Below are positions 1 to 50,243 of a DNA stretch of 50,243 nucleotides, in pieces. The DNA lies in contig CAYNDS010000004.1 of assembly GCA_964395885.1 (NCBI GenBank), forward strand, positions 1-50,243, in the 5' to 3' direction. This DNA is from an uncultured Solibacteraceae bacterium. Lineage in GTDB: Bacteria > Acidobacteriota > Terriglobia > Bryobacterales > Bryobacteraceae. Numbering within the stretch: the stretch's first letter is position 1; every line of letters starts with the position of its first letter. The notes under the pieces were generated by a model that did not search any database, was not told the DNA's origin, and saw only the letters and a list, made by a program, of their open reading frames with translations. The translations under genes were made by a program, and so were the position numbers.

Positions 1-55
1 CGCAAGGAGCGGCAGATTTACAGTCTGCTGCCATTAACCACTCGGCCACCTGTCC
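1..55 (-). tRNA. tRNA-Tyr (anticodon GTA), 5' portion only; the rest lies beyond the window edge
   Basis: The reverse complement of 1-55 reads GGACAGG-TG-GCC-GAGTGGTTAAT-GGC-A-GCAGA-CTGTAAA-TCTGC-CGCTCCTTGCG. This gives an acceptor arm, a D arm with GG, a 5-bp anticodon stem (GCAGA/TCTGC), a loop with GTA, and the start of a long class II variable arm. Confidence 0.8.
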
Positions 56-90
56 GCAAACGAAAAGGCACACCGGCTTGCGTGTGCCTT
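56..90 (-). terminator. Rho-independent terminator-like hairpin after the phosphoesterase gene
   Basis: A 9-bp perfect stem (AAGGCACAC 65-73 / GTGTGCCTT 82-90) encloses an 8-nt loop. On the minus strand it is followed by TTTTCGTTT. Confidence 0.55.
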
Positions 91-95
91 AGACG

Positions 96-899
96 TTAGC
101 TTACCAGAGCGTCTGACCGGGGGGCAATTGGACGCGGTCTTTCAAACGACTGTGACGCTTCGTAGTGAAACCGGCTGGTATGGCTGCGCCACTGCCAGCG
201 CTCAATCGAAATGGTCTGGTGGTCAATCCGAATGCGATTAAAGGCGTTCGGCTCGCCGCGGCTCCGCGTGGACGTGGCCGTTCCGGCTTGCACAAAGACT
301 GCCGCGGAGGCGCCCCGCCCGTAGCGCTCTCCCGTCGACGCGGCGTGGCTCAGGTGCATGTGCCCGGCAAGAAGCAGATCCACGCTCTGGCCGAGACGCT
401 GCATCGCCATCGCCGCGCGTCCGACCAACTCCCGCCCGCCATAGGTGTCCGGCAGGTCAAACGGGTGATGCGTCACCAGCACCCGGCAGGCGTCCGGAGG
501 CGCGCCTTCCAACCGCTCCTCCACCCGCCCGATCTGCGCCTCGTTGATCCGGCCCCCGCGAATCGGCCACAGCCGAGCCGTGTTGACCCCGATCACCGCC
601 ACCTCGTCGTCCACCCATGCCGGTTCCAACTCCTCGCTGATGTGCTTTCGATACAGCCCCAGACCAATCCGGAACCGGCGCAGCAGGTTCGCAAATGGCA
701 GGTCATGGTTGCCTGGCACCATCAGCCGAGGCGAGGGCAACTGCTCCACAAACTCGCGCGCCGCAAGAAACTCCCGCTCCGTCCCCTCCTGCACAAAGTC
801 GCCCGAAATGATCGTCAGGTCGGGACTCGCCTCATGCACCGCGTCCACAATCGGTGCGATCACCCGCTCATCCACGCGCCCGAAGTGCAGATCCGACAA
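96..899 (-). CDS. Calcineurin-like metallophosphoesterase
   Basis: The ORF translation carries SDLHFG (DxH), GDFV, GNHD, VTHHP and GHMH metal-binding motifs in the canonical order. The real start is probably upstream of the TTG at 897-899 (see findings). Confidence 0.85.
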   Translation of the reverse strand: MSDLHFGRVDERVIAPIVDAVHEASPDLTIISGDFVQEGTEREFLAAREFVEQLPSPRLMVPGNHDLPFANLLRRFRIGLGLYRKHISEELEPAWVDDEVAVIGVNTARLWPIRGGRINEAQIGRVEERLEGAPPDACRVLVTHHPFDLPDTYGGRELVGRAAMAMQRLGQSVDLLLAGHMHLSHAASTGERYGRGASAAVFVQAGTATSTRSRGEPNAFNRIRIDHQTISIERWQWRSHTSRFHYEASQSFERPRPIAPRSDALVS

Positions 900-904
900 A
901 TGGA

Positions 905-1852
905 CTAACGTTCGGATAACGCCTCCTCCCGGGCAGTGCCCGCCTCCCGTTCCCTCCGGCCGCCACGCGGTACGATCGTCCGCAACGCCCGAGGGCGACA
1001 GCGATAGTGCAGCGGAGACTCCAGATGGAACATCTCGCCGTCCAGTGAGGCGACCAGATGCGGCGTCCGCGCCGAGATCACCACCTCCGGCGCCCGGAAC
1101 ACCTCAAACTCGTCCACCGCGCGGAACGCTCCCGTCGCATAGCGCAGCAGCAGACGCAGCAGCCCCCACCGGCTACGGTCTCGCAGGACGTAGATCCACA
1201 GGTGCCCCTCCGTCAGGCGGTCCCGCTGCCAGACGGGGAAGCCTTCCATCGCGTGCTCATTGTTCGCAATCAGCACGTACGGAGTTCGACGAAGCATCTC
1301 GCTGCCCTGCACAAAGAAGCGCAAATGGAGCGCCGGGTACCTCGCGATGGTACGGACCGCCGCCCACAGTGCGGCCAGTTTTCCCTGCCACCCAAGTTTT
1401 TTGATTTCTTGCTTTTCGAGGCGATATCTCGAGTAAAGCCCGAGCGCGGAATTATTCACGAAAACGCGCCCGTTGACCTCAGCCACATCCAGCAGCGCCT
1501 CCCGGCCCGTCGCGGCAATCCCGGCCGCCGCAGCCAGATCCAGCGGGATGTCCAGGTCTCGTGCGAAGTGATTCAGCGTACCGGCGGGAAGCACTCCGAA
1601 GGCGGCGTCAGACCCGGCCAGCACCTCGGCCACCGTGCGCAGTGTGCCGTCACCTCCGCCCGCGACCACACGCCGTGCACCCGCCCGCAACGCCGCCCGG
1701 ACGCGGTCACCCAGCTCGGACGGGGTTTCCAGAACCTCGATCCGTGCCGGGTGGCCTGCCTCCCGGAACGCGGCTTCAATCTGCGCCGGTGCGTCTTCGC
1801 CATCGGCGGAACCCGCCGCGCGGTTCAGAAAAATCCAGGTGTCGGGTGCCAC
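905..1852 (-). CDS. Diacylglycerol/lipid kinase family protein (YegS/BmrU-like)
   Basis: It has the GGDGT catalytic-domain motif, the typical ~300 aa length, a GTG start at 1850-1852 and high GC3. Confidence 0.85.
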   Translation of the reverse strand: MAPDTWIFLNRAAGSADGEDAPAQIEAAFREAGHPARIEVLETPSELGDRVRAALRAGARRVVAGGGDGTLRTVAEVLAGSDAAFGVLPAGTLNHFARDLDIPLDLAAAAGIAATGREALLDVAEVNGRVFVNNSALGLYSRYRLEKQEIKKLGWQGKLAALWAAVRTIARYPALHLRFFVQGSEMLRRTPYVLIANNEHAMEGFPVWQRDRLTEGHLWIYVLRDRSRWGLLRLLLRYATGAFRAVDEFEVFRAPEVVISARTPHLVASLDGEMFHLESPLHYRCRPRALRTIVPRGGRREREAGTAREEALSER

Positions 1853-1889
1853 TCCCGAAAAGGGAGCAACCTGCCGCCCAGTGGCCGGA

Positions 1890-3479
1890 CTACTGCGTGC
1901 GCCGGAGTACCCGTCCCGGCCGTTCTCCGGTCATGGCGCCATTCAGCAGCACGGCTCGCCCGTTCACAAAGACATGGCGCACGCCCACCGAGTACTGGTG
2001 CGGATTCGCAAAGTCTGCCCGGTCGCCAATCGTCGCTTCGTCGAAGATCGCAATATCGGCCTTCATGCCTTCGCGCAGCAGTCCGCGATCCTTCAGGCCC
2101 AACCGCGCCGCAGGGAAGCCGCTCATCTTCCAGATCGCGCTCTCCAGCGGCAAAAGCTTCCGGTCCCGGACGTAATAGCCCAACACCCGGGCGAACGTGC
2201 CGTAGTTGCGAGGATGGGGAACATCCGTGTCTCCGGGCGCCGAGATCGCGCCGTCAGACGCAATCATCGTGTACGGAGACTGCATGATGCGGGCAATATC
2301 GTCTTCGCTGATCGCCTTGAACACGCAGGAACAGCCGCCTTTCCGCTGGATCTCAATTGCCGTGTCCGCCGCCGTTTCAAAACTGACGGCAACTCCCCGC
2401 GCCGCCGTTACCTCCGCCAGGTTCTTGCCCGCCAGAGACGCGTCAAAGCCACAGGAGGCAAACAGCACGTTTGCCGGATCCCCGCCGCCGCGGTCGAACT
2501 GAATCTTGTCGGCAATCACCTTCCGGATCCGGGCGCGCGTCTCCGGCGCGTCCAGCCGCTCCAGCAGCGCCTTGCGCCCGCCTTCCAGCGCCCATTGCGG
2601 AAACAGCGCCGCCGAACCGGTGGACGATGCCGTGTACGGGTACTGGTCGATCGTCACATCCACGCCGCGCGCCCGCGCCTCCGCCACCAGCGCGACGGTC
2701 TTCGCCGCCAACCCCCAATTGCCGGCGCCGATGACCTTGTGATGGCTCACCTGCGTCGGGATGCCGCCCTCCTCGCCGATGCGGATCGTCTCCGCCACGC
2801 TTTTGACGATATCGGCGGCTTCGTCCCGCATGTGCGAGATGTGCATCCCGCCGTAGCGCCGCACGACCTTCGCCAGCTCAATCACTTCCTCGGTGGGCGC
2901 GAAGTTCCCAGGCACGTAGAACAGCCCGGTGGAAAGCCCGAACGCCCCGTCGCGCATCGCCTGATCCACCAGCGCCTTCATCCGCGCCAGTTCCTCGGCC
3001 GTGACAGTGCGCTTGGCCAGGTCGAGAACCTCCTGCCGCACGGATCCGTGGCCCACAAACAGGCCCATGTTGATGCCGATGCGCGCCGCTTCCAGTTTGG
3101 CCAGGAACGGCGCAAGGGGCAGGGGAGAGCTTCCGTCGTTGCCTTCAATCAGCGTCGTCACACCCTGCCGAATGAAGTTCTCGCCCGCCGGGAGCCGGAA
3201 GATTGCTCCGCGGCCGTGATTGTGGATGTCAATGAAGCCGGGAGCCACCACCAGATCACGCGCCTCCACAACGCGAGCGGCAGTGGCTCCCGACAGGTCG
3301 CCGATCGCCGCGATGGAATCACCGCGGATGCCCACATCGGCGTATCGCCACGGACTATGGGTGCCGTCGACCAAACGGCCGCCCCGAATCACGGTGTCGA
3401 AATGAGCAGAAGGCTGGGCGGCAGCCAAAACGGCCACCAGCCAAGGCAGCAGGCGCCCTGTGCGGGCAAGGGATTTCAC
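1890..3479 (-). CDS. N-acyl-D-amino-acid deacylase (D-aminoacylase, amidohydrolase superfamily), secreted
   Basis: It has an N-terminal signal-like segment (LLPWLVAVLAAAQPSAH), the FIDIHNHG metal motif, and ~530 aa typical of the family. It starts at GTG 3477-3479. Confidence 0.85.
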   Translation of the reverse strand: MKSLARTGRLLPWLVAVLAAAQPSAHFDTVIRGGRLVDGTHSPWRYADVGIRGDSIAAIGDLSGATAARVVEARDLVVAPGFIDIHNHGRGAIFRLPAGENFIRQGVTTLIEGNDGSSPLPLAPFLAKLEAARIGINMGLFVGHGSVRQEVLDLAKRTVTAEELARMKALVDQAMRDGAFGLSTGLFYVPGNFAPTEEVIELAKVVRRYGGMHISHMRDEAADIVKSVAETIRIGEEGGIPTQVSHHKVIGAGNWGLAAKTVALVAEARARGVDVTIDQYPYTASSTGSAALFPQWALEGGRKALLERLDAPETRARIRKVIADKIQFDRGGGDPANVLFASCGFDASLAGKNLAEVTAARGVAVSFETAADTAIEIQRKGGCSCVFKAISEDDIARIMQSPYTMIASDGAISAPGDTDVPHPRNYGTFARVLGYYVRDRKLLPLESAIWKMSGFPAARLGLKDRGLLREGMKADIAIFDEATIGDRADFANPHQYSVGVRHVFVNGRAVLLNGAMTGERPGRVLRRTQ

Positions 3480-3592
3480 TCCCGGATTTTAACCGGAACG
3501 CGCTCCTCTTCTTCCTGTCGCGGGCTCTGGGTCAGCATCGCCAAAAACAGGCTTAAAATCAGCAGTCCCGGAATCAAGCTCGCAAGCACCAT
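3476..3592 (-). CDS. Candidate 38-aa single-TM small protein, translationally coupled to the D-aminoacylase
   Basis: ATG at 3590-3592 is preceded by GGGAGG with a 5-nt spacer. The peptide is MVLASLIPGLLILSLFLAMLTQSPRQEEEERVPVKIRE. Its TGA overlaps the downstream GTG as GTGA. It is below the 60-aa cutoff of the ORF track. Confidence 0.4.
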   Translation of the reverse strand: MVLASLIPGLLILSLFLAMLTQSPRQEEEERVPVKIRE

Positions 3593-3757
3593 GACAGCCT
3601 CCCGTGGTTTGTCTCTGTTTGTTTAGTTGCTCTCATCGGTCTACGCGTTTCGTCCATGAAATGGATTTCACGAGTTCTTTTCCGCCGCTCGCCCCAACCC
3701 CGTCGGCAAGGCCGCTTTCAGCCCACGCGGAACCCGGGTTCTGGTACGTTCGATGAG

Positions 3758-5041
3758 ATGCACGTCGATCTTGCCTTCGGCCGTCATGGCCTTCCGCTGG
3801 AACTGCCCGCCGGACCCCGCTACCAGCTTCTGGAGGCGCGCTCCGCCCAGCCGCTGCCCGATTCCGACGCGGCCCTCGCCTCGGCGCTCGAAAGCCCGAT
3901 CGGCTGCGCCCCGCTTCGCGAACTCGCCCGCGGTAAGTCCTCCGCCGCCATCTCGGTCTGCGACATCACTCGCCCGGCGCCCAACCGCCTGGTGCTGCCG
4001 CACGTGCTGCGCGCCCTGGCCGAGGGCGGCATCCCGCGCGAAAACGTCACCATCCTCATTGCCACCGGACTCCACCGCCCGGCGACCGAAGCCGAAATCG
4101 CCGAAATCATCGGCCCGGACCTGTTCGGCAAGGTCCGCGTCGAGAATCATCACGCCAAGGTGCTCGCCGAGCACCGCCACCTCGGCACCACGGCAAGCGG
4201 CACCCCGGTCTACATCGATGAGCGCTTCATCGCCGCCGATCTCCACCTCACGCTCGGATTCATTGAGCCGCACCTGATGCTCGGCTACTCCGGCGGGCGG
4301 AAGTTGATCGCCCCTGGCCTGGCCGCACAGGAAACCATCAAGGTCCTGCACTCGCCGAAGTTCATGCGCGATGCCCGCGCCGTCGAGGGTTCCATCCAGG
4401 ACAACCCCCTCCATCGCGAGCTGTTGGAAGTGGCCCGCATGGCCCGGCACGACTTCATGGTCGATGTCGCCCTCACGCGCGACCGCAAGATCGCCGGCGT
4501 CTTCGCCGGTGACCCCGTCCGCGCTCATGCCGCCGGCGTCGAGTTTGTCTCCACCACCATGCTGGAGCGCATTGAGGAACCGGTCGACGCGGTCCTCACC
4601 ACCTGCGCCGGCTACCCGCTCGACCTCACCTTCTATCAGACGGTGAAGGGCATTACCGCCGCCCAGCACATCGTCAAGCCGGGCGGCCGCATCCTGATCT
4701 TCGCCGAATGCGCCGAAGGCGCCGGCGCACCGGAATTCCAGGAAATGATGAAGCGCTTCTCCTCCGGCGAAGCGTTTCTGGCCCATATCGACGGCGCCCC
4801 GGTGACCGTCGATCAATGGCAGCTCGAGAAACTGGCGCTCGTCACCCGTTCCAAGCGCGTGTCCTTCTACGCGCCAGGTCTTCCGGCCGAGTTCCATTCC
4901 ACCCTCTGGGGGCCCGTCTTCGACACGCCGCAGGCGGCCATCGCCGATCTGTTACAAGGACTTCCGGCCACTGCTCGCGTCGCGGTCATTCCGGAAGGTC
5001 CCTATGTCCTGGCGCGCGTCGAAGAGCCGGTCATGGCATAG
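3758..5041 (+). CDS. LarA-like (lactate racemase N-terminal domain / DUF2088) nickel-pincer-dependent enzyme family protein
   Basis: The CDITRPAPN and IATGLHRP motifs and the ~427 aa length fit LarA-type proteins. The ORF opens at 3656, but codons 3656-3757 are AT3-rich and look non-coding, so I chose ATG 3758. Confidence 0.75.
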   Translation: MHVDLAFGRHGLPLELPAGPRYQLLEARSAQPLPDSDAALASALESPIGCAPLRELARGKSSAAISVCDITRPAPNRLVLPHVLRALAEGGIPRENVTILIATGLHRPATEAEIAEIIGPDLFGKVRVENHHAKVLAEHRHLGTTASGTPVYIDERFIAADLHLTLGFIEPHLMLGYSGGRKLIAPGLAAQETIKVLHSPKFMRDARAVEGSIQDNPLHRELLEVARMARHDFMVDVALTRDRKIAGVFAGDPVRAHAAGVEFVSTTMLERIEEPVDAVLTTCAGYPLDLTFYQTVKGITAAQHIVKPGGRILIFAECAEGAGAPEFQEMMKRFSSGEAFLAHIDGAPVTVDQWQLEKLALVTRSKRVSFYAPGLPAEFHSTLWGPVFDTPQAAIADLLQGLPATARVAVIPEGPYVLARVEEPVMA

Positions 5042-5122
5042 GAGAGGATTGACAGTAGAAAAAATATCGCCCACAATTTGCTGTAGAAGCCTGCCCGCAA
5101 GGCCAGGCCGGAACCGGAAAGG

Positions 5123-5542
5123 ATGCTCCCGATGGTACATCCCGCAGCAACGCCACTTCGGCCTCTTGGCTTGGATGGCCGAACGCACTCGGACCGCGCC
5201 CGCCGGGTACTCAGCATCGCGGTGGTCGAAGCGGCTCGTCTGCTCGAAGTGAACCAGACGGAGCTTTCCAGCATTCTGGGCGTCAGCACGGCCACCGTCT
5301 CGCGCCTCGCCGCAGGCGAGTATCTGTTGCAGCCGGAACGGAAAGAATGGGAACTGGCCGTGCTTTTTGTTCGCCTGTTCCGCTCGCTCGATTCCATCAC
5401 CGGCGGACGCGAGGACCACTCCCGCGCCTGGCTCCGTTCGGACAACCGCGCGTTGCAGGGCGTTCCCGCGGACCTGATTCGCAAGGTGGAATCGCTCGTC
5501 CGCGTGGTGCAGTACCTGGACGCTTCGCGAGCGACAGTTTGA
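5123..5542 (+). CDS. Xre-like HTH antitoxin with C-terminal toxin-binding domain (ParS/MbcA-type, DUF2384-like)
   Basis: It has an HTH segment (LLEVNQTELSSILGVSTATVSRLAAGE) and a C-terminal RAWLRSDNRALQGVPADLI-type domain. It lies immediately upstream of, and overlaps, a RES gene. ATG 5132 has better Shine-Dalgarno (SD) spacing and is an alternative start. Confidence 0.75.
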   Translation: MLPMVHPAATPLRPLGLDGRTHSDRARRVLSIAVVEAARLLEVNQTELSSILGVSTATVSRLAAGEYLLQPERKEWELAVLFVRLFRSLDSITGGREDHSRAWLRSDNRALQGVPADLIRKVESLVRVVQYLDASRATV

Positions 5543-6267
5543 ACGCGGACTGGCTTCGCTCCGCCATCGCCGAAAACCGCACGCCCATCGTCCAGAAGTT
5601 CTGGCGCGCCGTCGAGGCGCAGCACCTGGTCTCGACGCTGCGGCTCACCCGGCATGACCCGGCGGACCAGGAGTTGCTGGAACTCATCCTCGAAGAGTAC
5701 AAGCCCCCCATCCCCGCCGAGGCGCTGAAACTGCACTACTTGCTGGCCACGCCGTTCCGCTATCCGCCATCGCCGCGCGGGTCCCGCTTCCGTGCCTGGC
5801 CGGACCCGGGGGTCCTTCACGGGGCACTCAGCCGGCGCACCGCCTGCGCCGAAATGGGGTACTGGCGCTGGCGATTCGTGCAGGAAAGCGAAGGCCTACG
5901 GCAGATCGAGGCGGCGGCGCAGACTCTCTTTCAAGCCTCCGCCTCGGGCGATGCGGTGGACCTGCGGCAACCGCCGCTGGAGCAGGAGCAAGCAGCCTGG
6001 ACCGCGCCGCAGGACTACTCCGCCACGCAGGGCTTCGGCCGCCTGGCGCGTGAAGCGGGGCTGGACCTGCTGCTTTACCGTTCCGTGCGGGACCCGGAAC
6101 CGGGTGTCTGTGTGGCCGTGCTCCAGCCGTCCGCGCTCAAGCCGAAGCGCCCTCTGGCGCAGGAGACCTGGTATCTCACCGTCACGGCCGAGGCGGCACT
6201 GTGGACGCGCCAGGGGCAGCGGTTCCAGTTCCTCTTTGCGGAACGGCGGGGCGGGGCAGACGCCTAG
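5539..6267 (+). CDS. RES-domain toxin (ParT/MbcT-type NAD+-targeting family)
   Basis: The R/E/S signature residues occur in order (GSRFR ... CAEMGYW ... LYRSVRDP). The TTG start at 5539 overlaps the antitoxin stop (TTGA). The listed ORF 5347-6267 extends upstream only as an overlap artefact. Confidence 0.8.
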   Translation: MNADWLRSAIAENRTPIVQKFWRAVEAQHLVSTLRLTRHDPADQELLELILEEYKPPIPAEALKLHYLLATPFRYPPSPRGSRFRAWPDPGVLHGALSRRTACAEMGYWRWRFVQESEGLRQIEAAAQTLFQASASGDAVDLRQPPLEQEQAAWTAPQDYSATQGFGRLAREAGLDLLLYRSVRDPEPGVCVAVLQPSALKPKRPLAQETWYLTVTAEAALWTRQGQRFQFLFAERRGGADA

Positions 6268-6470
6268 CGCGCGGGACGGGCCAGCATCTGTCCCAGCCGG
6301 AACGGCAACGTGCAGATGCCCCAGATGAGCGCCAGCACCCCGCCCACCGCCACCCCGATGATGCGGAACGGCAGCAGGAGCAGCCAGACCAGAGGATAGA
6401 GAAGCAGTGCCGCCACCGCCAGCGGTGCGCACAGCACAAACAGAATCAGCCAGAGCAGGAATCCCAACAT
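6264..6470 (-). CDS. Small hydrophobic membrane protein (2 predicted TM helices)
   Basis: ATG at 6468-6470 is preceded by GGGAGGG with a 5-nt spacer. The 68-aa product is almost entirely hydrophobic. Confidence 0.6.
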   Translation of the reverse strand: MLGFLLWLILFVLCAPLAVAALLLYPLVWLLLLPFRIIGVAVGGVLALIWGICTLPFRLGQMLARPAR

Positions 6471-6520
6471 CTCGCCCTCCCTTCGGAGACTACGCAGGAA
6501 GTGACAAAAAGTTCAACCGC

Positions 6521-7249
6521 TCAGGGCAGATGCAAACCCTTGTGGATGGCGTAGAGGGCCAGCTCCAGGCGGTCGGAAACGCCCAGCTTGTCGAAGATGT
6601 TGTGCAGATGGTTCTTCACGGTCTGCTCGGAGATGAACATCTTCTCCGCCATCTCTTTGTTCTTGTAGCCTTGCGCGACCAGCGCCACAATTTCCCGCTC
6701 GCGCTGCGACAGCGGACTCCGCTCGCGACCCTTGGCCGCTCCCGGCGCGCCGGCACCCTCTCCCGCCCCGCTTTCCGCCGGGGAGGCAAACTGGCGCATC
6801 ACCACTGCCGTCGTCTGGGAGTCCAGCCAGATTTCGCCACCGTGGACTTTCCGGACGCTCTTGGCAATCAGGTCTGTCGCCGTCTGCTTCAGCACGATTC
6901 CGGCGCAGCCCAACTTCATCGCCTGCACGTATTCGTTCTTGTCTTCTGAGCCCGTAAACACCAGCACACGCACCCGCAACCCGTTCTGCTGAATCGCCTT
7001 CAGTACCGAAAGGCCATCCATGACGGGCATCCGCAGATCGAGAAGCACAATGTCGGGACGAAGCGAGCGGGTATACTCCAGGGCATCCTGACCATTGGCC
7101 GCCTCGCCGACGACCTCGATGTCCCCGGTGCTGGCGAACAATTGGCGAAGACCCTCGCGCACGATCGGGTGATCGTCCGCGATCAGGATACGGATGTTCT
7201 TCCCTCCCGTTTGCTCGGGCAGAAGGGCGACACCGTTCTGCTCACTCAT
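6521..7249 (-). CDS. NarL/FixJ-type response regulator (REC + LuxR HTH)
   Basis: It has the ILIADDHP receiver N-terminus, the DIVLLDLRMP phospho-acceptor region, and a C-terminal LSQREREIV...ISEQTVKNH LuxR-type HTH. An AAGGGAG SD precedes the ATG. Confidence 0.9.
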   Translation of the reverse strand: MSEQNGVALLPEQTGGKNIRILIADDHPIVREGLRQLFASTGDIEVVGEAANGQDALEYTRSLRPDIVLLDLRMPVMDGLSVLKAIQQNGLRVRVLVFTGSEDKNEYVQAMKLGCAGIVLKQTATDLIAKSVRKVHGGEIWLDSQTTAVVMRQFASPAESGAGEGAGAPGAAKGRERSPLSQREREIVALVAQGYKNKEMAEKMFISEQTVKNHLHNIFDKLGVSDRLELALYAIHKGLHLP

Positions 7250-7348
7250 ACCTACTCCCTTCCGTGCGCGAAACCACTGAACTCACGTGCCCGATCTTCC
7301 CACCGGGCCAACATCCCGGGAAGTGCCCCACCGTCCCTGGCGGCAGCG

Positions 7349-8515
7349 ATGGTCTATTCTACCCAGTTCCCCTGGCCCGATAGTACTGTTCCGCACGCTC
7401 TCCTAGAACCCTATCGGCACCTCCTGACAGCGGCTTTAGGAAAGTCGAACTGGAACCGCTGTACCGGGTCCTGTCGCGCTACCATCAGCCCAGTGGAGTC
7501 GATCTACTATGTCGTCACCTGGCTGTGTCACCGCACCTGCGTCCATTGCTACGAAGATCGGTTCCGCCCCTACTACGGTCCCGACTTGGACCGCGTCGTT
7601 TCCGCCAGCAAGGCCAACTTCGCCCGCATCATTGCCCACTTGCCCAGCCGCCTGACCTACCGCGCCGCAGACGGCGCTGAGCATGTCTCCAGCATCATCC
7701 TGGCCGGAGGCGAGGTCCTCCTCGATCCCATTCGCGAACCGGTGCTCTATCCCGCCCTGGACCTGCTCCGGGAGCGCTACCGCGCGCAGGGCGGCGTCAA
7801 GCTGATTGTGCAGACCACGGGCGATCTGTTGCGTCCGCACATCATTTCCGAACTCCTCGATCGCGGCGTGTGGACCATCTCGGTTTCCGGCATCGATGCG
7901 TATCACGCCGGTCTGGAGCAGCACGCGGCGCAGCAGGCCCTCATCGATCGCCTCACCGGATGGTTTCACGACGCCGGCATGGAGCCCCAGCCGCAGGTTG
8001 CCGCCGAGGCCCGCAACGCCCGTCCGGGCGGGCGCTACTTTCAGTTCTTCGGCGCCACGCCCGATCTTTGGATTGGTCGCCTCTGGCCGCGCGGGCGCGC
8101 CTGGACGAATTCCCTCACCACCGCCACCCTGGCCGACAACTTCTGCAATCGCTGGTCCGGCGGCGTGAACTTCCTCCACGCCGGAGAGGCGGGCAGCGAG
8201 GTCTCGATCGATCCGGAGGGCAACGTCTTCCCCTGCTGCGTGAAGACGCGCAGACCGGTCGGCAACCTTCTCGAAGAGCCGCTGGACGCCATCCTGGCCC
8301 GCGCGCGGACGCAGCCCATCTATCAGGCGATCAATGCCGGCGAGCCGCAGCGCATGGGCCTTGCCCACGGCTGGAGCGTCGACACGTTCCTCGAAAAATC
8401 CCGCACGCGTCTGCCGGATGGGCGCGAATACCAGAACCTCTGCATCGGCTGCGACGCTTTCCACGACGAGGTGCTCGGCGCCGCGCCGCTGGTGCAGTTG
8501 AACGCCGCCGGCTAG
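7349..8515 (+). CDS. Radical SAM protein with Cys-rich C-terminal (SPASM/twitch-like) region
   Basis: It has the CHRTCVHC (CX3CX2C) cluster motif, a GGEVLLDP SAM-binding segment, and a C-terminal GNVFPCCVKTRRPVGNL motif. I chose ATG 7349 because the upstream part of ORF 7142-8515 overlaps the regulator gene. Confidence 0.8.
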   Translation: MVYSTQFPWPDSTVPHALLEPYRHLLTAALGKSNWNRCTGSCRATISPVESIYYVVTWLCHRTCVHCYEDRFRPYYGPDLDRVVSASKANFARIIAHLPSRLTYRAADGAEHVSSIILAGGEVLLDPIREPVLYPALDLLRERYRAQGGVKLIVQTTGDLLRPHIISELLDRGVWTISVSGIDAYHAGLEQHAAQQALIDRLTGWFHDAGMEPQPQVAAEARNARPGGRYFQFFGATPDLWIGRLWPRGRAWTNSLTTATLADNFCNRWSGGVNFLHAGEAGSEVSIDPEGNVFPCCVKTRRPVGNLLEEPLDAILARARTQPIYQAINAGEPQRMGLAHGWSVDTFLEKSRTRLPDGREYQNLCIGCDAFHDEVLGAAPLVQLNAAG

Positions 8516-10065
8516 TCCGTCCGGCGGAAGCGCAGATTCCACACCCGCGCGTCACCGGCCCCGAAGCCCGTCACCCGCCCCGTCGCATCCCGCTCAAAGC
8601 GAATGGCCGTCCCCTCCATCTCAAAGGCGTCGCGGAAGGTGGGGCGCAGTCTCACCGGTGCGCGCTCGGCAATCTGCATTCGCAGGACTCCGCCATCGCT
8701 GCGCACGCGCACCGCCGCTTGGGTCTCCGCGCTGGCATAGACGCCGGAATAGGCTGCCAGGTCGGCTTCGGCGGGGGCGAAGGGTTCCACGCGCTCATAC
8801 ACCTGCGCTTCGTCATTCGCCGTACGGCATCGGATCGGCGATGCCTCCTCACAGCGCAGTTGCGGCGCCGGAGAACCGGCCAGATGCAGCGCGCCGCTCT
8901 TCCACTCCACCCGCGCCGTCGTGTTGTCCCGCACCCGCCGATACAACCCGTCGAAGCGCGCAAGGTCCGTCACCGCCGCCGACCCTTCGCGCGCCGCAGC
9001 CGCCGGCGCCGCGCCGGTCCACAGCCGCGCCACGCGCCGGCCGAGTTCCGTCGGGTTGGCATCCGCCTGATTGCACAGCACCGCGACCGAGACCTGTTTC
9101 TGCGGATAGCGGCCCAGCCACGTGCGATAGCCATCGGTCGCGCCGGAATGCGACACCTCCCGCGTGCCGCCCGCGTCGCTCACCACCAGCCCCAGCGCGT
9201 AGCTCAGCCGCTTGCCGGAACTCAGCGTGGCCGTCGTCTCCATCGCTTCCACCAGCGCCCGACCGCCCACGCGCGCGTGGACGAAGTTCTCGTTCCACCG
9301 CAGCAGGTCATCCACCGTCGTCAGCATGCCGCCCGCGCCGATGATGTTGGCGATGGCCGTGCGTTGCTCCCACCGCTCCCCGGACTTGGCATAGGCCAGA
9401 ACGCGTCGCGGATACACGGCCCGAAAGTTGTCGCGCCACCGCGTCGACGACATCTCGAGCGGATCGAAGATCGCCTCCCTGGTGAAGGCCTGAAATGTCT
9501 TGCCGCCCAGCACGCGTTCCACCAGGATCGGCAGCGCGTTGTAGCCCGTATTGCTGTACGAATATGCGGTTCCGGGCTGGAAATTCAGTTCCCGCTGCCG
9601 TGCCGCAAACGCCAGCAGATCGGCGTTCTCATAGACGCGCGTGCCTTCCGGAAACCCGGAAAACTGCGCAAGCAGCCGCCACTCCCGCAGACCGCTCACG
9701 TGGCTCAGCACCTGCCGCAACGTCAGTGGAACACCGTAATCCGGAATCTCCGGCAGATGCTTGCGCAGCGGATCGTTCAGCGAAAGCTTCCCCTGCTGCT
9801 CCAGCAGCACCAGCGCGGCCGCCGTAAACTGCTTGGCGACGGAGCCGCTTTCAAACACCGAGTCCGGCCGGATCGGGACGTTCCGTTCCAGATCCGCCAT
9901 GCCGTAGGCCGCCCGCAGCACCACCGTGCCGCGCTCCGCCACGCCAACCGCGCATCCCGGAGTCTCGTTCGTGTAGGCGGCGAAGATTTCATCGACCCGC
10001 GTCTTCGGGACCTCCGCACCCCACAGACTCGCCGCCACCAACAGGGGCAGGGCCTGCCGCACCAC
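8512..10065 (-). CDS. Serine hydrolase, beta-lactamase/transpeptidase-like (class C/PBP4* type), secreted
   Basis: It has a signal peptide (LPLLVAASLWG), the SxxK motif (SGSVAKQF), and a YSN motif (YSYSNTGY). Confidence 0.85.
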   Translation of the reverse strand: MVRQALPLLVAASLWGAEVPKTRVDEIFAAYTNETPGCAVGVAERGTVVLRAAYGMADLERNVPIRPDSVFESGSVAKQFTAAALVLLEQQGKLSLNDPLRKHLPEIPDYGVPLTLRQVLSHVSGLREWRLLAQFSGFPEGTRVYENADLLAFAARQRELNFQPGTAYSYSNTGYNALPILVERVLGGKTFQAFTREAIFDPLEMSSTRWRDNFRAVYPRRVLAYAKSGERWEQRTAIANIIGAGGMLTTVDDLLRWNENFVHARVGGRALVEAMETTATLSSGKRLSYALGLVVSDAGGTREVSHSGATDGYRTWLGRYPQKQVSVAVLCNQADANPTELGRRVARLWTGAAPAAAAREGSAAVTDLARFDGLYRRVRDNTTARVEWKSGALHLAGSPAPQLRCEEASPIRCRTANDEAQVYERVEPFAPAEADLAAYSGVYASAETQAAVRVRSDGGVLRMQIAERAPVRLRPTFRDAFEMEGTAIRFERDATGRVTGFGAGDARVWNLRFRRTD

Positions 10066-10877
10066 TACAGTCCCCCCTTGGCGATGCGCGCCACCTCCGC
10101 GCCGGACAGCGCGCGCGAGAAGATCGCGACGTCGTCCATCAGCCCCGTGTAGTTCACGCCCAGGCGGATGGTGGCCTTTTCCATGTCCCAGGCGAACGCT
10201 TCGGCGATCGCGGGGCTGGCGCCTTGCCGCACCCCATCGACATACAGCGTCGCCGAACCCTTGCCTCCGCCCAGTCCTTCATGCACCACGGCGACATGCG
10301 TCCACTTGTCGCGCCGGAACGGCGGCTGCTTCACCACTACCAGCCGTCCGTTGAATGCCGGGTTCTTGTCCGGGTCCAGGTTCTGCGGGTTCCATGCCTT
10401 CAGCGCGCCGAAGACGCCCAAACGGAAATGGCGCGGCTTCTCGTCTTTCGTGAAATCCACCCAGATGGCCGAGTCGTTGTAGTCCTTGTCAGTCACTTGC
10501 AGCGGATCGCAGTAGCCGGGCGCCAGGTCCTCATCCGGTGTCAGCCGCAGCCAGAACGACACCGTGCCGGTCCAGCCCGATGGCGCAAAGTTCACGTTGC
10601 GCGCCGCACGGAAGAAGATCGCGCCCGTGTTCTTCGTCTTGAAGCGCAGCGCGCCGCCCTTGACTCCTTCGCCCTTGACCCATTCCGCCGCCGTTCCGTC
10701 CAGACCCGGCTTGGCCTCGTTGAGCCGCTTGTAATCCGGAGCCTGATGGATCCGACGGTCCCCTTCGCCGATGGTGGCGTCCGGACCCTGGTCAAACGTG
10801 GCCCGGAAGGTGAGCCCGGACTTCAAGTCCGCCGCGGCAAGCAAAGTCGTCAAAAGGAAAGGAGCAAACACGCGCAT
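10065..10877 (-). CDS. Secreted LamG/concanavalin-A-like domain protein
   Basis: Starting at ATG 10875-10877 gives a signal peptide (MRVFAPFLLTTLLAAADL). The beta-rich sequence, with WTHVAVV...LYVDG and a DDVAIFSRALS ending, is typical of LamG-type jelly-roll proteins. Confidence 0.7.
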   Translation of the reverse strand: MRVFAPFLLTTLLAAADLKSGLTFRATFDQGPDATIGEGDRRIHQAPDYKRLNEAKPGLDGTAAEWVKGEGVKGGALRFKTKNTGAIFFRAARNVNFAPSGWTGTVSFWLRLTPDEDLAPGYCDPLQVTDKDYNDSAIWVDFTKDEKPRHFRLGVFGALKAWNPQNLDPDKNPAFNGRLVVVKQPPFRRDKWTHVAVVHEGLGGGKGSATLYVDGVRQGASPAIAEAFAWDMEKATIRLGVNYTGLMDDVAIFSRALSGAEVARIAKGGL

Positions 10878-10917
10878 AGCTCCGGTTAGGATACGCCAGT
10901 GCGCTACCCTGCTCTGC

Positions 10918-11472
10918 GTGGCGCGGCCCGCGATCGAAGAGAAGTTGCGCAACGCAATCACAGACGCAGTGCCTTTCACTGAGGCGACGGTCGTCTATCT
11001 CCTTGTCGAAACCCGAAAGCTACTCGAATTGACAGGCGATCTTCGGAAGCAGCGCTTTGCGGACCTGCGCTTCTTTTGTGATTGGGCACTGCATGCGTCC
11101 TTGAGTCGAGAAGGAGCAAACAGGATCCTCAGCGTGTTCGCCCAGGCGCACCCACTTCTGGTGCAGAAGCAGGAATTGCCGTTTGACCTCAATCGGGAAA
11201 TTGAGGGCTTGATCAGTCTGCACGCGTTCCGGTCAGCATTCGATCAATTCTGCGCCGAATTCAGCCTCCCCCCGCTCGGTCAAAGGTGGACCGAGTTCCT
11301 TCTCTGTTCCGCGCACGTGGTGATGGACTGCCCGTTGCACGTGGAGGTTGCAGAGGAAGAGAATGGCGCAGGCGACGTCCGACTCACTCTTCACGGTTCC
11401 CTGAGGGAACCCGCACCCTACGCCGCTTCCAATTCTTCTTCCAGCAACTGCTTGCGATACAGGTCCGCGTAG
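10918..11472 (+). CDS. Hypothetical protein in a short lower-GC patch
   Basis: The translation is protein-like (…VVYLLVETRKLLELTGDLRKQRFADLRFFCDWALHASL…) and local GC is about 56% against about 68% in the flanks. The start (GTG 10918) is uncertain. The 3' end overlaps the convergent ABC gene by 55 nt. Confidence 0.35.
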   Translation: MARPAIEEKLRNAITDAVPFTEATVVYLLVETRKLLELTGDLRKQRFADLRFFCDWALHASLSREGANRILSVFAQAHPLLVQKQELPFDLNREIEGLISLHAFRSAFDQFCAEFSLPPLGQRWTEFLLCSAHVVMDCPLHVEVAEEENGAGDVRLTLHGSLREPAPYAASNSSSSNCLRYRSA

Positions 11473-13178
11473 TAGCCGCCCTGCGCGATCAGTTCGGTGT
11501 GCGTCCCCTGCTCGGCGATGCGCCCGTTCTCGATCACGTAGATCCGGTCCGCCTGCTGCACGGTGGAGACACGGTGCGAAATCACCAGCGTTGTCCGCCC
11601 TTTCCGCACGGTGCGCAACTCGTTCAGAATGCGCTCCTCGGTCAGCGTATCGACACTCGACAGCGCATCGTCCAGAATCAGAATCCGCGGCTGCCGCAGG
11701 ATGGCGCGGGCAATGGCGCAGCGCTGTTTCTGTCCACCGGAAAGCGTGATGCCGCGCTCGCCGATCATCGTCTCAAAGCCGTCGGGGAAGCCCGCGACAT
11801 CGGTGTCCAGTCCGGCAATGCGCGCCGCCTGGCGTACCTCCTCGTCCGTCGCGCTTTCGACGCCAAAGGCGATGTTGCCGGCCAGCGTCGTCGAAAACAG
11901 GAACGTCTCCTGCGGCACATAGCCGATCTCTCGCCGCAACTGGCTCGGGTCGAAATCCCGCACGTCGATGCCGTCGACGCGCACCACGCCCCCGGTCGGA
12001 TCCTGCAGCCGCGGCACCAGTGAGACCAGGGAACTCTTCCCGCTTCCCGTGTGGCCCACAATCGCCACCGTCGCCCCGCCCGGGATGCGCAGCGACACGC
12101 CATCCAGCGCGACGCGGCTGCCGCCCGCCGGCAACGCATGCTCCAGCCGGACCGAGTCGAACTCGATTGCACCGGTCAGCGGCGAAGGCAGCGGCACCGC
12201 ATGCGGAGGTGCGTCGATCTGCGGCGGCTCTTCCAGAATCGAGGCGATCCGCGCCATCGAGGCCGCTCCGCGCTGCGTCAGGTTGATCACCCAGCCGAAG
12301 GCGATCATCGGCCAGATCAGCATGTTCATGTACGTCTGGAACATGACGAACGTGCCCAGCGACATTCGCCCGTCCAGCATCCGCAGACCGCCCGCCCACA
12401 GCACGATCAGGAACGTCAGCCCGATCAGTGCCTGCAACAGCGGCATGAACATTCCAGTCCGCCAGGCCAGATCCACATTCGCCTCGATGTAGCCGCGGTT
12501 CAACTTCTCAAACTTCCGCAACTCGGCCTCTTCCTGCGCGAAGGCGCGCAGCAGCCGCACGGAGTTCAAGTTCTCCTGCACGCGGCTGGTGATGTCCCCA
12601 AACAGTCCCTGGATCGTCTCGAACCGCTCATGGATGATCCGCCCGAAGTAGATCACCGCGAAGGTGACCAGCGGCGCCGGCGTCAGCGCGATGAGCGTCA
12701 ACTGCCAGTCCACCGACAGCATCACACCCACCGCGCAGACAAACAGGAACATCGTTTCGCACCAGTACATGACGCCCGGTCCCAGCATCATCCGCACCTG
12801 GTTCAGATCGTTGGTGGAACGCGCCATGATGTCGCCCGTCCGGTGCTTGGCATAGAAGCCGCCCGAGAGCACGGTGAGCTTGGCGAAAATCTCGTTGCGC
12901 AGGTCGAACTCGACATCGCGCGAGACGCCCACCAGGATCAGGCGCATCCAGTACTGGAAGAGACCCTTCAGCGCGTTCACCGCAACCATGGCGCCGGCGA
13001 AGGAAAGTAGAACACCCAGGGGACGGCCCTCGGTCACCGCGTCAATCCCGCCGCGGATTACCAGAGGAAGCGTTGCCGCAAACAGCCCGCGGAGCGCCAG
13101 GGCGCCCATCCCCCGGGCCAGCGGTGCGCGATAACGGCGAAGGTATGGCCAGCAGCGGGCGACGGTCAGGCGCAGCAA
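11418..13178 (-). CDS. ABC exporter, fused permease/ATPase (ABCB/MsbA-like)
   Basis: An N-terminal 6-TM domain is followed by Walker A (GHTGSGKSS), the signature LSGGQKQR, and Walker B (ILILDDALS). Confidence 0.9.
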   Translation of the reverse strand: MLRLTVARCWPYLRRYRAPLARGMGALALRGLFAATLPLVIRGGIDAVTEGRPLGVLLSFAGAMVAVNALKGLFQYWMRLILVGVSRDVEFDLRNEIFAKLTVLSGGFYAKHRTGDIMARSTNDLNQVRMMLGPGVMYWCETMFLFVCAVGVMLSVDWQLTLIALTPAPLVTFAVIYFGRIIHERFETIQGLFGDITSRVQENLNSVRLLRAFAQEEAELRKFEKLNRGYIEANVDLAWRTGMFMPLLQALIGLTFLIVLWAGGLRMLDGRMSLGTFVMFQTYMNMLIWPMIAFGWVINLTQRGAASMARIASILEEPPQIDAPPHAVPLPSPLTGAIEFDSVRLEHALPAGGSRVALDGVSLRIPGGATVAIVGHTGSGKSSLVSLVPRLQDPTGGVVRVDGIDVRDFDPSQLRREIGYVPQETFLFSTTLAGNIAFGVESATDEEVRQAARIAGLDTDVAGFPDGFETMIGERGITLSGGQKQRCAIARAILRQPRILILDDALSSVDTLTEERILNELRTVRKGRTTLVISHRVSTVQQADRIYVIENGRIAEQGTHTELIAQGGYYADLYRKQLLEEELEAA

Positions 13179-13184
13179 GGCGGC

Positions 13185-13724
13185 CTAGTCGTCCGTGTCC
13201 AGGCGCCCGGCCGTCTTCAGCTTCTGGAACATGCGTTCGATGTCCGCCTCGTCGGCAGGGTTCAGCAACGGCGCCCGCTTCTTTCCGGCGGCGATCGGCG
13301 ACGCGCCCGAGGCGCCGACCGTCACCGTCCGCGACATCCGCTCCCGTGCTTTGGTCAGCTTCTGATGGATGTCCGCCGCCAGGCGGCGCGAACCATCCAG
13401 CGCGCCCGGGTAGATCACCAGCTTGCGCGTGTCGTCCTTGAAGATCAGCCACAACACCAGCGGCGAAACCCAGCCGGTGCGCTCCACGCGGCTGATTTCC
13501 GACCACAGGTACTCGTAGTCGCCGATGGCAATCGAGTCCGGTGAGATTTCAATGACGGGGCGCAGGGCTAGGTACAGGTTCAGCGCGGCGGTGGCGAGAA
13601 ACAGGCCGGCGGCCAGATAGGCAAACGGAAAGCGTGTCGCCGCGATGCCCACGGAACCCACGGCCAGGCAAAAGGACGCCACCCCCAAGATCGCGTAATT
13701 CCGGGATGGGACGTAGCGGACCAC
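13185..13724 (-). CDS. Hypothetical membrane protein (2 TM helices plus a soluble C-terminal domain)
   Basis: It has a GTG start, two hydrophobic helices, then a charged C-terminal domain. It lies 6 nt upstream of the ABC exporter gene on the same strand. Confidence 0.6.
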   Translation of the reverse strand: MVRYVPSRNYAILGVASFCLAVGSVGIAATRFPFAYLAAGLFLATAALNLYLALRPVIEISPDSIAIGDYEYLWSEISRVERTGWVSPLVLWLIFKDDTRKLVIYPGALDGSRRLAADIHQKLTKARERMSRTVTVGASGASPIAAGKKRAPLLNPADEADIERMFQKLKTAGRLDTDD

Positions 13725-14171
13725 TGCCTTGCTCTAAGCCTACCCGGATTCCGCAGCCCGGTCAATCGCGAACACGCCTCCGCCACGCGTCGCCATCGGC
13801 TGTCACTGCCGTGGCGAAACTCTATCTCGTTCGATGCCAATCAGCTAGACGAAACGCGCGGCATCCGTCCGACGGCTCCGTGCGAAAACTCGGTCAGCAG
13901 TTGCCCGCTGACACCTCGGAGCGGCAGCCGCCCAGGCATCGCCTGTCGAGCAATCGGCGGCGGCGCCGAAACGTCGCGGTCCTAGGAAAACCGGCGTGGG
14001 TCCCAATACCGGGGAGGTTGGCGACACCACACGCGCCCCCAGCCTGAGACCGGGTCACTCAGGTCCCGCTTGCCGTTGCCGGGAACCGAAAACGGCCGCT
14101 CCGGAGCGAAACAGAACAAAGGAAGACAGAGAAAGAGCGGCAGCCGGCCGACGCGAGTGCCGGACGCGCGT

Positions 14172-14855
14172 CTACACTCCCCGCTGATTGCCCCACAGGT
14201 CGACGTGCAGCCGCGGCGTGAAGCGGAAGCCTGTCTCTTTGCAGACCTCCGCCAGCCATTGCGCACGGTCGCGCAGCAACACCGGGTCGACGCCTTCCGG
14301 CATCAGTACCACGCGCTGTGAATCGGCATGCGTGTCGGCGAGAATCCGGCGCACTTCTTCGAGATCCTCCGGCCTGGCGATCACAAACTTCATCTGGTAC
14401 GGGTAGTGGTGGATCAGCTTCCGCAGCACTGTCGGCACGTAGCGCAGCCGTTCCTGATGCTCCGCCCATTTGCCCCCGTCACGCTCATACGGAATGCTGT
14501 TGGACAGCTTCGGCGAGATGCTCATCAGGTCGCACGCCACCGGCGCGTAGACCGTCCCCGCCGTCTCGATCGTGATGTGGTGTCCGGAGTTGGCCAGTGC
14601 GCGGGTCAGGTCCACGATGCCGTCGGCAATCATCGGCTCGCCGCCCGTGATCACCACGTGCTTGGCTCGATGCTTTTTCACGGCGGCAATGACGTCGGGC
14701 AGCGGCATCAGGTCGCCTTCCGGCTCCCATGAGGTGTAGGGCGTGTCGCACCAGACACACCGCAGATTGCAGCCCGTCGTCCGCACGAAAACGCTGGGGA
14801 CGCCGGTCAACGTGCCTTCCCCTTGCAGCGAGTAGAAGATCTCGCTAATTCGCAT
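14172..14855 (-). CDS. queE: 7-carboxy-7-deazaguanine synthase (radical SAM)
   Basis: It has the [11 protein letters not shown]-terminus and the [10 protein letters not shown] cluster motif, is ~227 aa long, and is adjacent to queC. Confidence 0.9.
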
Positions 14856-15537
14856 GAGGACGGTATTGTATCGGATCGGTTACGCCCACTTCACGAAACG
14901 CGCGCAGGCGCAGCAGGCAGGAGTCGCAATGGCCGCACGCGCGGCCCTCGGCGTCCGGGTCATAGCAGGACGTCGTCAGCGCGAAGTCGACTCCCAGGGT
15001 GTGGCCCAGCCGAATGATCTCGGCCTTCGTCAGCGCAATCAGCGGCGCATGAATCCGAATCGCGCCGCCTTCGACGCCCGCCTTTGTCGCCAGATTCGCC
15101 ATGCGTTCGAAGGCTTCAATGTAGGCCGGGCGGCAGTCCGGGTAGCCGGAGTAATCGAGCGCGTTCACGCCCAGATAAATGTCGCGCGCCTCCAGCACCT
15201 CCGCCCACGCCAGCGCGTAGGACAGGAAAATCGTGTTCCGCGCCGGGACATACGTCACCGGAATGCCGTCGCCCATCTCCGTCACATCGTCGTGCTTCGG
15301 TACGGCGATCTCGTCCGTCAACGCCGAGCCGCCAAAGGCCCGCAGGTCGATGGTGACCAGCTTGTGCTGCGCCGCCGCCAGGGACTTCGCCACCCGCCGC
15401 GCCGCTTCCACTTCCACCGCGTGCCGCTGTCCATAGGCAAACGAGAGCGCATGCGCTTCAAACCCGTCCCGCCGCGCCAGCGCCAGCGTCACGGCACTGT
15501 CCAGGCCGCCACTTACCAGACACACCGCGCGCTTCAT
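14845..15537 (-). CDS. queC: 7-cyano-7-deazaguanine (preQ0) synthase
   Basis: [14 protein letters not shown] is a PP-loop motif, and the C-terminal [10 protein letters not shown] motif is a zinc site. The 230-aa product starts at ATG 15535-15537. The listed 409-aa ORF is an upstream extension into the MFS gene. Confidence 0.9.
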
Positions 15538-16721
15538 CGGTTCGGCAACCGCAACGCCAGGAAGAAGCCCACCAGCGGCGCCGCCACCAGCGCGAGCAGC
15601 GCGTGATGCAGCGTGAACAGGTCCGCGGCCCAGCCCACCAGCGGAATGGCGATCATGCCGGCCGTCCCCCAGGCAAAGCCCATCATCAGGGCACTCACCG
15701 TGCCGGCATTGCCCGGCGCGAGGTCCTGCCCCATCGTCACGTTTACCGGAATCGTGAACAACAACACGGCGCCGCCCAGCGCCAGGCACGCCATCGATGC
15801 CGCGCCGGTCGTGAAGAAAAACCCGGTGAGAAACGGCAGCGATCCGATCATCGAAATGACGATCACCAGCTTGCCGCCGAAGCGGTCCGAAAGATTGCCG
15901 CCCAGAAACCCGCCCAGCGCGCCCGAAGCCAAGTAGAGCGACAAGGCGAGGCTGGCGGACTCGAGCGAAAAGCCCCGCTCCCGGCTGAGGTACAGCGGCA
16001 GAAACTGCGTGAAGGCGATCTGCACCACCGAGCGCAGGAACACCAGCGAATAGAGCACCGCCAGCGGCTTCCACACCGCCTTCAGCGGCGCCCAGTCAAA
16101 ACTGGCCGACTTGCGCTCCACGCGCTGCGCCGGAAGCGCGGCCAGCAGCAGGCCCGTCATGATGAGGCCCGGCACCATCCCCACCCACGTCATCGACGCG
16201 CCCCACCGCGCGACAATGGCCGAGAAGAACGTCGGCCCGAAGGCCAGGCCCAGCGTGCCGCTCGAAATGAAGACCGCCATCCAGCGGCCCCGGTTTTCCG
16301 TGATCCCGGCTGTTGCCCGCGACGAGCCTTGCGGATGGAAACTCGCGATGCCCGCCCCGCCCAACAGCACCATCAGCAGCAGCGCGGCAAAATTCGGCGC
16401 CACGCCCAGCAGCGAAATGAACACGCCTGCCATCGCCGGCGCCAGCGCGACAAACATCCGGCTCTGCAACCGGTCTGACCAGTAGCCATAGGCCGGCTGC
16501 AGCGTCGAGGAGGAAAACACCAGCACGCCCCCGAGCACGCCCGCCTGCGCCAGGCTCAAGCCCAGGCGCTCCACCAGCAGCGGCTGGAACGCACCCAGCG
16601 CGCTGGAGTACAGGTCGATAAAGAAATGCGAGACGCACAGCAGCGCCAGTGTCGTGTAGGCCTGCCGCTCTGCCGCGCGCGCGGAAACAGGGAGGGCAAG
16701 CGTGCCGGCAGGTTCAGACAT
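15534..16721 (-). CDS. MFS transporter
   Basis: There are about 12 hydrophobic segments and an MFS-like DRxGxR-type motif ([10 protein letters not shown]). The start is ATG 16719-16721 (MSEPAG…). The stop overlaps the queC start (ATGA). The upstream 300 aa of the listed ORF are an antisense shadow of the oxidoreductase gene. Confidence 0.85.
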
Positions 16722-16751
16722 GTCGCGGAAACCTCTAGTATAGAGGGCGCA

Positions 16752-17759
<1,008 letters not shown>

Positions 17760-17771
17760 GGCGGCGCCGAG

Positions 17772-19796
17772 CTACAGTCCCAGCCGCGAAAAGACGCGCA
17801 GCAGGTCATCGGTGACAAACGGCTTCGCCTGGTAGGCGTTCATGCCCGCGGCCAGACACCGCTCCTCATCGCCGGGCATCACGCCTGCCGTCAGGGCAAT
17901 GATGGGGACGGGTGCGGCTCCGGTGACGGCTTCCCGCTGCCGGATGCGGCGCGTCGCCTCGTAGCCGTCCATCACCGGCATCTGACAGTCCATCAGGATC
18001 AGGTCGAAGGGTCCGTCGGCGACGGCGTCCACCGCCTGCCGGCCATCGCCCGCAACCGCCACCTCGTGCCCCAGGCGCGCCAGTTGCCGCATGACGATCC
18101 GCTGGTTGACCTCGTTGTCCTCTGCCAGCAGCACCCGATAGCGCCGCATGCGGTCTCCGCCGGGTGCCGACGCCGGAGGTGCCGCCGCCGCCGCATCCGC
18201 CAGCGGAAGCCGGACCACAAAGGCGGATCCGCGACCCACTTCGCTCGACACGGAAATCGTGCCGCCCATCCGGTCCGCCAGCTTCCGGCAGATCGCCAGA
18301 CCGAGACCGCTGCCGCCGAAGCGCCGCGTCGTCGAGGAGTCTGCCTGCCGAAACGGGTCAAAAATCGCCGCCTGTTTCTCCGGCGCAATCCCGACCCCCG
18401 TGTCCGTCACCACCAGGGCCACCCAGCCGTCCGCCTCGCGCCGCCGTTCCAGCGTCACGGTGCCGCGTTCGGTGAACTTCACCGCGTTCGACACCAGGTT
18501 GATCAGAATCTGCCGCAGCCGCGTCGCGTCGCCCAGCACCATGTCCGGAGCCCCCGGCGCCGTGCCATCCACCACCTGCAGTTCCCTGCCGTGCGCCATC
18601 GTGCGGCCGATATCCAGCCCATCCCGCAGCAACTGCGCCAGCGAGACCGGAACGGACTCCAACTCCAACTGCCCGTTCTGATACCGCGAGAAATCCAACA
18701 GGTCGTTCACCAGCGACAGCAGCATGCCGCCGGAGCGCCGGATGATCTCCACAAACTCCCGCTGCTCCGGGTCGACAACGGTGCGATCCAACTCATCGGC
18801 CCCGCCCAGGATGCCGATCAGCGGCGTTCGGATCTCGTGGCTCATCACGGCCAGAAACTCCGACTTCAGCCGCTGCGCCTCCTCGGCTTCCTCGCGCGAA
18901 CGAACCGCTTCCCGAAGCGTTGCCTCCCGTGCCTCACGCGCTTCGCGCTCCGCCGTCAGGTTGCGCTGCACGGCGACGTAATGCTCCACGCGTCCGGAAG
19001 CGCCCCGCACCGGCGCCACGCTCCACCCCACCACGTACGGTGAGCCGTCCTTGCGGTAGTTCACCGTCTCTCCTTCAAAGCGCCGCCCGCGCGTCAGATC
19101 CTCCCGCAGGCGGTCGAGCACTTCGCGCTCCGTGGCCGGACCCTGCAGCAATCGCGGAGACTGCCCCGCCACCTCCGCCGGTTCATAGCCCGTTAACCGG
19201 CGGAACGCCTGATTCGCATAGACGATCCGAGGGCCCGGCGCGTCCATCTCCGCGTCGGTGATCAGCACGCAATCCTGCGCGTCCTCCACTGCCTGCTCCA
19301 GCAGCGCCGCCCGCGCCTCACGCTCCTTGCGAACGTGGATGTCCTCGGTCACCATCGCCATCAGCACGCGCCCGTCGGCGTCCGGCGGCAGCAGGGAACC
19401 CGTGGTCTGCACCCACCGCGCCTCGCCGTTCGGACGCACATAGCGCTTCTCCAGCCGGAAAATCTCCGTCTCCTTGGCCCAGCACGAGGCCACCGCGTCA
19501 CGCACCCGCTCCTGATCGTCCGGATGCACGATTGCCAGCCGCGTGGTGTGGAGCAGGTCCTCGAGAACGCGGCCCGTAATCTCGCTATAAGCGCGGTTCG
19601 CGGCCACGATCACGCCCTCACGGTCGCTGATCGACAGCCCAACCGAACAGTGCTCAAAGAGCTGTCCGAACCGGTCCCACACGTTCTCTCTATCGGACTG
19701 CACACAGCCGGGATGAGGCAAGTTTGCCCTCGTCGGACCTCCTGGTAACGATCGGGTAGAAAGCCCAGAGGAAACAGGCGAGCAGACTCCATCCAA
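17772..19796 (-). CDS. Hybrid sensor histidine kinase (PAS-PAS-HisKA-HATPase-REC)
   Basis: It has two PAS-like segments, the H-box [13 protein letters not shown], an N box ([12 protein letters not shown]), a G box (DTGVGI…GSGLGLAI), and a C-terminal receiver ([10 protein letters not shown]…[13 protein letters not shown]). The start (TTG 19796 or GTG 19682) is uncertain. Confidence 0.85.
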
Positions 19797-19913
19797 TTCC
19801 TACGACGCACTCGGTCCCTTTCCGCATCCCGGTCCGCAACGGATTCCGGGACTCCGGTGCTTCGCCACGCCGGTCCAAGCCCGTCGGCTGCCGCCACGCG
19901 CCTCCGGCTTGAT

Positions 19914-21539
19914 ATGCTCTCCAACGTCGTGCGCCTCTCTTTCTCTGTTCTCCTCCTCACCGCGAGCCTTTCCGCCGCCGAGTTCAAGGATGTCGAATAC
20001 TCCAACGTCGGCCAGCGCGTCGCCATGGACATTGCCACGCCCGCCGGGGACGGACCGTTCCCCGCCGTCCTGCTGGTGCATGGCGGAGGCTTCCGCCGCG
20101 GCACGCGTGACAGCTATTGGCCCCTCGCGCAGCGCCTTGCCGAACGTGGCTACGTGGCAGCGACGGCCAGCTACCGCCTTGCCCCGCGCCACCAGTTTCC
20201 GGCCGCCGTCGAGGACGTCAAGGCCGCCGTGCGATTTCTCCGCGCTCGCGCAGCCCAGTACAAGATCGACCCGTCGCGCATCGGCGCCATGGGGGCCAGC
20301 GCCGGCGGACATCTGGTCCTGATGCTCGGCCTCACCGCCGGCATCGCCGAGTTCGAGGGCACCGGACCGAACCGCGATCAGTCCAGCGGCGTCACCTGCG
20401 TCGTCAACTACTTCGGACCCACCGACTTCACGCAGTCGTATTCCAAGAGCGTCGATGCCGCCGAGGTGCTGCCCTTGTGGCTGGGCGGCGATCTCGACCA
20501 CGCGCGTGTCTATCACCAGAAGGCCAGCCCGATCAACTGGGTGACGCCCGCCGCCGCGCCGACGCTGTCGATTCACGGCACCAGGGACACCTACGTCGCC
20601 TATGAGCACTCCGTCATGCTGACCGAGCGGATGCTGGCCGCCGGCGTCGACGCGGAACTGGAAACAATCTCCGGCGCCGGGCACGGCTTCAAGGGCGCCG
20701 ATGCGGAACGCGCCGAACAGCGCGCCTTCGCCTACTTTGACCGTCATCTGAAGCCCACCCCGTCCTCGCGCCGCCTGCTTCTTTCCGATCATGGTCCGCG
20801 CGGCGAGGTGGTGGCCGTGGAATGGCCGTCCGGCCGCGAGCTCTGGACGATTCCCAACCAGCGCGGCCACGACGTGCAGCCGCTGCCGAACGGCAATGTG
20901 CTGTTCACGGTCGGCCCCGCGCACAAGGTCGTCGAGGCGGATCCGAAGGGCAGGGAAGTGTGGTCGTACTCCGAGGGCCTCGCGCATCCGCTCGCCGCGC
21001 AGCGCCTGCCGAACGGCAATACGTTGATCGGGGATGCGAAGCTCGGCAAGGTGATCGAGGTAACGCCCGACAAGCGCGTCGCCTGGAAGTATGAGAGCGC
21101 GGACCTTGCCAACATGCGCATGCGGAACTCTCGCCGCACCGCCGCCGGCACCACGCTCATCGCCGTCGAGGCCGAGGCCAAGATCATCGAGGTCGATTCC
21201 GCCGGCAAGATCATCTGGCAGTGGCAGGCGCCGAACGGTGCCAACCGGCGCGCCTATCAGGCCCTGCGCCTGGACAACGGCAACACGCTCATCTCGCTGA
21301 ACGATCCGGGCGAGGTGGTGGAAGTCGATCGCGCGGGCGCCGTGGTGCGCTCGATGGCCGGCGCCAAGCGGGACCTGCAACTCGGTTGGGCCTCCGGCAT
21401 GGCCCTGCTGCCGGACGGTGGGCTGTTCGTCTCCGATTACACCGGCCGGCGCATCGTCGAACTCGACAAAGCAGGCAAACTGGTCAACGAATTGCGCACG
21501 AAGGACCGTACGGTGGCCTCGCTCGCGGTGCTGCCTTAA
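19914..21539 (+). CDS. Secreted alpha/beta-hydrolase (esterase, HGGG/GxSxG type) fused to a beta-propeller-like repeat domain
   Basis: It has a signal peptide (LSFSVLLLTASLSAAEF), HGGGF, and the nucleophile elbow GASAGG. The C-terminal half has repeated LPNGN(V/T)L / LDNGNTL blades. Confidence 0.8.
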   Translation: MLSNVVRLSFSVLLLTASLSAAEFKDVEYSNVGQRVAMDIATPAGDGPFPAVLLVHGGGFRRGTRDSYWPLAQRLAERGYVAATASYRLAPRHQFPAAVEDVKAAVRFLRARAAQYKIDPSRIGAMGASAGGHLVLMLGLTAGIAEFEGTGPNRDQSSGVTCVVNYFGPTDFTQSYSKSVDAAEVLPLWLGGDLDHARVYHQKASPINWVTPAAAPTLSIHGTRDTYVAYEHSVMLTERMLAAGVDAELETISGAGHGFKGADAERAEQRAFAYFDRHLKPTPSSRRLLLSDHGPRGEVVAVEWPSGRELWTIPNQRGHDVQPLPNGNVLFTVGPAHKVVEADPKGREVWSYSEGLAHPLAAQRLPNGNTLIGDAKLGKVIEVTPDKRVAWKYESADLANMRMRNSRRTAAGTTLIAVEAEAKIIEVDSAGKIIWQWQAPNGANRRAYQALRLDNGNTLISLNDPGEVVEVDRAGAVVRSMAGAKRDLQLGWASGMALLPDGGLFVSDYTGRRIVELDKAGKLVNELRTKDRTVASLAVLP

Positions 21540-21557
21540 GACGAAGGGAGCGGTGCC

Positions 21558-21854
21558 ATGTACGGTGTGATCGGGAAGATGTCGGCGCAGGAGGGCAGGC
21601 GCGAGGAACTGTTGCAACTGTTGATGACGGCGACAGGCTCCATGCCGGGCTGCCTGAACTATGTCATCGCGCGTGACCCCGCCGACCCCAACGGGCTTTG
21701 GATCACCGAGGTCTGGGATCATCGCGACAGTCACGCCGCATCGCTGAAACTGCCGGAGGTGGTGAAGGCGATCACGGCGGCACGCCCGCTGATTGCCGGC
21801 TTCAGCCATCGCGTCGAGACGGAACCGGTGGGCGGTGTCGGTCTTTCCCGCTAG
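21558..21854 (+). CDS. Antibiotic-biosynthesis-monooxygenase (ABM/Dabb) domain protein
   Basis: The 98-aa product has the typical ferredoxin-like ABM pattern (…GCLNYVIARD…LWITEVWDHRDSHAASL). Confidence 0.7.
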   Translation: MYGVIGKMSAQEGRREELLQLLMTATGSMPGCLNYVIARDPADPNGLWITEVWDHRDSHAASLKLPEVVKAITAARPLIAGFSHRVETEPVGGVGLSR

Positions 21855-21857
21855 CCG

Positions 21858-22427
21858 ATGACCAACGGCCTGGTACTGACACATGGCGCGGGCGGCAATC
21901 GGAACACGCCCTTGCTGGTGCGGGTGGACGAAGCCTTCACCGCCGCCGGATGGACGGTGGAGCGCGTCGATCTCGCCTTCCGGCAGGCGCGGGCTTCCGG
22001 TCCGCCGCGTCCGTCCGATGCGGCGCGCGATCGCGAATCTCTCGCCACCGCGATTGCCGCGATGCGCACGCGCTGCACGGGACGCGTCGTCGTGGGCGGC
22101 GCCTCCTACGGCGGCCGCCAAGCCAGCCTGCTTCTGGCCGAGCGTGCCCTGGCCGACGCACTCCTGCTGCTTTCCTATCCGCTCCATCCGCCGGGCAAGC
22201 CCGATCAGAAGCGGACGGCGCACTTTCCGTCGGTCACCGTCCCGGCGTTGTTCGTGCACGGGACCAAGGACCCGTTCGGGACCATCGAGGAGATCGAGGC
22301 CGCGCGCGCCCTTCTCGGCGGCCCGTCGCAGGTGAGTGTCGTGGAGGCCGCCGGGCACGATCTGGCGCGCGGACGCTTTGACGTTCCGGCGCGGATCGTG
22401 GCGCCGCTGGCGCAGCTAATCGGATAG
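21858..22427 (+). CDS. Alpha/beta-fold hydrolase (dienelactone-hydrolase/KANL3-like)
   Basis: It has the nucleophile elbow GGASYGG, the LFVHGTKDPF motif and a C-terminal H (AAGHDL). It is ~190 aa long. Confidence 0.7.
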   Translation: MTNGLVLTHGAGGNRNTPLLVRVDEAFTAAGWTVERVDLAFRQARASGPPRPSDAARDRESLATAIAAMRTRCTGRVVVGGASYGGRQASLLLAERALADALLLLSYPLHPPGKPDQKRTAHFPSVTVPALFVHGTKDPFGTIEEIEAARALLGGPSQVSVVEAAGHDLARGRFDVPARIVAPLAQLIG

Positions 22428-23846
22428 GTGATCGACCGTCAGGAACGTGCTCTCAAAGGCGTGATCGAGGATCTCGTCGGTCAGCCGGTGCGGCAGCCGT
22501 TCAAACTCAATCAGGTCGAGCGCGTGCGAGAGCACATCGCGCGGATGACAGCGCCGCATGCGCTTGGACTTCGCGCGGTAGTGCTTGGCCAGGAAACGCT
22601 CAATCAACTCCGGCTCATGGTTCAGCTTCTTCGACTGGCAGAAGCCGCTGAAGATCTTGGCGAACTCCCCCTCGTCCGGCGAGCGCAGAAACATCTTGTA
22701 CTGAATGCGGCGCAGGAAGGCCTCATCGCCAAGCTGGTCCGGGTTGAGGTTAGTCGAGAAGATGAGGAAGGTCTCAAACGGCACCTGCGCCTTGCCGCCG
22801 GTAAGGAAGGTGAGATAGTCGACGCGGCGCTCCATCGGGACGATCCAACGGTTCAGGACCTCCGACGGAGAGACCTTCTGCCGGCCGAAGTCGTCGATCA
22901 GGTAGATGCCGTTGTTGGCCTTGATCTGCAGCGGCGCGTCGTAGACCTTGGAGGTCGCGTTGTAGCTCAGGTCGAGCATGCCGAGCGTGAGCTCGCCGCC
23001 GGAGACGATGAACGGCCGCTTCACCCGGGCCCAGCGCGCGTCGTGCGTCATCTCCGGTCCCACGGCTGCGGCAAGCGCCAGCAGCCCGCTAAGTTCGTTG
23101 TCGACCCGCGGCTCGTCGGCCGTCACGTGATAGACGGGGTCGAAGACCTGGATGATCTGCCCCATGCTCTCGATGGCGTGCGGCACAAAGACGGGCGCGG
23201 TCTGCAGATTGAACAGCGCTTCGGCCAGGAAGGTTTTGCCGTTGCCGGGCTGCCCGTAGATGAGGAAGCTGCGTCCGGAATTCACCGCCGGTCCGATCTG
23301 GTTCATCAGATCCTCGCTCACCACCATGTGGCGATAGGCGTCCACCAGCATCTGGCGCGTCAGCCAGTTGGTCGGCTGGCGCTGCGCGCGGATCATCGGC
23401 ACATACTGCGACAGCGGCACGGGCGCCGGCCCGGCATACTGATTGGTTTCCAGGTGCTGCCGCGCCAGCGTGCGTCCGCCGTCGGTGAGCGCGAAGATCG
23501 CCGAGACGCTGCCCATGCCGAGCGACTTTTTCACCGTCACGGCCTGCACGCGCTTGATGTTTTCGAGAATCGGCTCAATCAGCGAGAACTTCAGGCCGAT
23601 GGCGTCCGCCAGCTCCCGGCCCAGAGACTCGCCGCGGAAGTAGAGGATCTTGAGCAGCAGTTGTTCCAGAAACGCTTCCGCCAAGCCGGTTTCCGCAATC
23701 GATTCCGGCACGCGGGGCGCCTGCGCGCTGAGCAGGGAAGGGGGCAGCGGCGAAGCCTGCGACGGGGCAGCGAGGCCGGCGGTCGTGCTGGGCGGAGCCA
23801 CAGTTGCGGTCACGACCGTCTTATCGCCGCCCCGGCAGAATCGCAC
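22416..23846 (-). CDS. AAA+ family ATPase
   Basis: It has Walker A (GQPGNGKTF), Walker B (IYLIDDFGRQ), and sensor/arginine-finger-like segments (FSTNL…AFLRRI). Confidence 0.8.
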   Translation of the reverse strand: MRFCRGGDKTVVTATVAPPSTTAGLAAPSQASPLPPSLLSAQAPRVPESIAETGLAEAFLEQLLLKILYFRGESLGRELADAIGLKFSLIEPILENIKRVQAVTVKKSLGMGSVSAIFALTDGGRTLARQHLETNQYAGPAPVPLSQYVPMIRAQRQPTNWLTRQMLVDAYRHMVVSEDLMNQIGPAVNSGRSFLIYGQPGNGKTFLAEALFNLQTAPVFVPHAIESMGQIIQVFDPVYHVTADEPRVDNELSGLLALAAAVGPEMTHDARWARVKRPFIVSGGELTLGMLDLSYNATSKVYDAPLQIKANNGIYLIDDFGRQKVSPSEVLNRWIVPMERRVDYLTFLTGGKAQVPFETFLIFSTNLNPDQLGDEAFLRRIQYKMFLRSPDEGEFAKIFSGFCQSKKLNHEPELIERFLAKHYRAKSKRMRRCHPRDVLSHALDLIEFERLPHRLTDEILDHAFESTFLTVDHLSD

Positions 23847-23891
23847 GATGGGCAGGATGCCCGATCACGGCGGGCGAAAACTACTGAAGGG

Positions 23892-25658
23892 CTAGATCGT
23901 CACCGGTTGGGGCGGACCGAGCACCATCTCGTTGATTGCACCGCCCGCGGGCACCATCGGGAACACGTTCTCACCCGGCGACACCATCACGTTCAAAAGG
24001 TACGGACCCGGCTCATTCACCGCCGCCTCCAGCGCCGCGCGCAGTTCGGAGGGCTTCTCCACCGTCCGGCCGCGGAAGCCGTAGGCCCCGGCCAGCTTCT
24101 CCGCATCCGGGAAGCTGTCGAGCGTCACCGAGGACAGGCGGTTGTTATAGAACAGCTCCTGCCATTGGCGCACCATGCCGAGATAGCCGTTGTTCATCAC
24201 CACGATCTTCACGTTCAGCCCGTAGTTGACCAGCGTGGCCAGCTCCGGCACCGACATCTGGAAGCCGCCGTCGCCGACAATGGCAAACACCAACTGATCC
24301 GGGTTGGCCGCCTGCGCGCCCATCGCCGACGGCAGGCCGAAGCCCATCGAGCCGAGGCCGCCCGAGTTGATCCACAACCGCGGCTTGTTGAACTTGATCA
24401 ACTGCGCCGACCACATCTGGTGCTGCCCCACATCGGTGCAGACAATCGCGTTGCCGCCGGAAATGCGGTCGATCTCCGCCATCAGGTGCTGCGGCTTGAT
24501 CTCGGCGTCGGAGAAGACGGGCTCCAGCGGGTGCTCGGCCTTCCAGTCGCGGATCTGCTTCCACCAGCTCTTGCGCGCCTCGGCCTTCAGGTGGCCCATC
24601 GACGGCTTCAACTCCCGCAGCGCTTCGTTCAGCTTCACCAGCACGCGCTTCACATCGCCGACGATCGGCAGGTCGGCGGCACGGTTCTTGCCGATCTCCG
24701 ACGGGTCGATATCGACGTGGATCACCTTCGCATGCGGCGCAAAGCTCGCCAGGCGGCCCGTCACGCGGTCGTCAAACCGCACGCCGAGCGCAACCAGCAG
24801 GTCCGCCTCGTACATGCCCATGTTGGCCGCATAGCTGCCGTGCATGCCGGGCATCGAGATGAAGTTCGGATGCGTGCCGGGCAGCGCGCCCAGGCCCATC
24901 AGCGTGTTGACGGCGGGCGCGTCGACAATCTCGCACAGCTCGCGCAATTCCTCGCTCGCTTCGGCGTGGATAATGCCGCCGCCGGCGTACACCATCGGCT
25001 GCGACGACTCCCAGATCATCTGCGCCGCGCGCCGGATCTGGCCGCTGTGGCCTTCCGTGAACACGCGATAGCCGGGCAGGTGAATCTGCGTCACCGGCTT
25101 GTAGTGGCCCTGTCCCTGGAAGACGTCTTTCGGAACGTCCACCAGCACCGGCCCCGGGCGCCCGCTGGCCGCCAGATAGAACGCTTCGTGGATCGCCGCC
25201 GGCAGCTCATCCACCGTCTTCACCAAAAAATTGTGCTTCGTCGCCGAGCGCGTGATGCCGAACGTGTCGGCTTCCTGGAACGCGTCCGAGCCGATCAGCT
25301 TCGTCGAAACCTGCCCCGTCAGGGCCACGATCGGAATCGAGTCCATCATCGCGTCCACCAGGCCCGTCACCAGATTGGTCGCGCCCGGTCCGGACGTGGC
25401 GCAGCACACGCCCACCTTGCCCGTCGACCGCGCCCAACCCTGCGCCGCGAAGGCGGCATTCTGCTCATGGCGCACCAGGACGTGGCGAATCGGGTGGTCA
25501 TAGAGCGCGTCATAGAACGGCAGCGTCACCCCGCCGGGATAGCCGAAGATCACCTCGACGTTCTCCCGCAGCAGGCACTCCAGCAGGATTTTGGCTCCGT
25601 TCATCAATGCGCCCGCTTCGGCGGCGGCGGTCGCGGCGGTTCCGTTCTGTTTCGACAT
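23892..25658 (-). CDS. ilvB: Acetolactate synthase (acetohydroxy-acid synthase) large subunit
   Basis: It is a ThDP enzyme with the GYPGG N-terminal Pyr domain and the ThDP motif GDGGFQM…NN. It is 588 aa long with strong full-length family resemblance. Confidence 0.9.
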   Translation of the reverse strand: MSKQNGTAATAAAEAGALMNGAKILLECLLRENVEVIFGYPGGVTLPFYDALYDHPIRHVLVRHEQNAAFAAQGWARSTGKVGVCCATSGPGATNLVTGLVDAMMDSIPIVALTGQVSTKLIGSDAFQEADTFGITRSATKHNFLVKTVDELPAAIHEAFYLAASGRPGPVLVDVPKDVFQGQGHYKPVTQIHLPGYRVFTEGHSGQIRRAAQMIWESSQPMVYAGGGIIHAEASEELRELCEIVDAPAVNTLMGLGALPGTHPNFISMPGMHGSYAANMGMYEADLLVALGVRFDDRVTGRLASFAPHAKVIHVDIDPSEIGKNRAADLPIVGDVKRVLVKLNEALRELKPSMGHLKAEARKSWWKQIRDWKAEHPLEPVFSDAEIKPQHLMAEIDRISGGNAIVCTDVGQHQMWSAQLIKFNKPRLWINSGGLGSMGFGLPSAMGAQAANPDQLVFAIVGDGGFQMSVPELATLVNYGLNVKIVVMNNGYLGMVRQWQELFYNNRLSSVTLDSFPDAEKLAGAYGFRGRTVEKPSELRAALEAAVNEPGPYLLNVMVSPGENVFPMVPAGGAINEMVLGPPQPVTI

Positions 25659-25680
25659 GATCGATGCTCCTAGACGTGAC

Positions 25681-25721
25681 GAGGGCCATCGGCGCGAATC
25701 GCTTCTTCGCCGATGGCCCTC
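25681..25721 (-). promoter_or_regulatory. 14-bp perfect stem-loop in the ilvB 5' leader (candidate attenuator element)
   Basis: GAGGGCCATCGGCG (25681-25694) pairs with CGCCGATGGCCCTC (25708-25721) around a 13-nt loop. On the minus strand it lies 22 nt upstream of the ilvB ATG and just upstream of the AGGAG SD. Confidence 0.5.
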
Positions 25722-25740
25722 AGTTTCCCGATTTCCGGCC

Positions 25741-25803
25741 TCAGGCGAAGTAGGGTACTACCCGCACAACGACGAGGGCGCTGGATACGCCGCCGCTGGC
25801 CAC
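25741..25803 (-). CDS. Candidate Val-rich ilvB leader peptide (20 aa from GTG; start uncertain)
   Basis: The minus strand reads GTG GCC AGC GGC GGC GTA TCC AGC GCC CTC GTC GTT GTG CGG GTA GTA CCC TAC TTC GCC TGA, giving MASGGVSSALVVVRVVPYFA*. The LVVVRVV run resembles the VVVVRVVVVV core of the E. coli ilvB leader. Confidence 0.35.
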   Translation of the reverse strand: MASGGVSSALVVVRVVPYFA

Positions 25804-25959
25804 AGACAGTTGAATTCCGTTCCGCTGGTTCCGGATGAGTCCTTCGAACTGCACCACGAACGTTAGAATAGCCGATGCATTCCGTAAATACAAGAGGCGA
25901 ACTGCATTATAAATGTTTATGGCGACATAGCGTGCCGGGCTGATACAATCCCGAATCAC

Positions 25960-27150
25960 ATGCTTTCCCGCCGCCGCTTGTTTCAGTTTCTGGCTGGAAG
26001 TCCGCTGGCCGGCCGCGCCATGGGACAGGCCGCGCCAGAACAGGTGCTCAACGTGTTCGATTTCGAAGCGTTGGCCAAGGCGGCGCTGGCCGAGGCCCCG
26101 GCGCATTTCGGCTATCTGGCCACGGGCGTCGATGACGATGCGACGCTTCGCGCCAATCGTCAGGCGTTCCAACAGTATCAGTTGCGGCCGCGGCGCCTGG
26201 TAGATGTCCGGCAGGTTGACCTGAGCGTGGAACTGTTCGGCGCGCGTCTGGCGTCCCCGATTCTGATTGCGCCGACGGGCAGCCAGCGCGCATTTCATCC
26301 GCAGGGCGAGTTGGCCGTGGCCCGCGCCGCCGCCGCGCAGCGCACGCAGCTTTGCCTGTCGACCGTCACCACGTCCGACATTCGAGAGGTGGCAGCGGCA
26401 GCCGGGCAGCCGATCTGGTTCCAGTTGTATGCGACATCAAAGTGGGGCGTGACCGAGGCGCTGGTGCGGCGCGCCGAGGAAGCCGGCTGTCCCGTGCTGG
26501 CGCTGACCGTGGACCTTCCCGCCGGCCGCAACACGGAGACCCAATCGCGGGCGCGCCTCATCGACAAGCGGCCCTGCAGCGCCTGTCATGCGTCGTCGCG
26601 CGAAGCGGCAACGGCTTCCGGCGCCTTCTTCGCACGCAAGCCGATGTTCCGCGGCATCGACATGACCGGCGTGACGTTGAACAATCCGGCGATGGACTGG
26701 GCCTTTGTCCGCCGTCTGAAGGCGATGACCTCGATGAAGCTGGTCCTGAAGGGGATTGAGACGCGCGAGGACGCGGCGCTGGCCGTCGAACACGGCGTCG
26801 ATGGGCTGGTGGTCTCCAATCACGGCGGGCGCGCCGAGGAAAGCGGCCGCGGCACCCTCGACTGCCTTCCGGAAGTGCTGGACGGAGCAGGGAAACTGCC
26901 CGTGCTGATTGACGGCGGCTTCCGTCGCGGCACCGATGTGTTCAAGGCCCTGGCGCTGGGCGCGCGCGCGATTCTAATCGGGCGTCCTTACCTCTGGGGA
27001 CTCGCCGCCTTCGGCCAGCCCGGTGTCGAGCGTGTGCTGGAAATCCTGAACGCGGAACTCGCCCTGGCGATGAAGCAGTGCGGCGCGCAGCGGGCTTCTT
27101 CGATTTCCCGCACGATGGTGGTGGAATCCCGCACGCCAAGCGCGGTATAG
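25960..27150 (+). CDS. FMN-dependent alpha-hydroxy-acid oxidase/dehydrogenase (LldD/glycolate-oxidase family) with a Tat-like N-terminus
   Basis: It has the SNHGGR active-site motif and TIM-barrel family resemblance throughout. The N-terminus (MLSRRRLFQFLAGSPLAG) is twin-arginine-like. Confidence 0.85.
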   Translation: MLSRRRLFQFLAGSPLAGRAMGQAAPEQVLNVFDFEALAKAALAEAPAHFGYLATGVDDDATLRANRQAFQQYQLRPRRLVDVRQVDLSVELFGARLASPILIAPTGSQRAFHPQGELAVARAAAAQRTQLCLSTVTTSDIREVAAAAGQPIWFQLYATSKWGVTEALVRRAEEAGCPVLALTVDLPAGRNTETQSRARLIDKRPCSACHASSREAATASGAFFARKPMFRGIDMTGVTLNNPAMDWAFVRRLKAMTSMKLVLKGIETREDAALAVEHGVDGLVVSNHGGRAEESGRGTLDCLPEVLDGAGKLPVLIDGGFRRGTDVFKALALGARAILIGRPYLWGLAAFGQPGVERVLEILNAELALAMKQCGAQRASSISRTMVVESRTPSAV

Positions 27151-27160
27151 TAGGAGGGTT

Positions 27161-27238
<78 letters not shown>

Positions 27239-27373
27239 TCCTTTCCTCTTTTCTTTCAATCGTTTAGCCCACCCTCATCCAAAGGGACGCTCAGGTTCGC
27301 CGTGGCTGCTATGGCGGAAACTATGGATACCCCCCGCTTCGAGCGAGATTCCTCGCGGCACACACCATTCCGA

Positions 27374-27478
27374 CTGGGGGTGGACATAGCGTCGCGTTGT
27401 TGAGAAGTCGGCATTGCCAGTCGAATAGGCCAGCGTGTGCGGATCCACATCTGTGGCTCCCAGCGGGTGAGGCACTCT
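27374..27478 (-). pseudogene. Tyrosine-recombinase 3' fragment (last ~35 codons, including the catalytic-Tyr region)
   Basis: It translates to …DPHTLAYSTGNADFSTTRRYVHP, compared with …DPYTLAYLAGHADFSTTKRYVHP in the intact integrase at 28715-29833. About 100 nt are roughly 80% identical at DNA level. No upstream integrase sequence is present. Confidence 0.65.
27377..27475. repeat. Imperfect direct repeat, copy 1 (integrase 3' end); partner at 28766-28862
   Basis: Aligned by eye: GGGGTGGACATAGCGTCGCGTTGTTGAGAAGTCGGCATTGCCAG… against GGGGTGCACATAGCGCTTCGTTGTTGAGAAGTCGGCATGGCCAG…. Confidence 0.7.
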
Positions 27479-27797
27479 GGAATAAATCGTTTAAACGGCG
27501 CAAGGCATACTGATTCGTTGCCGGGGCCGGGTGTGTGCTGGGAAGATCATTGGCACGGCTGCGCGTCGTCCGGCCGTGTAGCGACTCTGGGTCAATGCGG
27601 TGACGCGCGTCGCGGCTTATTGAGCGAAAGATCGGAAAATGAACGGTAATCCTATGTTCAGGTGAGAAAGGGTCCCGGCGAACTGACAGGCTTTTGCCCG
27701 TGCTCACAAAATTTTGGCGAACAGCGGAGAATTTCTTTAGAAGTGTGCTACAGTTACCTCGGTTTGAACATCTAAGTAGCCCCTAAAGGAGTGAATT

Positions 27798-28415
27798 GTG
27801 ACTATCTCGAGGAGATCTCTACTAACTCTCGTAATCCTCGTGTCCGCGGTTTCTCCAGGGTGTAATTTAGGGTGGCTGAAAGTTGCCCTAACCCTCCTGC
27901 AGGTTGTTTCGCCTATGCTTCCAGGTATAGTTTCGGTAGCCCTCTCTTTAGCGGGCACCTTTATTCCAACGGAAGACGTGAACCGAATTCAGGCGGTCAC
28001 TGCAGCCGTGCAGAGAGGGTTACAAGAAGTCGCGGCGCTCGTGCAGGAGGCCAGAGCAAAGCAAGATAAATCGAGCGTCGCTCGAGCTGAAGTGATCCTG
28101 GCGAGGCTTGTAAGCGATCTTGACGGTCTTCTTCCGTCGCTGCGTATCACGAATCAAGCGAGCAAAGCCAAGATCACCAGCAGCGTTACTGCAGTGTTGG
28201 CAGGGCTTAGGGGTGTTCTAGCTGTAATCTCCCGGAATACGGAGCCGTCCCGTACGCCAGGAGTACTGCCACCAGTTGCCCCCCCGCCGCCTCAAACCCC
28301 TTCGCCAGTGATCACCGACCCTGAGGAGTTAAAGAGGCAGTTCAATACGGCACTCACAGCACCGAGCGGAGAGCCACAGGTGGATGCTGCATTTTTGCGA
28401 GCTAAGCTCATTTAG
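27798..28415 (+). CDS. Hypothetical lipoprotein/secreted protein with a Pro-rich segment
   Basis: The GTG start is preceded by AAGGAG with a 6-nt spacer. The N-terminus (SRRSLLTLVILVSAVSPGC) is a lipobox-like signal. Local GC is about 50%, and there are no recognisable enzymatic motifs. Confidence 0.55.
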   Translation: MTISRRSLLTLVILVSAVSPGCNLGWLKVALTLLQVVSPMLPGIVSVALSLAGTFIPTEDVNRIQAVTAAVQRGLQEVAALVQEARAKQDKSSVARAEVILARLVSDLDGLLPSLRITNQASKAKITSSVTAVLAGLRGVLAVISRNTEPSRTPGVLPPVAPPPPQTPSPVITDPEELKRQFNTALTAPSGEPQVDAAFLRAKLI

Positions 28416-28714
28416 CATCTGAATGCTGTGATTTCGGAGTTCGTGCGAACGCACCTGCCGTTCTGAAAACGTGGCGGACTAGGCATAACCTCTACGCATC
28501 CATAGAGAACGAAGCTGACGAGGGTGGGCGCAAGCAACCTAGAGATAGCAGCCCTGAACTCGCTCAGCGTGTTCTGGTGTACCTGGGCATCAATTCGATT
28601 CACCGAAGTGCGGAAGATAATTCTGGGCACCCGAAGGAGACCGCTTCTGCGGGCGGCGCCATCGTACCCTTTTGCAGTGCTGGCTAACGCCTTTCGCCTA
28701 TGCCTAAACCGCAG

Positions 28715-29833
28715 CTACACGTCACCACGAGCACGCTCTATTGCCCTGCGTACAGTTTCGATCTCGGGGTGCACATAGCGCTTCGTTGTTGAGAAGTCGG
28801 CATGGCCAGCCAAGTACGCCAGCGTGTACGGATCCATGTGCGCGGCCCAGCGCGTGAGACACGTGTGTCGGAACGTGTACAGGCTGAACGGTGCGAGACC
28901 TGCCGTTCTGAGAACATTGCGATGCTGTTTACGAAGGGTCGACTTCTCGATATGCGCCGACCGCGTCGGTGCAGGGAAGACCCACTCGACTGACGCACCG
29001 TTCTTCCGCATCTCCAGGATGGAGGCGACCCGGTCGGTCATCGGCACTTGCCGCCGAGCGCTCGCCGTCTTGCCGGATGCAATATGGAGTGAACCTTCGT
29101 GGACGTTCTCCCATCGGAGCCGGAACAGTTCATCAGGTCTCAAGCCGCAATCCAGAAGGATGGTCACCACGTCCCGAAGCAGGAAAGGATCACGCCTCGT
29201 TGGCGGAGGCCCAGCTTGCAGTTGAGCGGTCGACTCGGTGGATCGCAACCCGGGCGTGTCGACACTTTGGGTAGCAAGTTTCTCGGCCGCAGCCAAGTAG
29301 CGGCACTCCTCGTCCCGCGAGAGCACGCGGCTTCGCGTGGCTTCGCCGGGTAGCATCTGGATGCGAATAGCGGGCTGGTCAAGAACGCCCCATTCCAGGG
29401 CCAATCGAAGCATTCTTCGCAGGACTTCCAACTCCCGGTTGATGCTACTGACCTGGAGCTGCGCCCCACGCCGCTTCGAGACGAAGTCCCGAACCTGGGC
29501 CTGCTTGATGTTGTCCATCGCCGAGGAAGCGATTGGGTCGAAAGACAGGAGGCTCTTCAAACCGTTGGCGTAGTACTCGAGTGTTTTGGGCTTGCTGGAG
29601 AAGCGGGAGAGCACGAATGGCAAAAATTCTCGCTCGGCGAAGGTTCTGAAGGTCGGAATCTCTTTTTTCTCGGTGATCCCAGCTTCGTTCTTGGCCAGGT
29701 TGGCTTTGTGCAGAGCTTCCATCTGCTCGGCGACCCGCTTGACGGGCTGCCGCGTTGATTGCCGAATCCGCTTGCCGTTCCAGACGAAGCAGTACCACCA
29801 GTTTTTGGAAGTTTTCTGTTTGTAGACAGCCAT
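28715..29833 (-). CDS. int: Tyrosine-type site-specific integrase (phage/ICE integrase family)
   Basis: It has the N-terminal SAM-like/arm region (KNWWYCFVWNGKRIRQST), a catalytic R (LLDCGLRPDELFRLRW), HxxR (FRHTCLTR), and the terminal …TKRYVHP Tyr motif. Confidence 0.9.
   Translation of the reverse strand: MAVYKQKTSKNWWYCFVWNGKRIRQSTRQPVKRVAEQMEALHKANLAKNEAGITEKKEIPTFRTFAEREFLPFVLSRFSSKPKTLEYYANGLKSLLSFDPIASSAMDNIKQAQVRDFVSKRRGAQLQVSSINRELEVLRRMLRLALEWGVLDQPAIRIQMLPGEATRSRVLSRDEECRYLAAAEKLATQSVDTPGLRSTESTAQLQAGPPPTRRDPFLLRDVVTILLDCGLRPDELFRLRWENVHEGSLHIASGKTASARRQVPMTDRVASILEMRKNGASVEWVFPAPTRSAHIEKSTLRKQHRNVLRTAGLAPFSLYTFRHTCLTRWAAHMDPYTLAYLAGHADFSTTKRYVHPEIETVRRAIERARGDV
28766..28862. repeat. 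Imperfect direct repeat, copy 2 (within the intact integrase 3' end)
   Basis: See the partner repeat at 27377-27475. Confidence 0.7.
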
Positions 29834-29887
29834 GAAGGGTCGACTCGCAAAGGTAGGTGATCAGCGGTTGGTATACGCCTTGTGGGT

Positions 29888-30109
29888 CTAGTCAAGGAGT
29901 GGCTTTTCCCCTCCTCCCACTGGGCGACTATCCAGCCACTCGTCCAGATCGCCTGCGCGATAGCGGACTAGCATTCCTAACTTGATATAGCGGGGACCGC
30001 GGCGCTCTAGCCGCCACCGCCGAATGCAGGCGACGCTCACTCGCAGCATCTTCGCGACTTCGTTCTCCGTAAAGAGTTCTGGTGCGGCGAGATCAGTCGA
30101 CATGTGCAT
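29888..30109 (-). CDS. xis: Excisionase/AlpA-type helix-turn-helix DNA-binding protein
   Basis: The 73-aa product carries …TENEVAKMLRVSVACIRRWRLERRGPRYIKLGMLVRYRAGDLDEWL, typical of the MerR-like excisionase fold. It sits immediately upstream of int. Confidence 0.8.
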   Translation of the reverse strand: MHMSTDLAAPELFTENEVAKMLRVSVACIRRWRLERRGPRYIKLGMLVRYRAGDLDEWLDSRPVGGGEKPLLD

Positions 30110-30389
30110 TGGTCGCCGCTTCCTTCGTGCTTATCGTTGTGCGTTGAGACTGTGCCAAGCAGTCACGGGCGAACCGTTGGTCCAAGCCGCACACCAGGTT
30201 GTAGGCGTCGAGGAGTTGCAACGACGTTTCTGCGAGTTCGTCGCCGGAGCGCCCGACGCGGTCGAGCGCGGTGATGGCGAAACGCAGACGTTCCTGGATC
30301 AGCTTCAGCTTGAACGCGACCTCGAAGTCGGGCGCATCGTGGAAGTCGTCGAGCAGTTGCGTCAGTTTGCCTGTGAAGCTGTTTGTCAT
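30093..30389 (-). CDS. Hypothetical 98-aa protein coupled to trbI
   Basis: Its ATG overlaps the trbI stop (ATGA) and its 3' end overlaps the xis start. It looks helical and acidic, with no motif I recognise. Confidence 0.55.
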   Translation of the reverse strand: MTNSFTGKLTQLLDDFHDAPDFEVAFKLKLIQERLRFAITALDRVGRSGDELAETSLQLLDAYNLVCGLDQRFARDCLAQSQRTTISTKEAATNAHVD

Positions 30390-31876
30390 TCTGGATTCCT
30401 CCTCTCAGTGGTTGTGATCCGCGTGTTGCCGTCGGACGTTGATGATGCCGCAGGCAGCGACTCGTATGGAGCTTCGAACAACATGTCGCGGTTGACGCGG
30501 ACGGTGAACTTGTAGCCTGGATCGATCTTCACGGTTGGCTGGACGTTCAGGTTGCGGCGTGTCATCTGAGCGCCCACTTGCGCGACCTCGCGGCCCACCG
30601 TCGCGCCCGCCGTCTCAGCCGGGGATGGGATCGTTAGAACCGAGCGATTTCGCTGTTGAGTCAGCTCGAAGCCCAAGGCGAACAAGCTGGAAAGGACGGC
30701 CATGCCGAAGAGCCGGTTGTAGTGCCGGTCCACCTTCTGCCGCAGCCCGGCGTTCCCCTGCGCGTCCATGCCGACCATTCCCGCGAGATCAACCGCGGAC
30801 GCGTCGGGAAAGATGATGCGATCCCAAACCGCCTGCACGCCCGTCTGCCCGTACCCGACTCGGGAGTCATAGCGGCCGACCAGGCGCGAGCCTTGCGGAA
30901 TGAGCAGGTAAAGGCCGGTGGCGGTGTCGTAAACGTTTGCGGTGACGAGCGCCTTCAGTTCGCCCGGCAAGTCTGAGTTGAGGCCCTGCTCCAGGATGGC
31001 GGGGATCTCCCAACCGGCCTTGATCTCGAAGCGTGAGAGAGGCGCTACTCTCGTCGAGCGCAAGTACGTGTCCGTCTGCTTCGCTCTTGCGGTCTGAAGA
31101 AACGCTTCCTTGCGGGCTTGGCTGTTTTGCGTGTCGAAGTCGTTCTCGGGTGCTGCGCTTCCCTGCTGCTGAAGTGCTCGGGTGATCACATCGTTCTGGT
31201 TCACCGTGCCGCCGGACAGACTCTTCGTCAGCGCCGTGATGCGGGCAATGTCATCGACTTGCCTTGCTGCAGCGGGGTCGCTGGAGCGAGTGCCCCAACT
31301 GGCAGCGGAGGCCGTCCGAATACTTGTTGGCGCGAGCATGGCGTCACGTTCTCTCTGATAGGCGGCGGCAACTCGGCGCTCCTCATCGGTCGGCTCCTTT
31401 ACCGTCGGTGAAACGGGTGGCGTCGCGGGCTTCGCGGGCGGTGGCGCCTGCCGCACCAGTACGCGTTCGTTCGCTGGAGCCATGCCGGGGATCGGACCGG
31501 ACCCGGAGGCGTACAGGTCCGCCGGCGCTTGTAGGTCGCGAATCGATGGAGGCGCGGCTGGCTGTGGACCCTCCCGGTTGGCCGCCATGGGTACATTGCC
31601 GGACGGGATGGAGCGCGTGAACTCGGCACCCGCGCTGGAGGCGGGCGCGACGTTCTTGCGCAGCGCCTTGTCCGACGCTGCGCTCTGTTCACGCTGCGTT
31701 CGCTTCCATCCGCCGTAGGCAAAGGCCAGCAGCAAGCCGATCACAACGACCAGCACCGACACCACCGCTCGCTTGCTGATCCGAACAACCGGAGCGGGCT
31801 CTGGATCGAGGTTCATGCCGTCTGGCGAAACGATCCGCTTCACGCCGTCGGCTTGCAGGTCATCCTTGCCGGGCAC
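30386..31876 (-). CDS. trbI: Conjugal transfer protein TrbI (VirB10 family)
   Basis: It has an N-terminal TM (AVVSVLVVVIGLLLAFAYGGW), a long Pro/Ala-rich linker, and a conserved C-terminal barrel region (…IPAILEQGLNSDLPG…VWDRIIFPD…). It is last in the trb order. ATG 31816 is an alternative start. Confidence 0.9.
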   Translation of the reverse strand: MPGKDDLQADGVKRIVSPDGMNLDPEPAPVVRISKRAVVSVLVVVIGLLLAFAYGGWKRTQREQSAASDKALRKNVAPASSAGAEFTRSIPSGNVPMAANREGPQPAAPPSIRDLQAPADLYASGSGPIPGMAPANERVLVRQAPPPAKPATPPVSPTVKEPTDEERRVAAAYQRERDAMLAPTSIRTASAASWGTRSSDPAAARQVDDIARITALTKSLSGGTVNQNDVITRALQQQGSAAPENDFDTQNSQARKEAFLQTARAKQTDTYLRSTRVAPLSRFEIKAGWEIPAILEQGLNSDLPGELKALVTANVYDTATGLYLLIPQGSRLVGRYDSRVGYGQTGVQAVWDRIIFPDASAVDLAGMVGMDAQGNAGLRQKVDRHYNRLFGMAVLSSLFALGFELTQQRNRSVLTIPSPAETAGATVGREVAQVGAQMTRRNLNVQPTVKIDPGYKFTVRVNRDMLFEAPYESLPAASSTSDGNTRITTTERRNPE

Positions 31877-32849
31877 GAATGATCTCCACTTTCTGCGACT
31901 TCTTTCCCGCGCCCAGGATCAGGCGAGCGCGGTCGAAGAGACGGTCCACGATGTAGACCTGGTTCTGGACGCGGTAGTTGACCATCTCGGCCATACCGTT
32001 CGCGCCGACCACCAGCAATGCGGGTGCTTCCCGATGCTGAATGTCGGGCCGCATTTGCAGGTAAGTCTTTGCGCCGTCGTCGAACACGCGGACGGGCCGG
32101 AGCGACTCCTCGCCGCCCTTCACCGAGTAGGCGAAGTTCATTTTCTCGATCGTGATGACGGCGGGGAGCACTTCCGCCGCGCGGCGCGGTTGAGATTCGC
32201 GTGCCTTCTGGGCAGCAAGCACCTGTTGCCACTTGCGCGCCTCGTCAGCCGGATACGCGAATGCGGCCCGCGCGACGTACTCGGTCGACTTCGAGATAAG
32301 GCGCAGGTAGTAGGCCCGGCGGTCCGTCGTGATGACCAAATTGGTATCGAGTCCAGCCTGTTGCGGCTTCAGCACGATGACGGAAGTGGAGTCATCGCCC
32401 GTACCGTATGCGGCGGGCGAGATGTTCCAGCGCACGGCGTCGCCGACGTGCGGCTCGCCGACCAGCCGCTCGCCGGCTTGCAGTTCGATCATGCAGACTC
32501 GAAGAGGAGCGCACACAATGGTGGGCAGGCCCGCACCGAAGGAGTAGAGGACCTTGCCGTCTGGCCCGGCGGCGGGCGCGTTGCTTTCGGCGCGCCACCG
32601 TTCGCTGACTCGCACGGCTTCCAACGCTGTCGCCGTCAACGGCACGTCCGTTCGCGGCACGAAGTCCTTTGGCGGCGAACTCGCCGATGGCGGGGGAACG
32701 ACGACCGGCCGCACACCTTGCATCGCCTTCACTTGTGCGTCGAAGTCGAACGAATCGGCGAAGGTCGGCTCCGCCGTCTCGCGCGGAATGACGACGGGCG
32801 GATTCGCTTGCGCCAATAACGTCGTTAATAAAATCAGTGCACTTTGCAT
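31860..32849 (-). CDS. trbG: Conjugal transfer protein TrbG (VirB9 family)
   Basis: It has a signal peptide (MQSALILLTTLLAQA), a strong GAGGAGG SD, family-like segments (…YSFGAGLPTIVCAPLRVCMIELQ…), and the expected position between trbF and trbI. Confidence 0.9.
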   Translation of the reverse strand: MQSALILLTTLLAQANPPVVIPRETAEPTFADSFDFDAQVKAMQGVRPVVVPPPSASSPPKDFVPRTDVPLTATALEAVRVSERWRAESNAPAAGPDGKVLYSFGAGLPTIVCAPLRVCMIELQAGERLVGEPHVGDAVRWNISPAAYGTGDDSTSVIVLKPQQAGLDTNLVITTDRRAYYLRLISKSTEYVARAAFAYPADEARKWQQVLAAQKARESQPRRAAEVLPAVITIEKMNFAYSVKGGEESLRPVRVFDDGAKTYLQMRPDIQHREAPALLVVGANGMAEMVNYRVQNQVYIVDRLFDRARLILGAGKKSQKVEIIRARQG

Positions 32850-32860
32850 GACGTCCTCCT

Positions 32861-33568
32861 CTACAGAACCTTCGACCAGTTCGCACTCGTGACATAGACG
32901 CCGAGCGGGTTGATACGCGCCAGCCGCTCATCTCGAGGTGGGTTAACGGCGATGGTGAACGCGCCCTTCCATTGCTCCTGCATCTTGATCGCGCCATACA
33001 AGTCGCGCGTCACTTCACGCCATTCCACTTCGAACGTGCGATCGCTCGTCGGCAGCACCGATTTCACTTCCACGGCCACCGTCTCCGTCTGCCCGCGCTT
33101 GTGCGGAGGGTCGGCACGGTAGAAGTCGCTGACGAAGGTTTGCGCCTGAGTGCCACTACCGATATGGGCGTAGACGCGGTCAATCGAGACACGCTGCGCG
33201 ATGCCGTCGGTAGTGACCGTGCGAAGCTGCTCCACCCAAACGGCCAGCGCGGCCTTTTTCAGGCGCTCGTCGGCGACGGAGGCTTGCTCGGCGACGCCCG
33301 CAGCCAGAGGGTGCCCGAGGTTGTCCACGGCAACGACGAACGGCACCACGCGAGAGCGGGAGGAGAGCCACACGACGGCGCCAGCAAGGATCAGGGAGTT
33401 GAGCGCGCAGAGACATGCGATCCAGCGCCAGTTGCGGGCGCGCGTGATCAGGTCGCCGTAGCGCTCGTCCCATTCGCGGCGGGCGGCGGCGTAGCCGGAG
33501 AGGGGCTGGGTTTCGGCGGACTGGTTGCGTTGGCTCCGGAAGAACCGGAGCGGGAATGAACTGGTCAT
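32861..33568 (-). CDS. trbF: Conjugal transfer protein TrbF (VirB8-like)
   Basis: Starting at ATG 33566-33568 gives MTSSFPLRFF…YAAARREWDERYGD…W, one TM helix, and an NTF2-like C-terminal domain. The upstream 86 codons of the listed ORF overlap trbL and were rejected. Confidence 0.85.
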   Translation of the reverse strand: MTSSFPLRFFRSQRNQSAETQPLSGYAAARREWDERYGDLITRARNWRWIACLCALNSLILAGAVVWLSSRSRVVPFVVAVDNLGHPLAAGVAEQASVADERLKKAALAVWVEQLRTVTTDGIAQRVSIDRVYAHIGSGTQAQTFVSDFYRADPPHKRGQTETVAVEVKSVLPTSDRTFEVEWREVTRDLYGAIKMQEQWKGAFTIAVNPPRDERLARINPLGVYVTSANWSKVL

Positions 33569-33578
33569 GAAATCTCCT

Positions 33579-34814
33579 TCAGTCTTCGTGATCGATTGGC
33601 ATGCGGGGCGGAGAGGCGGGCGGCGCGACATCGCTGGGAAGTGCGCGACCGACGCGCCGCATTTCGGAAGTGGCGCCAGCACCACCGCCGTTTCGCGGAG
33701 GGGCGGGAGGATCGGGCTGTGTTCGGTTTGCGGACGTTCCGCCTGCGGCGGGACTCGACGGCGGGGGCGGCGCGCTACTGCGTTGTGAGACGGCGGACAG
33801 TTCGCTTGCGCCGGTCGCTTGCCCACTCAACGCATTCCCCACGGCGGTTAAACCGGACGTGGCTCGCGCGCCCAAAGCATAGACGCCCGATGCAGCGGCG
33901 GCTCCCGCAATGGCGACACCCGTGCCCATGCCGATCAGGTCGCCGCCGGTGAGCGCGGGCGAGCCACCGAGCACGGACGAGCACAACTTCGGCACCTGCC
34001 AGCAGAGCGTCATGTAGATCAGCGAGGCGGCCATGATGTCCAAAGCGCTCATCGCCGGATTCGCAGAGTTGCCGACGCCCTGCGCCTCGGTCATCCAGCC
34101 GACGCCCAGGCCCAATCCGCCCGCGATCAGACAGTAGAGCACCAGAATGCGGACGCCCACGCCGACGGCCAGCGCCAGGTACCTCTCGACGTAGGGTGCG
34201 GTCCAGCGCGAGCCGCCGAAGCCGAGGAATACGTACCCGACCGACACCACGATGTAGCTCTCGACCATCGTCATGATGAAGTTGATCGTGATCACCGCGT
34301 AGGAGATGACGATCAGCAGCGCGGCGAAAGCCAGCGCGAAGGACGACCCTGGATTAGTAAAGAACGCCGACGTACTGGCAGCGTCGAGGAGTCCGCCCGC
34401 AATGGACAGCCCTTGCGCGAAGATTTTACTGGGCGACAAGGGCGCACCGAGTCCGGCGGCGGTGGAACCGAGAATTTCGAAGCTCTCAATGATCGCCGGA
34501 ATCCACGTGGATCCGTTCACCAGTAGCGCGTAGAAAGCGCCGATCCACATGATCTTGCGAATCAGGGCAGAGGTCCACGATTGCAGGTCCGTCTTCTCCA
34601 GCACCATCACCGCGGCACTCCAGGCGAACTCGATCACGGCGAGGGTCCCAAACAACCGGTTTGCGTGCTGCCAAATCCCGGTGGTCCACAGGACACGGGA
34701 CGCCTGAAACTGGTCGAGGATGTCGCCCGGCTTCGTTGTCGAGTAGCTTTGCGCCAGTGCTGCGCCGGCGACACTCAGCAGAACGAGGGCCAGGCGAATG
34801 AGGAGTCGCGTCAT
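33579..34814 (-). CDS. trbL: Conjugal transfer protein TrbL (VirB6 family)
   Basis: It has a signal peptide, multiple TM helices and a Pro/Ala-rich C-terminal tail, and sits after trbJ/K. Confidence 0.9.
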   Translation of the reverse strand: MTRLLIRLALVLLSVAGAALAQSYSTTKPGDILDQFQASRVLWTTGIWQHANRLFGTLAVIEFAWSAAVMVLEKTDLQSWTSALIRKIMWIGAFYALLVNGSTWIPAIIESFEILGSTAAGLGAPLSPSKIFAQGLSIAGGLLDAASTSAFFTNPGSSFALAFAALLIVISYAVITINFIMTMVESYIVVSVGYVFLGFGGSRWTAPYVERYLALAVGVGVRILVLYCLIAGGLGLGVGWMTEAQGVGNSANPAMSALDIMAASLIYMTLCWQVPKLCSSVLGGSPALTGGDLIGMGTGVAIAGAAAASGVYALGARATSGLTAVGNALSGQATGASELSAVSQRSSAPPPPSSPAAGGTSANRTQPDPPAPPRNGGGAGATSEMRRVGRALPSDVAPPASPPRMPIDHED

Positions 34815-34844
34815 GCGGCACCCCCGAAGTGCGTGCGAGGGCAG

Positions 34845-35174
34845 TTAGTGGATGCCTGGCCGGAACGTGCGATCGTCACCCTTGGCTGGCGCGCTGTTGA
34901 AGAACGCCACCGTGCGAGCGGCTGCGCACAACCGGCCCTCCGTCGTGTCGCCCCAGTTAGCGGGTGCGGACTGCCGCTTGGGACCGCAGAGCGCATCGAT
35001 CTCGCGAGACACGGCTTTGTGCTGACCCAGCCAAGCGGCCATGGACTGCGTGCTGGCCGTGGACAACTCGCCCGCGCCCGCCTTTTGCGCATGTTCCACG
35101 ATCGCGCTATGCTGCTGCCGACCGCATCCGGCCAGTGCCAGCGCGATGAGGCCGATCCAACAATACTTCGACAT
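34845..35174 (-). CDS. Small lipoprotein in the trbK position (candidate entry-exclusion protein)
   Basis: It has the lipobox LALAGC and is 109 aa long. It lies between trbJ and trbL, where TrbK or alternative TrbK proteins sit in P-type systems. Confidence 0.6.
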   Translation of the reverse strand: MSKYCWIGLIALALAGCGRQQHSAIVEHAQKAGAGELSTASTQSMAAWLGQHKAVSREIDALCGPKRQSAPANWGDTTEGRLCAAARTVAFFNSAPAKGDDRTFRPGIH

Positions 35175-35220
35175 CTCAGGTCACCTGCCATCACCATACT
35201 CCCGCGCGCCTCGAATCGCA

Positions 35221-35937
35221 CTACTTCGTCCCCGGTCGAAAGGTTCTTCCGTCACCTTCGGCGGGCGCACTCTTGAAGAAACGTTCAGAAGCGGCCTCCG
35301 CCGCGGCCTTTTCTTGGACGATGGCCGCCTGGAACGCCTGCTTGCTGGAAAGGTCAGCCATCATCAACTCGCGCAACTTCATTAGCTGCTGCACCTGCTG
35401 TTCGGCGACTTGCCCCATCACCTGGAGAGCCTGCATTCTCCCGTCGGAGGATGCGGCCATGGCTCGTAGCGAATCCAGTACCGCTTGCTCGTCCTTCAGT
35501 TGAGCGCCTTGCAGACCCGCCGCTCGGAGCGCGCCCAAGGTTGTATCCATGCTGGTCTGTGCCCAGCCCTTGTAGTGCGTGTAGTACGAGCCCGGAGTGT
35601 GCGCATAACCCTTGTAAATGGCTTTGAACTGCGCATCCAGACCGGCCATCGAGTACGCGAGGGCCATGCCGCCCTGAACCACGCCCGCGAGATCGTCGAT
35701 GTCCTTCTGGATCGGGCCGAAGATCTGAACCGGCAGGTTCTTCACGTTGCGTAGCATGTCGGCGTACTGCTTGGCCTCTTCGGCTAACTGCATGCCCTGA
35801 CGGATGTACTGCATGACCAACTGACCGTTGTTCAGGAGTTGCGTCAACTCCGTTGCGAATGCTCCGCCGTAAGCAGGCTGAGGGGCGTGTGAGGCTAGAC
35901 CCACGAAAAGTGTGGTCGCGATTACGCGCTTGTACAT
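35221..35937 (-). CDS. trbJ: Conjugal transfer protein TrbJ (VirB5-like)
   Basis: Starting at ATG 35935-35937 gives a signal peptide (MYKRVIATTLFVGLASHA). The helical or coiled-coil protein of ~238 aa overlaps the trbE stop by 16 nt. Confidence 0.85.
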   Translation of the reverse strand: MYKRVIATTLFVGLASHAPQPAYGGAFATELTQLLNNGQLVMQYIRQGMQLAEEAKQYADMLRNVKNLPVQIFGPIQKDIDDLAGVVQGGMALAYSMAGLDAQFKAIYKGYAHTPGSYYTHYKGWAQTSMDTTLGALRAAGLQGAQLKDEQAVLDSLRAMAASSDGRMQALQVMGQVAEQQVQQLMKLRELMMADLSSKQAFQAAIVQEKAAAEAASERFFKSAPAEGDGRTFRPGTK

Positions 35938-38360
35938 TGCGTTTTCTCCTTCAACGTTTCGAAGTAAGTGGCCCACTTCGCAAGTCCCTTGTGGCGCAGC
36001 CACTCTTCGCGCCAAACTTCGCCGAACTGTTCGGCGATGGACTCCGCAAGTTGACGCTCTTCACGCCCATTCACTCCGACAAACGCCAGCCCGACCTGTC
36101 CCAGCCCGAGGTCAACCATTCGGCGGCCCAACTTGCTGACCACGTAGTAGTGCTGCTTCGGGATTGCGACTTGGAGCAGGTCCAACTCGCGGTCATTCAG
36201 GCCGATGCGTTCGTAGAGTTCGCGCATGCCTGGCGTTTTGCACTCGGCGTTGGGCAGCAATACCTTAGTCGGGCAGTTCTCCAGAATGACGTCGGAGATG
36301 TTCGACGTGGCGACATCGCTGATCTGCTGCGTCGCCATCACGACGGCGGCATTCTTGCGGCGAAGCGTCTTGAGCCATTCGCGCAGCCGCTCCCGAAAGA
36401 GTCCGTGCTGCAGGTAGGACCAGGCTTCGTCAAGGAGAACGAGCGTCGGCGAACCGTCCAACCGCTGCTCGATGCGCCGGAAAAGGTATAGGAGAACCGG
36501 GACGACCGCCTTGTCGTCCAGTTGCAGCAGGTTCTCCATTTCGAAGGCGAGGAATCGGCCGGAGCCGAGCATGTCCTCGTCGGCGTCGAGCAAGGAACCC
36601 ATCGGACCCGCCACGGTGAAGTGCTGCAGGGCCTCGCGAACTTCCGGATCTTGGATGTTGGCGCTAAGCTCCGTTAGTGTGCGTGAGGGCGACAGACGCA
36701 GGTGCTGTACTGCCTGTGTCAGCGCGTTGCGGTGCTTCGGCGTGACCTTTAGGCCGTTCAGAATGCAAAGCGCCTCCGCCCACCCGACGGCCCACGTGAC
36801 ATGGGCATCGGAGTCGATGTGGCGAAGTGGGCAGAAGGCCAGATCGGTTTTCGGTCCGGCCAGGTCGTAGAACTCGCCACCCGCCGCGCGGTTCAGCATC
36901 CACATGGAATAGCCGCGGTCGAACGCGAACACTTGCGCGTTCGGATAGCGGAACCACTGCGCCGCGAAGAGCCCCAAGCAGGTGGACTTGCCGGCCCCGG
37001 ACGGCCCGAAGATCATCGTGTGGCCCACGTCTGATACGTGCAGGTGGAAGCGGAACGGCGTGGCTCCGGTGGTTGCGGCATACAACAGCGGCGGCGACTT
37101 TCGCGGCATCAAGGCCGAGGGGTTGTCACGCAGGCCCGCCCACACCGAAGTGGTCGGGAGAAGATCGGCGAGGTTCAACGTGTGAAGCAGGACTCGCCGC
37201 ACGTTTCGATACCCATCGCCGGGCAGTGTGCCGCGCCAGGCTTCGATCGCGTTGACGGTCTCCAGTCGGCAGGAGAAGCCGAGGTTCTGGATCGTCTTCA
37301 TCACTTGGCGAACACTGTCGCGAAGAGGCTCCTGGCTCTCGTCCAGGCAGACGATGTTCGCCGAGTACTGAGCGAACTGGACGTCCCCCGACGCGGCGAT
37401 CCCCATGGCATCCTCCGCGTCGACTGCCATCGCCTGCGCGTGGACGTTGATCGGGCCGCTCTCGCTTTTGAAGATCTGATCCTTCCAGCCCCGAATCTTT
37501 GAGCGCCACTTTTTTCGGTGCTTGTCGAGCAGCCCCCGCGCCTCCTCGGGATCCAGCAGGATTGCTCGTGTGTTGAAGCGGTACTCCAGCGGGAGCGTGT
37601 CTAACTCGCGGAGGATCCCGGGTGAACTGACACGAGGGAATCCGTCGATCGCAACGACGGCAATGAACTTCGCGCCAATGCTCGGCTCGATCCCGCCGCG
37701 GAAGTCTCCGCAGGCCAGCACGTCATTCAGGTACGCGGGAACCTCCGGCGTGGCAAAGGGAAAGTCCTCACCGCCGATGCATCTGCGCCAGAAGCGCAGC
37801 AGATCATTGAAAGAGTCCTGGGAACGGAGGCGTTCGACATGGAACAGATGGCCGAAGGTGTTCTCGAAGGCGTCGAGCTGCGTCTTAAATCGCTCTAGGG
37901 CTTGCGCACCGGCAGCGCGTTTGGCGGCTCCGTTGCGGCCATCGATCAGCCAGCCACGCGCCCGCTCTTCTGCCTCGACCGGCGGCAGATAGGTGAGGGT
38001 GAGGAAGTACTCCGACTCGAAGTGCGCACCCTCGGCCATGAACTGCTCGCGACGCTCGTCGTCAATCAGTCGGGTAACCGGGTCGGGAAACGCGCCCCGG
38101 TCCGGGTAACCCGGCGCACGGCTGCGAATCGCGTCGCACTGAACCATCCAACCGCTGCCCAGTCGCAATGCCGAGTTCAGCCGGGCACTCAAAGCATCCA
38201 TTTCGGCCGCAGCCGCGGACATCATGTCCGGACCGCGATAGCTCCAGGCGGCGAGGAGCGATCCGTCCTGCTGCAACAGAATGCCGTCGTCCACCAAGGC
38301 GAACGGCAATAAGAGATCGGCCAAGCCACGCGCCCGCGACCGATGTTCCCGCACCTGCAT
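35922..38360 (-). CDS. trbE: Conjugal transfer ATPase TrbE (VirB4 family)
   Basis: It has Walker A (GPSGAGKST) and Walker B (LVLLDEAW) and is ~812 aa from ATG 38358-38360, 2 nt after the trbD stop. The longer listed ORF overlaps trbD. Confidence 0.9.
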   Translation of the reverse strand: MQVREHRSRARGLADLLLPFALVDDGILLQQDGSLLAAWSYRGPDMMSAAAAEMDALSARLNSALRLGSGWMVQCDAIRSRAPGYPDRGAFPDPVTRLIDDERREQFMAEGAHFESEYFLTLTYLPPVEAEERARGWLIDGRNGAAKRAAGAQALERFKTQLDAFENTFGHLFHVERLRSQDSFNDLLRFWRRCIGGEDFPFATPEVPAYLNDVLACGDFRGGIEPSIGAKFIAVVAIDGFPRVSSPGILRELDTLPLEYRFNTRAILLDPEEARGLLDKHRKKWRSKIRGWKDQIFKSESGPINVHAQAMAVDAEDAMGIAASGDVQFAQYSANIVCLDESQEPLRDSVRQVMKTIQNLGFSCRLETVNAIEAWRGTLPGDGYRNVRRVLLHTLNLADLLPTTSVWAGLRDNPSALMPRKSPPLLYAATTGATPFRFHLHVSDVGHTMIFGPSGAGKSTCLGLFAAQWFRYPNAQVFAFDRGYSMWMLNRAAGGEFYDLAGPKTDLAFCPLRHIDSDAHVTWAVGWAEALCILNGLKVTPKHRNALTQAVQHLRLSPSRTLTELSANIQDPEVREALQHFTVAGPMGSLLDADEDMLGSGRFLAFEMENLLQLDDKAVVPVLLYLFRRIEQRLDGSPTLVLLDEAWSYLQHGLFRERLREWLKTLRRKNAAVVMATQQISDVATSNISDVILENCPTKVLLPNAECKTPGMRELYERIGLNDRELDLLQVAIPKQHYYVVSKLGRRMVDLGLGQVGLAFVGVNGREERQLAESIAEQFGEVWREEWLRHKGLAKWATYFETLKEKTQCTSA

Positions 38361-38362
38361 CG

Positions 38363-38683
38363 TTACCGCCACCTCATCGGGGTTTCCAGGCTTGCGGCAT
38401 GCAAGCCGCTCTTCGCCGGGTAGTACGCGGCGTAGCGAATGTGCCGCAGATAGATCGGACGCAACATTGGGTCCGCAGCGCCCATGCGTTGGAGCACCGC
38501 CGTTGCGCCCACCCAGAATGCCGCCGCCAAACCGACGCCCCACCACGACGCGAGGCTGAAGCCCAGCGCCACGACGACTAGCGCCGCGATCAGCACCAAC
38601 TCGCGGTCTCCGCCAAGGATGAGATTGGGACGGTTTGCGGACTGGTGAATGACGAGCTCGCGCGGTTTGACGGCAGTTTGCAT
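38363..38683 (-). CDS. trbD: Conjugal transfer protein TrbD (VirB3-like)
   Basis: The ~106-aa product (…LVIHQSANRPNLILGGDRELVLIAALVVVALGF…) has a hydrophobic hairpin. It lies between trbC and trbE, starting at ATG 38681-38683. Confidence 0.85.
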   Translation of the reverse strand: MQTAVKPRELVIHQSANRPNLILGGDRELVLIAALVVVALGFSLASWWGVGLAAAFWVGATAVLQRMGAADPMLRPIYLRHIRYAAYYPAKSGLHAASLETPMRWR

Positions 38684-38685
38684 GG

Positions 38686-39018
38686 CTATACCACCGCCGC
38701 CGTGACGCCGAACGCCGATGACAGCATCGGAGCGGCGAAGACCAGCACCGACACGACCAAGCCGATCATGCAAGCGCGGCGGCCGAACTCAGTCAGTTCG
38801 CCGCCCCACAGCATTGCGCCGCCGGCAATCGCGATCCCGATCAATCCGATGGCATACGCCACCGGACCGGTCAACGATGTCGCGATAGCCGTCATGGGGG
38901 CTTCCCACGGCAGCGTACCGGTCGTGCCAGCGTTGGCGTGCAAGGCGGCGGCCGCGAGTAGACAGAGAAACACGGCCACGCGAGTTTGCAGCGGCCGAAG
39001 GAAATAGAGCAGGGGCAT
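38686..39018 (-). CDS. trbC: Conjugal transfer pilin-like protein TrbC (VirB2 family)
   Basis: The 110-aa product has a long signal peptide followed by two hydrophobic helices. An AGGAGA SD precedes it and the position is as expected. Confidence 0.85.
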   Translation of the reverse strand: MPLLYFLRPLQTRVAVFLCLLAAAALHANAGTTGTLPWEAPMTAIATSLTGPVAYAIGLIGIAIAGGAMLWGGELTEFGRRACMIGLVVSVLVFAAPMLSSAFGVTAAVV

Positions 39019-39042
39019 ACGTTCTCCTGTAAGTTGAGGTGA

Positions 39043-40071
39043 CTAGACGTGCTCGATCACGTACCGCCCGTCGCGGTAGTCGTGGACGAGTAGAACTTCG
39101 CGGACCTTTCGGCCCGCTGGCAAGGAGCTTTCCTCGTCCACGAAGACGACCAAGTCCACGGCGGCGGCGATTAAGCTTTGCTGTGGAGCGGTGGTTGCCT
39201 CCGCGACCAGGCTCTCCAATCGGATCAGCCCGCTGAGGGCGTCATTGGCGTGTATGGTGGCGATGCCACCGGGATGGCCCGTGTTCCAGGCCTTCAGTAG
39301 CGTGTGGGCTTCCGCGCCGCGAACTTCGCCTACTACGATGCGATGGGGTTTCAGGCGCATCGACGCCCGGAGGCAGTCGAGCATCGTCACTTTCCCAACG
39401 GCACGCAGGTCGACAAAGTTCTTCACGGCGCATTGCAGTTCAGTTGTGTCCTCGATTACAATCACGCGGTCAGACGGCGTCTCCTCGCTGAAGACATCAA
39501 GGATGGCGTTGACCAACGTGGTTTTCCCGCTGCCGGTGGAGCCGACGATCAGGATGTTCTTGCGGGCGCGCACCGCCGCCCGAATCACTTCGGCGTGCGA
39601 AAGGCCGCGGACGAGCAGTCCGAAGTCGTCCCGCCGCCGCCGTGCGTTGAGAGGGTCCTCGCCCCGCGTCAGGATGCCGCTTTGCTCATACTCGGCGAGT
39701 CGGAAGATGCGTTTCGGTCGGAGCCGGATGGCAAACACCGGCGATCTGACGACGGGAGCGGTGAGGCCTTCAAAACGGCTACCGTCGAGGGGCAGTTCCG
39801 TTTCGAGAATCGGGTTTTCGGCGTTGATGAAGCAGTCGCGAGCCGCCGCGATGGTTTGCATCGCCGTGAGCGCCTGCTGAGGCGGCAGCGTGTCCACGGC
39901 TTCGAACGGCTCTCCCATGCGCTTGATCCAAACGGAGCTATCGGGATTGAGTAAGATATCTTCCGCGCGAGGGTCTGCCAGTAGCTTGAGTATTCGGTCA
40001 CCAAGCTCGCGCCGTAACTTCACCTCCAATCTTTCTTTTTTCTCGAAATTCGCGATGTCCGCTACCGGCAT
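39043..40071 (-). CDS. trbB: Conjugal transfer ATPase TrbB (VirB11 family)
   Basis: It has Walker A (GSTGSGKTT), Walker B (VIVIEDTTEL), the His-box region (IVVGEVRGAEA…TGHPG), and is first in the trb operon. Confidence 0.9.
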   Translation of the reverse strand: MPVADIANFEKKERLEVKLRRELGDRILKLLADPRAEDILLNPDSSVWIKRMGEPFEAVDTLPPQQALTAMQTIAAARDCFINAENPILETELPLDGSRFEGLTAPVVRSPVFAIRLRPKRIFRLAEYEQSGILTRGEDPLNARRRRDDFGLLVRGLSHAEVIRAAVRARKNILIVGSTGSGKTTLVNAILDVFSEETPSDRVIVIEDTTELQCAVKNFVDLRAVGKVTMLDCLRASMRLKPHRIVVGEVRGAEAHTLLKAWNTGHPGGIATIHANDALSGLIRLESLVAEATTAPQQSLIAAAVDLVVFVDEESSLPAGRKVREVLLVHDYRDGRYVIEHV

Positions 40072-40207
40072 ATTGACCTTTTGAGTGGCTGTGATATTCT
40101 GCTTTCGTTAGTCAAGCTATCGAGCAGCCCATCTCTCCCCTTCGCGATCTATGGGCCTGTCCTAGCTACAACGGGACACCCGATTCGAACGAATCCTGGA
40201 GAGTGGT

Positions 40208-40801
40208 ATGGCTGTCGTGACGATCCCTTCGAACTTTGACGAGCTGCCGGAGCCAGTGCGCCGCAGCGTCGTACCGATCTGCCTCAACGACGTCGATGAC
40301 CGTGGTCTGGCGATCCCCCACGGTTGGATCGACGCCGTCCATCGCGTAGCGGAACCGCTGCGCCTTTTGGCCAAACGCCGCCTCGGCGACGTGTGGATGG
40401 TGTCGGAACTCACCGAGACCAGCGTTCACGCTTTGGCCAAGCGACACGGCGAGGACCTTGGCCGCCACCCGCACCGTCGTATCTATGCGCGTGCCCGTTT
40501 CGATGCGGAGGATCTGCGGCGAGTGGATTGGCGGAATCGGCGAGGAAAGGTCATCGCTCCGGGAACGCTCGACCACTTCGTCGATCCGCAGAACTATGAA
40601 TCTCTTTACATTCAGGAGCTTTCGATTCGGAAGGCGGAAGAGTTCCTGAAGGAGAACAAGCAGGAGGATCTCGTGGCGGCGCTCGACTGCATGCGCCGCG
40701 GCTTACAGTGGGAAAGCATCGGCGAAGAGGTTGATGTCAAATGGCCCAATCTCAAGCGGCGCTGGTCACGCTGGATGAGCAGATTTCGTGATCAAGTCTA
40801 G
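40208..40801 (+). CDS. Divergent sigma-70/ECF-like factor (tentative)
   Basis: The C-terminus (LVAALDCMRRGLQWESIGEEVDVKWPNLKRRWSRWMSRFRDQV) resembles a region 4.2 HTH. The central segment (SELTETSVHALAKRH…RRIYARARFDAEDLRR) resembles region 2. It is followed by a ZAS-type anti-sigma-like gene. A GGAGAG SD precedes it. Confidence 0.45.
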   Translation: MAVVTIPSNFDELPEPVRRSVVPICLNDVDDRGLAIPHGWIDAVHRVAEPLRLLAKRRLGDVWMVSELTETSVHALAKRHGEDLGRHPHRRIYARARFDAEDLRRVDWRNRRGKVIAPGTLDHFVDPQNYESLYIQELSIRKAEEFLKENKQEDLVAALDCMRRGLQWESIGEEVDVKWPNLKRRWSRWMSRFRDQV

Positions 40802-40827
40802 CCGGACATGGCATAATCGCTGGACGG

Positions 40828-41568
40828 ATGGCAGCGGACGACAGCCCGGAGCAGCGTTACAACCGGGCAATGCGGGCCGTGCAGGAGTCGATCCTCCGGG
40901 AGTTTCCTAACCCCGAGCGCAAGGGGTGTCCTGGCGACGCGGCGATTCGAGACCTGGTTCGGAACCGCTACAGTCACGGGGGCGGCGAGGTTTGGGAGCA
41001 CGTGACCCACTGCTCGCCCTGCTACCGCGAATACGTGAACTTGCTGGCGCTGGCGGAGCGGCCCAAGCGCCTTCCCCAGTTCGCGGCGATTGCAGCGGGC
41101 CTAGTGATCGTGTTCGCGATCGGCTTCTGGGCGCGTGGGTGGTGGGCCGGCCAGTCCCCCGTAGAGCAGCGACCTCCGCTTGTACAGAAGAGCCCAGAGC
41201 TGCCAAAGCAGCCACAAGTCCTCGCGGCGGTTCTGAACCTGCAAGATCTCTCGCCAACGCGCGGAGGTGATTCGGCTGCAGGAACGCTACAGCGGATTCC
41301 ACGCGCGGATGTGTCGCTGACCATCTATCTGCCGCGCGGAAGCGAGCCGGGCCGGTACTCGGTGGAGGTGCGGCGACGACCAGACTCGACCGAAGCGGTG
41401 GTTCGGAGTGAGGGTAGTGCTTCGATTCAGAACGGATTGACGATTCTGGTCGTGCGGTGCGACCTGAGCAGCGTGCCTCCCGGGAGGTACGTAGTTGCGA
41501 CACGCGGACCGGGAGAGAGTTGGAGACCCTACTCGGTCGCCATTGAGGCGGTCTCCCGTGCGAACTGA
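40828..41568 (+). CDS. Zinc-finger (HxxxCxxC) anti-sigma-factor-like membrane protein
   Basis: It has the HVTHCSPC motif at ~aa 60, a single TM (FAAIAAGLVIVFAIGFWARGWW), and a ~140-aa extracytoplasmic beta-rich domain. Confidence 0.55.
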   Translation: MAADDSPEQRYNRAMRAVQESILREFPNPERKGCPGDAAIRDLVRNRYSHGGGEVWEHVTHCSPCYREYVNLLALAERPKRLPQFAAIAAGLVIVFAIGFWARGWWAGQSPVEQRPPLVQKSPELPKQPQVLAAVLNLQDLSPTRGGDSAAGTLQRIPRADVSLTIYLPRGSEPGRYSVEVRRRPDSTEAVVRSEGSASIQNGLTILVVRCDLSSVPPGRYVVATRGPGESWRPYSVAIEAVSRAN

Positions 41569-41604
41569 TAGCATTCGCGACTACATTTAGCCTAGTTGCG
41601 TCTT

Positions 41605-41624
41605 AAGCCCGGCAACACGGGCTT
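41605..41624 (+). terminator. Hairpin after the anti-sigma gene (weak terminator candidate, no U-tract)
   Basis: AAGCCCG-gcaaca-CGGGCTT lies 37 nt after the stop at 41568. Confidence 0.3.
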
Positions 41625-41806
41625 CAAGGACATGTAAACGCCTGATTTCTCTCGGTTAGCTGTCATCATGGCGAACGCTCTTGCGAGCATGACGGATCAT
41701 CGTTCGCGGTCGGTTCCATCGATACAGCTGTGCTGCTGAGCGAAACTCGGCAGAAAAGTTGGATCGAGCGTAGTGTGTAGCGCGACACACCACAGTACAC
41801 TGAAGT

Positions 41807-44800
41807 GTGATCGAACATCCCGGCGCACTAATCAGAAGAGAAATCCTTCCCGCGATCTCCGTATCCGAAGCGGCCCGTGTGCTGGGAATAGGACGGCCGG
41901 CGCTCTCCAGCCTCCTCAATGGAAGAGCTGCACTTTCGTCCGAGATGGCAGCAAGGCTGGAAAGGGCATTTGGGGCTGATGCCAAAAAACTCTTGAAGTT
42001 ACAGGCCGATTACGACCAAAGCAAACGGCGCCATCGAATTGCCGCTTTGGCGATCACACCCTATGTGCCGCCATTCCTCAAGATCACTGCGGATCAGATT
42101 AGCCGATGGGCTACCACCATTACAGCTCGCTCTACGTTCCCCGTACTTCTCCGGAGGCTTGTGAATTCGACCGGGCGCTCTGTTACGTTCGTTGATTTTC
42201 CTGGATACGACATGGCGGAGAGGCCTGGCTGGGACGGGAGAGTCGAGTGCACGGCCCCGACACAATGGTTACCCTGTGGCGTCTCGTGCTGGGAGCTAGG
42301 GTGCAGCTCTGACCCCGGGAGGAAGGCCCGTAGCGATTACGAGAAGCGGACTAGGGAGGTTCCTCCCGGTGAAAGGCGCAAGGCTCACTTCGTCTTCGCA
42401 ACGCCACAGATCTGGAGAGACAAACAGAGGTGGGTGGACGAGATGCAAGCATCAGGCGAGTGGCGCTCTGTGAGAGCCTATGACGCCAATGATCTGGAGC
42501 ACTGGCTTGAGCAGTCTCTCCCAGCTCAGAGGTGGCTTGCCGAGCAGCTAGACATCCCACAGGATGGCGTCTATTCCCTCGAGGATCGGTGGCGTGACTT
42601 TGCTCTGCAAAGTACTCCGCCCTTGACACATCGGCTCTTCGACTCCGCCGTTCTTCGCTTTCGGTCTCTGGTCTTGGATTGGATATCCAGTCCGGATCCA
42701 CAAAAACTACTTGTAGCTGCCGACTCGAGAATTGAAGCACTAGCGTTCCTCTTCTGCCTATTCGAGCAAGAAGATTTCCACCAGTGCAGAGACCGAATTC
42801 TTGTCTTTTCCTCTGGTCCAGCACTGAAGAGGCTGACAACGCCTGAGCCGCCGTTCATCCCTGTGGTTTTCACAGACGAAGCGGAGCGTGCCCTATCCAA
42901 TGAGTACAACGGAAAACACGCAGTTATAGTACGGCACAAGCTTGCACCGTATTGCGAGCCAGCGATCACTCTTGACGTGCTTGACAACGAAGGGTTTCGG
43001 AAGGGGCTGGAAGCAATGGGGATAACGGACCATCTTGAAATTGACAAACTAGGCCGTGAGTCCGGCTATTCCCCCACGATCCTCCGTCGGCGCCTCTCTA
43101 CCGTCCCGGCAATCCAAACGCCTACCTGGGCGAAGGATGCAGAAACAGCACGCCGACTGATTCCGATGATGCTCGCTGGAGCCTGGAACGTTGAGCTTCA
43201 GGGTGACCGTGAGGCTATCGAGTCTCTGAGCCAGCAATCGGCCGACCAAATCGAAGCGACGGTTGCCGAGTTCCTGCAGCTGGAAGACTCACCGATCTGG
43301 CGATCCGGCTATTCTCGCGGCGTTGCGTCGAGGCGTGACGCTCTCTTCGCAGTGGCACCTTACCTTACAAGGAACCATATCCAAACGTTCACTTCGATCG
43401 CATACTCAGTCCTGGCCGAAGCTGATCCCACCTTGGAGCTGTCAGATGACGAGAAACCGTTCGCGGTGCTTTACAACAAGTCTCGTCTTCATTCTGATTC
43501 CCTCCGACGAGGATTATGCGTGAGCCTAGCGCTCTTGCACATTCACGGAGGAGACGTCCTGCAGCGACAGACAGGCTATGACCCTCGCCGGGACGTCGAA
43601 TCGCTTATCCGCCGCCTTCTGACGCCGCTCACGCCAGACCTGTTGTACTCACAGCAGGACCTTCTACCGCTTTACGCGGAAGCGGCTCCCGAGACGCTAC
43701 TGGCAATAATCGAAGATGACCTTGGATCTGTGGCTCCAGCCACTTACTCGCTAATCTGCCGAGGGAGCTCAGGAGTCTTCGGAAGCTGTCCTCGGAGCGG
43801 TCTTCTCTGGGCCCTAGAGGTACTTGCCTGGGATCCACTTCTCTTCTCACGGGTGTCCCTTATCCTTGCCCAGCTCGCTACGCTGCCGCTTCTGGACAAC
43901 TGGAGCAATACAGCGTTCAATAGCCTCGCAGCTGTGTTCAGGTTCTGGATGCCACAGACGACCGCAGACGTGAGCGCTCGGATTAAAGCCCTAGAAGTTG
44001 TTGTTCACCGATTCCCCGTTATTGGCTGGAAGCTGTGCATTGCGCAGCTAGCATGTTTTCTTCAGACCGGTACCTACAGCAGCCGTCCGAAGTGGCGACA
44101 GCTTTCTAAGGGCGCTGGTCACCCAATATCCAGTACTCATGAACGGGATGTGTTCCGGCGGAAGGCGCTGGACCTTGCTCTCGGCTGGGCGACACATGAT
44201 GAACACACGTTGGGCGACTTGGTGGCTACACTCAATGGTCTTTCGGAGGCTGACCAGACAGCCATATGGGACCAGATCGACAGGTGGGCCATGGAAGAAA
44301 AGGACGACAAGCGAAAGGCAGCACTCCGGGCGCAGATCCGACTCTTAACAGTTCGAATGTCGCGGGAACAGGATTCGATTGAGTCCAAAAGTCGGGCGCG
44401 ATCTGCATACGAAGCACTGGCACCGACAGATCCATCGATTGGTCATGCATGGCTCTTCGAGAATCACTGGTTAGCCTACTCCTACCAGGAACTGCAGGAA
44501 GGCCCAATTGAGCACTTGGAACGCGACGCGAAGGTCGAATCTGCAAGGCGAGCCGCCCTGTCCGAGATCTGGCAAATGAATGGTGCTGTAGGAGTCAAGT
44601 CGCTCGTAGAGACTGCCAACTCACCATTCACCGTTGGGTCAACCTTGGCGTGTTTAAAGAATGCCTTAGACCTCGAGGCGCTTCTGCTACAGCTGTTGGA
44701 CGAAAAGGACCCGGTGAAGGCCTCCAACATCGACGAGGCGATTCGGGGGCTTCTCGCGCGATTAAATCCACAGGAGCGCCTTCCGTTGATCGATGGCCTG

Positions 44801-45844
44801 ATACATCGCTCACCGACTGACGCTATTCGTCGGATTCTCAGAAGCTCGCCGTTTGGACGGGAAACGTGGAAGCGTGTTGCGAGCCGTGGTGCCGCGGTAG
44901 AGCAGCAATACTGGCGCGAGATCCACCCAGGAAGACTGGGAGATGACCGTGCAGAGCTGAATGACGCAGTCGACTGCCTGTTGGCCGCTCGAAGGCCCAG
45001 GGCGGCTTTCTACTGTGTCGAGTTCGCTCTAGAACATGTCGAGACTTCTCGGTTGCGACGTATCGTTTACGAGGTGCGAACGGTGAACGAGGAAGAGCCC
45101 GGAACATATCTGGTGGAGGCATACCATCTTTCTCAGGCTCTCGACATACTGCAAACCCGCGAAGACATTAGTGAGGAGGAGATGGCGAGTCTCGAGTTTC
45201 TGCATGTGGATGCTTTAGAACATCAGAAGCACGGCATCCCAAATCTCGAGAAGCAGTTGTCAAGGTCGCCTGCGCTGTTTGTTCGAGCCTTGGCGCTTGC
45301 GTTCGGTCGCGAAGACGGTAAGACCGATCCTCCCGAGTGGGGGCAAGTAGGTGAGGCTAGCGGCCTCCTGGCACACCGCCTCCTTCGGAATGTAAAGCGG
45401 ATTCCAGGTGCGAGCGATCGCGACAGTTGCATCAATAAGGACGCTCTGCGTACATGGGTTAGCGAATCTCGATCACTCGCTGCAGCTCATGGCAGAGCAG
45501 ACCGCGGCGATGAGTATATCGGGATCATCCTGTCGGCCTCCCCCACTGGCGAGGATGGAATCTGGCCATGTGTGGAGGTCCGCGAGGTTATTGAGGAAGC
45601 ACACAGCTACCACCTTGGCCGCGGAGTCCTTGTTGGTGTTCAGAGCTCATTCGGCGTTTATATCCGCCACGAGGGGGGGACACGAGAGAGACAGCTTGCT
45701 TCAAGGTATCAGCACTGGGCTGATGACTTGCTGGCCGAATACCCCCACACTTCCGAGGTTGTGCGCCGAATATCGCGGTCCTACGAGGACCAGGCGCGCA
45801 GAGAAGAGTTATCAGTGACGGCAAGCAGACGGCTTCGAAGTTGA
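41807..45844 (+). CDS. 1345-aa protein: N-terminal HigA/Xre-type HTH fused to a very large uncharacterised, mostly alpha-helical region
   Basis: Residues 1-75 (MIEHPGALIRREILPAISVSEAARVLGIGRPALSSLLNGRAALSSEMAARLERAFGADAKKLLKLQADYD) match the HigA antidote HTH pattern. The remainder has no P-loop or other motif I can name. The GTG start lies one codon after an in-frame stop, so it is fixed. Confidence 0.8.
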   Translation: MIEHPGALIRREILPAISVSEAARVLGIGRPALSSLLNGRAALSSEMAARLERAFGADAKKLLKLQADYDQSKRRHRIAALAITPYVPPFLKITADQISRWATTITARSTFPVLLRRLVNSTGRSVTFVDFPGYDMAERPGWDGRVECTAPTQWLPCGVSCWELGCSSDPGRKARSDYEKRTREVPPGERRKAHFVFATPQIWRDKQRWVDEMQASGEWRSVRAYDANDLEHWLEQSLPAQRWLAEQLDIPQDGVYSLEDRWRDFALQSTPPLTHRLFDSAVLRFRSLVLDWISSPDPQKLLVAADSRIEALAFLFCLFEQEDFHQCRDRILVFSSGPALKRLTTPEPPFIPVVFTDEAERALSNEYNGKHAVIVRHKLAPYCEPAITLDVLDNEGFRKGLEAMGITDHLEIDKLGRESGYSPTILRRRLSTVPAIQTPTWAKDAETARRLIPMMLAGAWNVELQGDREAIESLSQQSADQIEATVAEFLQLEDSPIWRSGYSRGVASRRDALFAVAPYLTRNHIQTFTSIAYSVLAEADPTLELSDDEKPFAVLYNKSRLHSDSLRRGLCVSLALLHIHGGDVLQRQTGYDPRRDVESLIRRLLTPLTPDLLYSQQDLLPLYAEAAPETLLAIIEDDLGSVAPATYSLICRGSSGVFGSCPRSGLLWALEVLAWDPLLFSRVSLILAQLATLPLLDNWSNTAFNSLAAVFRFWMPQTTADVSARIKALEVVVHRFPVIGWKLCIAQLACFLQTGTYSSRPKWRQLSKGAGHPISSTHERDVFRRKALDLALGWATHDEHTLGDLVATLNGLSEADQTAIWDQIDRWAMEEKDDKRKAALRAQIRLLTVRMSREQDSIESKSRARSAYEALAPTDPSIGHAWLFENHWLAYSYQELQEGPIEHLERDAKVESARRAALSEIWQMNGAVGVKSLVETANSPFTVGSTLACLKNALDLEALLLQLLDEKDPVKASNIDEAIRGLLARLNPQERLPLIDGLIHRSPTDAIRRILRSSPFGRETWKRVASRGAAVEQQYWREIHPGRLGDDRAELNDAVDCLLAARRPRAAFYCVEFALEHVETSRLRRIVYEVRTVNEEEPGTYLVEAYHLSQALDILQTREDISEEEMASLEFLHVDALEHQKHGIPNLEKQLSRSPALFVRALALAFGREDGKTDPPEWGQVGEASGLLAHRLLRNVKRIPGASDRDSCINKDALRTWVSESRSLAAAHGRADRGDEYIGIILSASPTGEDGIWPCVEVREVIEEAHSYHLGRGVLVGVQSSFGVYIRHEGGTRERQLASRYQHWADDLLAEYPHTSEVVRRISRSYEDQARREELSVTASRRLRS

Positions 45845-46011
45845 GCTTCTTATGTTGCCAAGGCGAGGAGGTGAGACTGCGCGACGTCAAGCCTGACTAG
45901 TGGGCTCCACTCCAGATGCTCGTAGGTCAGAGGATGCTCCTGCCGCTCGGCGAACTCAAACCACCAGTCGCGGTAGACGCATGAGCGTGCGGATTGTCGG
46001 CCCACAATCTT

Positions 46012-47259
46012 TCAGCGATGGACGTGAGCTGAGGCTTGTTCTAGTTGATCATCAATAGCCCTTGCCAAATGTTCAGGAATCTGATCCACACGTTCATTCG
46101 GTTCGACGCCCTTTCCCTCGACCGGTTGCCCCTCCGACGTGAACCAGGCCGCGATCGGAATCCGCAGGCGATAGCCGGACGGCAGTGTGAAATTCGCGCC
46201 GCCCAGCACCTCTCCCGCGGATGGTTCACCGATGATCGTTGCGAGACCATTCGCCTTCGCAAAAGTAGTCACCATCTCCGCCGCGCTGTGCGAGAACCGG
46301 TTCTGCAATACAGAAATGCGGCTGTGGAATGGCTGCTGGCCGAGCCCCTCGGTCACCAAGCGCATGGACCGGTCTCGGTTCAGCAGTAGAAATCGGAGCG
46401 CCAAAGGTACCGCGCCCAGCTTGCTGTCGGGAACTTTGTCGATGCTGGGGAGGGAGTCCGGAGAAGCGGTGGCGCGCTTTCGTGTCAGGGTGTAGCCCAC
46501 CAAGCGCTTGTCCGGACAGAACAAGCTCATCAGCCGAAGCGAGCCTAGGCCGCCACCTACGTTTCCTCGAAGATCGACGACCAGGCGCTGGCAACCATGG
46601 CGGTTCAAGTCTTGTAAGGCCTGTCCGAGTGCTTTGACGAAGTCCAGGCCAACGGCCCCCGGAAATCGCGCGACCCGGAGGTAGCCAACGTCTTTTGAGA
46701 GCATCTTGTGACTGATTGCGCGCGGCTGAATGTTCGTTTGGCCTTTGATCGGGAGTCCGCCGGCCTGGATGCTGACAAGGCGGGTGGTTCCGTTCGGAAA
46801 TAGCCGGGTCGTCAATTCGTGAACCTTTCCCGCTCCCCAGAGCGGCGGTTTGTCGGTGGCGAGCGGCTTGCCATCTACGGCAACCAGCACCTCGCCCGGT
46901 TTCAGACCCGCACGGGCGGCAATACCTTCGTCGAGCACATCCCAGAACAACCATTCGAACCCTCGCGGACTCTCAATCCGGCGCAGCGTCGCGTGAAGTG
47001 CATGCGCGGTGGGCACGCCTTGGCCACTAGGAGCGATGAGGGCCGTATGGCTGGTCCCGAGCACGCCGAGGAGGTTCGCCACGCCAAGTTCGAAGTCCTG
47101 ATCGGTCTTTGTCGCGGTCAGGCCCGCCGACTGGTCGTCCACAAGCGCCGCCCAATTGTCGTAGGATCGCGTCGGATTGCGCGGATCGATGTGTCTCTCG
47201 ATGACGAGCGCCCGGACCGCGCCGAGGATGGCGGCTTTCTCTTCATTGCTTAGGCTCAT
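46012..47259 (-). CDS. S41-family peptidase with PDZ domain; no signal peptide, so cytoplasmic
   Basis: It has a PDZ segment (GLKPGEVLVAVDGKPL), VVDLRGNVGGG, and the nucleophile motif FSHSAAEM (Ser codon at 46285-46287). A strong AGGAGGGG SD precedes it and its start overlaps the CHAT gene stop by 17 nt. Confidence 0.85.
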   Translation of the reverse strand: MSLSNEEKAAILGAVRALVIERHIDPRNPTRSYDNWAALVDDQSAGLTATKTDQDFELGVANLLGVLGTSHTALIAPSGQGVPTAHALHATLRRIESPRGFEWLFWDVLDEGIAARAGLKPGEVLVAVDGKPLATDKPPLWGAGKVHELTTRLFPNGTTRLVSIQAGGLPIKGQTNIQPRAISHKMLSKDVGYLRVARFPGAVGLDFVKALGQALQDLNRHGCQRLVVDLRGNVGGGLGSLRLMSLFCPDKRLVGYTLTRKRATASPDSLPSIDKVPDSKLGAVPLALRFLLLNRDRSMRLVTEGLGQQPFHSRISVLQNRFSHSAAEMVTTFAKANGLATIIGEPSAGEVLGGANFTLPSGYRLRIPIAAWFTSEGQPVEGKGVEPNERVDQIPEHLARAIDDQLEQASAHVHR

Positions 47260-49840
47260 GACCCCTCCTGCTTGTCAAGGGACGGCTCCCCTCGCCTTCG
47301 AGGATGAAGCCTGCCCAGTAGTACGGCTCCAGCTTTGGCCCGAACTTCCGCATCAACTCCCGCTTTGCCAAGGCGAGCGCCTCCGATGGCGGCCGTCCCG
47401 CGCCGAGGTTTCGGTAGAACGAACGCATCAGGGCCAACGTGAACGTATCGTCGACCGGCCACAGCGTCGACACCACCGCCTGCGCACCGGCGAGCAGGAA
47501 CGCTCGGGAGAGGTTCGCAATTCCCTCTTGGCCCTGCAACCGGCCGACTCCGGTGTCACATGCCGACAGGACTACCAGGCGAGCAGTCGTTCGCCACTGG
47601 CCGATCTCGGCTACGTCCAGGATGCCGTCGTTGCCGTTTTTCGGATCGGGTTGGAGCAGAACAGCGGCGCGGTCCGGCGAGACCTCGTCAGCGTGGCCAT
47701 GGGCGGCAATGTGAATGATCGAGAAATCTCTGGCGAGCGCTTCTTGCAGCACTCGTTCGGTTGCTTCAGCGCCCACAATGGCTCGGCTTCGTTGCGGACG
47801 ATAGAACTGCGCAGCCGCTACGGCCTCATCCCGCGACGCCGGTATGTTGCCCCAGCCCTCCACAGTCATCCCGCGCGCGCTGGCCAGCTTCGCCGTGTTC
47901 GCACTGTAAGGAACGCCGCCGAGAGCAAACACGCCGCCAATGACCGGCAGCCGCTTCTCGGATCGCAGCAAGTGCAAGATGCTGGCCGACGGGATGAACG
48001 AGACATCGCGAGTTTCCGCCAGCAGCCGTCCACGACTGTCTTGGAGGGTGTCGAACGGAAGGCTGTGCAGCACGCCATCCCGCGCAATCACGACGTGTCG
48101 GTAAGTGGGGGCAGAGGCCTCTGCGGGCAAGAGTATCTTCGATAGCCGCCGAGTACTCGTCGAACGCTTTGCCCTAATGCCCGAGCGGAGTTGCTCGATC
48201 TGCTCCGCGATTTCGGCGGCCTCGTCGACTCGGTCCAGGCGGACCGCCGCTCGAGTGATCGTGAACCGGTACAGGTCCCTTGCCGAAACGACGAAGGCTA
48301 ACAGCAATTCCTCAGGTTCCAAGGTTTGTTGAACGTCCGCTAACGCGACCGGTGTCGAAGCGATTCGGCTACGCGCATCCGGTGGGGCGATCCAGCGTCG
48401 CTGATCTTCGTAGAAGATCGCGTCCTGGATCGAGTGGCGCTCCGCCCGTGTTCTGGCCGTGACAAGCGCGAGGCGTAATCTGCTGACGCGCCGGTCGATG
48501 CTCGGATCGGAGTCCTGCTGCTTCGCGCCTGCCGCGAGCAAGTCGCGCATGGCTCGCGCTCGGATCTGCTCCATCACGGAGAAGGCGCGGCCCGAATCCC
48601 GTAGTTGACCGGCAAGCAAGGCGAAGTGCTCAGTATGCAACTCGCCGAATTGGCTGACCAGCGAAGTGCGCACCGCGAAGTTGGGGTTGCTGTCGATCAA
48701 GCCGGAGATGATCGCTTCACCACGGTCGTAGGTGGCATCGGCGGCTTGCCAATCTCGGCGCGCTGATTGCAACTGGGCCAGGGTGAGCAAGCGACGGGGC
48801 ACGAGGTAGACCTCCGAAGCGTCCGAGACACTGTCCAGCCCTTGTGAGATTTGCGCCTCTGCTTCGTCCAGCCGGTTACTTTTGCGATACAGGTCCGCAA
48901 GGTCAAAGCGGGCGGCCAGGGCAAGTCGAGGGAAGCCGCCTTCCTGCGCGATGTTCACGGCGAGTCGCAGTCGCTCCTCCCCTTGATCCACCCGGCCCGT
49001 CGCGGCACTCACGTCCGCCAAGGTGATCAGCGTCTGAGCCTCCTTAATCTTTCTCTTGAGCCGACGGGCCTGCGAGAGGATGTCAGCTCCGATCGCTTCC
49101 GCGGCGTCGAACTGGCGAGTCTTGCGGAAGGCCGCCAACCGAGCGGTCGGCAAAGGAAAGTAGTAGCCCATTTCCGGTGCAGCCGCGATCGCTTTTTCCG
49201 CCTTGGCAAGGTACGGGAAAGCCTGCTCGGGCATTTTCCCCAACGCGAGCGAATTGGCAATCGCCGAGAGGAATCGCACGAGTGCAGGAACGTCGCGGGA
49301 GCGTTCCGCCGTCACCAACGCCCCGGCGACGAGTTGACGGGCAGTGACAACATCGCCGAGGACGAACGAGGCTAGGCCGATTTCGCCCGAAGCTCGACTC
49401 GCTAAGCGATGATCGCCGGCGTCTGTAGCCAGTTTGCGCACTTCTTCCCAATCGCGCTTCATCGTGGCGGCATCGATTTCGCCGTGTACGTCGCCTCTGG
49501 CCGCTAGGCAGAAAACGCGTGCCGTCACAGCTTCCGAAGGTAGACCGTCGAGGACCGCGGTGAGCTGGTCGACAACATCGGATAGCTGTCGCCGCTCCAT
49601 GGTGGCGCGCAGCAGCCCGCACTTTGCGGTTGCAACGTCACCGGGCTTCGCCTCCGATGGCGACGCTTTCAGGGCTGACTGGAAGCCTACCTCTGCATCA
49701 GCCCAGTTGTAGGCCGCTGCCGACGTTATCGCCTGATCCAACGAGCTGCAATCGCCCGCCGAGAGCATCGCCATCGACGCCAGCGCCATCCCGATTAGCC
49801 GTCCGCAATCCCTTGCCGCTGGGGAGGTTTTCGTGGACAT
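47243..49840 (-). CDS. TPR-repeat + CHAT (caspase-like Cys protease) domain protein
   Basis: The C-terminal CHAT domain has the His/Cys dyad IIHIAAHGH (His codon 47699-47701) and VVLSACDTG (Cys codon 47558-47560). About 500 aa of TPR-like repeats lie upstream. I chose ATG 49838-49840, which gives a signal-like N-terminus (MSTKTSPAARDCGRLIGMALASMAMLSAG); ATG 49789 is an alternative. ORF codons above 49840 are the antisense shadow of the repB-like gene. Confidence 0.8.
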   Translation of the reverse strand: MSTKTSPAARDCGRLIGMALASMAMLSAGDCSSLDQAITSAAAYNWADAEVGFQSALKASPSEAKPGDVATAKCGLLRATMERRQLSDVVDQLTAVLDGLPSEAVTARVFCLAARGDVHGEIDAATMKRDWEEVRKLATDAGDHRLASRASGEIGLASFVLGDVVTARQLVAGALVTAERSRDVPALVRFLSAIANSLALGKMPEQAFPYLAKAEKAIAAAPEMGYYFPLPTARLAAFRKTRQFDAAEAIGADILSQARRLKRKIKEAQTLITLADVSAATGRVDQGEERLRLAVNIAQEGGFPRLALAARFDLADLYRKSNRLDEAEAQISQGLDSVSDASEVYLVPRRLLTLAQLQSARRDWQAADATYDRGEAIISGLIDSNPNFAVRTSLVSQFGELHTEHFALLAGQLRDSGRAFSVMEQIRARAMRDLLAAGAKQQDSDPSIDRRVSRLRLALVTARTRAERHSIQDAIFYEDQRRWIAPPDARSRIASTPVALADVQQTLEPEELLLAFVVSARDLYRFTITRAAVRLDRVDEAAEIAEQIEQLRSGIRAKRSTSTRRLSKILLPAEASAPTYRHVVIARDGVLHSLPFDTLQDSRGRLLAETRDVSFIPSASILHLLRSEKRLPVIGGVFALGGVPYSANTAKLASARGMTVEGWGNIPASRDEAVAAAQFYRPQRSRAIVGAEATERVLQEALARDFSIIHIAAHGHADEVSPDRAAVLLQPDPKNGNDGILDVAEIGQWRTTARLVVLSACDTGVGRLQGQEGIANLSRAFLLAGAQAVVSTLWPVDDTFTLALMRSFYRNLGAGRPPSEALALAKRELMRKFGPKLEPYYWAGFILEGEGSRPLTSRRGHEPKQ

Positions 49841-50243
49841 GGCACAGGCGGGATTGCGAAGGACGATATCGGCTGTCGAGCGGCAGATTGGAGCAATGGG
49901 CTGCGCTTCATACGAAGTCGGCCTACTGTCGTCGCGGGAGAACCAAGCAGCAGCGATGTTGCTCCGTACCTGGACTGCCGAAGAGGTCCTACGAGCGGTG
50001 CCCTGGATGCGCCACCAAAACGCGGCTGGACGCCATGTGTACATACGGCCCGCTGGTGAGCACGCATTGACCTTGGTCGACGATTTGAGTGTGCCGGCCT
50101 TGACTGCGTGCACGAAGTCGGGCGTCGACTTCGCGGCGATTATCGAGACGTCCAAGGACAACTTCCAGGCCTGGCTCAAGCACGACCGAACGCTCTCGAA
50201 GGACCTCAGCAGTGCAGTTGCCAAGGTGGTGGCGCGAGAACTC
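49839..50243 (+). CDS. RepB-primase-domain protein (ICE/plasmid replication-mobilisation type), 5' part only; open at the window end
   Basis: The frame is open from ATG 49839 (or GTG 49833) to the edge and is preceded by GGGGAGG. It translates to MAQAGLRRTISAVERQIGAMGCASYEVGLL…WTAEEVLRAVPWMRHQNAAGRHVYIRPAGEHALTLVDDLSVPAL…AAIIETSKDNFQAWLKH. This is the hallmark pattern of RepB'-type primase domains. Confidence 0.7.
   Translation, partial: MAQAGLRRTISAVERQIGAMGCASYEVGLLSSRENQAAAMLLRTWTAEEVLRAVPWMRHQNAAGRHVYIRPAGEHALTLVDDLSVPALTACTKSGVDFAAIIETSKDNFQAWLKHDRTLSKDLSSAVAKVVAREL

Follow-up and report, generated by a model that had tools for sequence, protein, structure and literature searches.

Regulated proteolysis of anti-sigma factors is known from RseA, with DegS, RseP and ClpXP, and from sigma pathways that involve S41 proteases of the Prc and CtpB types. 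PDZ-bearing proteases recognise C-termini. Type III-E Craspase (Csx29/Csx30/RpoE) and CalpL/CalpT/CalpS are defence-associated relays of protease, anti-sigma factor and ECF sigma factor, in which the ECF sigma factor is set free once a signal-activated protease has removed the inhibitor that binds it. DdvS/DdvA of Myxococcus consists of an ECF sigma factor and an anti-sigma factor fused to a periplasmic TPR-CHAT domain (PMC11506125). In the DdvA model, a CHCC ZAS domain is combined with the periplasmic TPR-CHAT part, and RseP and then cytosolic proteases act downstream (PMC11506125). DdvS/DdvA is the only characterised relative of the sigma-protease gene set described here, and it governs a defence island (PMC11506125). 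Fused DdvA-like proteins have been reported only from Myxococcota and one Comamonas.

We analysed a window of 50,243 nucleotides from an uncultured Solibacteraceae bacterium. Five ORFs, referred to here as A to E, lie between trbB and a RepB_primase gene and occupy ~9.6 kb (Table 1). An ORF check of the window confirmed all five, with the coordinates and gene calls of the initial annotation. Beyond trbB lie trbC, trbE, trbL, trbF, trbG and trbI, together with an integrase gene adjoining tRNA-Pro. The RepB_primase protein is 44–48% identical to those of three related loci, L086, L088 and L089 (tblastn). D and E overlap by 17 nt, at the start of D and the end of E. Based on homologues and the divergent repB gene, the start of E, whose raw ORF extends to 50224, was set at ~49843 or 49789. 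We consider it slightly better than an even bet (probability about 0.55) that the block consists of two independent units: a protease-gated sigma switch made up of A, B, E and D, and a stand-alone protein, C.

Table 1. Features of the block between the transfer and replication genes, in window coordinates.
Feature	Position	Strand	Basis and comments
trbB (VirB11-type ATPase)	39043..40071	-	Pfam T2SSE 7e-35; last gene of the trb operon, divergent from A
Sigma-70-type promoter-like site	40073..40100	+	Promoter scan; TTGACC-16-TATTCT with TG upstream; precedes A
Gene A, putative ECF-like sigma factor, 197 aa	40208..40801	+	Predicted structure, weak family matches
Gene B, predicted ZAS anti-sigma factor, 246 aa	40828..41568	+	CHCC motif and TM segment
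Gene C, 1345 aa, HTH_3 at residues 17-57	41807..45844	+	Pfam
Gene D, PDZ-S41, 415 aa	46012..47259	-	Pfam Peptidase_S41 E=8e-29, PDZ_6 1e-6
Gene E, TPR-CHAT, ~848-866 aa	47243..49843	-	Pfam CHAT (PF12770) 4e-60 and TPR
RepB_primase gene, 5' part	49842..50243	+	tblastn; divergent from E, cut by the window end

Linkage was surveyed in 80 metagenome loci with CHAT orthologues. The S41 gene directly followed the CHAT gene in all 79 loci that had room for it. A homologue of B was present in 53 of the 80 loci, and A was detected in 50 of these 53. B was absent from only three adequately flanked loci; both pairs were found in 53 of the 56 informative loci. The 53 loci comprise 31 with an A-B-CHAT-S41 operon, contiguous and with short or overlapping junctions, 20 with convergent pairs and two with other arrangements. 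As for a sigma factor and its cognate anti-sigma factor, B directly followed A in the window, in L086, L087, L089, L091 and L093, and in 50/80 metagenome loci. The closest ICE relative is L112 (A 74%, B 70% and TrbB 68% identical). In the sister ICE L086, A and B (45% and 46% identical) lie beside trbB and CHAT-S41 lies beside RepB, while in L089 and L091 A-B is followed by variable genes and then by a convergent S41-CHAT pair. In L087 the four genes form a tight operon amid helicase and nuclease genes. We conclude that A, B, D and E are a conserved four-gene set, which is carried by conjugative elements of soil bacteria, probably Acidobacteriota. The initial annotation had left open which of the five genes belong together; neighbourhood comparison, the check it had suggested, linked these four in dozens of loci and never linked C.

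Gene A is a putative divergent ECF-like sigma factor, judged mainly from its predicted structure. A itself matched no Pfam or NCBIfam sigma model, for region 2 or for region 4 of sigma-70, and the family is small, with 226 representatives among 1.84 billion proteins. Within the family, Sigma70_r4_2 was matched weakly by 5/18 members and Sigma70_ECF weakly by 2/18; alignment to E. coli RpoE with hhalign gave a probability of 24% and covered the sigma4 HTH alone. The AF2 model (pLDDT 80) has two helical bundles, sigma2-like and sigma4-like, joined by a disordered linker. In Foldseek searches of the PDB, nearly all matches of this model were ECF sigma factors, including ~30 of the top ones; the best had a probability of 0.98 with a marginal E-value of 8e-3, and TM-scores were low (~0.3). 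Gene B, which had no Pfam match, is predicted to be a single-pass membrane anti-sigma factor with a cytoplasmic zinc domain. Six homologues all retain the ZAS ligands C34, H58, C62 and C65, the last three in H-x3-C-x2-C spacing; the TM segment (approximately residues 84–106) follows the ZAS motif, and the conserved C-terminal domain of ~140 aa is predicted to be extracytoplasmic.

Gene E is predicted to encode an exported TPR-CHAT (caspase-like) protease. The H715/C762 dyad, the His/Cys pair of CHAT proteases, is invariant in the alignment of 12 orthologues, whose N termini resemble Sec-type signal peptides. When the family profile was compared with the PDB, the only CHAT chain matched was 8ROT (DdvA; E=1.5e-6). 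The match to the NCBIfam Csx29 model was weak (26 bits, with the cut-off at 300; E=3e-6), and the sole match in PADLOC-DB v2 was BovA, through the CHAT domain (1e-9).

Gene D combines S41 and PDZ domains, the domain make-up of S41 C-terminal processing peptidases. A signal peptide was absent from all five full-length orthologues (the sixth, from L091, is N-terminally truncated and was left out of this count), so D is predicted to be cytoplasmic. S70 and H71 are invariant among the orthologues. Of the Ser/Lys dyad, the Ser is conserved, but Glu occupies the position of the catalytic Lys of CtpA (GKG motif). The best PDB relatives are IRBP, CtpA, CtpB, tricorn and CPAF. IRBP is not known to be an active protease; since it is the closest of these relatives and the canonical Lys is missing, D could be inactive. 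A Ser/His(/Glu) arrangement like that of tricorn or CPAF, using the invariant H71, is also possible. The tight operon coupling of E and D is not explained by direct interaction of the two proteins, as their predicted compartments differ.

In the switch that we propose, A would be held at the membrane by the cytoplasmic CHCC zinc domain of B. E would act in the periplasm as both sensor and site-1 protease and would clip the extracytoplasmic domain of B, after which a host site-2 protease would release the cytoplasmic stub. D, as a cytoplasmic PDZ-S41 protease, would then read the new C-terminus and degrade the stub, and A would be free to direct transcription. Candidate members of the A regulon are the CHAT-S41 operon itself, the transfer genes of the element and neighbouring cargo. 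Gene linkage, domains, conserved catalytic residues and zinc ligands, predicted compartments and the variability of the slot between B and D are results of the analysis, whereas we infer the cleavage steps, the trigger and the regulon, as well as a defence phenotype for either unit; by context, a defence role for the block is plausible. The promoter ahead of A counts against a sigma switch, being of the sigma-70 type and not an ECF-type autoregulated promoter. This promoter-like site begins at 40073, 2 nt past the trbB start codon (40069–40071). A near-consensus TTGACA/TATAAT pair is kept upstream of the A homologues in L086, L089 and L091, and a weaker one (TTGAAA) in L093.

By analogy, the four-gene set resembles a split DdvS/DdvA in which the TPR-CHAT part is separate and a dedicated finishing protease has been added. 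As in DdvS/DdvA, a putative ECF-type sigma factor lies beside a predicted single-pass anti-sigma factor with a cytoplasmic CHCC domain, the TPR-CHAT protein with its His/Cys dyad is predicted to face the periplasm, and there is a physical association with defence genes, here through adjacency to a hotspot. However, the TPR-CHAT protein is here the separate, exported E, and B has no CHAT domain but a small outer domain of its own. The resemblance of B and E to DdvA is functional and modular and does not amount to membership in the fused family. Furthermore, a cytoplasmic PDZ-S41 protein is always co-encoded here, and A, without a Pfam match, is far more divergent than DdvS.

The proposed switch shares with the Craspase and Calp relays the release of an ECF sigma factor by proteolysis of its inhibitor, and E is a TPR-CHAT protein, as is Csx29. 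In contrast to those relays, the window encodes no CRISPR-Cas or cyclic-oligonucleotide sensor, E is predicted to be exported and not cytoplasmic, and the inhibitor B is a classical ZAS membrane anti-sigma factor. Neither the window nor the related loci contain Cas7-11/gRAMP, Csx30 or Csx31 genes. With RseA-type pathways, the switch would share a single-pass anti-sigma factor, a site-1 cut on the outer side and removal of a cytoplasmic stub; it differs in that the site-1 candidate is a caspase-like CHAT protein and that the block lacks a gene for a site-2 protease. D also differs from Ctp and Prc proteases in its predicted cytoplasmic location and in the absence of the canonical Lys. The initial annotation had called the block a candidate undescribed module. 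This is correct insofar as no system in PADLOC-DB v2 was found in the block and A, B and D had no match at all, but the four-gene set does have a clear analogue in the literature, DdvS/DdvA (PMC11506125).

It is possible, if rather doubtful, that the four genes work as proposed but serve as a housekeeping regulator of the element, coupling an envelope or cell-contact cue to the expression of transfer and replication genes, with C as the only conflict cargo. In the window and in L086, L093 and L112, A and trbB are transcribed divergently; A adjoins RepB/ParA/TraM in L089 and L091, where a second A paralogue stands at the head of the RepB operon. In eight operon-type loci, homologues of TrbE/TrbI lie 2–5 kb downstream of S41. 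These positions favour a housekeeping role, as does the lack of PADLOC matches for A, B and D. However, the L087 operon has no transfer genes within 10 kb, and of the 41 loci that span 12 kb or more, only 11 had detectable transfer or maintenance genes, a count limited by the sensitivity of tblastn. Moreover, DdvS/DdvA controls a defence island (PMC11506125), and the two pairs bracket a defence hotspot.

We think it unlikely that A-B is one two-gene system and CHAT-S41 another, which happen to share a neighbourhood in the element backbone, with CHAT-S41 as a self-contained protease pair acting on its own substrate, for example in a secreted effector or maturation system. Such a division would account for L088 and three further well-covered loci, where no A-B lies within 10 kb of CHAT-S41, and for L093, where no CHAT gene lies within 7.5 kb of A-B. 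It would also fit the convergent, separate transcription units in the window and in 20 other loci and the conserved promoter-like motif that precedes CHAT in one subclade. It is opposed by the contiguous four-gene operons and by the frequency with which both pairs are found together, and by the precedent of DdvA, which joins a ZAS anti-sigma factor and a TPR-CHAT part in one polypeptide.

In the convergent loci, the space between B and D varies from 32 bp to 7.8 kb and is 833 bp in L112. ORFs in this slot match LmuA/B/C, PD-Lambda-2_B, PDC-M45, PDC-S19, a type IV restriction enzyme, HigB and transposases. Lamassu and PD-Lambda-2, both known anti-phage systems, are thus among the occupants of the slot in sister elements. 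The slot is therefore a cargo hotspot, occupied in the window by C. It is bracketed by A-B and CHAT-S41, which are semi-conserved in the element family. All five genes had been annotated as ICE cargo, a description that suits C and not the two flanking pairs. Genes in the slot face both directions, making it unlikely that cargo is controlled by simple read-through from the flanking operons. An improbable extension of the proposed switch is that A-B and CHAT-S41 provide conjugative elements with a portable and inducible socket for defence genes, in which a private sigma factor activates whatever cargo the hotspot holds. Attack by phage or on the envelope would be sensed in the periplasm by a caspase-like protein, and a protease relay across two compartments would free the sigma factor. 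The cargo in the window is C, a giant protein of Avs-like predicted build without a P-loop, and if this reading were true, C would stand for a new family of immune sensors encoded by a single gene.

Gene C is unrelated to the four-gene set and is probably an autonomous single-gene module; its family is uncharacterised. In 82 loci with C homologues, none of the other four genes lay within 10 kb, and none of the 80 CHAT loci contained a C homologue. The family is spread over at least 340 species. Genes found directly beside C homologues include SoFic, type I RM, Type ISP, GmrSD, Abi_C, CapP and MADS genes. The model of C (pLDDT 85) shows, in order, a HigA-type HTH, an alpha/beta domain, a STAND-like alpha/beta domain, a winged-helix region and a long alpha-solenoid. 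The first alpha/beta domain carries conserved acidic residues and matched nothing in sequence searches. The top PDB match in Foldseek was Avs4 (8dgf_B; E=5e-6, TM 0.18) and AVAST5 also appeared; the other matches were mostly generic HEAT-type solenoids.

Most likely, C is an anti-phage or anti-plasmid candidate with an Avs-like build. As in Avs proteins, the predicted parts of C (~1350 aa) would be, in order, an N-terminal effector-like domain, an alpha/beta core with a winged helix and a long helical sensor. Its homologues lie in defence-island neighbourhoods, a context that argues by association. On this reading, the HigA-type head would bind DNA and be followed by a domain that is possibly nuclease-like, by a degenerate core of the NTPase type and by a helical sensor. 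However, C differs from Avs proteins in its additional N-terminal HigA-type HTH, in the low TM-score to Avs4 and in the absence of Walker A. A conserved GxxxxGK[ST] motif was absent from the 22 family members compared, whose corresponding loop is short and reads GDSKxE (ADSRIE in the window protein). PD-Lambda-4_A (Avs8) was matched weakly by 12 of 22 members and by C of the window at 2e-3; no Avs, Pfam or PADLOC model gave a significant sequence match to C as an Avs-like protein.

That C is instead an addiction or regulatory protein of the toxin-antitoxin type, in which HigA is joined to a large toxin domain or partner domain and which stabilises the element without defending it, seems improbable. 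Residues 4–75 score 59.6 bits against TIGR02607 HigA (cut-off 47.7), HigA structures were matched at 1e-5 to 1e-9 in a PDB profile search, and the family is publicly annotated as 'HigA family addiction module antitoxin'. Furthermore, some homologues are on conjugative plasmids, and one is known from Shewanella baltica pS19502. Against this, most homologues are chromosomal and in restriction or defence neighbourhoods, no HigB-like gene or recurrent small partner adjoins C in the 82 loci, no HigB/RelE-type toxin ORF was found upstream of C in the window, and the overall Avs4-like build is typical of sensor-effector proteins.

The single unit of the initial annotation, a five-gene defence system with C as DNA-binding sensor and a proteolytic cascade, can hardly be right, since the adjacency of the genes at this one locus and the common strand of A, B and C are outweighed by the linkage counts for C (0/82 and 0/80), by the unrelated genes, or none, that sister elements carry in place of C, and by the deviating GC of C, and we reject it. 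The alternative offered alongside it, two adjacent small systems, was closer to the truth, with the division falling between A/B/D/E and C. The block as a whole had also been described as having the lowest GC of the window. This applies to C (0.56–0.57 at 42–46 kb), whereas the CHAT-S41 region is at 0.60–0.64, like the ICE backbone. Within the block, low GC was confined to C, and the segment at 27–29 kb of the window was equally low.

The window is one entire contig of 50,243 bp, and the element that begins after its tRNA-Pro(CGG) gene is an integrative conjugative element (ICE). GC content falls from about 0.66 to 0.57 immediately past this tRNA gene, which the integration site appears to adjoin; the far end of the ICE lies outside the contig. 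The five ORFs that the initial annotation had described between trbB and the RepB_primase gene were confirmed by position, and C, D and E by their Pfam domains as well; they are called A to E here. The block had also been described as low in GC, which is true of C (0.56–0.57) but not of D and E (0.60–0.64), where GC is like that of the remainder of the element.

Features of the ICE and of the Fic genes found beside acidobacterial relatives of C (positions are those of the window unless a locus is named)
Feature	Coordinates	Strand	Remarks
tRNA-Pro(CGG)	27161-27238		metabolic genes extend up to this tRNA
Tyrosine integrase	28715-29833	-	about 1.5 kb from tRNA-Pro
trbI, trbG, trbF, trbL, trbE, trbC, trbB	after the integrase, in that order	-
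A, ECF-like sigma	40208-40801	+
B, ZAS membrane anti-sigma	40828-41568	+
C, 1345-aa HTH protein	41807-45844	+	HTH_3 (Pfam)
D, S41 protease	46012-47259	-	PDZ + S41 (Pfam)
E, CHAT protease	47243-49843	-	TPR + CHAT (Pfam)
RepB_primase gene	start at about 49.85 kb		cut by contig end
DUF4172-Fic, L003	8609-9727	-	divergent to C homologue
DUF4172-Fic, L004	8724-9845	-	divergent to C homologue
DUF4172-Fic, L009	8703-9926	-	divergent to C homologue

Only about ten close relatives of E were found in the databases, and we examined the contigs carrying them and those carrying relatives of A. In a sister ICE (L086), trbL-trbE-trbC-trbB is followed by A (45% identity), B (46%), a gene encoding 187 aa, RepB, and then CHAT-S41. 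In contig L087, the gene for a sigma-like protein of 207 aa, B (30%), CHAT and S41 form a tight co-directional operon, with no obvious transfer context. L089/L090 and L091 carry A, B, three to four unrelated genes and a convergent S41-CHAT pair, with RepB/ParA/TraM and a relaxase adjoining. Single pairs also occur: CHAT-S41 adjoins RepB in L088, where A-B is absent, and trbB, A and B lie together in L093 with no CHAT within 7.5 kb. Further downstream in L088, about 4 kb from CHAT-S41, a canonical ECF sigma gene (Sigma70_ECF) precedes one for a 929-aa Ser/Thr kinase-TPR protein (16682-20027, + strand); these two make up a sigma-control pair of another type within this element.

Scanning metagenomes with the CHAT alignment yielded 80 loci. 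In 79 of them there is space for a gene directly after CHAT, and S41 occupies it every time. Of the 80 loci, 53 contain a B homologue, with an A homologue also detected in 50 of those 53; B was missing from only three loci with adequate flanks, and 24 further loci were too short to judge. The 53 B-bearing loci comprised 31 A-B-CHAT-S41 operons, 20 convergent arrangements like that of the window, and 2 others. On sequenced plasmids, the search for CHAT orthologues gave only partial CHAT-domain matches.

None of the 80 CHAT loci contained C, and none of 82 non-redundant C loci had homologues of A, B, D or E within 10-kb flanks. De novo clustering of the neighbouring ORFs in the same 82 loci revealed no conserved partner of C. 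These counts rule out a single five-gene system, and with it the one-unit reading that had been suggested initially beside that of two adjacent small systems: A, B, D and E are linked, but C is not. Nor is the entire block ICE cargo, since A-B and CHAT-S41 are a conserved set bracketing a gap and C is the occupant of that gap. The interpretation of the block as an undescribed conflict or defence module is partly supported.

In the 20 convergent loci, the ends of S41 and B lie between 32 bp and 7.8 kb apart. This distance is 4.4 kb in the window, where C occupies it, and only 833 bp in L112, the nearest relative of the window element (A 74%, B 70%, TrbB 68%, RepB 55%). Nineteen gaps are not empty, and the 68 ORFs called there are mutually unrelated and in mixed orientation. 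Their matches include Lamassu LmuA/LmuB/LmuC, PD-Lambda-2_B, mad2, a type IV restriction enzyme of the methyl-directed kind and the PADLOC candidates PDC-M45, PDC-S19 and PDC-M19, and also HigB, a Cap4 nuclease domain, a ResIII helicase, methyltransferases and transposases. The gap between B and S41 is a cargo hotspot not recognised before, in which defence genes of soil bacteria can be sought. No direct or inverted repeats marking insertion scars were found flanking C, and its insertion boundaries could not be mapped against L112 because identity in non-coding DNA is too low. As the initial annotation had anticipated, PADLOC recognised no known system in the block.

Conserved residues and predicted compartments bear on the function of the linked genes. 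In B, C34, H58, C62 and C65 are invariant, so that the CHCC zinc-binding motif of anti-sigma factors is complete in the cytoplasmic domain (residues 1–80). Beyond it come a hydrophobic segment and an outer domain of about 140 aa, which is also conserved; a PDB profile search with B returned nothing meaningful. Orthologues of E retain the His/Cys dyad (H715 and C762), and their N termini are short and basic, then hydrophobic, like a Sec-type signal peptide. No signal peptide was detected in D orthologues, which retain the nucleophile Ser (in an HSAAE motif) and have a Glu aligned at the Lys position of the Ser/Lys dyad; D may be inactive. Relatives of D in the PDB include IRBP, CtpA/CtpB, tricorn and CPAF, and the invariant pair Ser70-His71, which precedes the PDZ domain, points to a possible tricorn/CPAF-like arrangement.

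The A family is small (226 representatives among 1.84 billion proteins). A itself has no Pfam match, and as sequence proof of a sigma factor the results of Pfam, NCBIfam, PDB profile search and hhalign were all weak; a weak match to EF-P was rejected as spurious. Among 18 relatives, five matched Sigma70_r4_2 and two matched Sigma70_ECF, all weakly. The model of A (pLDDT 80) has two helical bundles with a disordered linker between them, and a PDB fold search retrieved almost only ECF sigma factors (M. tuberculosis SigL/SigH, RpoE-NepR, AlgU, SigW, SigK and E. coli sigma-E), at marginal E-values (best 8e-3, probability 0.98).

It should also be noted that members of the A family share an N-terminal extension under strong conservation (A residues 1–37, 40208-40320; MAVVTIP...VVPIC, with P7 and C25 invariant), modelled as a small beta-hairpin before the sigma2-like bundle. 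Ordinary ECF sigmas are not known to carry such an extension. A second A-like paralogue of 207 aa, 33–35% identical to the window A, is found in L089 (7104-7727, - strand) and L091 (5184-5807, - strand). It lies back-to-back with the A-B pair as the first gene of the RepB/ParA/TraM operon, so that two sigma-like subfamilies occur on the same elements, one of them without an adjacent anti-sigma.

A PDB search with the E family profile picked out a single CHAT chain, 8ROT, that of DdvA. The DdvS/DdvA system of Myxococcus xanthus consists of an ECF sigma factor and a single-pass anti-sigma with a cytoplasmic CHCC zinc bundle and a periplasmic TPR-CHAT module, and controls a CBASS/CRISPR-Cas island (PMC11506125). 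CHAT was proposed to make the site-1 cut, with RseP and cytosolic proteases acting after it, a role for CHAT that the DdvA study could not settle; fused DdvA-like proteins were reported only from Myxococcota and one Comamonas (PMC11506125). From the profile match and a comparison of modules, the window set has the DdvS/DdvA modules in a different arrangement: TPR-CHAT is exported as a protein of its own, the outer domain of the anti-sigma is small, and a cytoplasmic PDZ-S41 protease has been added. A, B, D and E constitute an apparently undescribed, conserved split variant of the DdvS/DdvA-type protease-gated sigma switch, bracketing a defence-gene hotspot.

We infer that, upon a trigger, E would cut B, whose small outer domain could be the substrate. 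The B stub would be removed by a site-2 protease of the host and after it by D, which is a natural candidate for the "cytosolic protease" step, and A would then direct transcription of a regulon. Removal of a sigma inhibitor by a protease is also the principle of Craspase/Csx30/RpoE and CalpL/CalpT/CalpS; none of their defining partners is present here. If the inferred mechanism holds, the four-gene set would extend the principle of a caspase-like protease gating an ECF sigma beyond Myxococcota, and would show that mobile elements carry a split form of it to which a dedicated second protease belongs. Because the CHAT protein is separate here and the anti-sigma substrate small, a direct test of CHAT as the site-1 protease should be easier.

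The set may regulate the element itself, not defence, because it frequently adjoins transfer or replication genes. Other observations point against a simple gated-sigma story: some loci carry one pair only, and E and D are in different predicted compartments despite their translational coupling. Furthermore, A is preceded by a sigma-70-type promoter, and a motif GAGAAACT-N(17-19)-T(C/T)TA(A/G)TC lies about 80–260 nt upstream of CHAT in one subclade only (L130, L132, L135, L139, L140, L142, L143, L147-L150, L152, L164, L169). This motif resembles an E. coli sigma-E-type promoter (-35 GAAACT, -10 TCTAA). It occurs once per locus, only upstream of the CHAT-S41 operon, and is absent upstream of A and from the window. 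A shared ECF-type promoter for the set is dismissed on these grounds.

The -35 hexamer of the conserved A promoter (40073-40078) starts 2 nt beyond the trbB start codon (40069-40071, - strand). Judging from this layout, which recurs in L086, A-B and the trb operon are probably transcribed from one very compact divergent region (40069-40100).

C is one occupant of the hotspot, from a large uncharacterised family of Avs-like build. Residues 4–75 score above the curated HigA cut-off and also match HigA structures; the rest of C had no sequence match in Pfam or PDB profile searches. The AlphaFold model of residues 81–1280 is confident (mean pLDDT 85) and shows, in this order, two alpha/beta domains, of which the second is Rossmann-like, a winged-helix-like region of helices and beta-hairpins, and a long alpha-solenoid. 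Its best structural match in the PDB is Avs4 bound to phage portal (8dgf_B, E=5e-6); one AVAST5 chain is also listed, the remainder are generic HEAT-type solenoids, and TM-scores are low. The PADLOC model PD-Lambda-4_A, now named Avs8, was matched weakly by 12 of 22 family members.

The family lacks a Walker A motif. In the central domain, the first strand leads into a short loop, GDSKxE (ADSRIE in the window protein). A Walker-B-like VVFTDE (D359/E360) and an IIVRPR strand are retained. In the first alpha/beta domain, D130, D143, E163 and K173 are invariant, and strand order (helix-strand-strand-strand-helix-strand) together with the conserved acidic residues would be compatible with a PD-(D/E)xK nuclease; PDB profile and Pfam searches with an 11-sequence sub-alignment of this domain returned nothing. 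C is not a member of the STAND/Avs family, and we read it as an Avs-like, P-loop-less sensor-effector candidate. A large family, spread over many phyla and labelled "HigA antitoxin", resembles an immune sensor without the nucleotide-binding loop. Neither C nor the four-gene set is a new category, and both are testable.

More than 1500 clustered protein relatives of C (about 1357 aa) are in databases, mostly annotated as "HigA family antidote". A scan with one genome per species found them in 340 stretches, hence in at least 340 species, spanning Acidobacteriota, Proteobacteria, Firmicutes, Chloroflexota, Planctomycetota, Cyanobacteria, Nitrospirota and others. Directly adjoining genes include SoFic, type I specificity and methylase subunits, Type ISP, GmrSD, Abi_C, CapP, MADS components and transposases, a mix typical of defence islands. 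The DUF4172-Fic gene divergent to C in the first three loci was considered as a partner and rejected. It matches the PADLOC model of the known single-gene system SoFic (E down to 4e-74), is present in about 7–11 C loci, all close relatives, and is the immediate neighbour in 4 of 120 flanking ORFs; the pairing was not seen beyond that acidobacterial clade.

Full-length homologues of C are also carried, again as single genes, by plasmids of cultured bacteria such as Shewanella baltica OS195 pS19502 (WP_012197948.1). With Pandoraea, Azospirillum and Mesorhizobium as further cultured carriers, the family can be tested. The public annotation of C (P0001, 1299 aa) leaves out the first 46 codons, counted from the GTG at 41807 (41807-41944), so that most of the HigA-type HTH is lost; the longer ORF is the right one, because homologues align from its residues 2–4.

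Follow-up and report, generated by a model that had tools for sequence, protein, structure and literature searches.

Avs proteins such as Avs3 and Avs4 (PDB 8dgc and 8dgf) and Avs8 are single large polypeptides in which an N-terminal nuclease-type effector is followed by a central NOD and a C-terminal helical repeat sensor. Avs8, to which the PADLOC model PD-Lambda-4_A corresponds, is a capsid-sensing STAND protein with an Mrr nuclease domain, and Avs8A is described as an Mrr nuclease plus a P-loop NTPase. Walker A is essential in the characterised Avs5 protein, and degenerate Walker motifs have been reported for one homologue, KpAvs8. The STAND class is not confined to immunity: a census of these proteins lists transcriptional regulators among its non-immune members, and MalT, AfsR/SARP-STAND and GutR, in which a DNA-binding domain is joined to a NOD and a sensor of helical repeats, possess functional P-loops and regulate the operons next to them. 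In CapH/CapP and BrxR/CapW-type systems, a potentially toxic defence gene is held off by a promoter-bound HTH repressor, and the HigA antitoxins of type II HigBA modules, of ~100 aa, are expected to repress themselves at a palindromic operator in their own promoter.

The gene analysed here encodes a giant protein of 1345 aa. We consider it somewhat better than an even chance (a probability of about 0.55) that it is a stand-alone, self-repressed Avs-like (bacterial NLR/STAND-type) sensor-effector on ICE cargo, with a presumed immune function and a presumed nuclease activity. We found no paper on this family.

The gene, its HigA-type domain and the predicted operator

The gene lies at 41807..45844 on the + strand of the window, the 50,243-nucleotide stretch of DNA analysed, and consists of a GTG start, 1345 codons and a stop codon. 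An in-frame TGA two codons 5′ of the GTG makes a longer reading of this frame impossible. P0001, the 1299-aa gene call of NCBI, begins at Met47 and thereby truncates the HTH; we favour the GTG at 41807, given the co-linear full-length alignment of the 1345-aa protein with hundreds of ~1355-aa relatives and the operator predicted upstream. The gene copy is intact, deviating in only 3 of the 98 columns that are at least 95% conserved among 255 relatives.

Residues 1–78 (41807..42040, + strand) form a HigA-type Xre helix-turn-helix domain. Residues 4–75 match TIGR02607 (antidote_HigA) with 59.6 bits against a cut-off of 47.7, Pfam HTH_3 matches with 27.4 bits, and solved HigA structures in the PDB match with E values from 6e-5 to 2e-2. 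The reading frame and the HigA-type N-terminus noted in the preliminary description are thus confirmed by the ORF call, the NCBI HigA model and the solved structures. So is the lack of a toxin partner: no HigB-like ORF precedes the gene, since in 41569–41806 the + strand has no ORF longer than 23 codons and the − strand ORFs are mechanical overlaps. No toxin family occurs among the 25 families listed for 123 immediate neighbours of related loci, and no conserved neighbour gene was found in 79 related loci. The protein therefore resembles HigA antitoxins in its HTH and in the palindrome of its promoter, but differs from them in that ~1260 aa belong to other domains, in that no HigB/RelE toxin gene accompanies it, either within the window or among conserved neighbours of the family, and in that the HTH is dispensable in some members. 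Other branches of the family carry unrelated HTH types or no HTH at all, and the HTH-less members retain the whole protein body.

Upstream of the gene, a 26-bp near-palindrome, CGTAGTGTGTAGCGCGACACACCACA, is the predicted operator (41769..41794, + strand). Its inverted-repeat arms lie at 41770–41781 and 41782–41793, it ends 12 nt before the GTG, and it is the sole inverted repeat of the intergenic region. The family form of the palindrome is TTGTATTGTGTAGCGCTACACGATACA. A PWM trained on 35 sites from other loci gives the window site 29.8 bits, where the 99th percentile of the background is 8.2; no second such site occurs in the 50 kb. PWM sites are present upstream of 70/70 HTH-bearing relatives and of 0/6 copies without an aligned HTH; this pairing of the palindrome with HTH-bearing relatives is new in the present analysis. 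The 7-mer TGTAGCG alone occurs in 44 of 57 upstream regions, compared with 2.5% of control windows (p ~8e-59).

In 32 of the 70 loci the palindrome contains −35/−10-like hexamers (TTG, 16–18 nt, TAnnnT). In the window, its region shows no clear −35/−10 or Shine-Dalgarno element, with only 12 nt left to the GTG start. Because the palindrome so often holds promoter-like hexamers, the HTH is, judged from sequence, most likely an autorepressor acting at this site in its own promoter. It had been regarded at first as a general DNA anchor; the operator predicted upstream of all 70 HTH-bearing relatives is better explained by autorepression. The arrangement would resemble that of CapH/CapP and BrxR/CapW-type systems, with the difference that repressor and sensor-effector are joined in cis in one protein. 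One HTH-less relative of the giant protein sits directly after an HTH plus ImmA/IrrE pair, and M78 peptidase/capP matches occur among the neighbours.

Predicted architecture of the protein body

Beyond the HTH, Pfam, NCBIfam and PADLOC give no match above cut-off. The AF2 models of the protein have pLDDT values of 86.9 and 88.9, the latter for residues 700–1345, which are helical throughout. In a Foldseek search of the PDB, the best 21 matches are all STAND proteins, led by Avs3 (8dgc, 1.6e-8), Avs5 (9nc9, 1.1e-6), SAMD9 (9zjv), Avs4 (8dgf), Apaf-1 and CED-4, with 6mfv and NLRC4 also among the matches; the E values of the top matches run from 1.6e-8 to 1e-2. The modelled layout is tripartite, with an N-terminal effector, a NOD (NBD-HD-WHD) and a C-terminal repeat sensor. 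The ~1270 residues that the preliminary description could not assign, in an architecture it did not recognise as a described one, are thereby placed in the known tripartite STAND/NLR (Avs-like) arrangement, and the family counts 6272 clusters at 50% identity in the databases. The suggestion of an immune sensor agrees with the fold, for which Avs3/Avs4/Avs5, SAMD9, Apaf-1 and CED-4 are the top structural matches; the idea of the HTH as an anchor gives way to the autorepressor.

Residues ~95–250 (42089..42556, + strand) are predicted to be a restriction-endonuclease-like α/β domain and may act as the nuclease effector. The AF2 topology is α-β-β-β-α-β-α-β, with pLDDT mostly above 85, and a BFVD entry named 'Restriction endonuclease' matches over 179 columns (prob 1.0, E 0.035). 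The candidate catalytic residues on the + strand are D143 (42233–42235), E163 (42293–42295) and K173 (42323–42325), together with D177 and D226. Among 256 sequences they are conserved in 255, 255, 256, 253 and 255, respectively, and they are kept even in branches with only 25–30% identity. In the model, D143 comes before strand 2 and strand 3 carries E163; the canonical ExK lysine (+2) is replaced by Gly/Ser165, and the invariant K173 is on the next helix. The D…E…K core faintly seen earlier at residues ~95–260 agrees with this topology and conservation. An hhalign comparison of the N-domain profile with Mrr was not significant (prob 0.2%), although it paired GWDG with the GIDG of Mrr, and PDB sequence profile searches found nothing.

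The STAND-like NOD module spans residues ~258–520 (42578..43366, + strand), as judged from the Foldseek PDB matches and from AAA+/RFC matches in BFVD. It consists of a nucleotide-binding-like α/β domain, a helical domain with a G-x-SPTILRRRL motif (residues 420–430) and a winged-helix domain. The expected Walker A position is at residues 300–311 (42704..42739, + strand; KLLVAADSRIEA), where the family consensus, PLIVCADSKxEA, has neither a glycine-rich loop nor a conserved lysine. In the model, only residues 306–307 separate the strand (300–305) from the helix (308–319). S307 is conserved in 252 and E310 in 254 of 256 sequences, and K/R308 in only 169. The motif [AG]xxxxGK[ST] is found at this position in none of 255 relatives and none of 5 distant plasmid homologues, and is absent from the entire 1345-aa protein.

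Other elements of the nucleotide site may have counterparts in the alignment. Candidate Walker B acids follow strand 351–354, with an acidic residue at position 358 in 215/256 sequences and E360 in 222/256. Candidates for the sensor-1 arginine lie on strand 372–377: R376 occurs in 172/256 sequences, and R or K at position 378 in 229/256. As sequence spacing, rather than as a residue-level superposition, the distances are comparable with those of PaAvs5 (~46 residues from the Walker A Lys to Walker B, and ~20–28 from Walker B to the conserved Arg). The P-loop that defines STAND NTPases is missing in this family, an observation that speaks against our best explanation.

Residues ~521–1345 (43367..45841, + strand) form an all-α solenoid in the AF2 model and are predicted to be the ligand sensor. 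Structure searches with the solenoid return generic HEAT/ARM matches only, and residues ~921–1040 are the most variable stretch in the conservation profile. The statement that the rest of the protein is helical repeat therefore holds for this region, but not for residues ~300–390, which have an α/β nucleotide-binding-like fold and are followed by a winged-helix module. The protein has no convincing TM segment, the top 19-residue hydropathy being 1.77, so that neither this nor the P-loop, both said earlier to be missing, was found.

With Avs3, Avs4 and Avs8 the giant protein would share the order of effector, NOD and sensor in one large polypeptide, as well as a sporadic distribution near defence and mobile genes. 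In contrast to Avs, no family member examined has a Walker A loop, a HigA HTH is fused to the N-terminus and accompanied by a conserved predicted operator, sequence similarity is below significance, and PADLOC does not recognise the family. Degenerate Walker motifs in KpAvs8 concern one homologue, whereas here the loss is family-wide. The PD-Lambda-4_A profile has 1283 positions, nearly the length of the ~1260-aa body, and it gives weak co-linear matches in 20 (16 + 4) of 30 members, far below significance (best E 2.7e-4 over ~130 residues); in the window protein the match is at residues 623–759. Membership in Avs8/PD-lambda-4 was considered and rejected, there being no significant PD-Lambda-4_A match and no conserved downstream gene such as an Avs8B-like partner.

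Family spread and genomic setting

The family is spread patchily over more than 12 phyla, and thousands of its copies are labelled only 'HigA antitoxin' or 'HTH regulator' in the databases. The mean column identity of the family alignment is 68%, which is unusually high for an arms-race sensor. The orientation of neighbours is random. They include SoFic, type I RM, McrBC, GmrSD, Type ISP, TOTE, SIR2, integrases and transposases, and defence genes make up ~8–9% of the ±2 neighbours, a rough estimate with no formal background; ordinary metabolic genes adjoin many of the loci. Of 25 plasmid matches, 12 are on conjugative plasmids, and a pattern scan of IMG/VR confirmed no relative. Family members are often found next to genes of restriction, SoFic or mobile elements. 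In the window, a tRNA-Pro, an integrase, a Trb T4SS and a drop in GC agree with the earlier placement of the gene in ICE cargo. There it adjoins a TPR-CHAT protein similar to Borvo BovA; the S41 and CHAT neighbours are not conserved partners across related loci.

Predicted mode of action and its alternatives

We propose that the HigA-type HTH occupies, presumably in dimeric form, the 26-bp palindrome overlapping the gene's own promoter, a step strongly suggested by comparative genomics, and that a potentially toxic protein would thereby be kept at a low level. By analogy with Avs proteins, the C-terminal α-solenoid may recognise some molecular sign of invasion by a phage or mobile element. Ligand binding would free the central NOD module for oligomerisation. 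With no Walker A loop anywhere in the family, this step is probably independent of ATP binding or hydrolysis, or uses a non-canonical ligand. Oligomerisation could then gather the restriction-endonuclease-like domains, so that DNA would be cut and the infection aborted or the invader destroyed. A bolder and rather unlikely extension is that this nucleotide-independent, NLR-like receptor is its own repressor in a feed-forward circuit: at rest, the HTH dimer would occupy the palindrome within the promoter, and binding of an invader-derived ligand by the solenoid would drive NOD-dependent oligomerisation, ATP-free since the entire family lacks the P-loop, which would turn on the nuclease and release the HTH from the operator, giving a burst of sensor synthesis. 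The thousands of copies labelled 'HigA antitoxin' would then be a widespread, unrecognised class of Avs.

HTH, NOD and helical sensor are also the layout of known STAND regulators, the conserved predicted operator points to sequence-specific DNA binding, and many members are named 'helix-turn-helix transcriptional regulator' in RefSeq. The protein might accordingly be a ligand-sensing transcription factor like MalT, AfsR or GutR, concerned with regulation only, its nuclease-like domain serving as a scaffold without catalytic activity or as an additional surface for DNA binding. We regard this as distinctly improbable. Unlike those regulators, the family has neither a P-loop nor an adjoining conserved operon that could be its regulon in cis; the sole conserved site, found once in the window, is in its own promoter; and the extra nuclease-like domain has invariant acidic and Lys residues of catalytic type that are unexpected for a scaffold. 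The body is retained in full by the HTH-less members and so has a function independent of DNA binding. The same members, together with those carrying unrelated HTH types, imply that keeping the body in check does not require the HTH. This bears on a further, equally improbable reading, a toxin-antitoxin or addiction module fused into one chain and serving to stabilise its ICE or plasmid, in which the HigA domain would neutralise or repress the nuclease toxin attached to it until the element is lost and toxicity is released.

Such a module would be in keeping with a domain that passes the HigA cut-off, with frequent occurrence on conjugative plasmids and ICEs, often among TA genes, and with palindromic-operator autorepression, the classical behaviour of type II antitoxins. 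However, the usual separate degradation of the antitoxin is not possible when it is covalently fused, a simple addiction module would have no use for ~1100 aa of NOD and solenoid, and most of the 80 loci lie on large contigs or chromosome-sized records (a count by record size only). The same architecture could instead answer to another trigger, as a weapon between elements that excludes incoming plasmids or ICEs, or as a surveillance factor for DNA damage or the nucleoid. Conjugative-element cargo in the window and on the 12 conjugative plasmids, viral contigs of IMG/VR with no relative confirmed by the pattern scan, and high conservation across phyla, which suits a conserved trigger, all agree with this; but the neighbours are classical anti-phage and restriction genes, and nothing separates it from anti-phage defence. 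We hold it to be unlikely, if slightly less so than the regulator or the addiction module.

For the family, public annotation as 'HigA family addiction module antitoxin' or 'HTH regulator' rests, in more than a dozen phyla, on 75 of ~1350 residues. The conserved 26-bp predicted operator offers a testable case of a defence protein repressing its own promoter through a fused domain, and a convenient cis-element for finding family members and controlling their expression. The family-wide loss of Walker A is a natural test of the STAND/NLR switch without nucleotide binding and, if the feed-forward reading is true, would exemplify in nature a STAND switch that no longer relies on its nucleotide. 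If these proteins come to be recognised as Avs-like sensor-nucleases, a large family would be added to the catalogue of bacterial NLR-type immunity.

The target gene and its family

The target gene occupies window positions 41807–45844 (+), with 1345 codons and a GTG start; a longer reading is ruled out because an in-frame TGA lies two codons 5′ of the GTG. Residues 4–75 match the NCBIfam family TIGR02607 (antidote_HigA) with 59.6 bits against a cut-off of 47.7, as well as Pfam HTH_3 and solved HigA structures, and the giant HigA-HTH reading frame reported in the preliminary description is thus real. The NCBI call of the gene (P0001, 1299 aa) starts at Met47 and loses most of the HTH (window 41807–41944); the family alignment and the upstream operator favour the GTG at 41807. 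The longest plus-strand ORF in 41569–41806 has 23 codons, and therefore no HigB-like partner precedes the gene, as had been stated. The 1345-aa protein also contains neither a Walker A pattern nor a convincing transmembrane segment, in agreement with that description. Beyond the HTH, Pfam, NCBIfam and PADLOC gave no above-threshold match, nor did PDB phmmer/hmmsearch for the body; a VMAP-M2 match of the body (E 1.6e-3; 2 of 30 members) was weak and was discarded as noise. The copy is intact, since it differs at only 3 of the 98 columns that are conserved at ≥95% in 255 relatives.

The protein is not an oddity but a member of a large family. A word-indexed search returned 1573 relatives among 8000 candidates. 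Among the 120 relatives listed, most are full-length (1355–1365 aa, 44–51% identical), and most of the labels, where present, read ‘HigA family addiction module antidote’. With residues 86–1285 as query, an exhaustive HMMER search retrieved 6272 clusters (50% identity) at E ≤ 1e-3, of which 2526 reach E ≤ 1e-30. Almost all are equally long, with ~90 extra residues at the N-terminus, and a minority of ~1260 aa begin with the body itself. When one genome per GTDB species was scanned, the protein alone as query found no relatives, whereas an alignment-based query succeeded, returning 180 loci. The 80 kept belong to Acidobacteriota, Chloroflexota, Alpha-, Gamma- and Deltaproteobacteria, Firmicutes, Nitrospirota, Planctomycetota, Cyanobacteria, Gemmatimonadota, Binatia, Latescibacterota and Methylomirabilis. 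Carriers of a family member include Paenibacillus tarimensis (CP166298), Pandoraea anhela and Shewanella baltica (pS19502).

Relatives are carried by 25 plasmids (12 of them conjugative), annotated as ‘HigA antitoxin’, ‘helix-turn-helix transcriptional regulator’ or ‘hypothetical protein’. PHROG 18693, of unknown function, matches the whole body (residues 93–1338, E 6e-116). A scan of viral contigs found no relative, and INPHARED gave a single weak and partial match. The Salmonella and Buttiauxella plasmid relatives were set aside as uninformative, one being a fragment and the other apparently 5′-truncated and adjacent to a group II intron gene. On the Buttiauxella plasmid (NZ_CP033075, L092), the annotated relative covers only query residues 359–1245, without the N-terminal third, and on the other strand, ~1 kb upstream, there is a gene for a group II intron reverse transcriptase; of the copy on CP074271 (L091), just a 110-aa remnant amid TA genes is left. 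Two of the protein records, P0065 and P0114, may lie on one 31-kb contig.

Predicted fold and active-site residues

The body, which had been considered unassignable, was modelled as two overlapping halves from alignments of 81 sequences each (residues 80–760: pLDDT 86.9, pTM 0.78; residues 700–1345: pLDDT 88.9, pTM 0.78). The best 21 PDB matches of the N-terminal half are all STAND proteins, the closest being terminase-bound Avs3 (8dgc, E 1.6e-8); others are the Avs5 filament (9nc9), SAMD9 (9zjv), portal-bound Avs4 (8dgf), Apaf-1, an archaeal TPR-STAND (6mfv), CED-4 and NLRC4. In a comparison with predicted structures of viral proteins, this half matched AAA+ clamp loaders and a protein named ‘Restriction endonuclease’ (~180 columns, prob 1.0, E 0.035). 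The C-terminal half is all helical, with only generic HEAT/ARM matches (exportins, β-catenin, SF3b). From the models and these matches, the protein is divided into four parts: the HTH (residues 1–78), an α/β domain of α-β-β-β-α-β-α-β topology (~95–250), a NOD-like module of α/β domain, helical domain and winged helix (~258–520), and an α-solenoid (~521–1345). Avs proteins that bear a nuclease have the layout modelled here, and we consider a STAND-like fold very likely. The sole link at the sequence level is to PADLOC PD-Lambda-4_A, two profiles of which were weakly matched by 16 of 30 and 4 of 30 members (best E 2.7e-4), co-linearly with the 1283-position profile. PD-λ-4A has since been renamed Avs8, a STAND protein that senses capsid and bears an Mrr nuclease domain.

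In the model, helix 308–319 starts two residues (306–307) after strand β1 (300–305), where a P-loop would be expected. The sequence here is KLLVAADSRIEA in the window protein and PLIVCADSKxEA in the family. In the alignment of 256 sequences, S307 (252) and E310 (254) hardly vary, position 308 is Lys or Arg in only 169, and [AG]xxxxGK[ST] occurs at this position in none; Walker A is also absent from five distant plasmid homologues (25–37% identical). After strand 351–354, position 358 is acidic in 215 of 256 sequences and E360 is kept in 222; on and just after strand 372–377, R376 is found in 172 and Arg or Lys at position 378 in 229. Residues 321–360, the core of the nucleotide-binding domain, are the least conserved stretch of the N-terminal half. 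A G-x-SPTILRRRL motif at residues 420–430 resembles the GxP/GLPL motif of NB-ARC proteins. The spacing of the elements agrees with that described for PaAvs5, in which Walker A is essential, and degenerate motifs have been noted earlier in one Avs8 homologue. We regard the central module as a STAND fold whose Walker A loop has, in all likelihood, been lost across the family.

In the α/β domain, D143, E163, K173, D177 and D226 are each kept in 253–256 of the 256 sequences and are also present in the distant plasmid branches. D143 sits in G-W-D-G just ahead of strand 2 and E163 in W-E-F-G on strand 3; the usual +2 lysine of PD-(D/E)xK is replaced by Gly/Ser165, and the invariant Lys173 lies on the next helix. 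This arrangement is compatible with a PD-(D/E)xK core. The preliminary impression of a restriction-endonuclease-like D…E…K core is therefore supported by fold and conservation, but not by profile comparison: hhalign of the N-domain with either E. coli Mrr or an alignment of Mrr sequences stayed below significance (prob 0.2%), though it aligned GWDG to GIDG of Mrr, and a PDB profile search gave no match. On balance, nuclease activity is predicted, at odds slightly better than even.

A conserved operator and an apparently exchangeable head

Of 57 regions upstream of relatives, 44 contain the 7-mer TGTAGCG or its complement, versus 2.5% of control windows taken within these loci (p ≈ 8e-59). It forms the centre of a 26-bp palindrome, whose gene-strand consensus over 70 loci is TTGTAttGTGTaGCGCTACACgATACAnT. 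A PWM was built from 35 sites with the window left out, and hits in the 300 nt upstream were counted if they exceeded the 99th percentile of the background. Such a site precedes 70 of 70 HTH-bearing loci and 0 of 6 loci whose match is without the HTH (4 HTH-less, 2 with a match beginning further in). The window site, at 41769–41794, scores 29.8 bits; there is no other such site in the 50 kb, nor any other inverted repeat in the intergenic region before the gene. Just 12 nt separate its end from the GTG, and no clear −35/−10 or Shine-Dalgarno element was seen here. In 32 of the 70 loci, the outer arms TTG…(16–18 nt)…TAnnnT resemble −35 and −10 elements inside the operator, and the median distance from site to protein-alignment start (residues ~3–6) is ~50 nt. 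Judged from the DNA, the operator position and the embedded promoter-like hexamers would be the signature of an autorepressor, and autoregulation by the HTH is predicted with good confidence.

The Rhizobium branch bears a different Xre-like HTH, the Arthrobacter branch a MerR/excisionase-like one and others none. On an Adhaeribacter plasmid (L094, 908–6765), an HTH-less relative directly follows genes for an Xre-HTH regulator, an ImmA/IrrE metallopeptidase and a PDDEXK nuclease on the same strand, an order resembling CapH/CapP-type control of defence genes. Since the branches bear different HTH types or none, one HTH-less copy following an HTH and ImmA/IrrE pair, the DNA-binding head looks like an exchangeable regulatory accessory outside the core machine.

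Two MAGs carry two family copies each on separate contigs (L056/L066 and L037/L076); these have the same operator type, so the paralogues could cross-regulate. Within about 120 nt upstream of the gene, one alphaproteobacterial clade (L056, L061, L063, L066, L072) has a conserved ~110-nt leader ahead of the start codon. It contains the nested complementary stretches GCTCAGG...GTCTCGCC...CTCTGAGC and is a candidate structured 5′ UTR. The operator core 7-mer of L061 and L063 is found ~130 nt before the HPG codon.

Genomic setting and proposed role

GC content along the window drops from 0.65 to 0.57 past tRNA-Pro(CGG) at 27161–27238, the only RNA found with Rfam. A tyrosine integrase (28715–29833) and Trb-type T4SS genes (30386–40071) follow, and the target gene lies in the cargo beyond them. 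The segment 27161–29833 probably represents the attachment end of an ICE, with the opposite end falling outside the contig. Convergent to the gene are an S41 peptidase with a PDZ domain (46012–47259, −) and a 993-aa TPR-CHAT protein (47243–50224, −), the former overlapping the end of the latter by 17 nt. The CHAT domain matches PADLOC BovA (Borvo) at E 1e-9 and type III-E Csx29 weakly. This protease pair may be a separate defence module and, given the resemblance to BovA, the cargo may be a small defence island. Two plus-strand cargo ORFs without a family match (40208–40801 and 40828–41568) immediately precede the target gene; the 246-aa one has a CxxC...HCxxC motif like that of zf-HC2 anti-sigma factors and a hydrophobic segment. 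A divergent ECF sigma/zf-HC2 pair upstream of one relative (L006) does not recur among the loci, and this link was rejected. In the chromosomal part, an 852-aa ORF (19800–22358, −) has no Pfam match at E ≤ 1e-3.

Across 79 loci, no neighbour family occurs in more than 7 and neighbour orientation is random, so the family is a one-gene system. In 3 of the first 5 contexts, the gene is preceded by a divergent DUF4172-Fic (SoFic) gene, but Fic accounts for only 4 of 123 immediate neighbours across the 79 loci; we read the adjacency as lineage-specific synteny or island co-location rather than as a partnership. The S41 peptidase and TPR-CHAT genes, whose co-occurrence with homologues had been envisaged, do not adjoin relatives. 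Among the neighbours of relatives, type I RM subunits, McrBC, GmrSD, Type ISP, TOTE primase, DUF499/DUF1156, SIR2, C5 methylase, M78 peptidases, integrases, resolvases, transposases and MobA all occur within two genes; by a rough count without formal background, ~8–9% of the neighbours at this distance are defence-related. On Rhizobium leguminosarum pPR4 (L090, 6481–15695), a relative 29% identical with a different HTH is flanked by same-strand genes for an ‘RHE_PE00001 family protein’ and for a hypothetical protein of 1281 aa, which may be a multi-gene variant.

The best-supported model is a self-repressed Avs-like sensor (probability about 0.55). The solenoid would sense an invader-derived ligand, the NOD without a P-loop would oligomerise, and the nuclease domains, once clustered, would cut DNA. 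If the protein were instead a MalT/AfsR-type regulator, a regulon might be expected, and none was found; HTH-less members and the invariant catalytic-type triad of the family also speak against it. A fused addiction module would leave the large sensor without a role, and the HTH is dispensable. The same data fit a weapon in competition between mobile elements as well as anti-phage defence, and for the Avs-like sensor an immune role is only somewhat favoured.

No paper describing this family was found in the literature. The 2026 STAND census (Nature 2026;657:735; PMC13581612), with its 589 STAND clades, seeded its search with NTP-binding domains, so that a P-loop-less family could have escaped it. 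The architecture, being shared with Avs/NLR proteins, is not categorically new; what the family adds to this plan, and what is new, is a fused autorepressor together with family-wide loss of the P-loop, and the conserved operator is a new finding here.

Follow-up and report, generated by a model that had tools for sequence, protein, structure and literature searches.

In E. coli, the transmembrane anti-sigma factor RseA is cut by DegS, then by RseP and then by ClpXP, and in the cell-surface signalling of Pseudomonas the site-1 protease is Prc. The PDZ-S41 enzymes (Tsp/Prc and the CTPs) are proteases that recognise C-termini, in agreement with the structure titles among the matches obtained here. 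In the type III-E Craspase, Cas7-11 together with the TPR-CHAT protein Csx29 cleaves Csx30, leading to the release of the sigma factor CASP-sigma (PMC10028731). DdvA of M. xanthus is described as an anti-sigma factor with a fused TPR-CHAT domain in the periplasm and as controlling a CBASS/CRISPR island; CHAT is proposed there to make the site-1 cut, after which RseP and unnamed 'cytosolic proteases' act in turn (PMC11506125). An S41 peptidase is not mentioned there, the 's41' text matches displayed being journal DOIs.

The window analysed here, a stretch of 50,243 nucleotides from an uncultured Solibacteraceae bacterium, carries a TPR-CHAT protease gene, an S41 peptidase gene and the genes of a sigma-like and an anti-sigma-like protein (Table 1). 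The CHAT and S41 genes make up a conserved, tightly coupled pair. We propose, with a probability of roughly 45%, that the two proteases form the proteolytic half of a switch with four components, of the ECF-sigma/anti-sigma type, carried by an integrative conjugative element (ICE) and resembling a split form of DdvS/DdvA, the phage-defence switch of Myxococcus.

Table 1. Positions in the window of the genes, domains and residues discussed in the text
Feature	Position	Strand	Basis or remark
VirB11-type ATPase, end of the T4SS operon flanking the module	39043-40071	minus	Pfam T2SSE 6.7e-35
Divergent ECF-sigma-like protein, 197 aa	40208-40801	plus	profile comparison
Anti-sigma-like single-pass membrane protein, 246 aa	40828-41568	plus	homology, alignment, hydropathy
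Anti-sigma CHCC zinc motif (C34, H58, C62, C65)	40927-41022	plus	
Anti-sigma TM, ~residues 84-104	41077-41139	plus	hydropathy
Anti-sigma Arg145-Gly146	41260-41265	plus	alignment, 39 sequences
Variable cargo gene, 1345 aa, N-terminal HigA/Xre HTH	41807-45844	plus	HTH_3; TIGR02607 2e-16, residues 4-75
PDZ-containing S41 peptidase, 415 aa	46012-47259	minus	Pfam Peptidase_S41 8.4e-29, PDZ_6 1.1e-6
S41 Glu381	46117-46119	minus	
S41 Glu350, at the CtpA Lys position	46210-46212	minus	alignment to P. aeruginosa CtpA
S41 Ser325	46285-46287	minus	alignment A1
S41 His71	47047-47049	minus	alignment A1
CHAT stop / S41 start overlap, 17 nt	47243-47259	minus	
TPR-CHAT caspase-like protease, 865 aa from ATG 49840	47243-49840	minus	Pfam, AF2, Foldseek
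AGGAGGGG before S41	47262-47269	minus	2 nt ahead of S41 ATG
CHAT protease domain, residues 563-849	47294-48154	minus	Pfam match limits
CHAT catalytic Cys761	47558-47560	minus	alignment, 37 sequences
CHAT catalytic His714	47699-47701	minus	alignment, 37 sequences
CHAT N-terminal leader (predicted), ~residues 1-30	49751-49840	minus	charged n-region, then hydrophobic LIGMALASMAMLSAG
RepB-primase-like gene, 5' part, off window end	49839-50243	plus	translation

The CHAT and S41 gene pair

The overlapping protease genes are genuine and nearly always occur together. Among the related Acidobacteriota loci with sufficient upstream DNA, S41 is directly preceded by CHAT in 50 of 54, at S41 identities of 36-99% and with varied flanks, indicating that the adjacency, which a first-pass annotation of this DNA had proposed to check in homologues, is beyond chance. 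In these relatives the two genes overlap or are separated by 3-12 nt, and the pairwise identities of S41 and CHAT co-vary (r=0.88, a value reached in 0 of 2000 permutations). The 17-nt overlap and the SD sequence reported by that annotation were both found, and its catalytic motifs and codon coordinates agree with arithmetic from the starts (CHAT H714 and C761; S41 S325). Its authoring model knew of no described CHAT+S41 pair, and our literature search likewise gave no paper joining 'CHAT domain' with any S41/CTP term.

The reading frame at 47243-50224 on the minus strand matches Pfam CHAT (4.1e-60) plus TPR. The TPR part, about 450 residues of the product encoded upstream of S41, is matched by TPR_12 and TPR_MalT. 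The extension of this frame to 50224 is non-coding, because the divergent RepB-primase-like gene fills the plus strand there, and two start candidates are left, the ATG at 49840 or Met18 of the public annotation at 49789 (848 aa). The dyad H714 and C761 was unchanged across 37 distinct relatives, in line with the first reading that the CHAT domain keeps its His/Cys dyad. With the AF2 model (pLDDT 84.3), Foldseek retrieved DdvA (8RW5/8ROT) at the top with E 6.5e-15, the global TM-score being only ~0.3, and Csx29 and separase after it. DdvA is also the only solved CHAT protein matched by the CHAT family profile (E 2.7e-9).

The N-terminus of the window's CHAT protein is a predicted Sec signal peptide or signal anchor, as judged by hydropathy and by eye from a start codon that is ambiguous. 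A Sec-type leader, taken as a 12-residue window of Kyte-Doolittle >=1.6 before the first TPR, was detected in 36 of the 37 relatives, many of them with AxA-Q after the hydrophobic window. Based on these predicted signal peptides, the CHAT proteins would be exported. Neither this leader nor the sigma and anti-sigma partners figured in the first-pass annotation.

For the S41 peptidase, the claimed lack of a signal peptide held, since a stop codon lies 5 codons 5' of the ATG and the family N-termini are hydrophilic. With predicted leaders on CHAT and none on S41, the inner membrane should separate the two proteases. The motifs S325-A-A-E and S70-H71-T72 were unchanged in 28 S41 relatives, and Glu350 occupies the position of the CtpA-type Lys, whose absence had been noticed before. 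Foldseek with the AF2 model (pLDDT 79.7, below 50 at residues 69-71 of the Ser-His motif) retrieved CtpA, D1P, CtpB and CPAF at the top. The protein scored 69.6 bits against NCBIfam prc (cut-off 218.6), was far under the threshold of every curated CTP model, and likewise did not reach those of the CPAF models. From the alignments, S41 is an atypical Lys-less enzyme for which a Ser/His mechanism of the tricorn/CPAF type is plausible. Of the tricorn-like subtype suggested earlier, the missing Lys and the invariant Ser/His stand, but the assignment of the general base is uncertain, given the lack of the Lys and the low model confidence at the Ser-His motif.

Sigma and anti-sigma partners on a mobile element

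The sigma-like protein of the window gave no direct Pfam or NCBIfam match, and the better members of its family score under the TIGR02937 cut-off. The profile of its subfamily nevertheless matched that of the sigma-like family (hhalign 96%, E 4.5e-9), members of which match Pfam Sigma70_r4_2 and Sigma70_ECF. The family profile in turn matched the M. tuberculosis ECF factor SigL (E 4e-6) over sigma2 and sigma4.

In the anti-sigma-like protein, the CHCC motif lies N-terminal of a single TM, and a conserved C-terminal domain of about 100 aa lies beyond it. The CHCC residues are spaced C-x23-27-H-x3-C-x2-C, as in DdvA and other zinc-binding anti-sigma domains, although Pfam zf-HC2 picked up only 1 of 34 of these proteins, at E 0.05. 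Between TM and C-terminal domain, Arg145 is present in 39/39 and Gly146 in 38/39 relatives, in the context [S/A/E]-x-x-R-G. With a limit of E<=1e-10 the family comprises at least 499 clusters; the 150 best relatives listed are 204-272 aa long, none of them fused. The window protein shares 36% identity (E 1e-22) with the product of the gene immediately 5' of CHAT in locus L002, where the anti-sigma and CHAT genes overlap by 4 nt.

Among the 43 loci with sufficient flanking DNA, CHAT-S41 was located within 10 kb of an anti-sigma-like gene in 31 (~72%), either as a co-directional operon in the order sigma, anti-sigma, CHAT and S41 (15 loci) or with the two pairs convergent, as in the window (16 loci). 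The pairwise identities of anti-sigma and CHAT co-vary as well (r=0.78; 0 of 2000 permutations as high). For the other 12 loci, no sigma/anti-sigma was detected within 10 kb, HMM search included, indicating that the CHAT-S41 pair can occur, and might function, with neither of them close by. A motif search of the regions 5' of the sigma and CHAT operons gave no common promoter motif. As conserved partners, an ECF-like sigma and an anti-sigma-like membrane protein with a CHCC-zinc domain point to regulated proteolysis of an anti-sigma factor.

The four-gene module is cargo of Acidobacteria ICEs, beside variable defence genes. Upstream of the VirB11-type ATPase gene are those of VirB4, VirB6, VirB8, VirB9, VirB10 and an integrase, and the RepB-primase-like gene, which aligns with RepB_primase genes divergent from CHAT in two loci (L071 and L073), is an ICE backbone gene. 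The pair often adjoins known defence genes, as the first-pass annotation had expected. In several loci the same-strand genes 3' of sigma/anti-sigma are defence systems, including IetAS (L030), DRT UG19 (L029), methyltransferases (L015) and PDC-S31 (L020). In the window this place is taken by the 1345-aa cargo gene, which is outside the conserved module. Its protein belongs to a family of at least 1573 proteins of ~1355 aa and gave no PADLOC match, and the 70 related loci held no full-length homologue of it, only an 87-aa HTH match in L030.

Proposed switch and competing explanations

Drawing on the gene linkage, the predicted topology, the conservation of the catalytic residues and the similarity to DdvA, we infer the cleavage steps, substrates, signal and regulon as follows. 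With its cytoplasmic CHCC-zinc domain, the anti-sigma-like protein would tether the sigma-like protein to the membrane. The TPR array of the exported TPR-CHAT may sense a signal or dock, and the protein would cut the anti-sigma at site 1, in its periplasmic part. A candidate cut site is the Arg-Gly with its invariant Arg in the periplasmic stretch; separase-type CHAT enzymes cleave after Arg (PMC11506125). A housekeeping protease of the RseP type, whose gene lies elsewhere, would next make the intramembrane cut. The cytoplasmic PDZ-S41 might then recognise the new C-terminus of the anti-sigma remnant and degrade it, a role after RseP for which we know of no experimental precedent in a cytoplasmic S41. 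Once released, the sigma would transcribe its target genes, among them probably the variable and often defensive cargo just 3' of sigma/anti-sigma.

CHAT and S41 might instead be the output, a two-compartment proteolytic effector (for instance in ICE abortive infection or exclusion) that is merely under sigma/anti-sigma control and, once triggered, degrades envelope proteins through CHAT and cytoplasmic proteins through S41. The 12 loci lacking nearby partners agree with this, as do the split loci, including the window, in which a separate upstream region, divergent from RepB, precedes the pair, and the location of the pair in islands rich in defence, integrase and T4SS genes. The weak PADLOC match of the CHAT domain to BovA, the Borvo protein (8.7e-10), also agrees, but is limited to residues 705-829. 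Against it, the 15 co-directional operons with overlapping anti-sigma and CHAT genes better fit partners in one pathway, and the nearest solved relative is the sensor/anti-sigma DdvA rather than a defence effector. We regard the effector model as unlikely.

Two further models are much less probable still. The first-pass annotation put forward a protease cascade or protease-activated effector, by implication cytoplasmic and Craspase-like or of the NTP-dependent conflict type, with CHAT and S41 cutting one another or sharing a cytoplasmic target. Conserved adjacency, translational coupling, intact catalytic residues, a fold related to Csx29 and separase, and the defence genes close by are all compatible with it. 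However, mutual cleavage in one compartment is hardly to be expected of a CHAT family with Sec-type leaders and an S41 family without them; the CHAT protein reaches 26 of the 300 bits required by the Csx29 model, the conserved neighbours include no CRISPR partner, Cas7-11, NTPase or vWA-MoxR, and the partners that are conserved are instead a sigma factor and an anti-sigma-like protein of the membrane. It is just as improbable that the TPR part docks substrates for S41, both being in the envelope and acting on cell-wall or envelope proteins, as in NlpI-Prc or LbcA-CtpA. TPR partners of S41 CTPs are known, the upstream gene supplies the long TPR part, and the top S41 Foldseek matches are CtpA chains of CtpA-LbcA entries, with Prc-NlpI entries too. 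In contrast, the S41 family has no signal peptide and no space for one upstream, it lacks the Ser/Lys dyad of CtpA/Prc and falls short of the CTP models, the TPR protein has a conserved protease domain of its own, and the sigma/anti-sigma linkage is left unexplained.

Comparison with known systems

In the S41 peptidase, the invariant Ser-His (70-71) and Ser325, together with Glu381 56 residues past Ser325, resemble the Ser/His/Glu sets of tricorn and CPAF, but the protein is much smaller than tricorn and without beta-propellers. With the CTPs CtpA and Prc it shares the S41 fold with inserted PDZ and the pairing with a TPR protein, and differs from them in lacking the signal peptide and the catalytic Lys, replaced by Glu350.

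Craspase has the same TPR-CHAT architecture (Foldseek E ~1e-13) and also ties a CHAT protease to sigma-factor release; here, however, CRISPR genes are absent and the protease is predicted to be exported instead of cytoplasmic. As in the regulated intramembrane proteolysis of RseA, a transmembrane anti-sigma is combined with proteases on both membrane sides, and Prc provides the precedent for an S41/PDZ protease in anti-sigma processing. Unlike in these systems, the candidate for the site-1 cut belongs to the caspase-like Cys proteases rather than to the HtrA or S41 serine proteases, the cytoplasmic S41 would replace ClpXP of the RseA system, and one module encodes both the proteases and the protein they are presumed to cleave.

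DdvS/DdvA is the nearest precedent for the module. In both, an ECF-type sigma goes with an anti-sigma that crosses the membrane once and bears a CHCC-type zinc domain at its N-terminus; both also have a TPR-CHAT carrying the His/Cys dyad in the periplasm (its location being predicted here) and defence genes next to them. DdvS/DdvA belongs to Myxococcota, whereas the module described here is ICE cargo in Acidobacteriota. In place of the fused DdvA there are two separate proteins, the ~246-aa anti-sigma, which has a small periplasmic domain of its own, and the TPR-CHAT, which has its own predicted signal peptide; a dedicated cytoplasmic S41 is added.

The CHAT-S41 gene pair and the predicted location of its products

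On the minus strand, the long ORF of CHAT (the TPR-CHAT caspase-like protease gene) lies upstream of the 415-aa ORF of S41 (the PDZ-S41 peptidase gene). Pfam assigned the former to CHAT (4.1e-60), TPR_12 and TPR_MalT, and the latter to Peptidase_S41 (8.4e-29) and PDZ_6. The domain scores, 204 bits for CHAT (PF12770; gathering cut-off 24) and 100.7 bits for Peptidase_S41 (PF03572; cut-off 24), place both proteins within their families. The first-pass annotation had described an overlap of the two genes, a Shine-Dalgarno sequence of S41 and the codons of the catalytic residues. An overlap of 17 nt between the CHAT stop and the S41 ATG was confirmed, the sequence AGGAGGGG was found in front of S41, and the codon positions of CHAT His714 and Cys761 and of S41 Ser325 were correct by arithmetic. 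It had known of no described CHAT+S41 pair, and none was found in the open-access literature combining 'CHAT domain' with S41/CTP, nor any open-access paper joining CHAT domain, sigma factor and Acidobacteria.

For the analysis of conservation, the encoding contigs of relatives and 62 genome loci, almost all from Acidobacteriota MAGs (Terriglobia, Bryobacterales, 'Acidoferrum'), were searched by BLAST and HMMs. The loci were recovered by an alignment-based scan of genome contigs; a single-protein S41 scan of the same contigs detected no relative. Among the 54 non-redundant loci with at least 2.7 kb of DNA upstream of S41, 50 had CHAT directly before S41 (L037 and L043 being counted as CHAT-positive), indicating the conserved adjacency that the two-protease idea called for. 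Of the other four, L038 has a solitary, intact S41, and L062, L067 and L068 have only S41 remnants or distant homologues. The pairwise identities of the two proteins co-varied (r = 0.88), to which shared phylogeny contributes. The catalytic residues were not degenerate in the homologues, the CHAT His714-Cys761 dyad being invariant in 37 distinct sequences and S41 Ser325 in 28. CHAT was split into 2-6 ORFs, with S41 usually intact, in 13 of the loci having an upstream CHAT (L001, L022, L028, L031, L033-L035, L044, L045, L048, L053, L058 and L063), which could reflect gene decay or indel errors of long-read MAG assemblies.

The CHAT reading frame is open up to 50224; on the plus strand, this region carries the N-terminal coding sequence of a RepB-primase-like protein, indicating that CHAT starts at ATG 49840 or at Met18. 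The former start, chosen in the first-pass annotation, is possible, and the latter is that of the public annotation (848 aa). The CHAT ATG (49840-49838, minus strand) and the first RepB-like ATG (49839-49841, plus strand) share a common CATG palindrome at 49838-49841, and such overlapping start codons would leave no intergenic promoter region. The CHAT-RepB spacing is 106 nt in L071 and 49 nt in L073, both related loci. One of the two starts in the window probably lies further in.

The N-termini of the CHAT relatives consist of a short basic stretch followed by 10-15 hydrophobic residues and often AxA-Q, as in the leaders MRKLTALGFLLCASLARA followed by QE and MSLRTILISTLLCAALCPSAKA followed by Q; the window CHAT begins with MSTKTSPAARDCGRLIGMALASMAMLSAGD. 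Of 37 relatives, 36 had, N-terminal to the first TPR, a 12-residue window with a Kyte-Doolittle hydropathy of at least 1.6; the remaining sequence was clipped on extraction and has a hydrophobic segment visible in its leader. S41, as noticed before, has no hydrophobic leader, and a stop five codons upstream of its ATG leaves no room for a signal peptide; the family median hydropathy over the first 50 residues is 0.86. From these features, TPR-CHAT is predicted to carry a Sec-type leader and to face the periplasm, and S41 is predicted to be cytoplasmic. Export of S41 by Tat hitch-hiking was considered and rejected, because an RR motif was present in only some of the CHAT leaders.

The AF2 model of S41 (pLDDT 79.7) is similar to CtpA, D1 protease, CtpB, Prc and CPAF, the Foldseek matches to CtpA, D1P and CtpB having E values of 1e-21 to 1e-17, and hundreds of full-length relatives (415-435 aa) share 46-50% identity. 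S325-A-A-E, which contains the nucleophile Ser of family S41 (motif S-A-[AS]-E) and is invariant in the 28 sequences together with Ser70-His71-Thr72 and RGNxGGG, aligned with the Ser motif of CtpA. In agreement with the reported absence of the GKG lysine, the catalytic Lys of P. aeruginosa CtpA aligned with Glu350 in 'AGEV', and this position is Glu in all but two of the 28 sequences and Gln in those two, indicating that the Ser/Lys dyad is absent. S41 scored far under the cut-off of every curated CTP or CPAF model: 69.6 bits against 218.6 for NCBIfam prc, 35-52 against 525-665 for CtpA, CtpB, CtpC and CtpZ, and 20.9 against 250 for CPAF. The window S41 thus differs from the CtpA/Prc-type C-terminal processing peptidases (S41A; TIGR00225) in dyad, curated score and the predicted lack of export. 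A tricorn-like Ser/His subtype had been hinted at, and the invariant Ser70-His71 and the missing Lys agree with it, whereas CtpA also has a His at the Ser-His motif (DPHS) and the S41 model is poor (pLDDT <50) at residues 69-71. Glu381 is kept in at least 90% of the 28 sequences, 56 residues past Ser325; the catalytic sets of tricorn (Ser965/His746/Glu1023) and CPAF (Ser499/His105/Glu558) have a similar spacing. In enzymes of this type, the general base is a His of the N-terminal helical domain, and the Glu lies about 58 residues past the Ser. A tricorn/CPAF-like Ser/His enzyme is plausible.

Sigma-like and anti-sigma-like partner genes

At many loci, the genes for a protein of about 190 aa, a protein of about 250-270 aa, CHAT and S41 are aligned in this order and in the same direction, and in L002 the gene for the 250-270-aa protein and the start of CHAT share 4 nt. 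A homologue of the 250-270-aa protein (36% identity, E 1e-22) is encoded in the window, preceded by the gene for a 197-aa protein. Among 43 loci with enough flanking sequence, 15 were of this operon type and 16 carried convergent sigma/anti-sigma genes downstream of S41, as in the window; the other 12 had neither gene within 10 kb, even by HMM search. In L051 (1192-11245), a single sigma/anti-sigma pair is flanked by two CHAT-S41 pairs, one of them divergent and only 31-38% identical to the window proteins, which suggests duplication or recombination between modules.

All 39 sequences of the anti-sigma-like family contain the motif C-x(23-27)-H-x3-C-x2-C (C34, H58, C62 and C65), followed by a single hydrophobic segment (median hydropathy 2.2 in the best 19-residue window), a variable Pro-rich linker and, at the C-terminus, a conserved domain of about 100 aa. 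Arg145 is conserved in 39 and Gly146 in 38 of the 39, in the context [LIV]-[DN]-[LF]-x3-[SAE]-x-x-R-G. Judged from its sequence, the family has the layout of a putative zinc-binding, single-pass anti-sigma factor. Pfam zf-HC2 detected one of 34 such proteins (E 0.05), and among PDB sequences the family profile reached RsiW only at E 0.72, so that the assignment rests on motif and architecture; phmmer with the single protein gave nothing significant against the same PDB sequences. The family includes at least 1227 representatives at E<=1e-3 and at least 499 clusters (50% identity) at E<=1e-10, and the best 150 relatives are all 204-272 aa long, none fused to CHAT.

The profile of the 190-aa family matched the M. 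tuberculosis ECF factor SigL over residues 21-170, including sigma2 and sigma4 (E 4e-6). Sigma70_r4_2 was matched by 8 and Sigma70_ECF by 4 of its 15 members, and the score with TIGR02937 was 26.4 bits, under the cut-off of 42.9. The window 197-aa subfamily was linked to this family only through hhalign (96%, E 4.5e-9, 173 columns). By curated models, the sigma-like and anti-sigma-like assignments are both weak. A shared ECF-type promoter, sought as dyads of a 5-mer and a 4-mer with a 14-19 nt spacer in the upstream regions of 26 sigma genes and of 9 CHAT operons standing alone, was not detected beyond close relatives; inspection by eye of the three upstream regions of the window gave no promoter motif. 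A sigma-70-like site at 40073-40100 was discarded, being at the level of shuffled sequence (2 found, 2.1 expected).

The conjugative element and its cargo slot

An integrative conjugative element (ICE) occupies the window from about 28.7 kb on. The fall of GC content to 0.57-0.60 at about 27-30 kb probably marks its boundary. The 852-aa and 1081-aa ORFs to the left are overlapped by other long ORFs on the opposite strand of high-GC DNA, and the reality of each is uncertain. The flanks of the related loci are rich in TraG, VirB4, VirB11, RepB_primase, TrwB, CagX, SSB, ParA and integrases. In the closest relatives, L071 and L073 (CHAT 48-49% identical to that of the window), the order is VirB11(-), sigma(+), anti-sigma(+), 187-aa gene(+), RepB(-), CHAT(+), S41(+), indicating that the RepB/CHAT-S41 block (46012-50243 in the window, L071:9049-13233) is inverted in the window. 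CHAT-S41 is oriented in L071 and L073 in the same direction as sigma/anti-sigma.

Features of the window and of the slots and flanks of related loci
Feature	Position or locus	Strand	Remark
Hybrid PAS histidine kinase	17772-19796		Chromosomal-looking, left of element
852-aa ORF	19800-22358	-	No Pfam family at E<=1e-4
1081-aa ORF	22428-25673	+	No Pfam family at E<=1e-4
FMN-dependent dehydrogenase	25960-27150		Chromosomal-looking, left of element
Tyrosine integrase	28715-29833		ICE backbone
TrbI/VirB10, CagX/VirB9, VirB8, TrbL/VirB6, VirB4	30386-38546		ICE backbone
VirB11	39043-40071		ICE backbone
Sigma-like protein, 197 aa	40208-40801	+	
Anti-sigma-like protein, 246 aa	40828-41568	+	
HTH protein, 1345 aa	41807-45844	+	Cargo slot of the window
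S41	46012-47259	-	415 aa
Shine-Dalgarno sequence of S41	47262-47269	-	
CHAT	47243-49840	-	Start at ATG 49840 or Met18
RepB	from 49839	+	ICE backbone
HTH-IetA-IetS	L030		Slot downstream of sigma/anti-sigma; E 2e-81 and 1e-74
UG19 DRT reverse transcriptase	L029		Slot downstream of sigma/anti-sigma; 5e-101
Type II methyltransferases and AAA_5 ATPase	L015		Slot downstream of sigma/anti-sigma
PDC-S31	L020		Slot downstream of sigma/anti-sigma
Gabija fragments	L001		Between S41 and anti-sigma gene
HTH-TIR-APAZ protein (short-Argonaute-type) and 530-aa neighbour	L002		PADLOC Aga_*-PNTD1-PNTD2, E 1e-34
Peptidase_U49 (Lit-like) gene	L002		Adjoins the four-gene operon
187-aa protein	L071:8497-9060	+	Slot downstream of anti-sigma
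187-aa protein	L072:853-1374		

At the split loci, the same-strand genes directly downstream of sigma/anti-sigma vary and often encode defence systems. The 187-aa slot protein gave no match in Pfam, NCBIfam or PADLOC. In the operon-type locus L002, the neighbours listed occupy 57-3390 and 10539-11816, and the TIR-APAZ protein with its 530-aa neighbour is possibly a short-Argonaute (SPARTA-like) system.

The slot of the window is occupied by the 1345-aa protein, to which PADLOC gave no match. Its N-terminus is a HigA/Xre HTH (TIGR02607, 2e-16, residues 4-75), and the remaining 1270 residues or so matched no family significantly, VMAP-M2 being sub-threshold only. The family, called 'HigA family antitoxin' in sources, comprises at least 1573 proteins of about 1355 aa with 44-51% identity over the full length. 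The public annotation starts 46 residues late, losing the HTH, and the GC content of the region is lower (0.57). The protein was rejected as a member of the module, because no full-length homologue was found in 70 related loci.

The proposed proteolytic switch and comparison with known systems

The best-supported reading of the module is a regulated-proteolysis switch of the anti-sigma factor. It builds on gene linkage, residue conservation and predicted topology, from which we infer every cleavage, the signal and the regulon. The exported TPR-CHAT protein would serve in sensing or docking and would cleave the anti-sigma factor on its periplasmic side; the candidate cut lies behind Arg145, which is invariant, as CHAT enzymes of the separase type cleave after Arg (PMC11506125). 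A housekeeping site-2 protease would then cut within the membrane, and the cytoplasmic PDZ-S41 enzyme would recognise the C-terminus so exposed and degrade the fragment still holding sigma. A common transmembrane substrate would make it understandable that the genes of a periplasmic and a cytoplasmic protease are so tightly coupled in translation. The main weaknesses are the quarter of loci without nearby sigma/anti-sigma genes, the low scores of the sigma-like and anti-sigma-like proteins with curated models, and the failure to detect a shared promoter motif.

Other readings were weighed against this switch. The CHAT-S41 pair may itself be the effector or output, with the loci lacking sigma/anti-sigma genes on one side of the balance and the four-gene operons on the other. 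The first-pass annotation proposed a cytoplasmic protease cascade; the overlap and the intact catalytic residues that it described stand, but its account missed the export leaders of CHAT and the two further conserved partner genes. The two proteins could also form an adaptor-protease pair like NlpI-Prc; the S41 model is similar to Prc, but the two products are predicted to lie on different sides of the membrane. The anti-sigma switch, preferred here, can be extended to a mobile plug-in immune switch on the ICE, in which secreted CHAT would sense envelope attack and cut the membrane anti-sigma factor outside, the dedicated cytoplasmic Ser/His S41 would finish inside, and the freed sigma factor would turn on the downstream defence cargo (IetAS, DRT, Gabija, RM or the 1345-aa HTH protein of the window). 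We give this full version about one chance in four.

The components and the logic, anti-sigma proteolysis and TPR-CHAT sensors, are already known; the novelty lies in the split architecture, in the dedicated Lys-less S41 of the cytoplasm and in the setting on an ICE with a defence slot. Through the module, the known connection of CHAT proteases with anti-sigma control would reach into Acidobacteriota, and a signal-peptide-less, Lys-less S41 peptidase would gain a first physiological role. If the immune-switch reading is true, the proteolytic relay would be self-contained, the genes of its two specific proteases lying beside that of their substrate, and a function would be assigned for the first time to a cytoplasmic S41 peptidase of bacteria. 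The position on an ICE, flanking a variable defence slot, hints at a way in which mobile elements may control their defence cargo.

With the model of Csx29 of the type III-E Craspase (NF041237), the window CHAT scored 26.2 bits against a cut-off of 300, and no cas genes were found in the conserved neighbourhood of the pair. Only CHAT residues 705-829 matched Borvo BovA (E 8.7e-10), short of a full-length match. In the PDB, the CHAT family profile matched 8ROT chain B as the sole solved CHAT protein (E 2.7e-9). This entry and 8RW5 are DdvA, the anti-sigma factor of DdvS in Myxococcus xanthus (PMC11506125). It was reached by the family profile alone, phmmer of the CHAT protein against PDB sequences giving nothing significant. 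With the AF2 model of the window CHAT (pLDDT 84.3, built from a shallow 14-sequence alignment), the two best Foldseek matches were DdvA (E 6.5e-15 and 3.4e-14), above Csx29 and separase; the global TM-scores were low (about 0.3), as would be expected of solenoids that are long and flexible.

In DdvA, a cytoplasmic anti-sigma domain of the CHCC zinc type is followed by a single TM helix, a flexible linker and about 900 residues of periplasmic TPR-CHAT; the protein is described as the sole anti-sigma factor with TPR-CHAT to have been characterised, and as being of narrow distribution (PMC11506125). Its CHAT was proposed as the site-1 protease acting on the DdvA linker in trans, followed by RseP and then by 'cytosolic proteases' that remove the cytoplasmic domain; release of DdvS switches on a CBASS/CRISPR island (PMC11506125). 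At the level of motifs, the anti-sigma-like family matches DdvA in its CHCC domain and single TM segment, and TPR-CHAT is likewise placed outside the cytoplasm, here as a prediction from the Sec-type leaders of the relatives. In contrast to DdvA, TPR-CHAT and the anti-sigma factor are encoded by separate genes in all loci; with sensor/protease and substrate apart, the proposed site-1 step becomes testable in trans, which is hard with the fused DdvA. A further difference is the added S41 peptidase, a candidate 'cytosolic protease' of the kind left unnamed for DdvA. The Acidobacterial module resembles a DdvA divided between a short anti-sigma factor and a free secreted TPR-CHAT protein, with S41 added.
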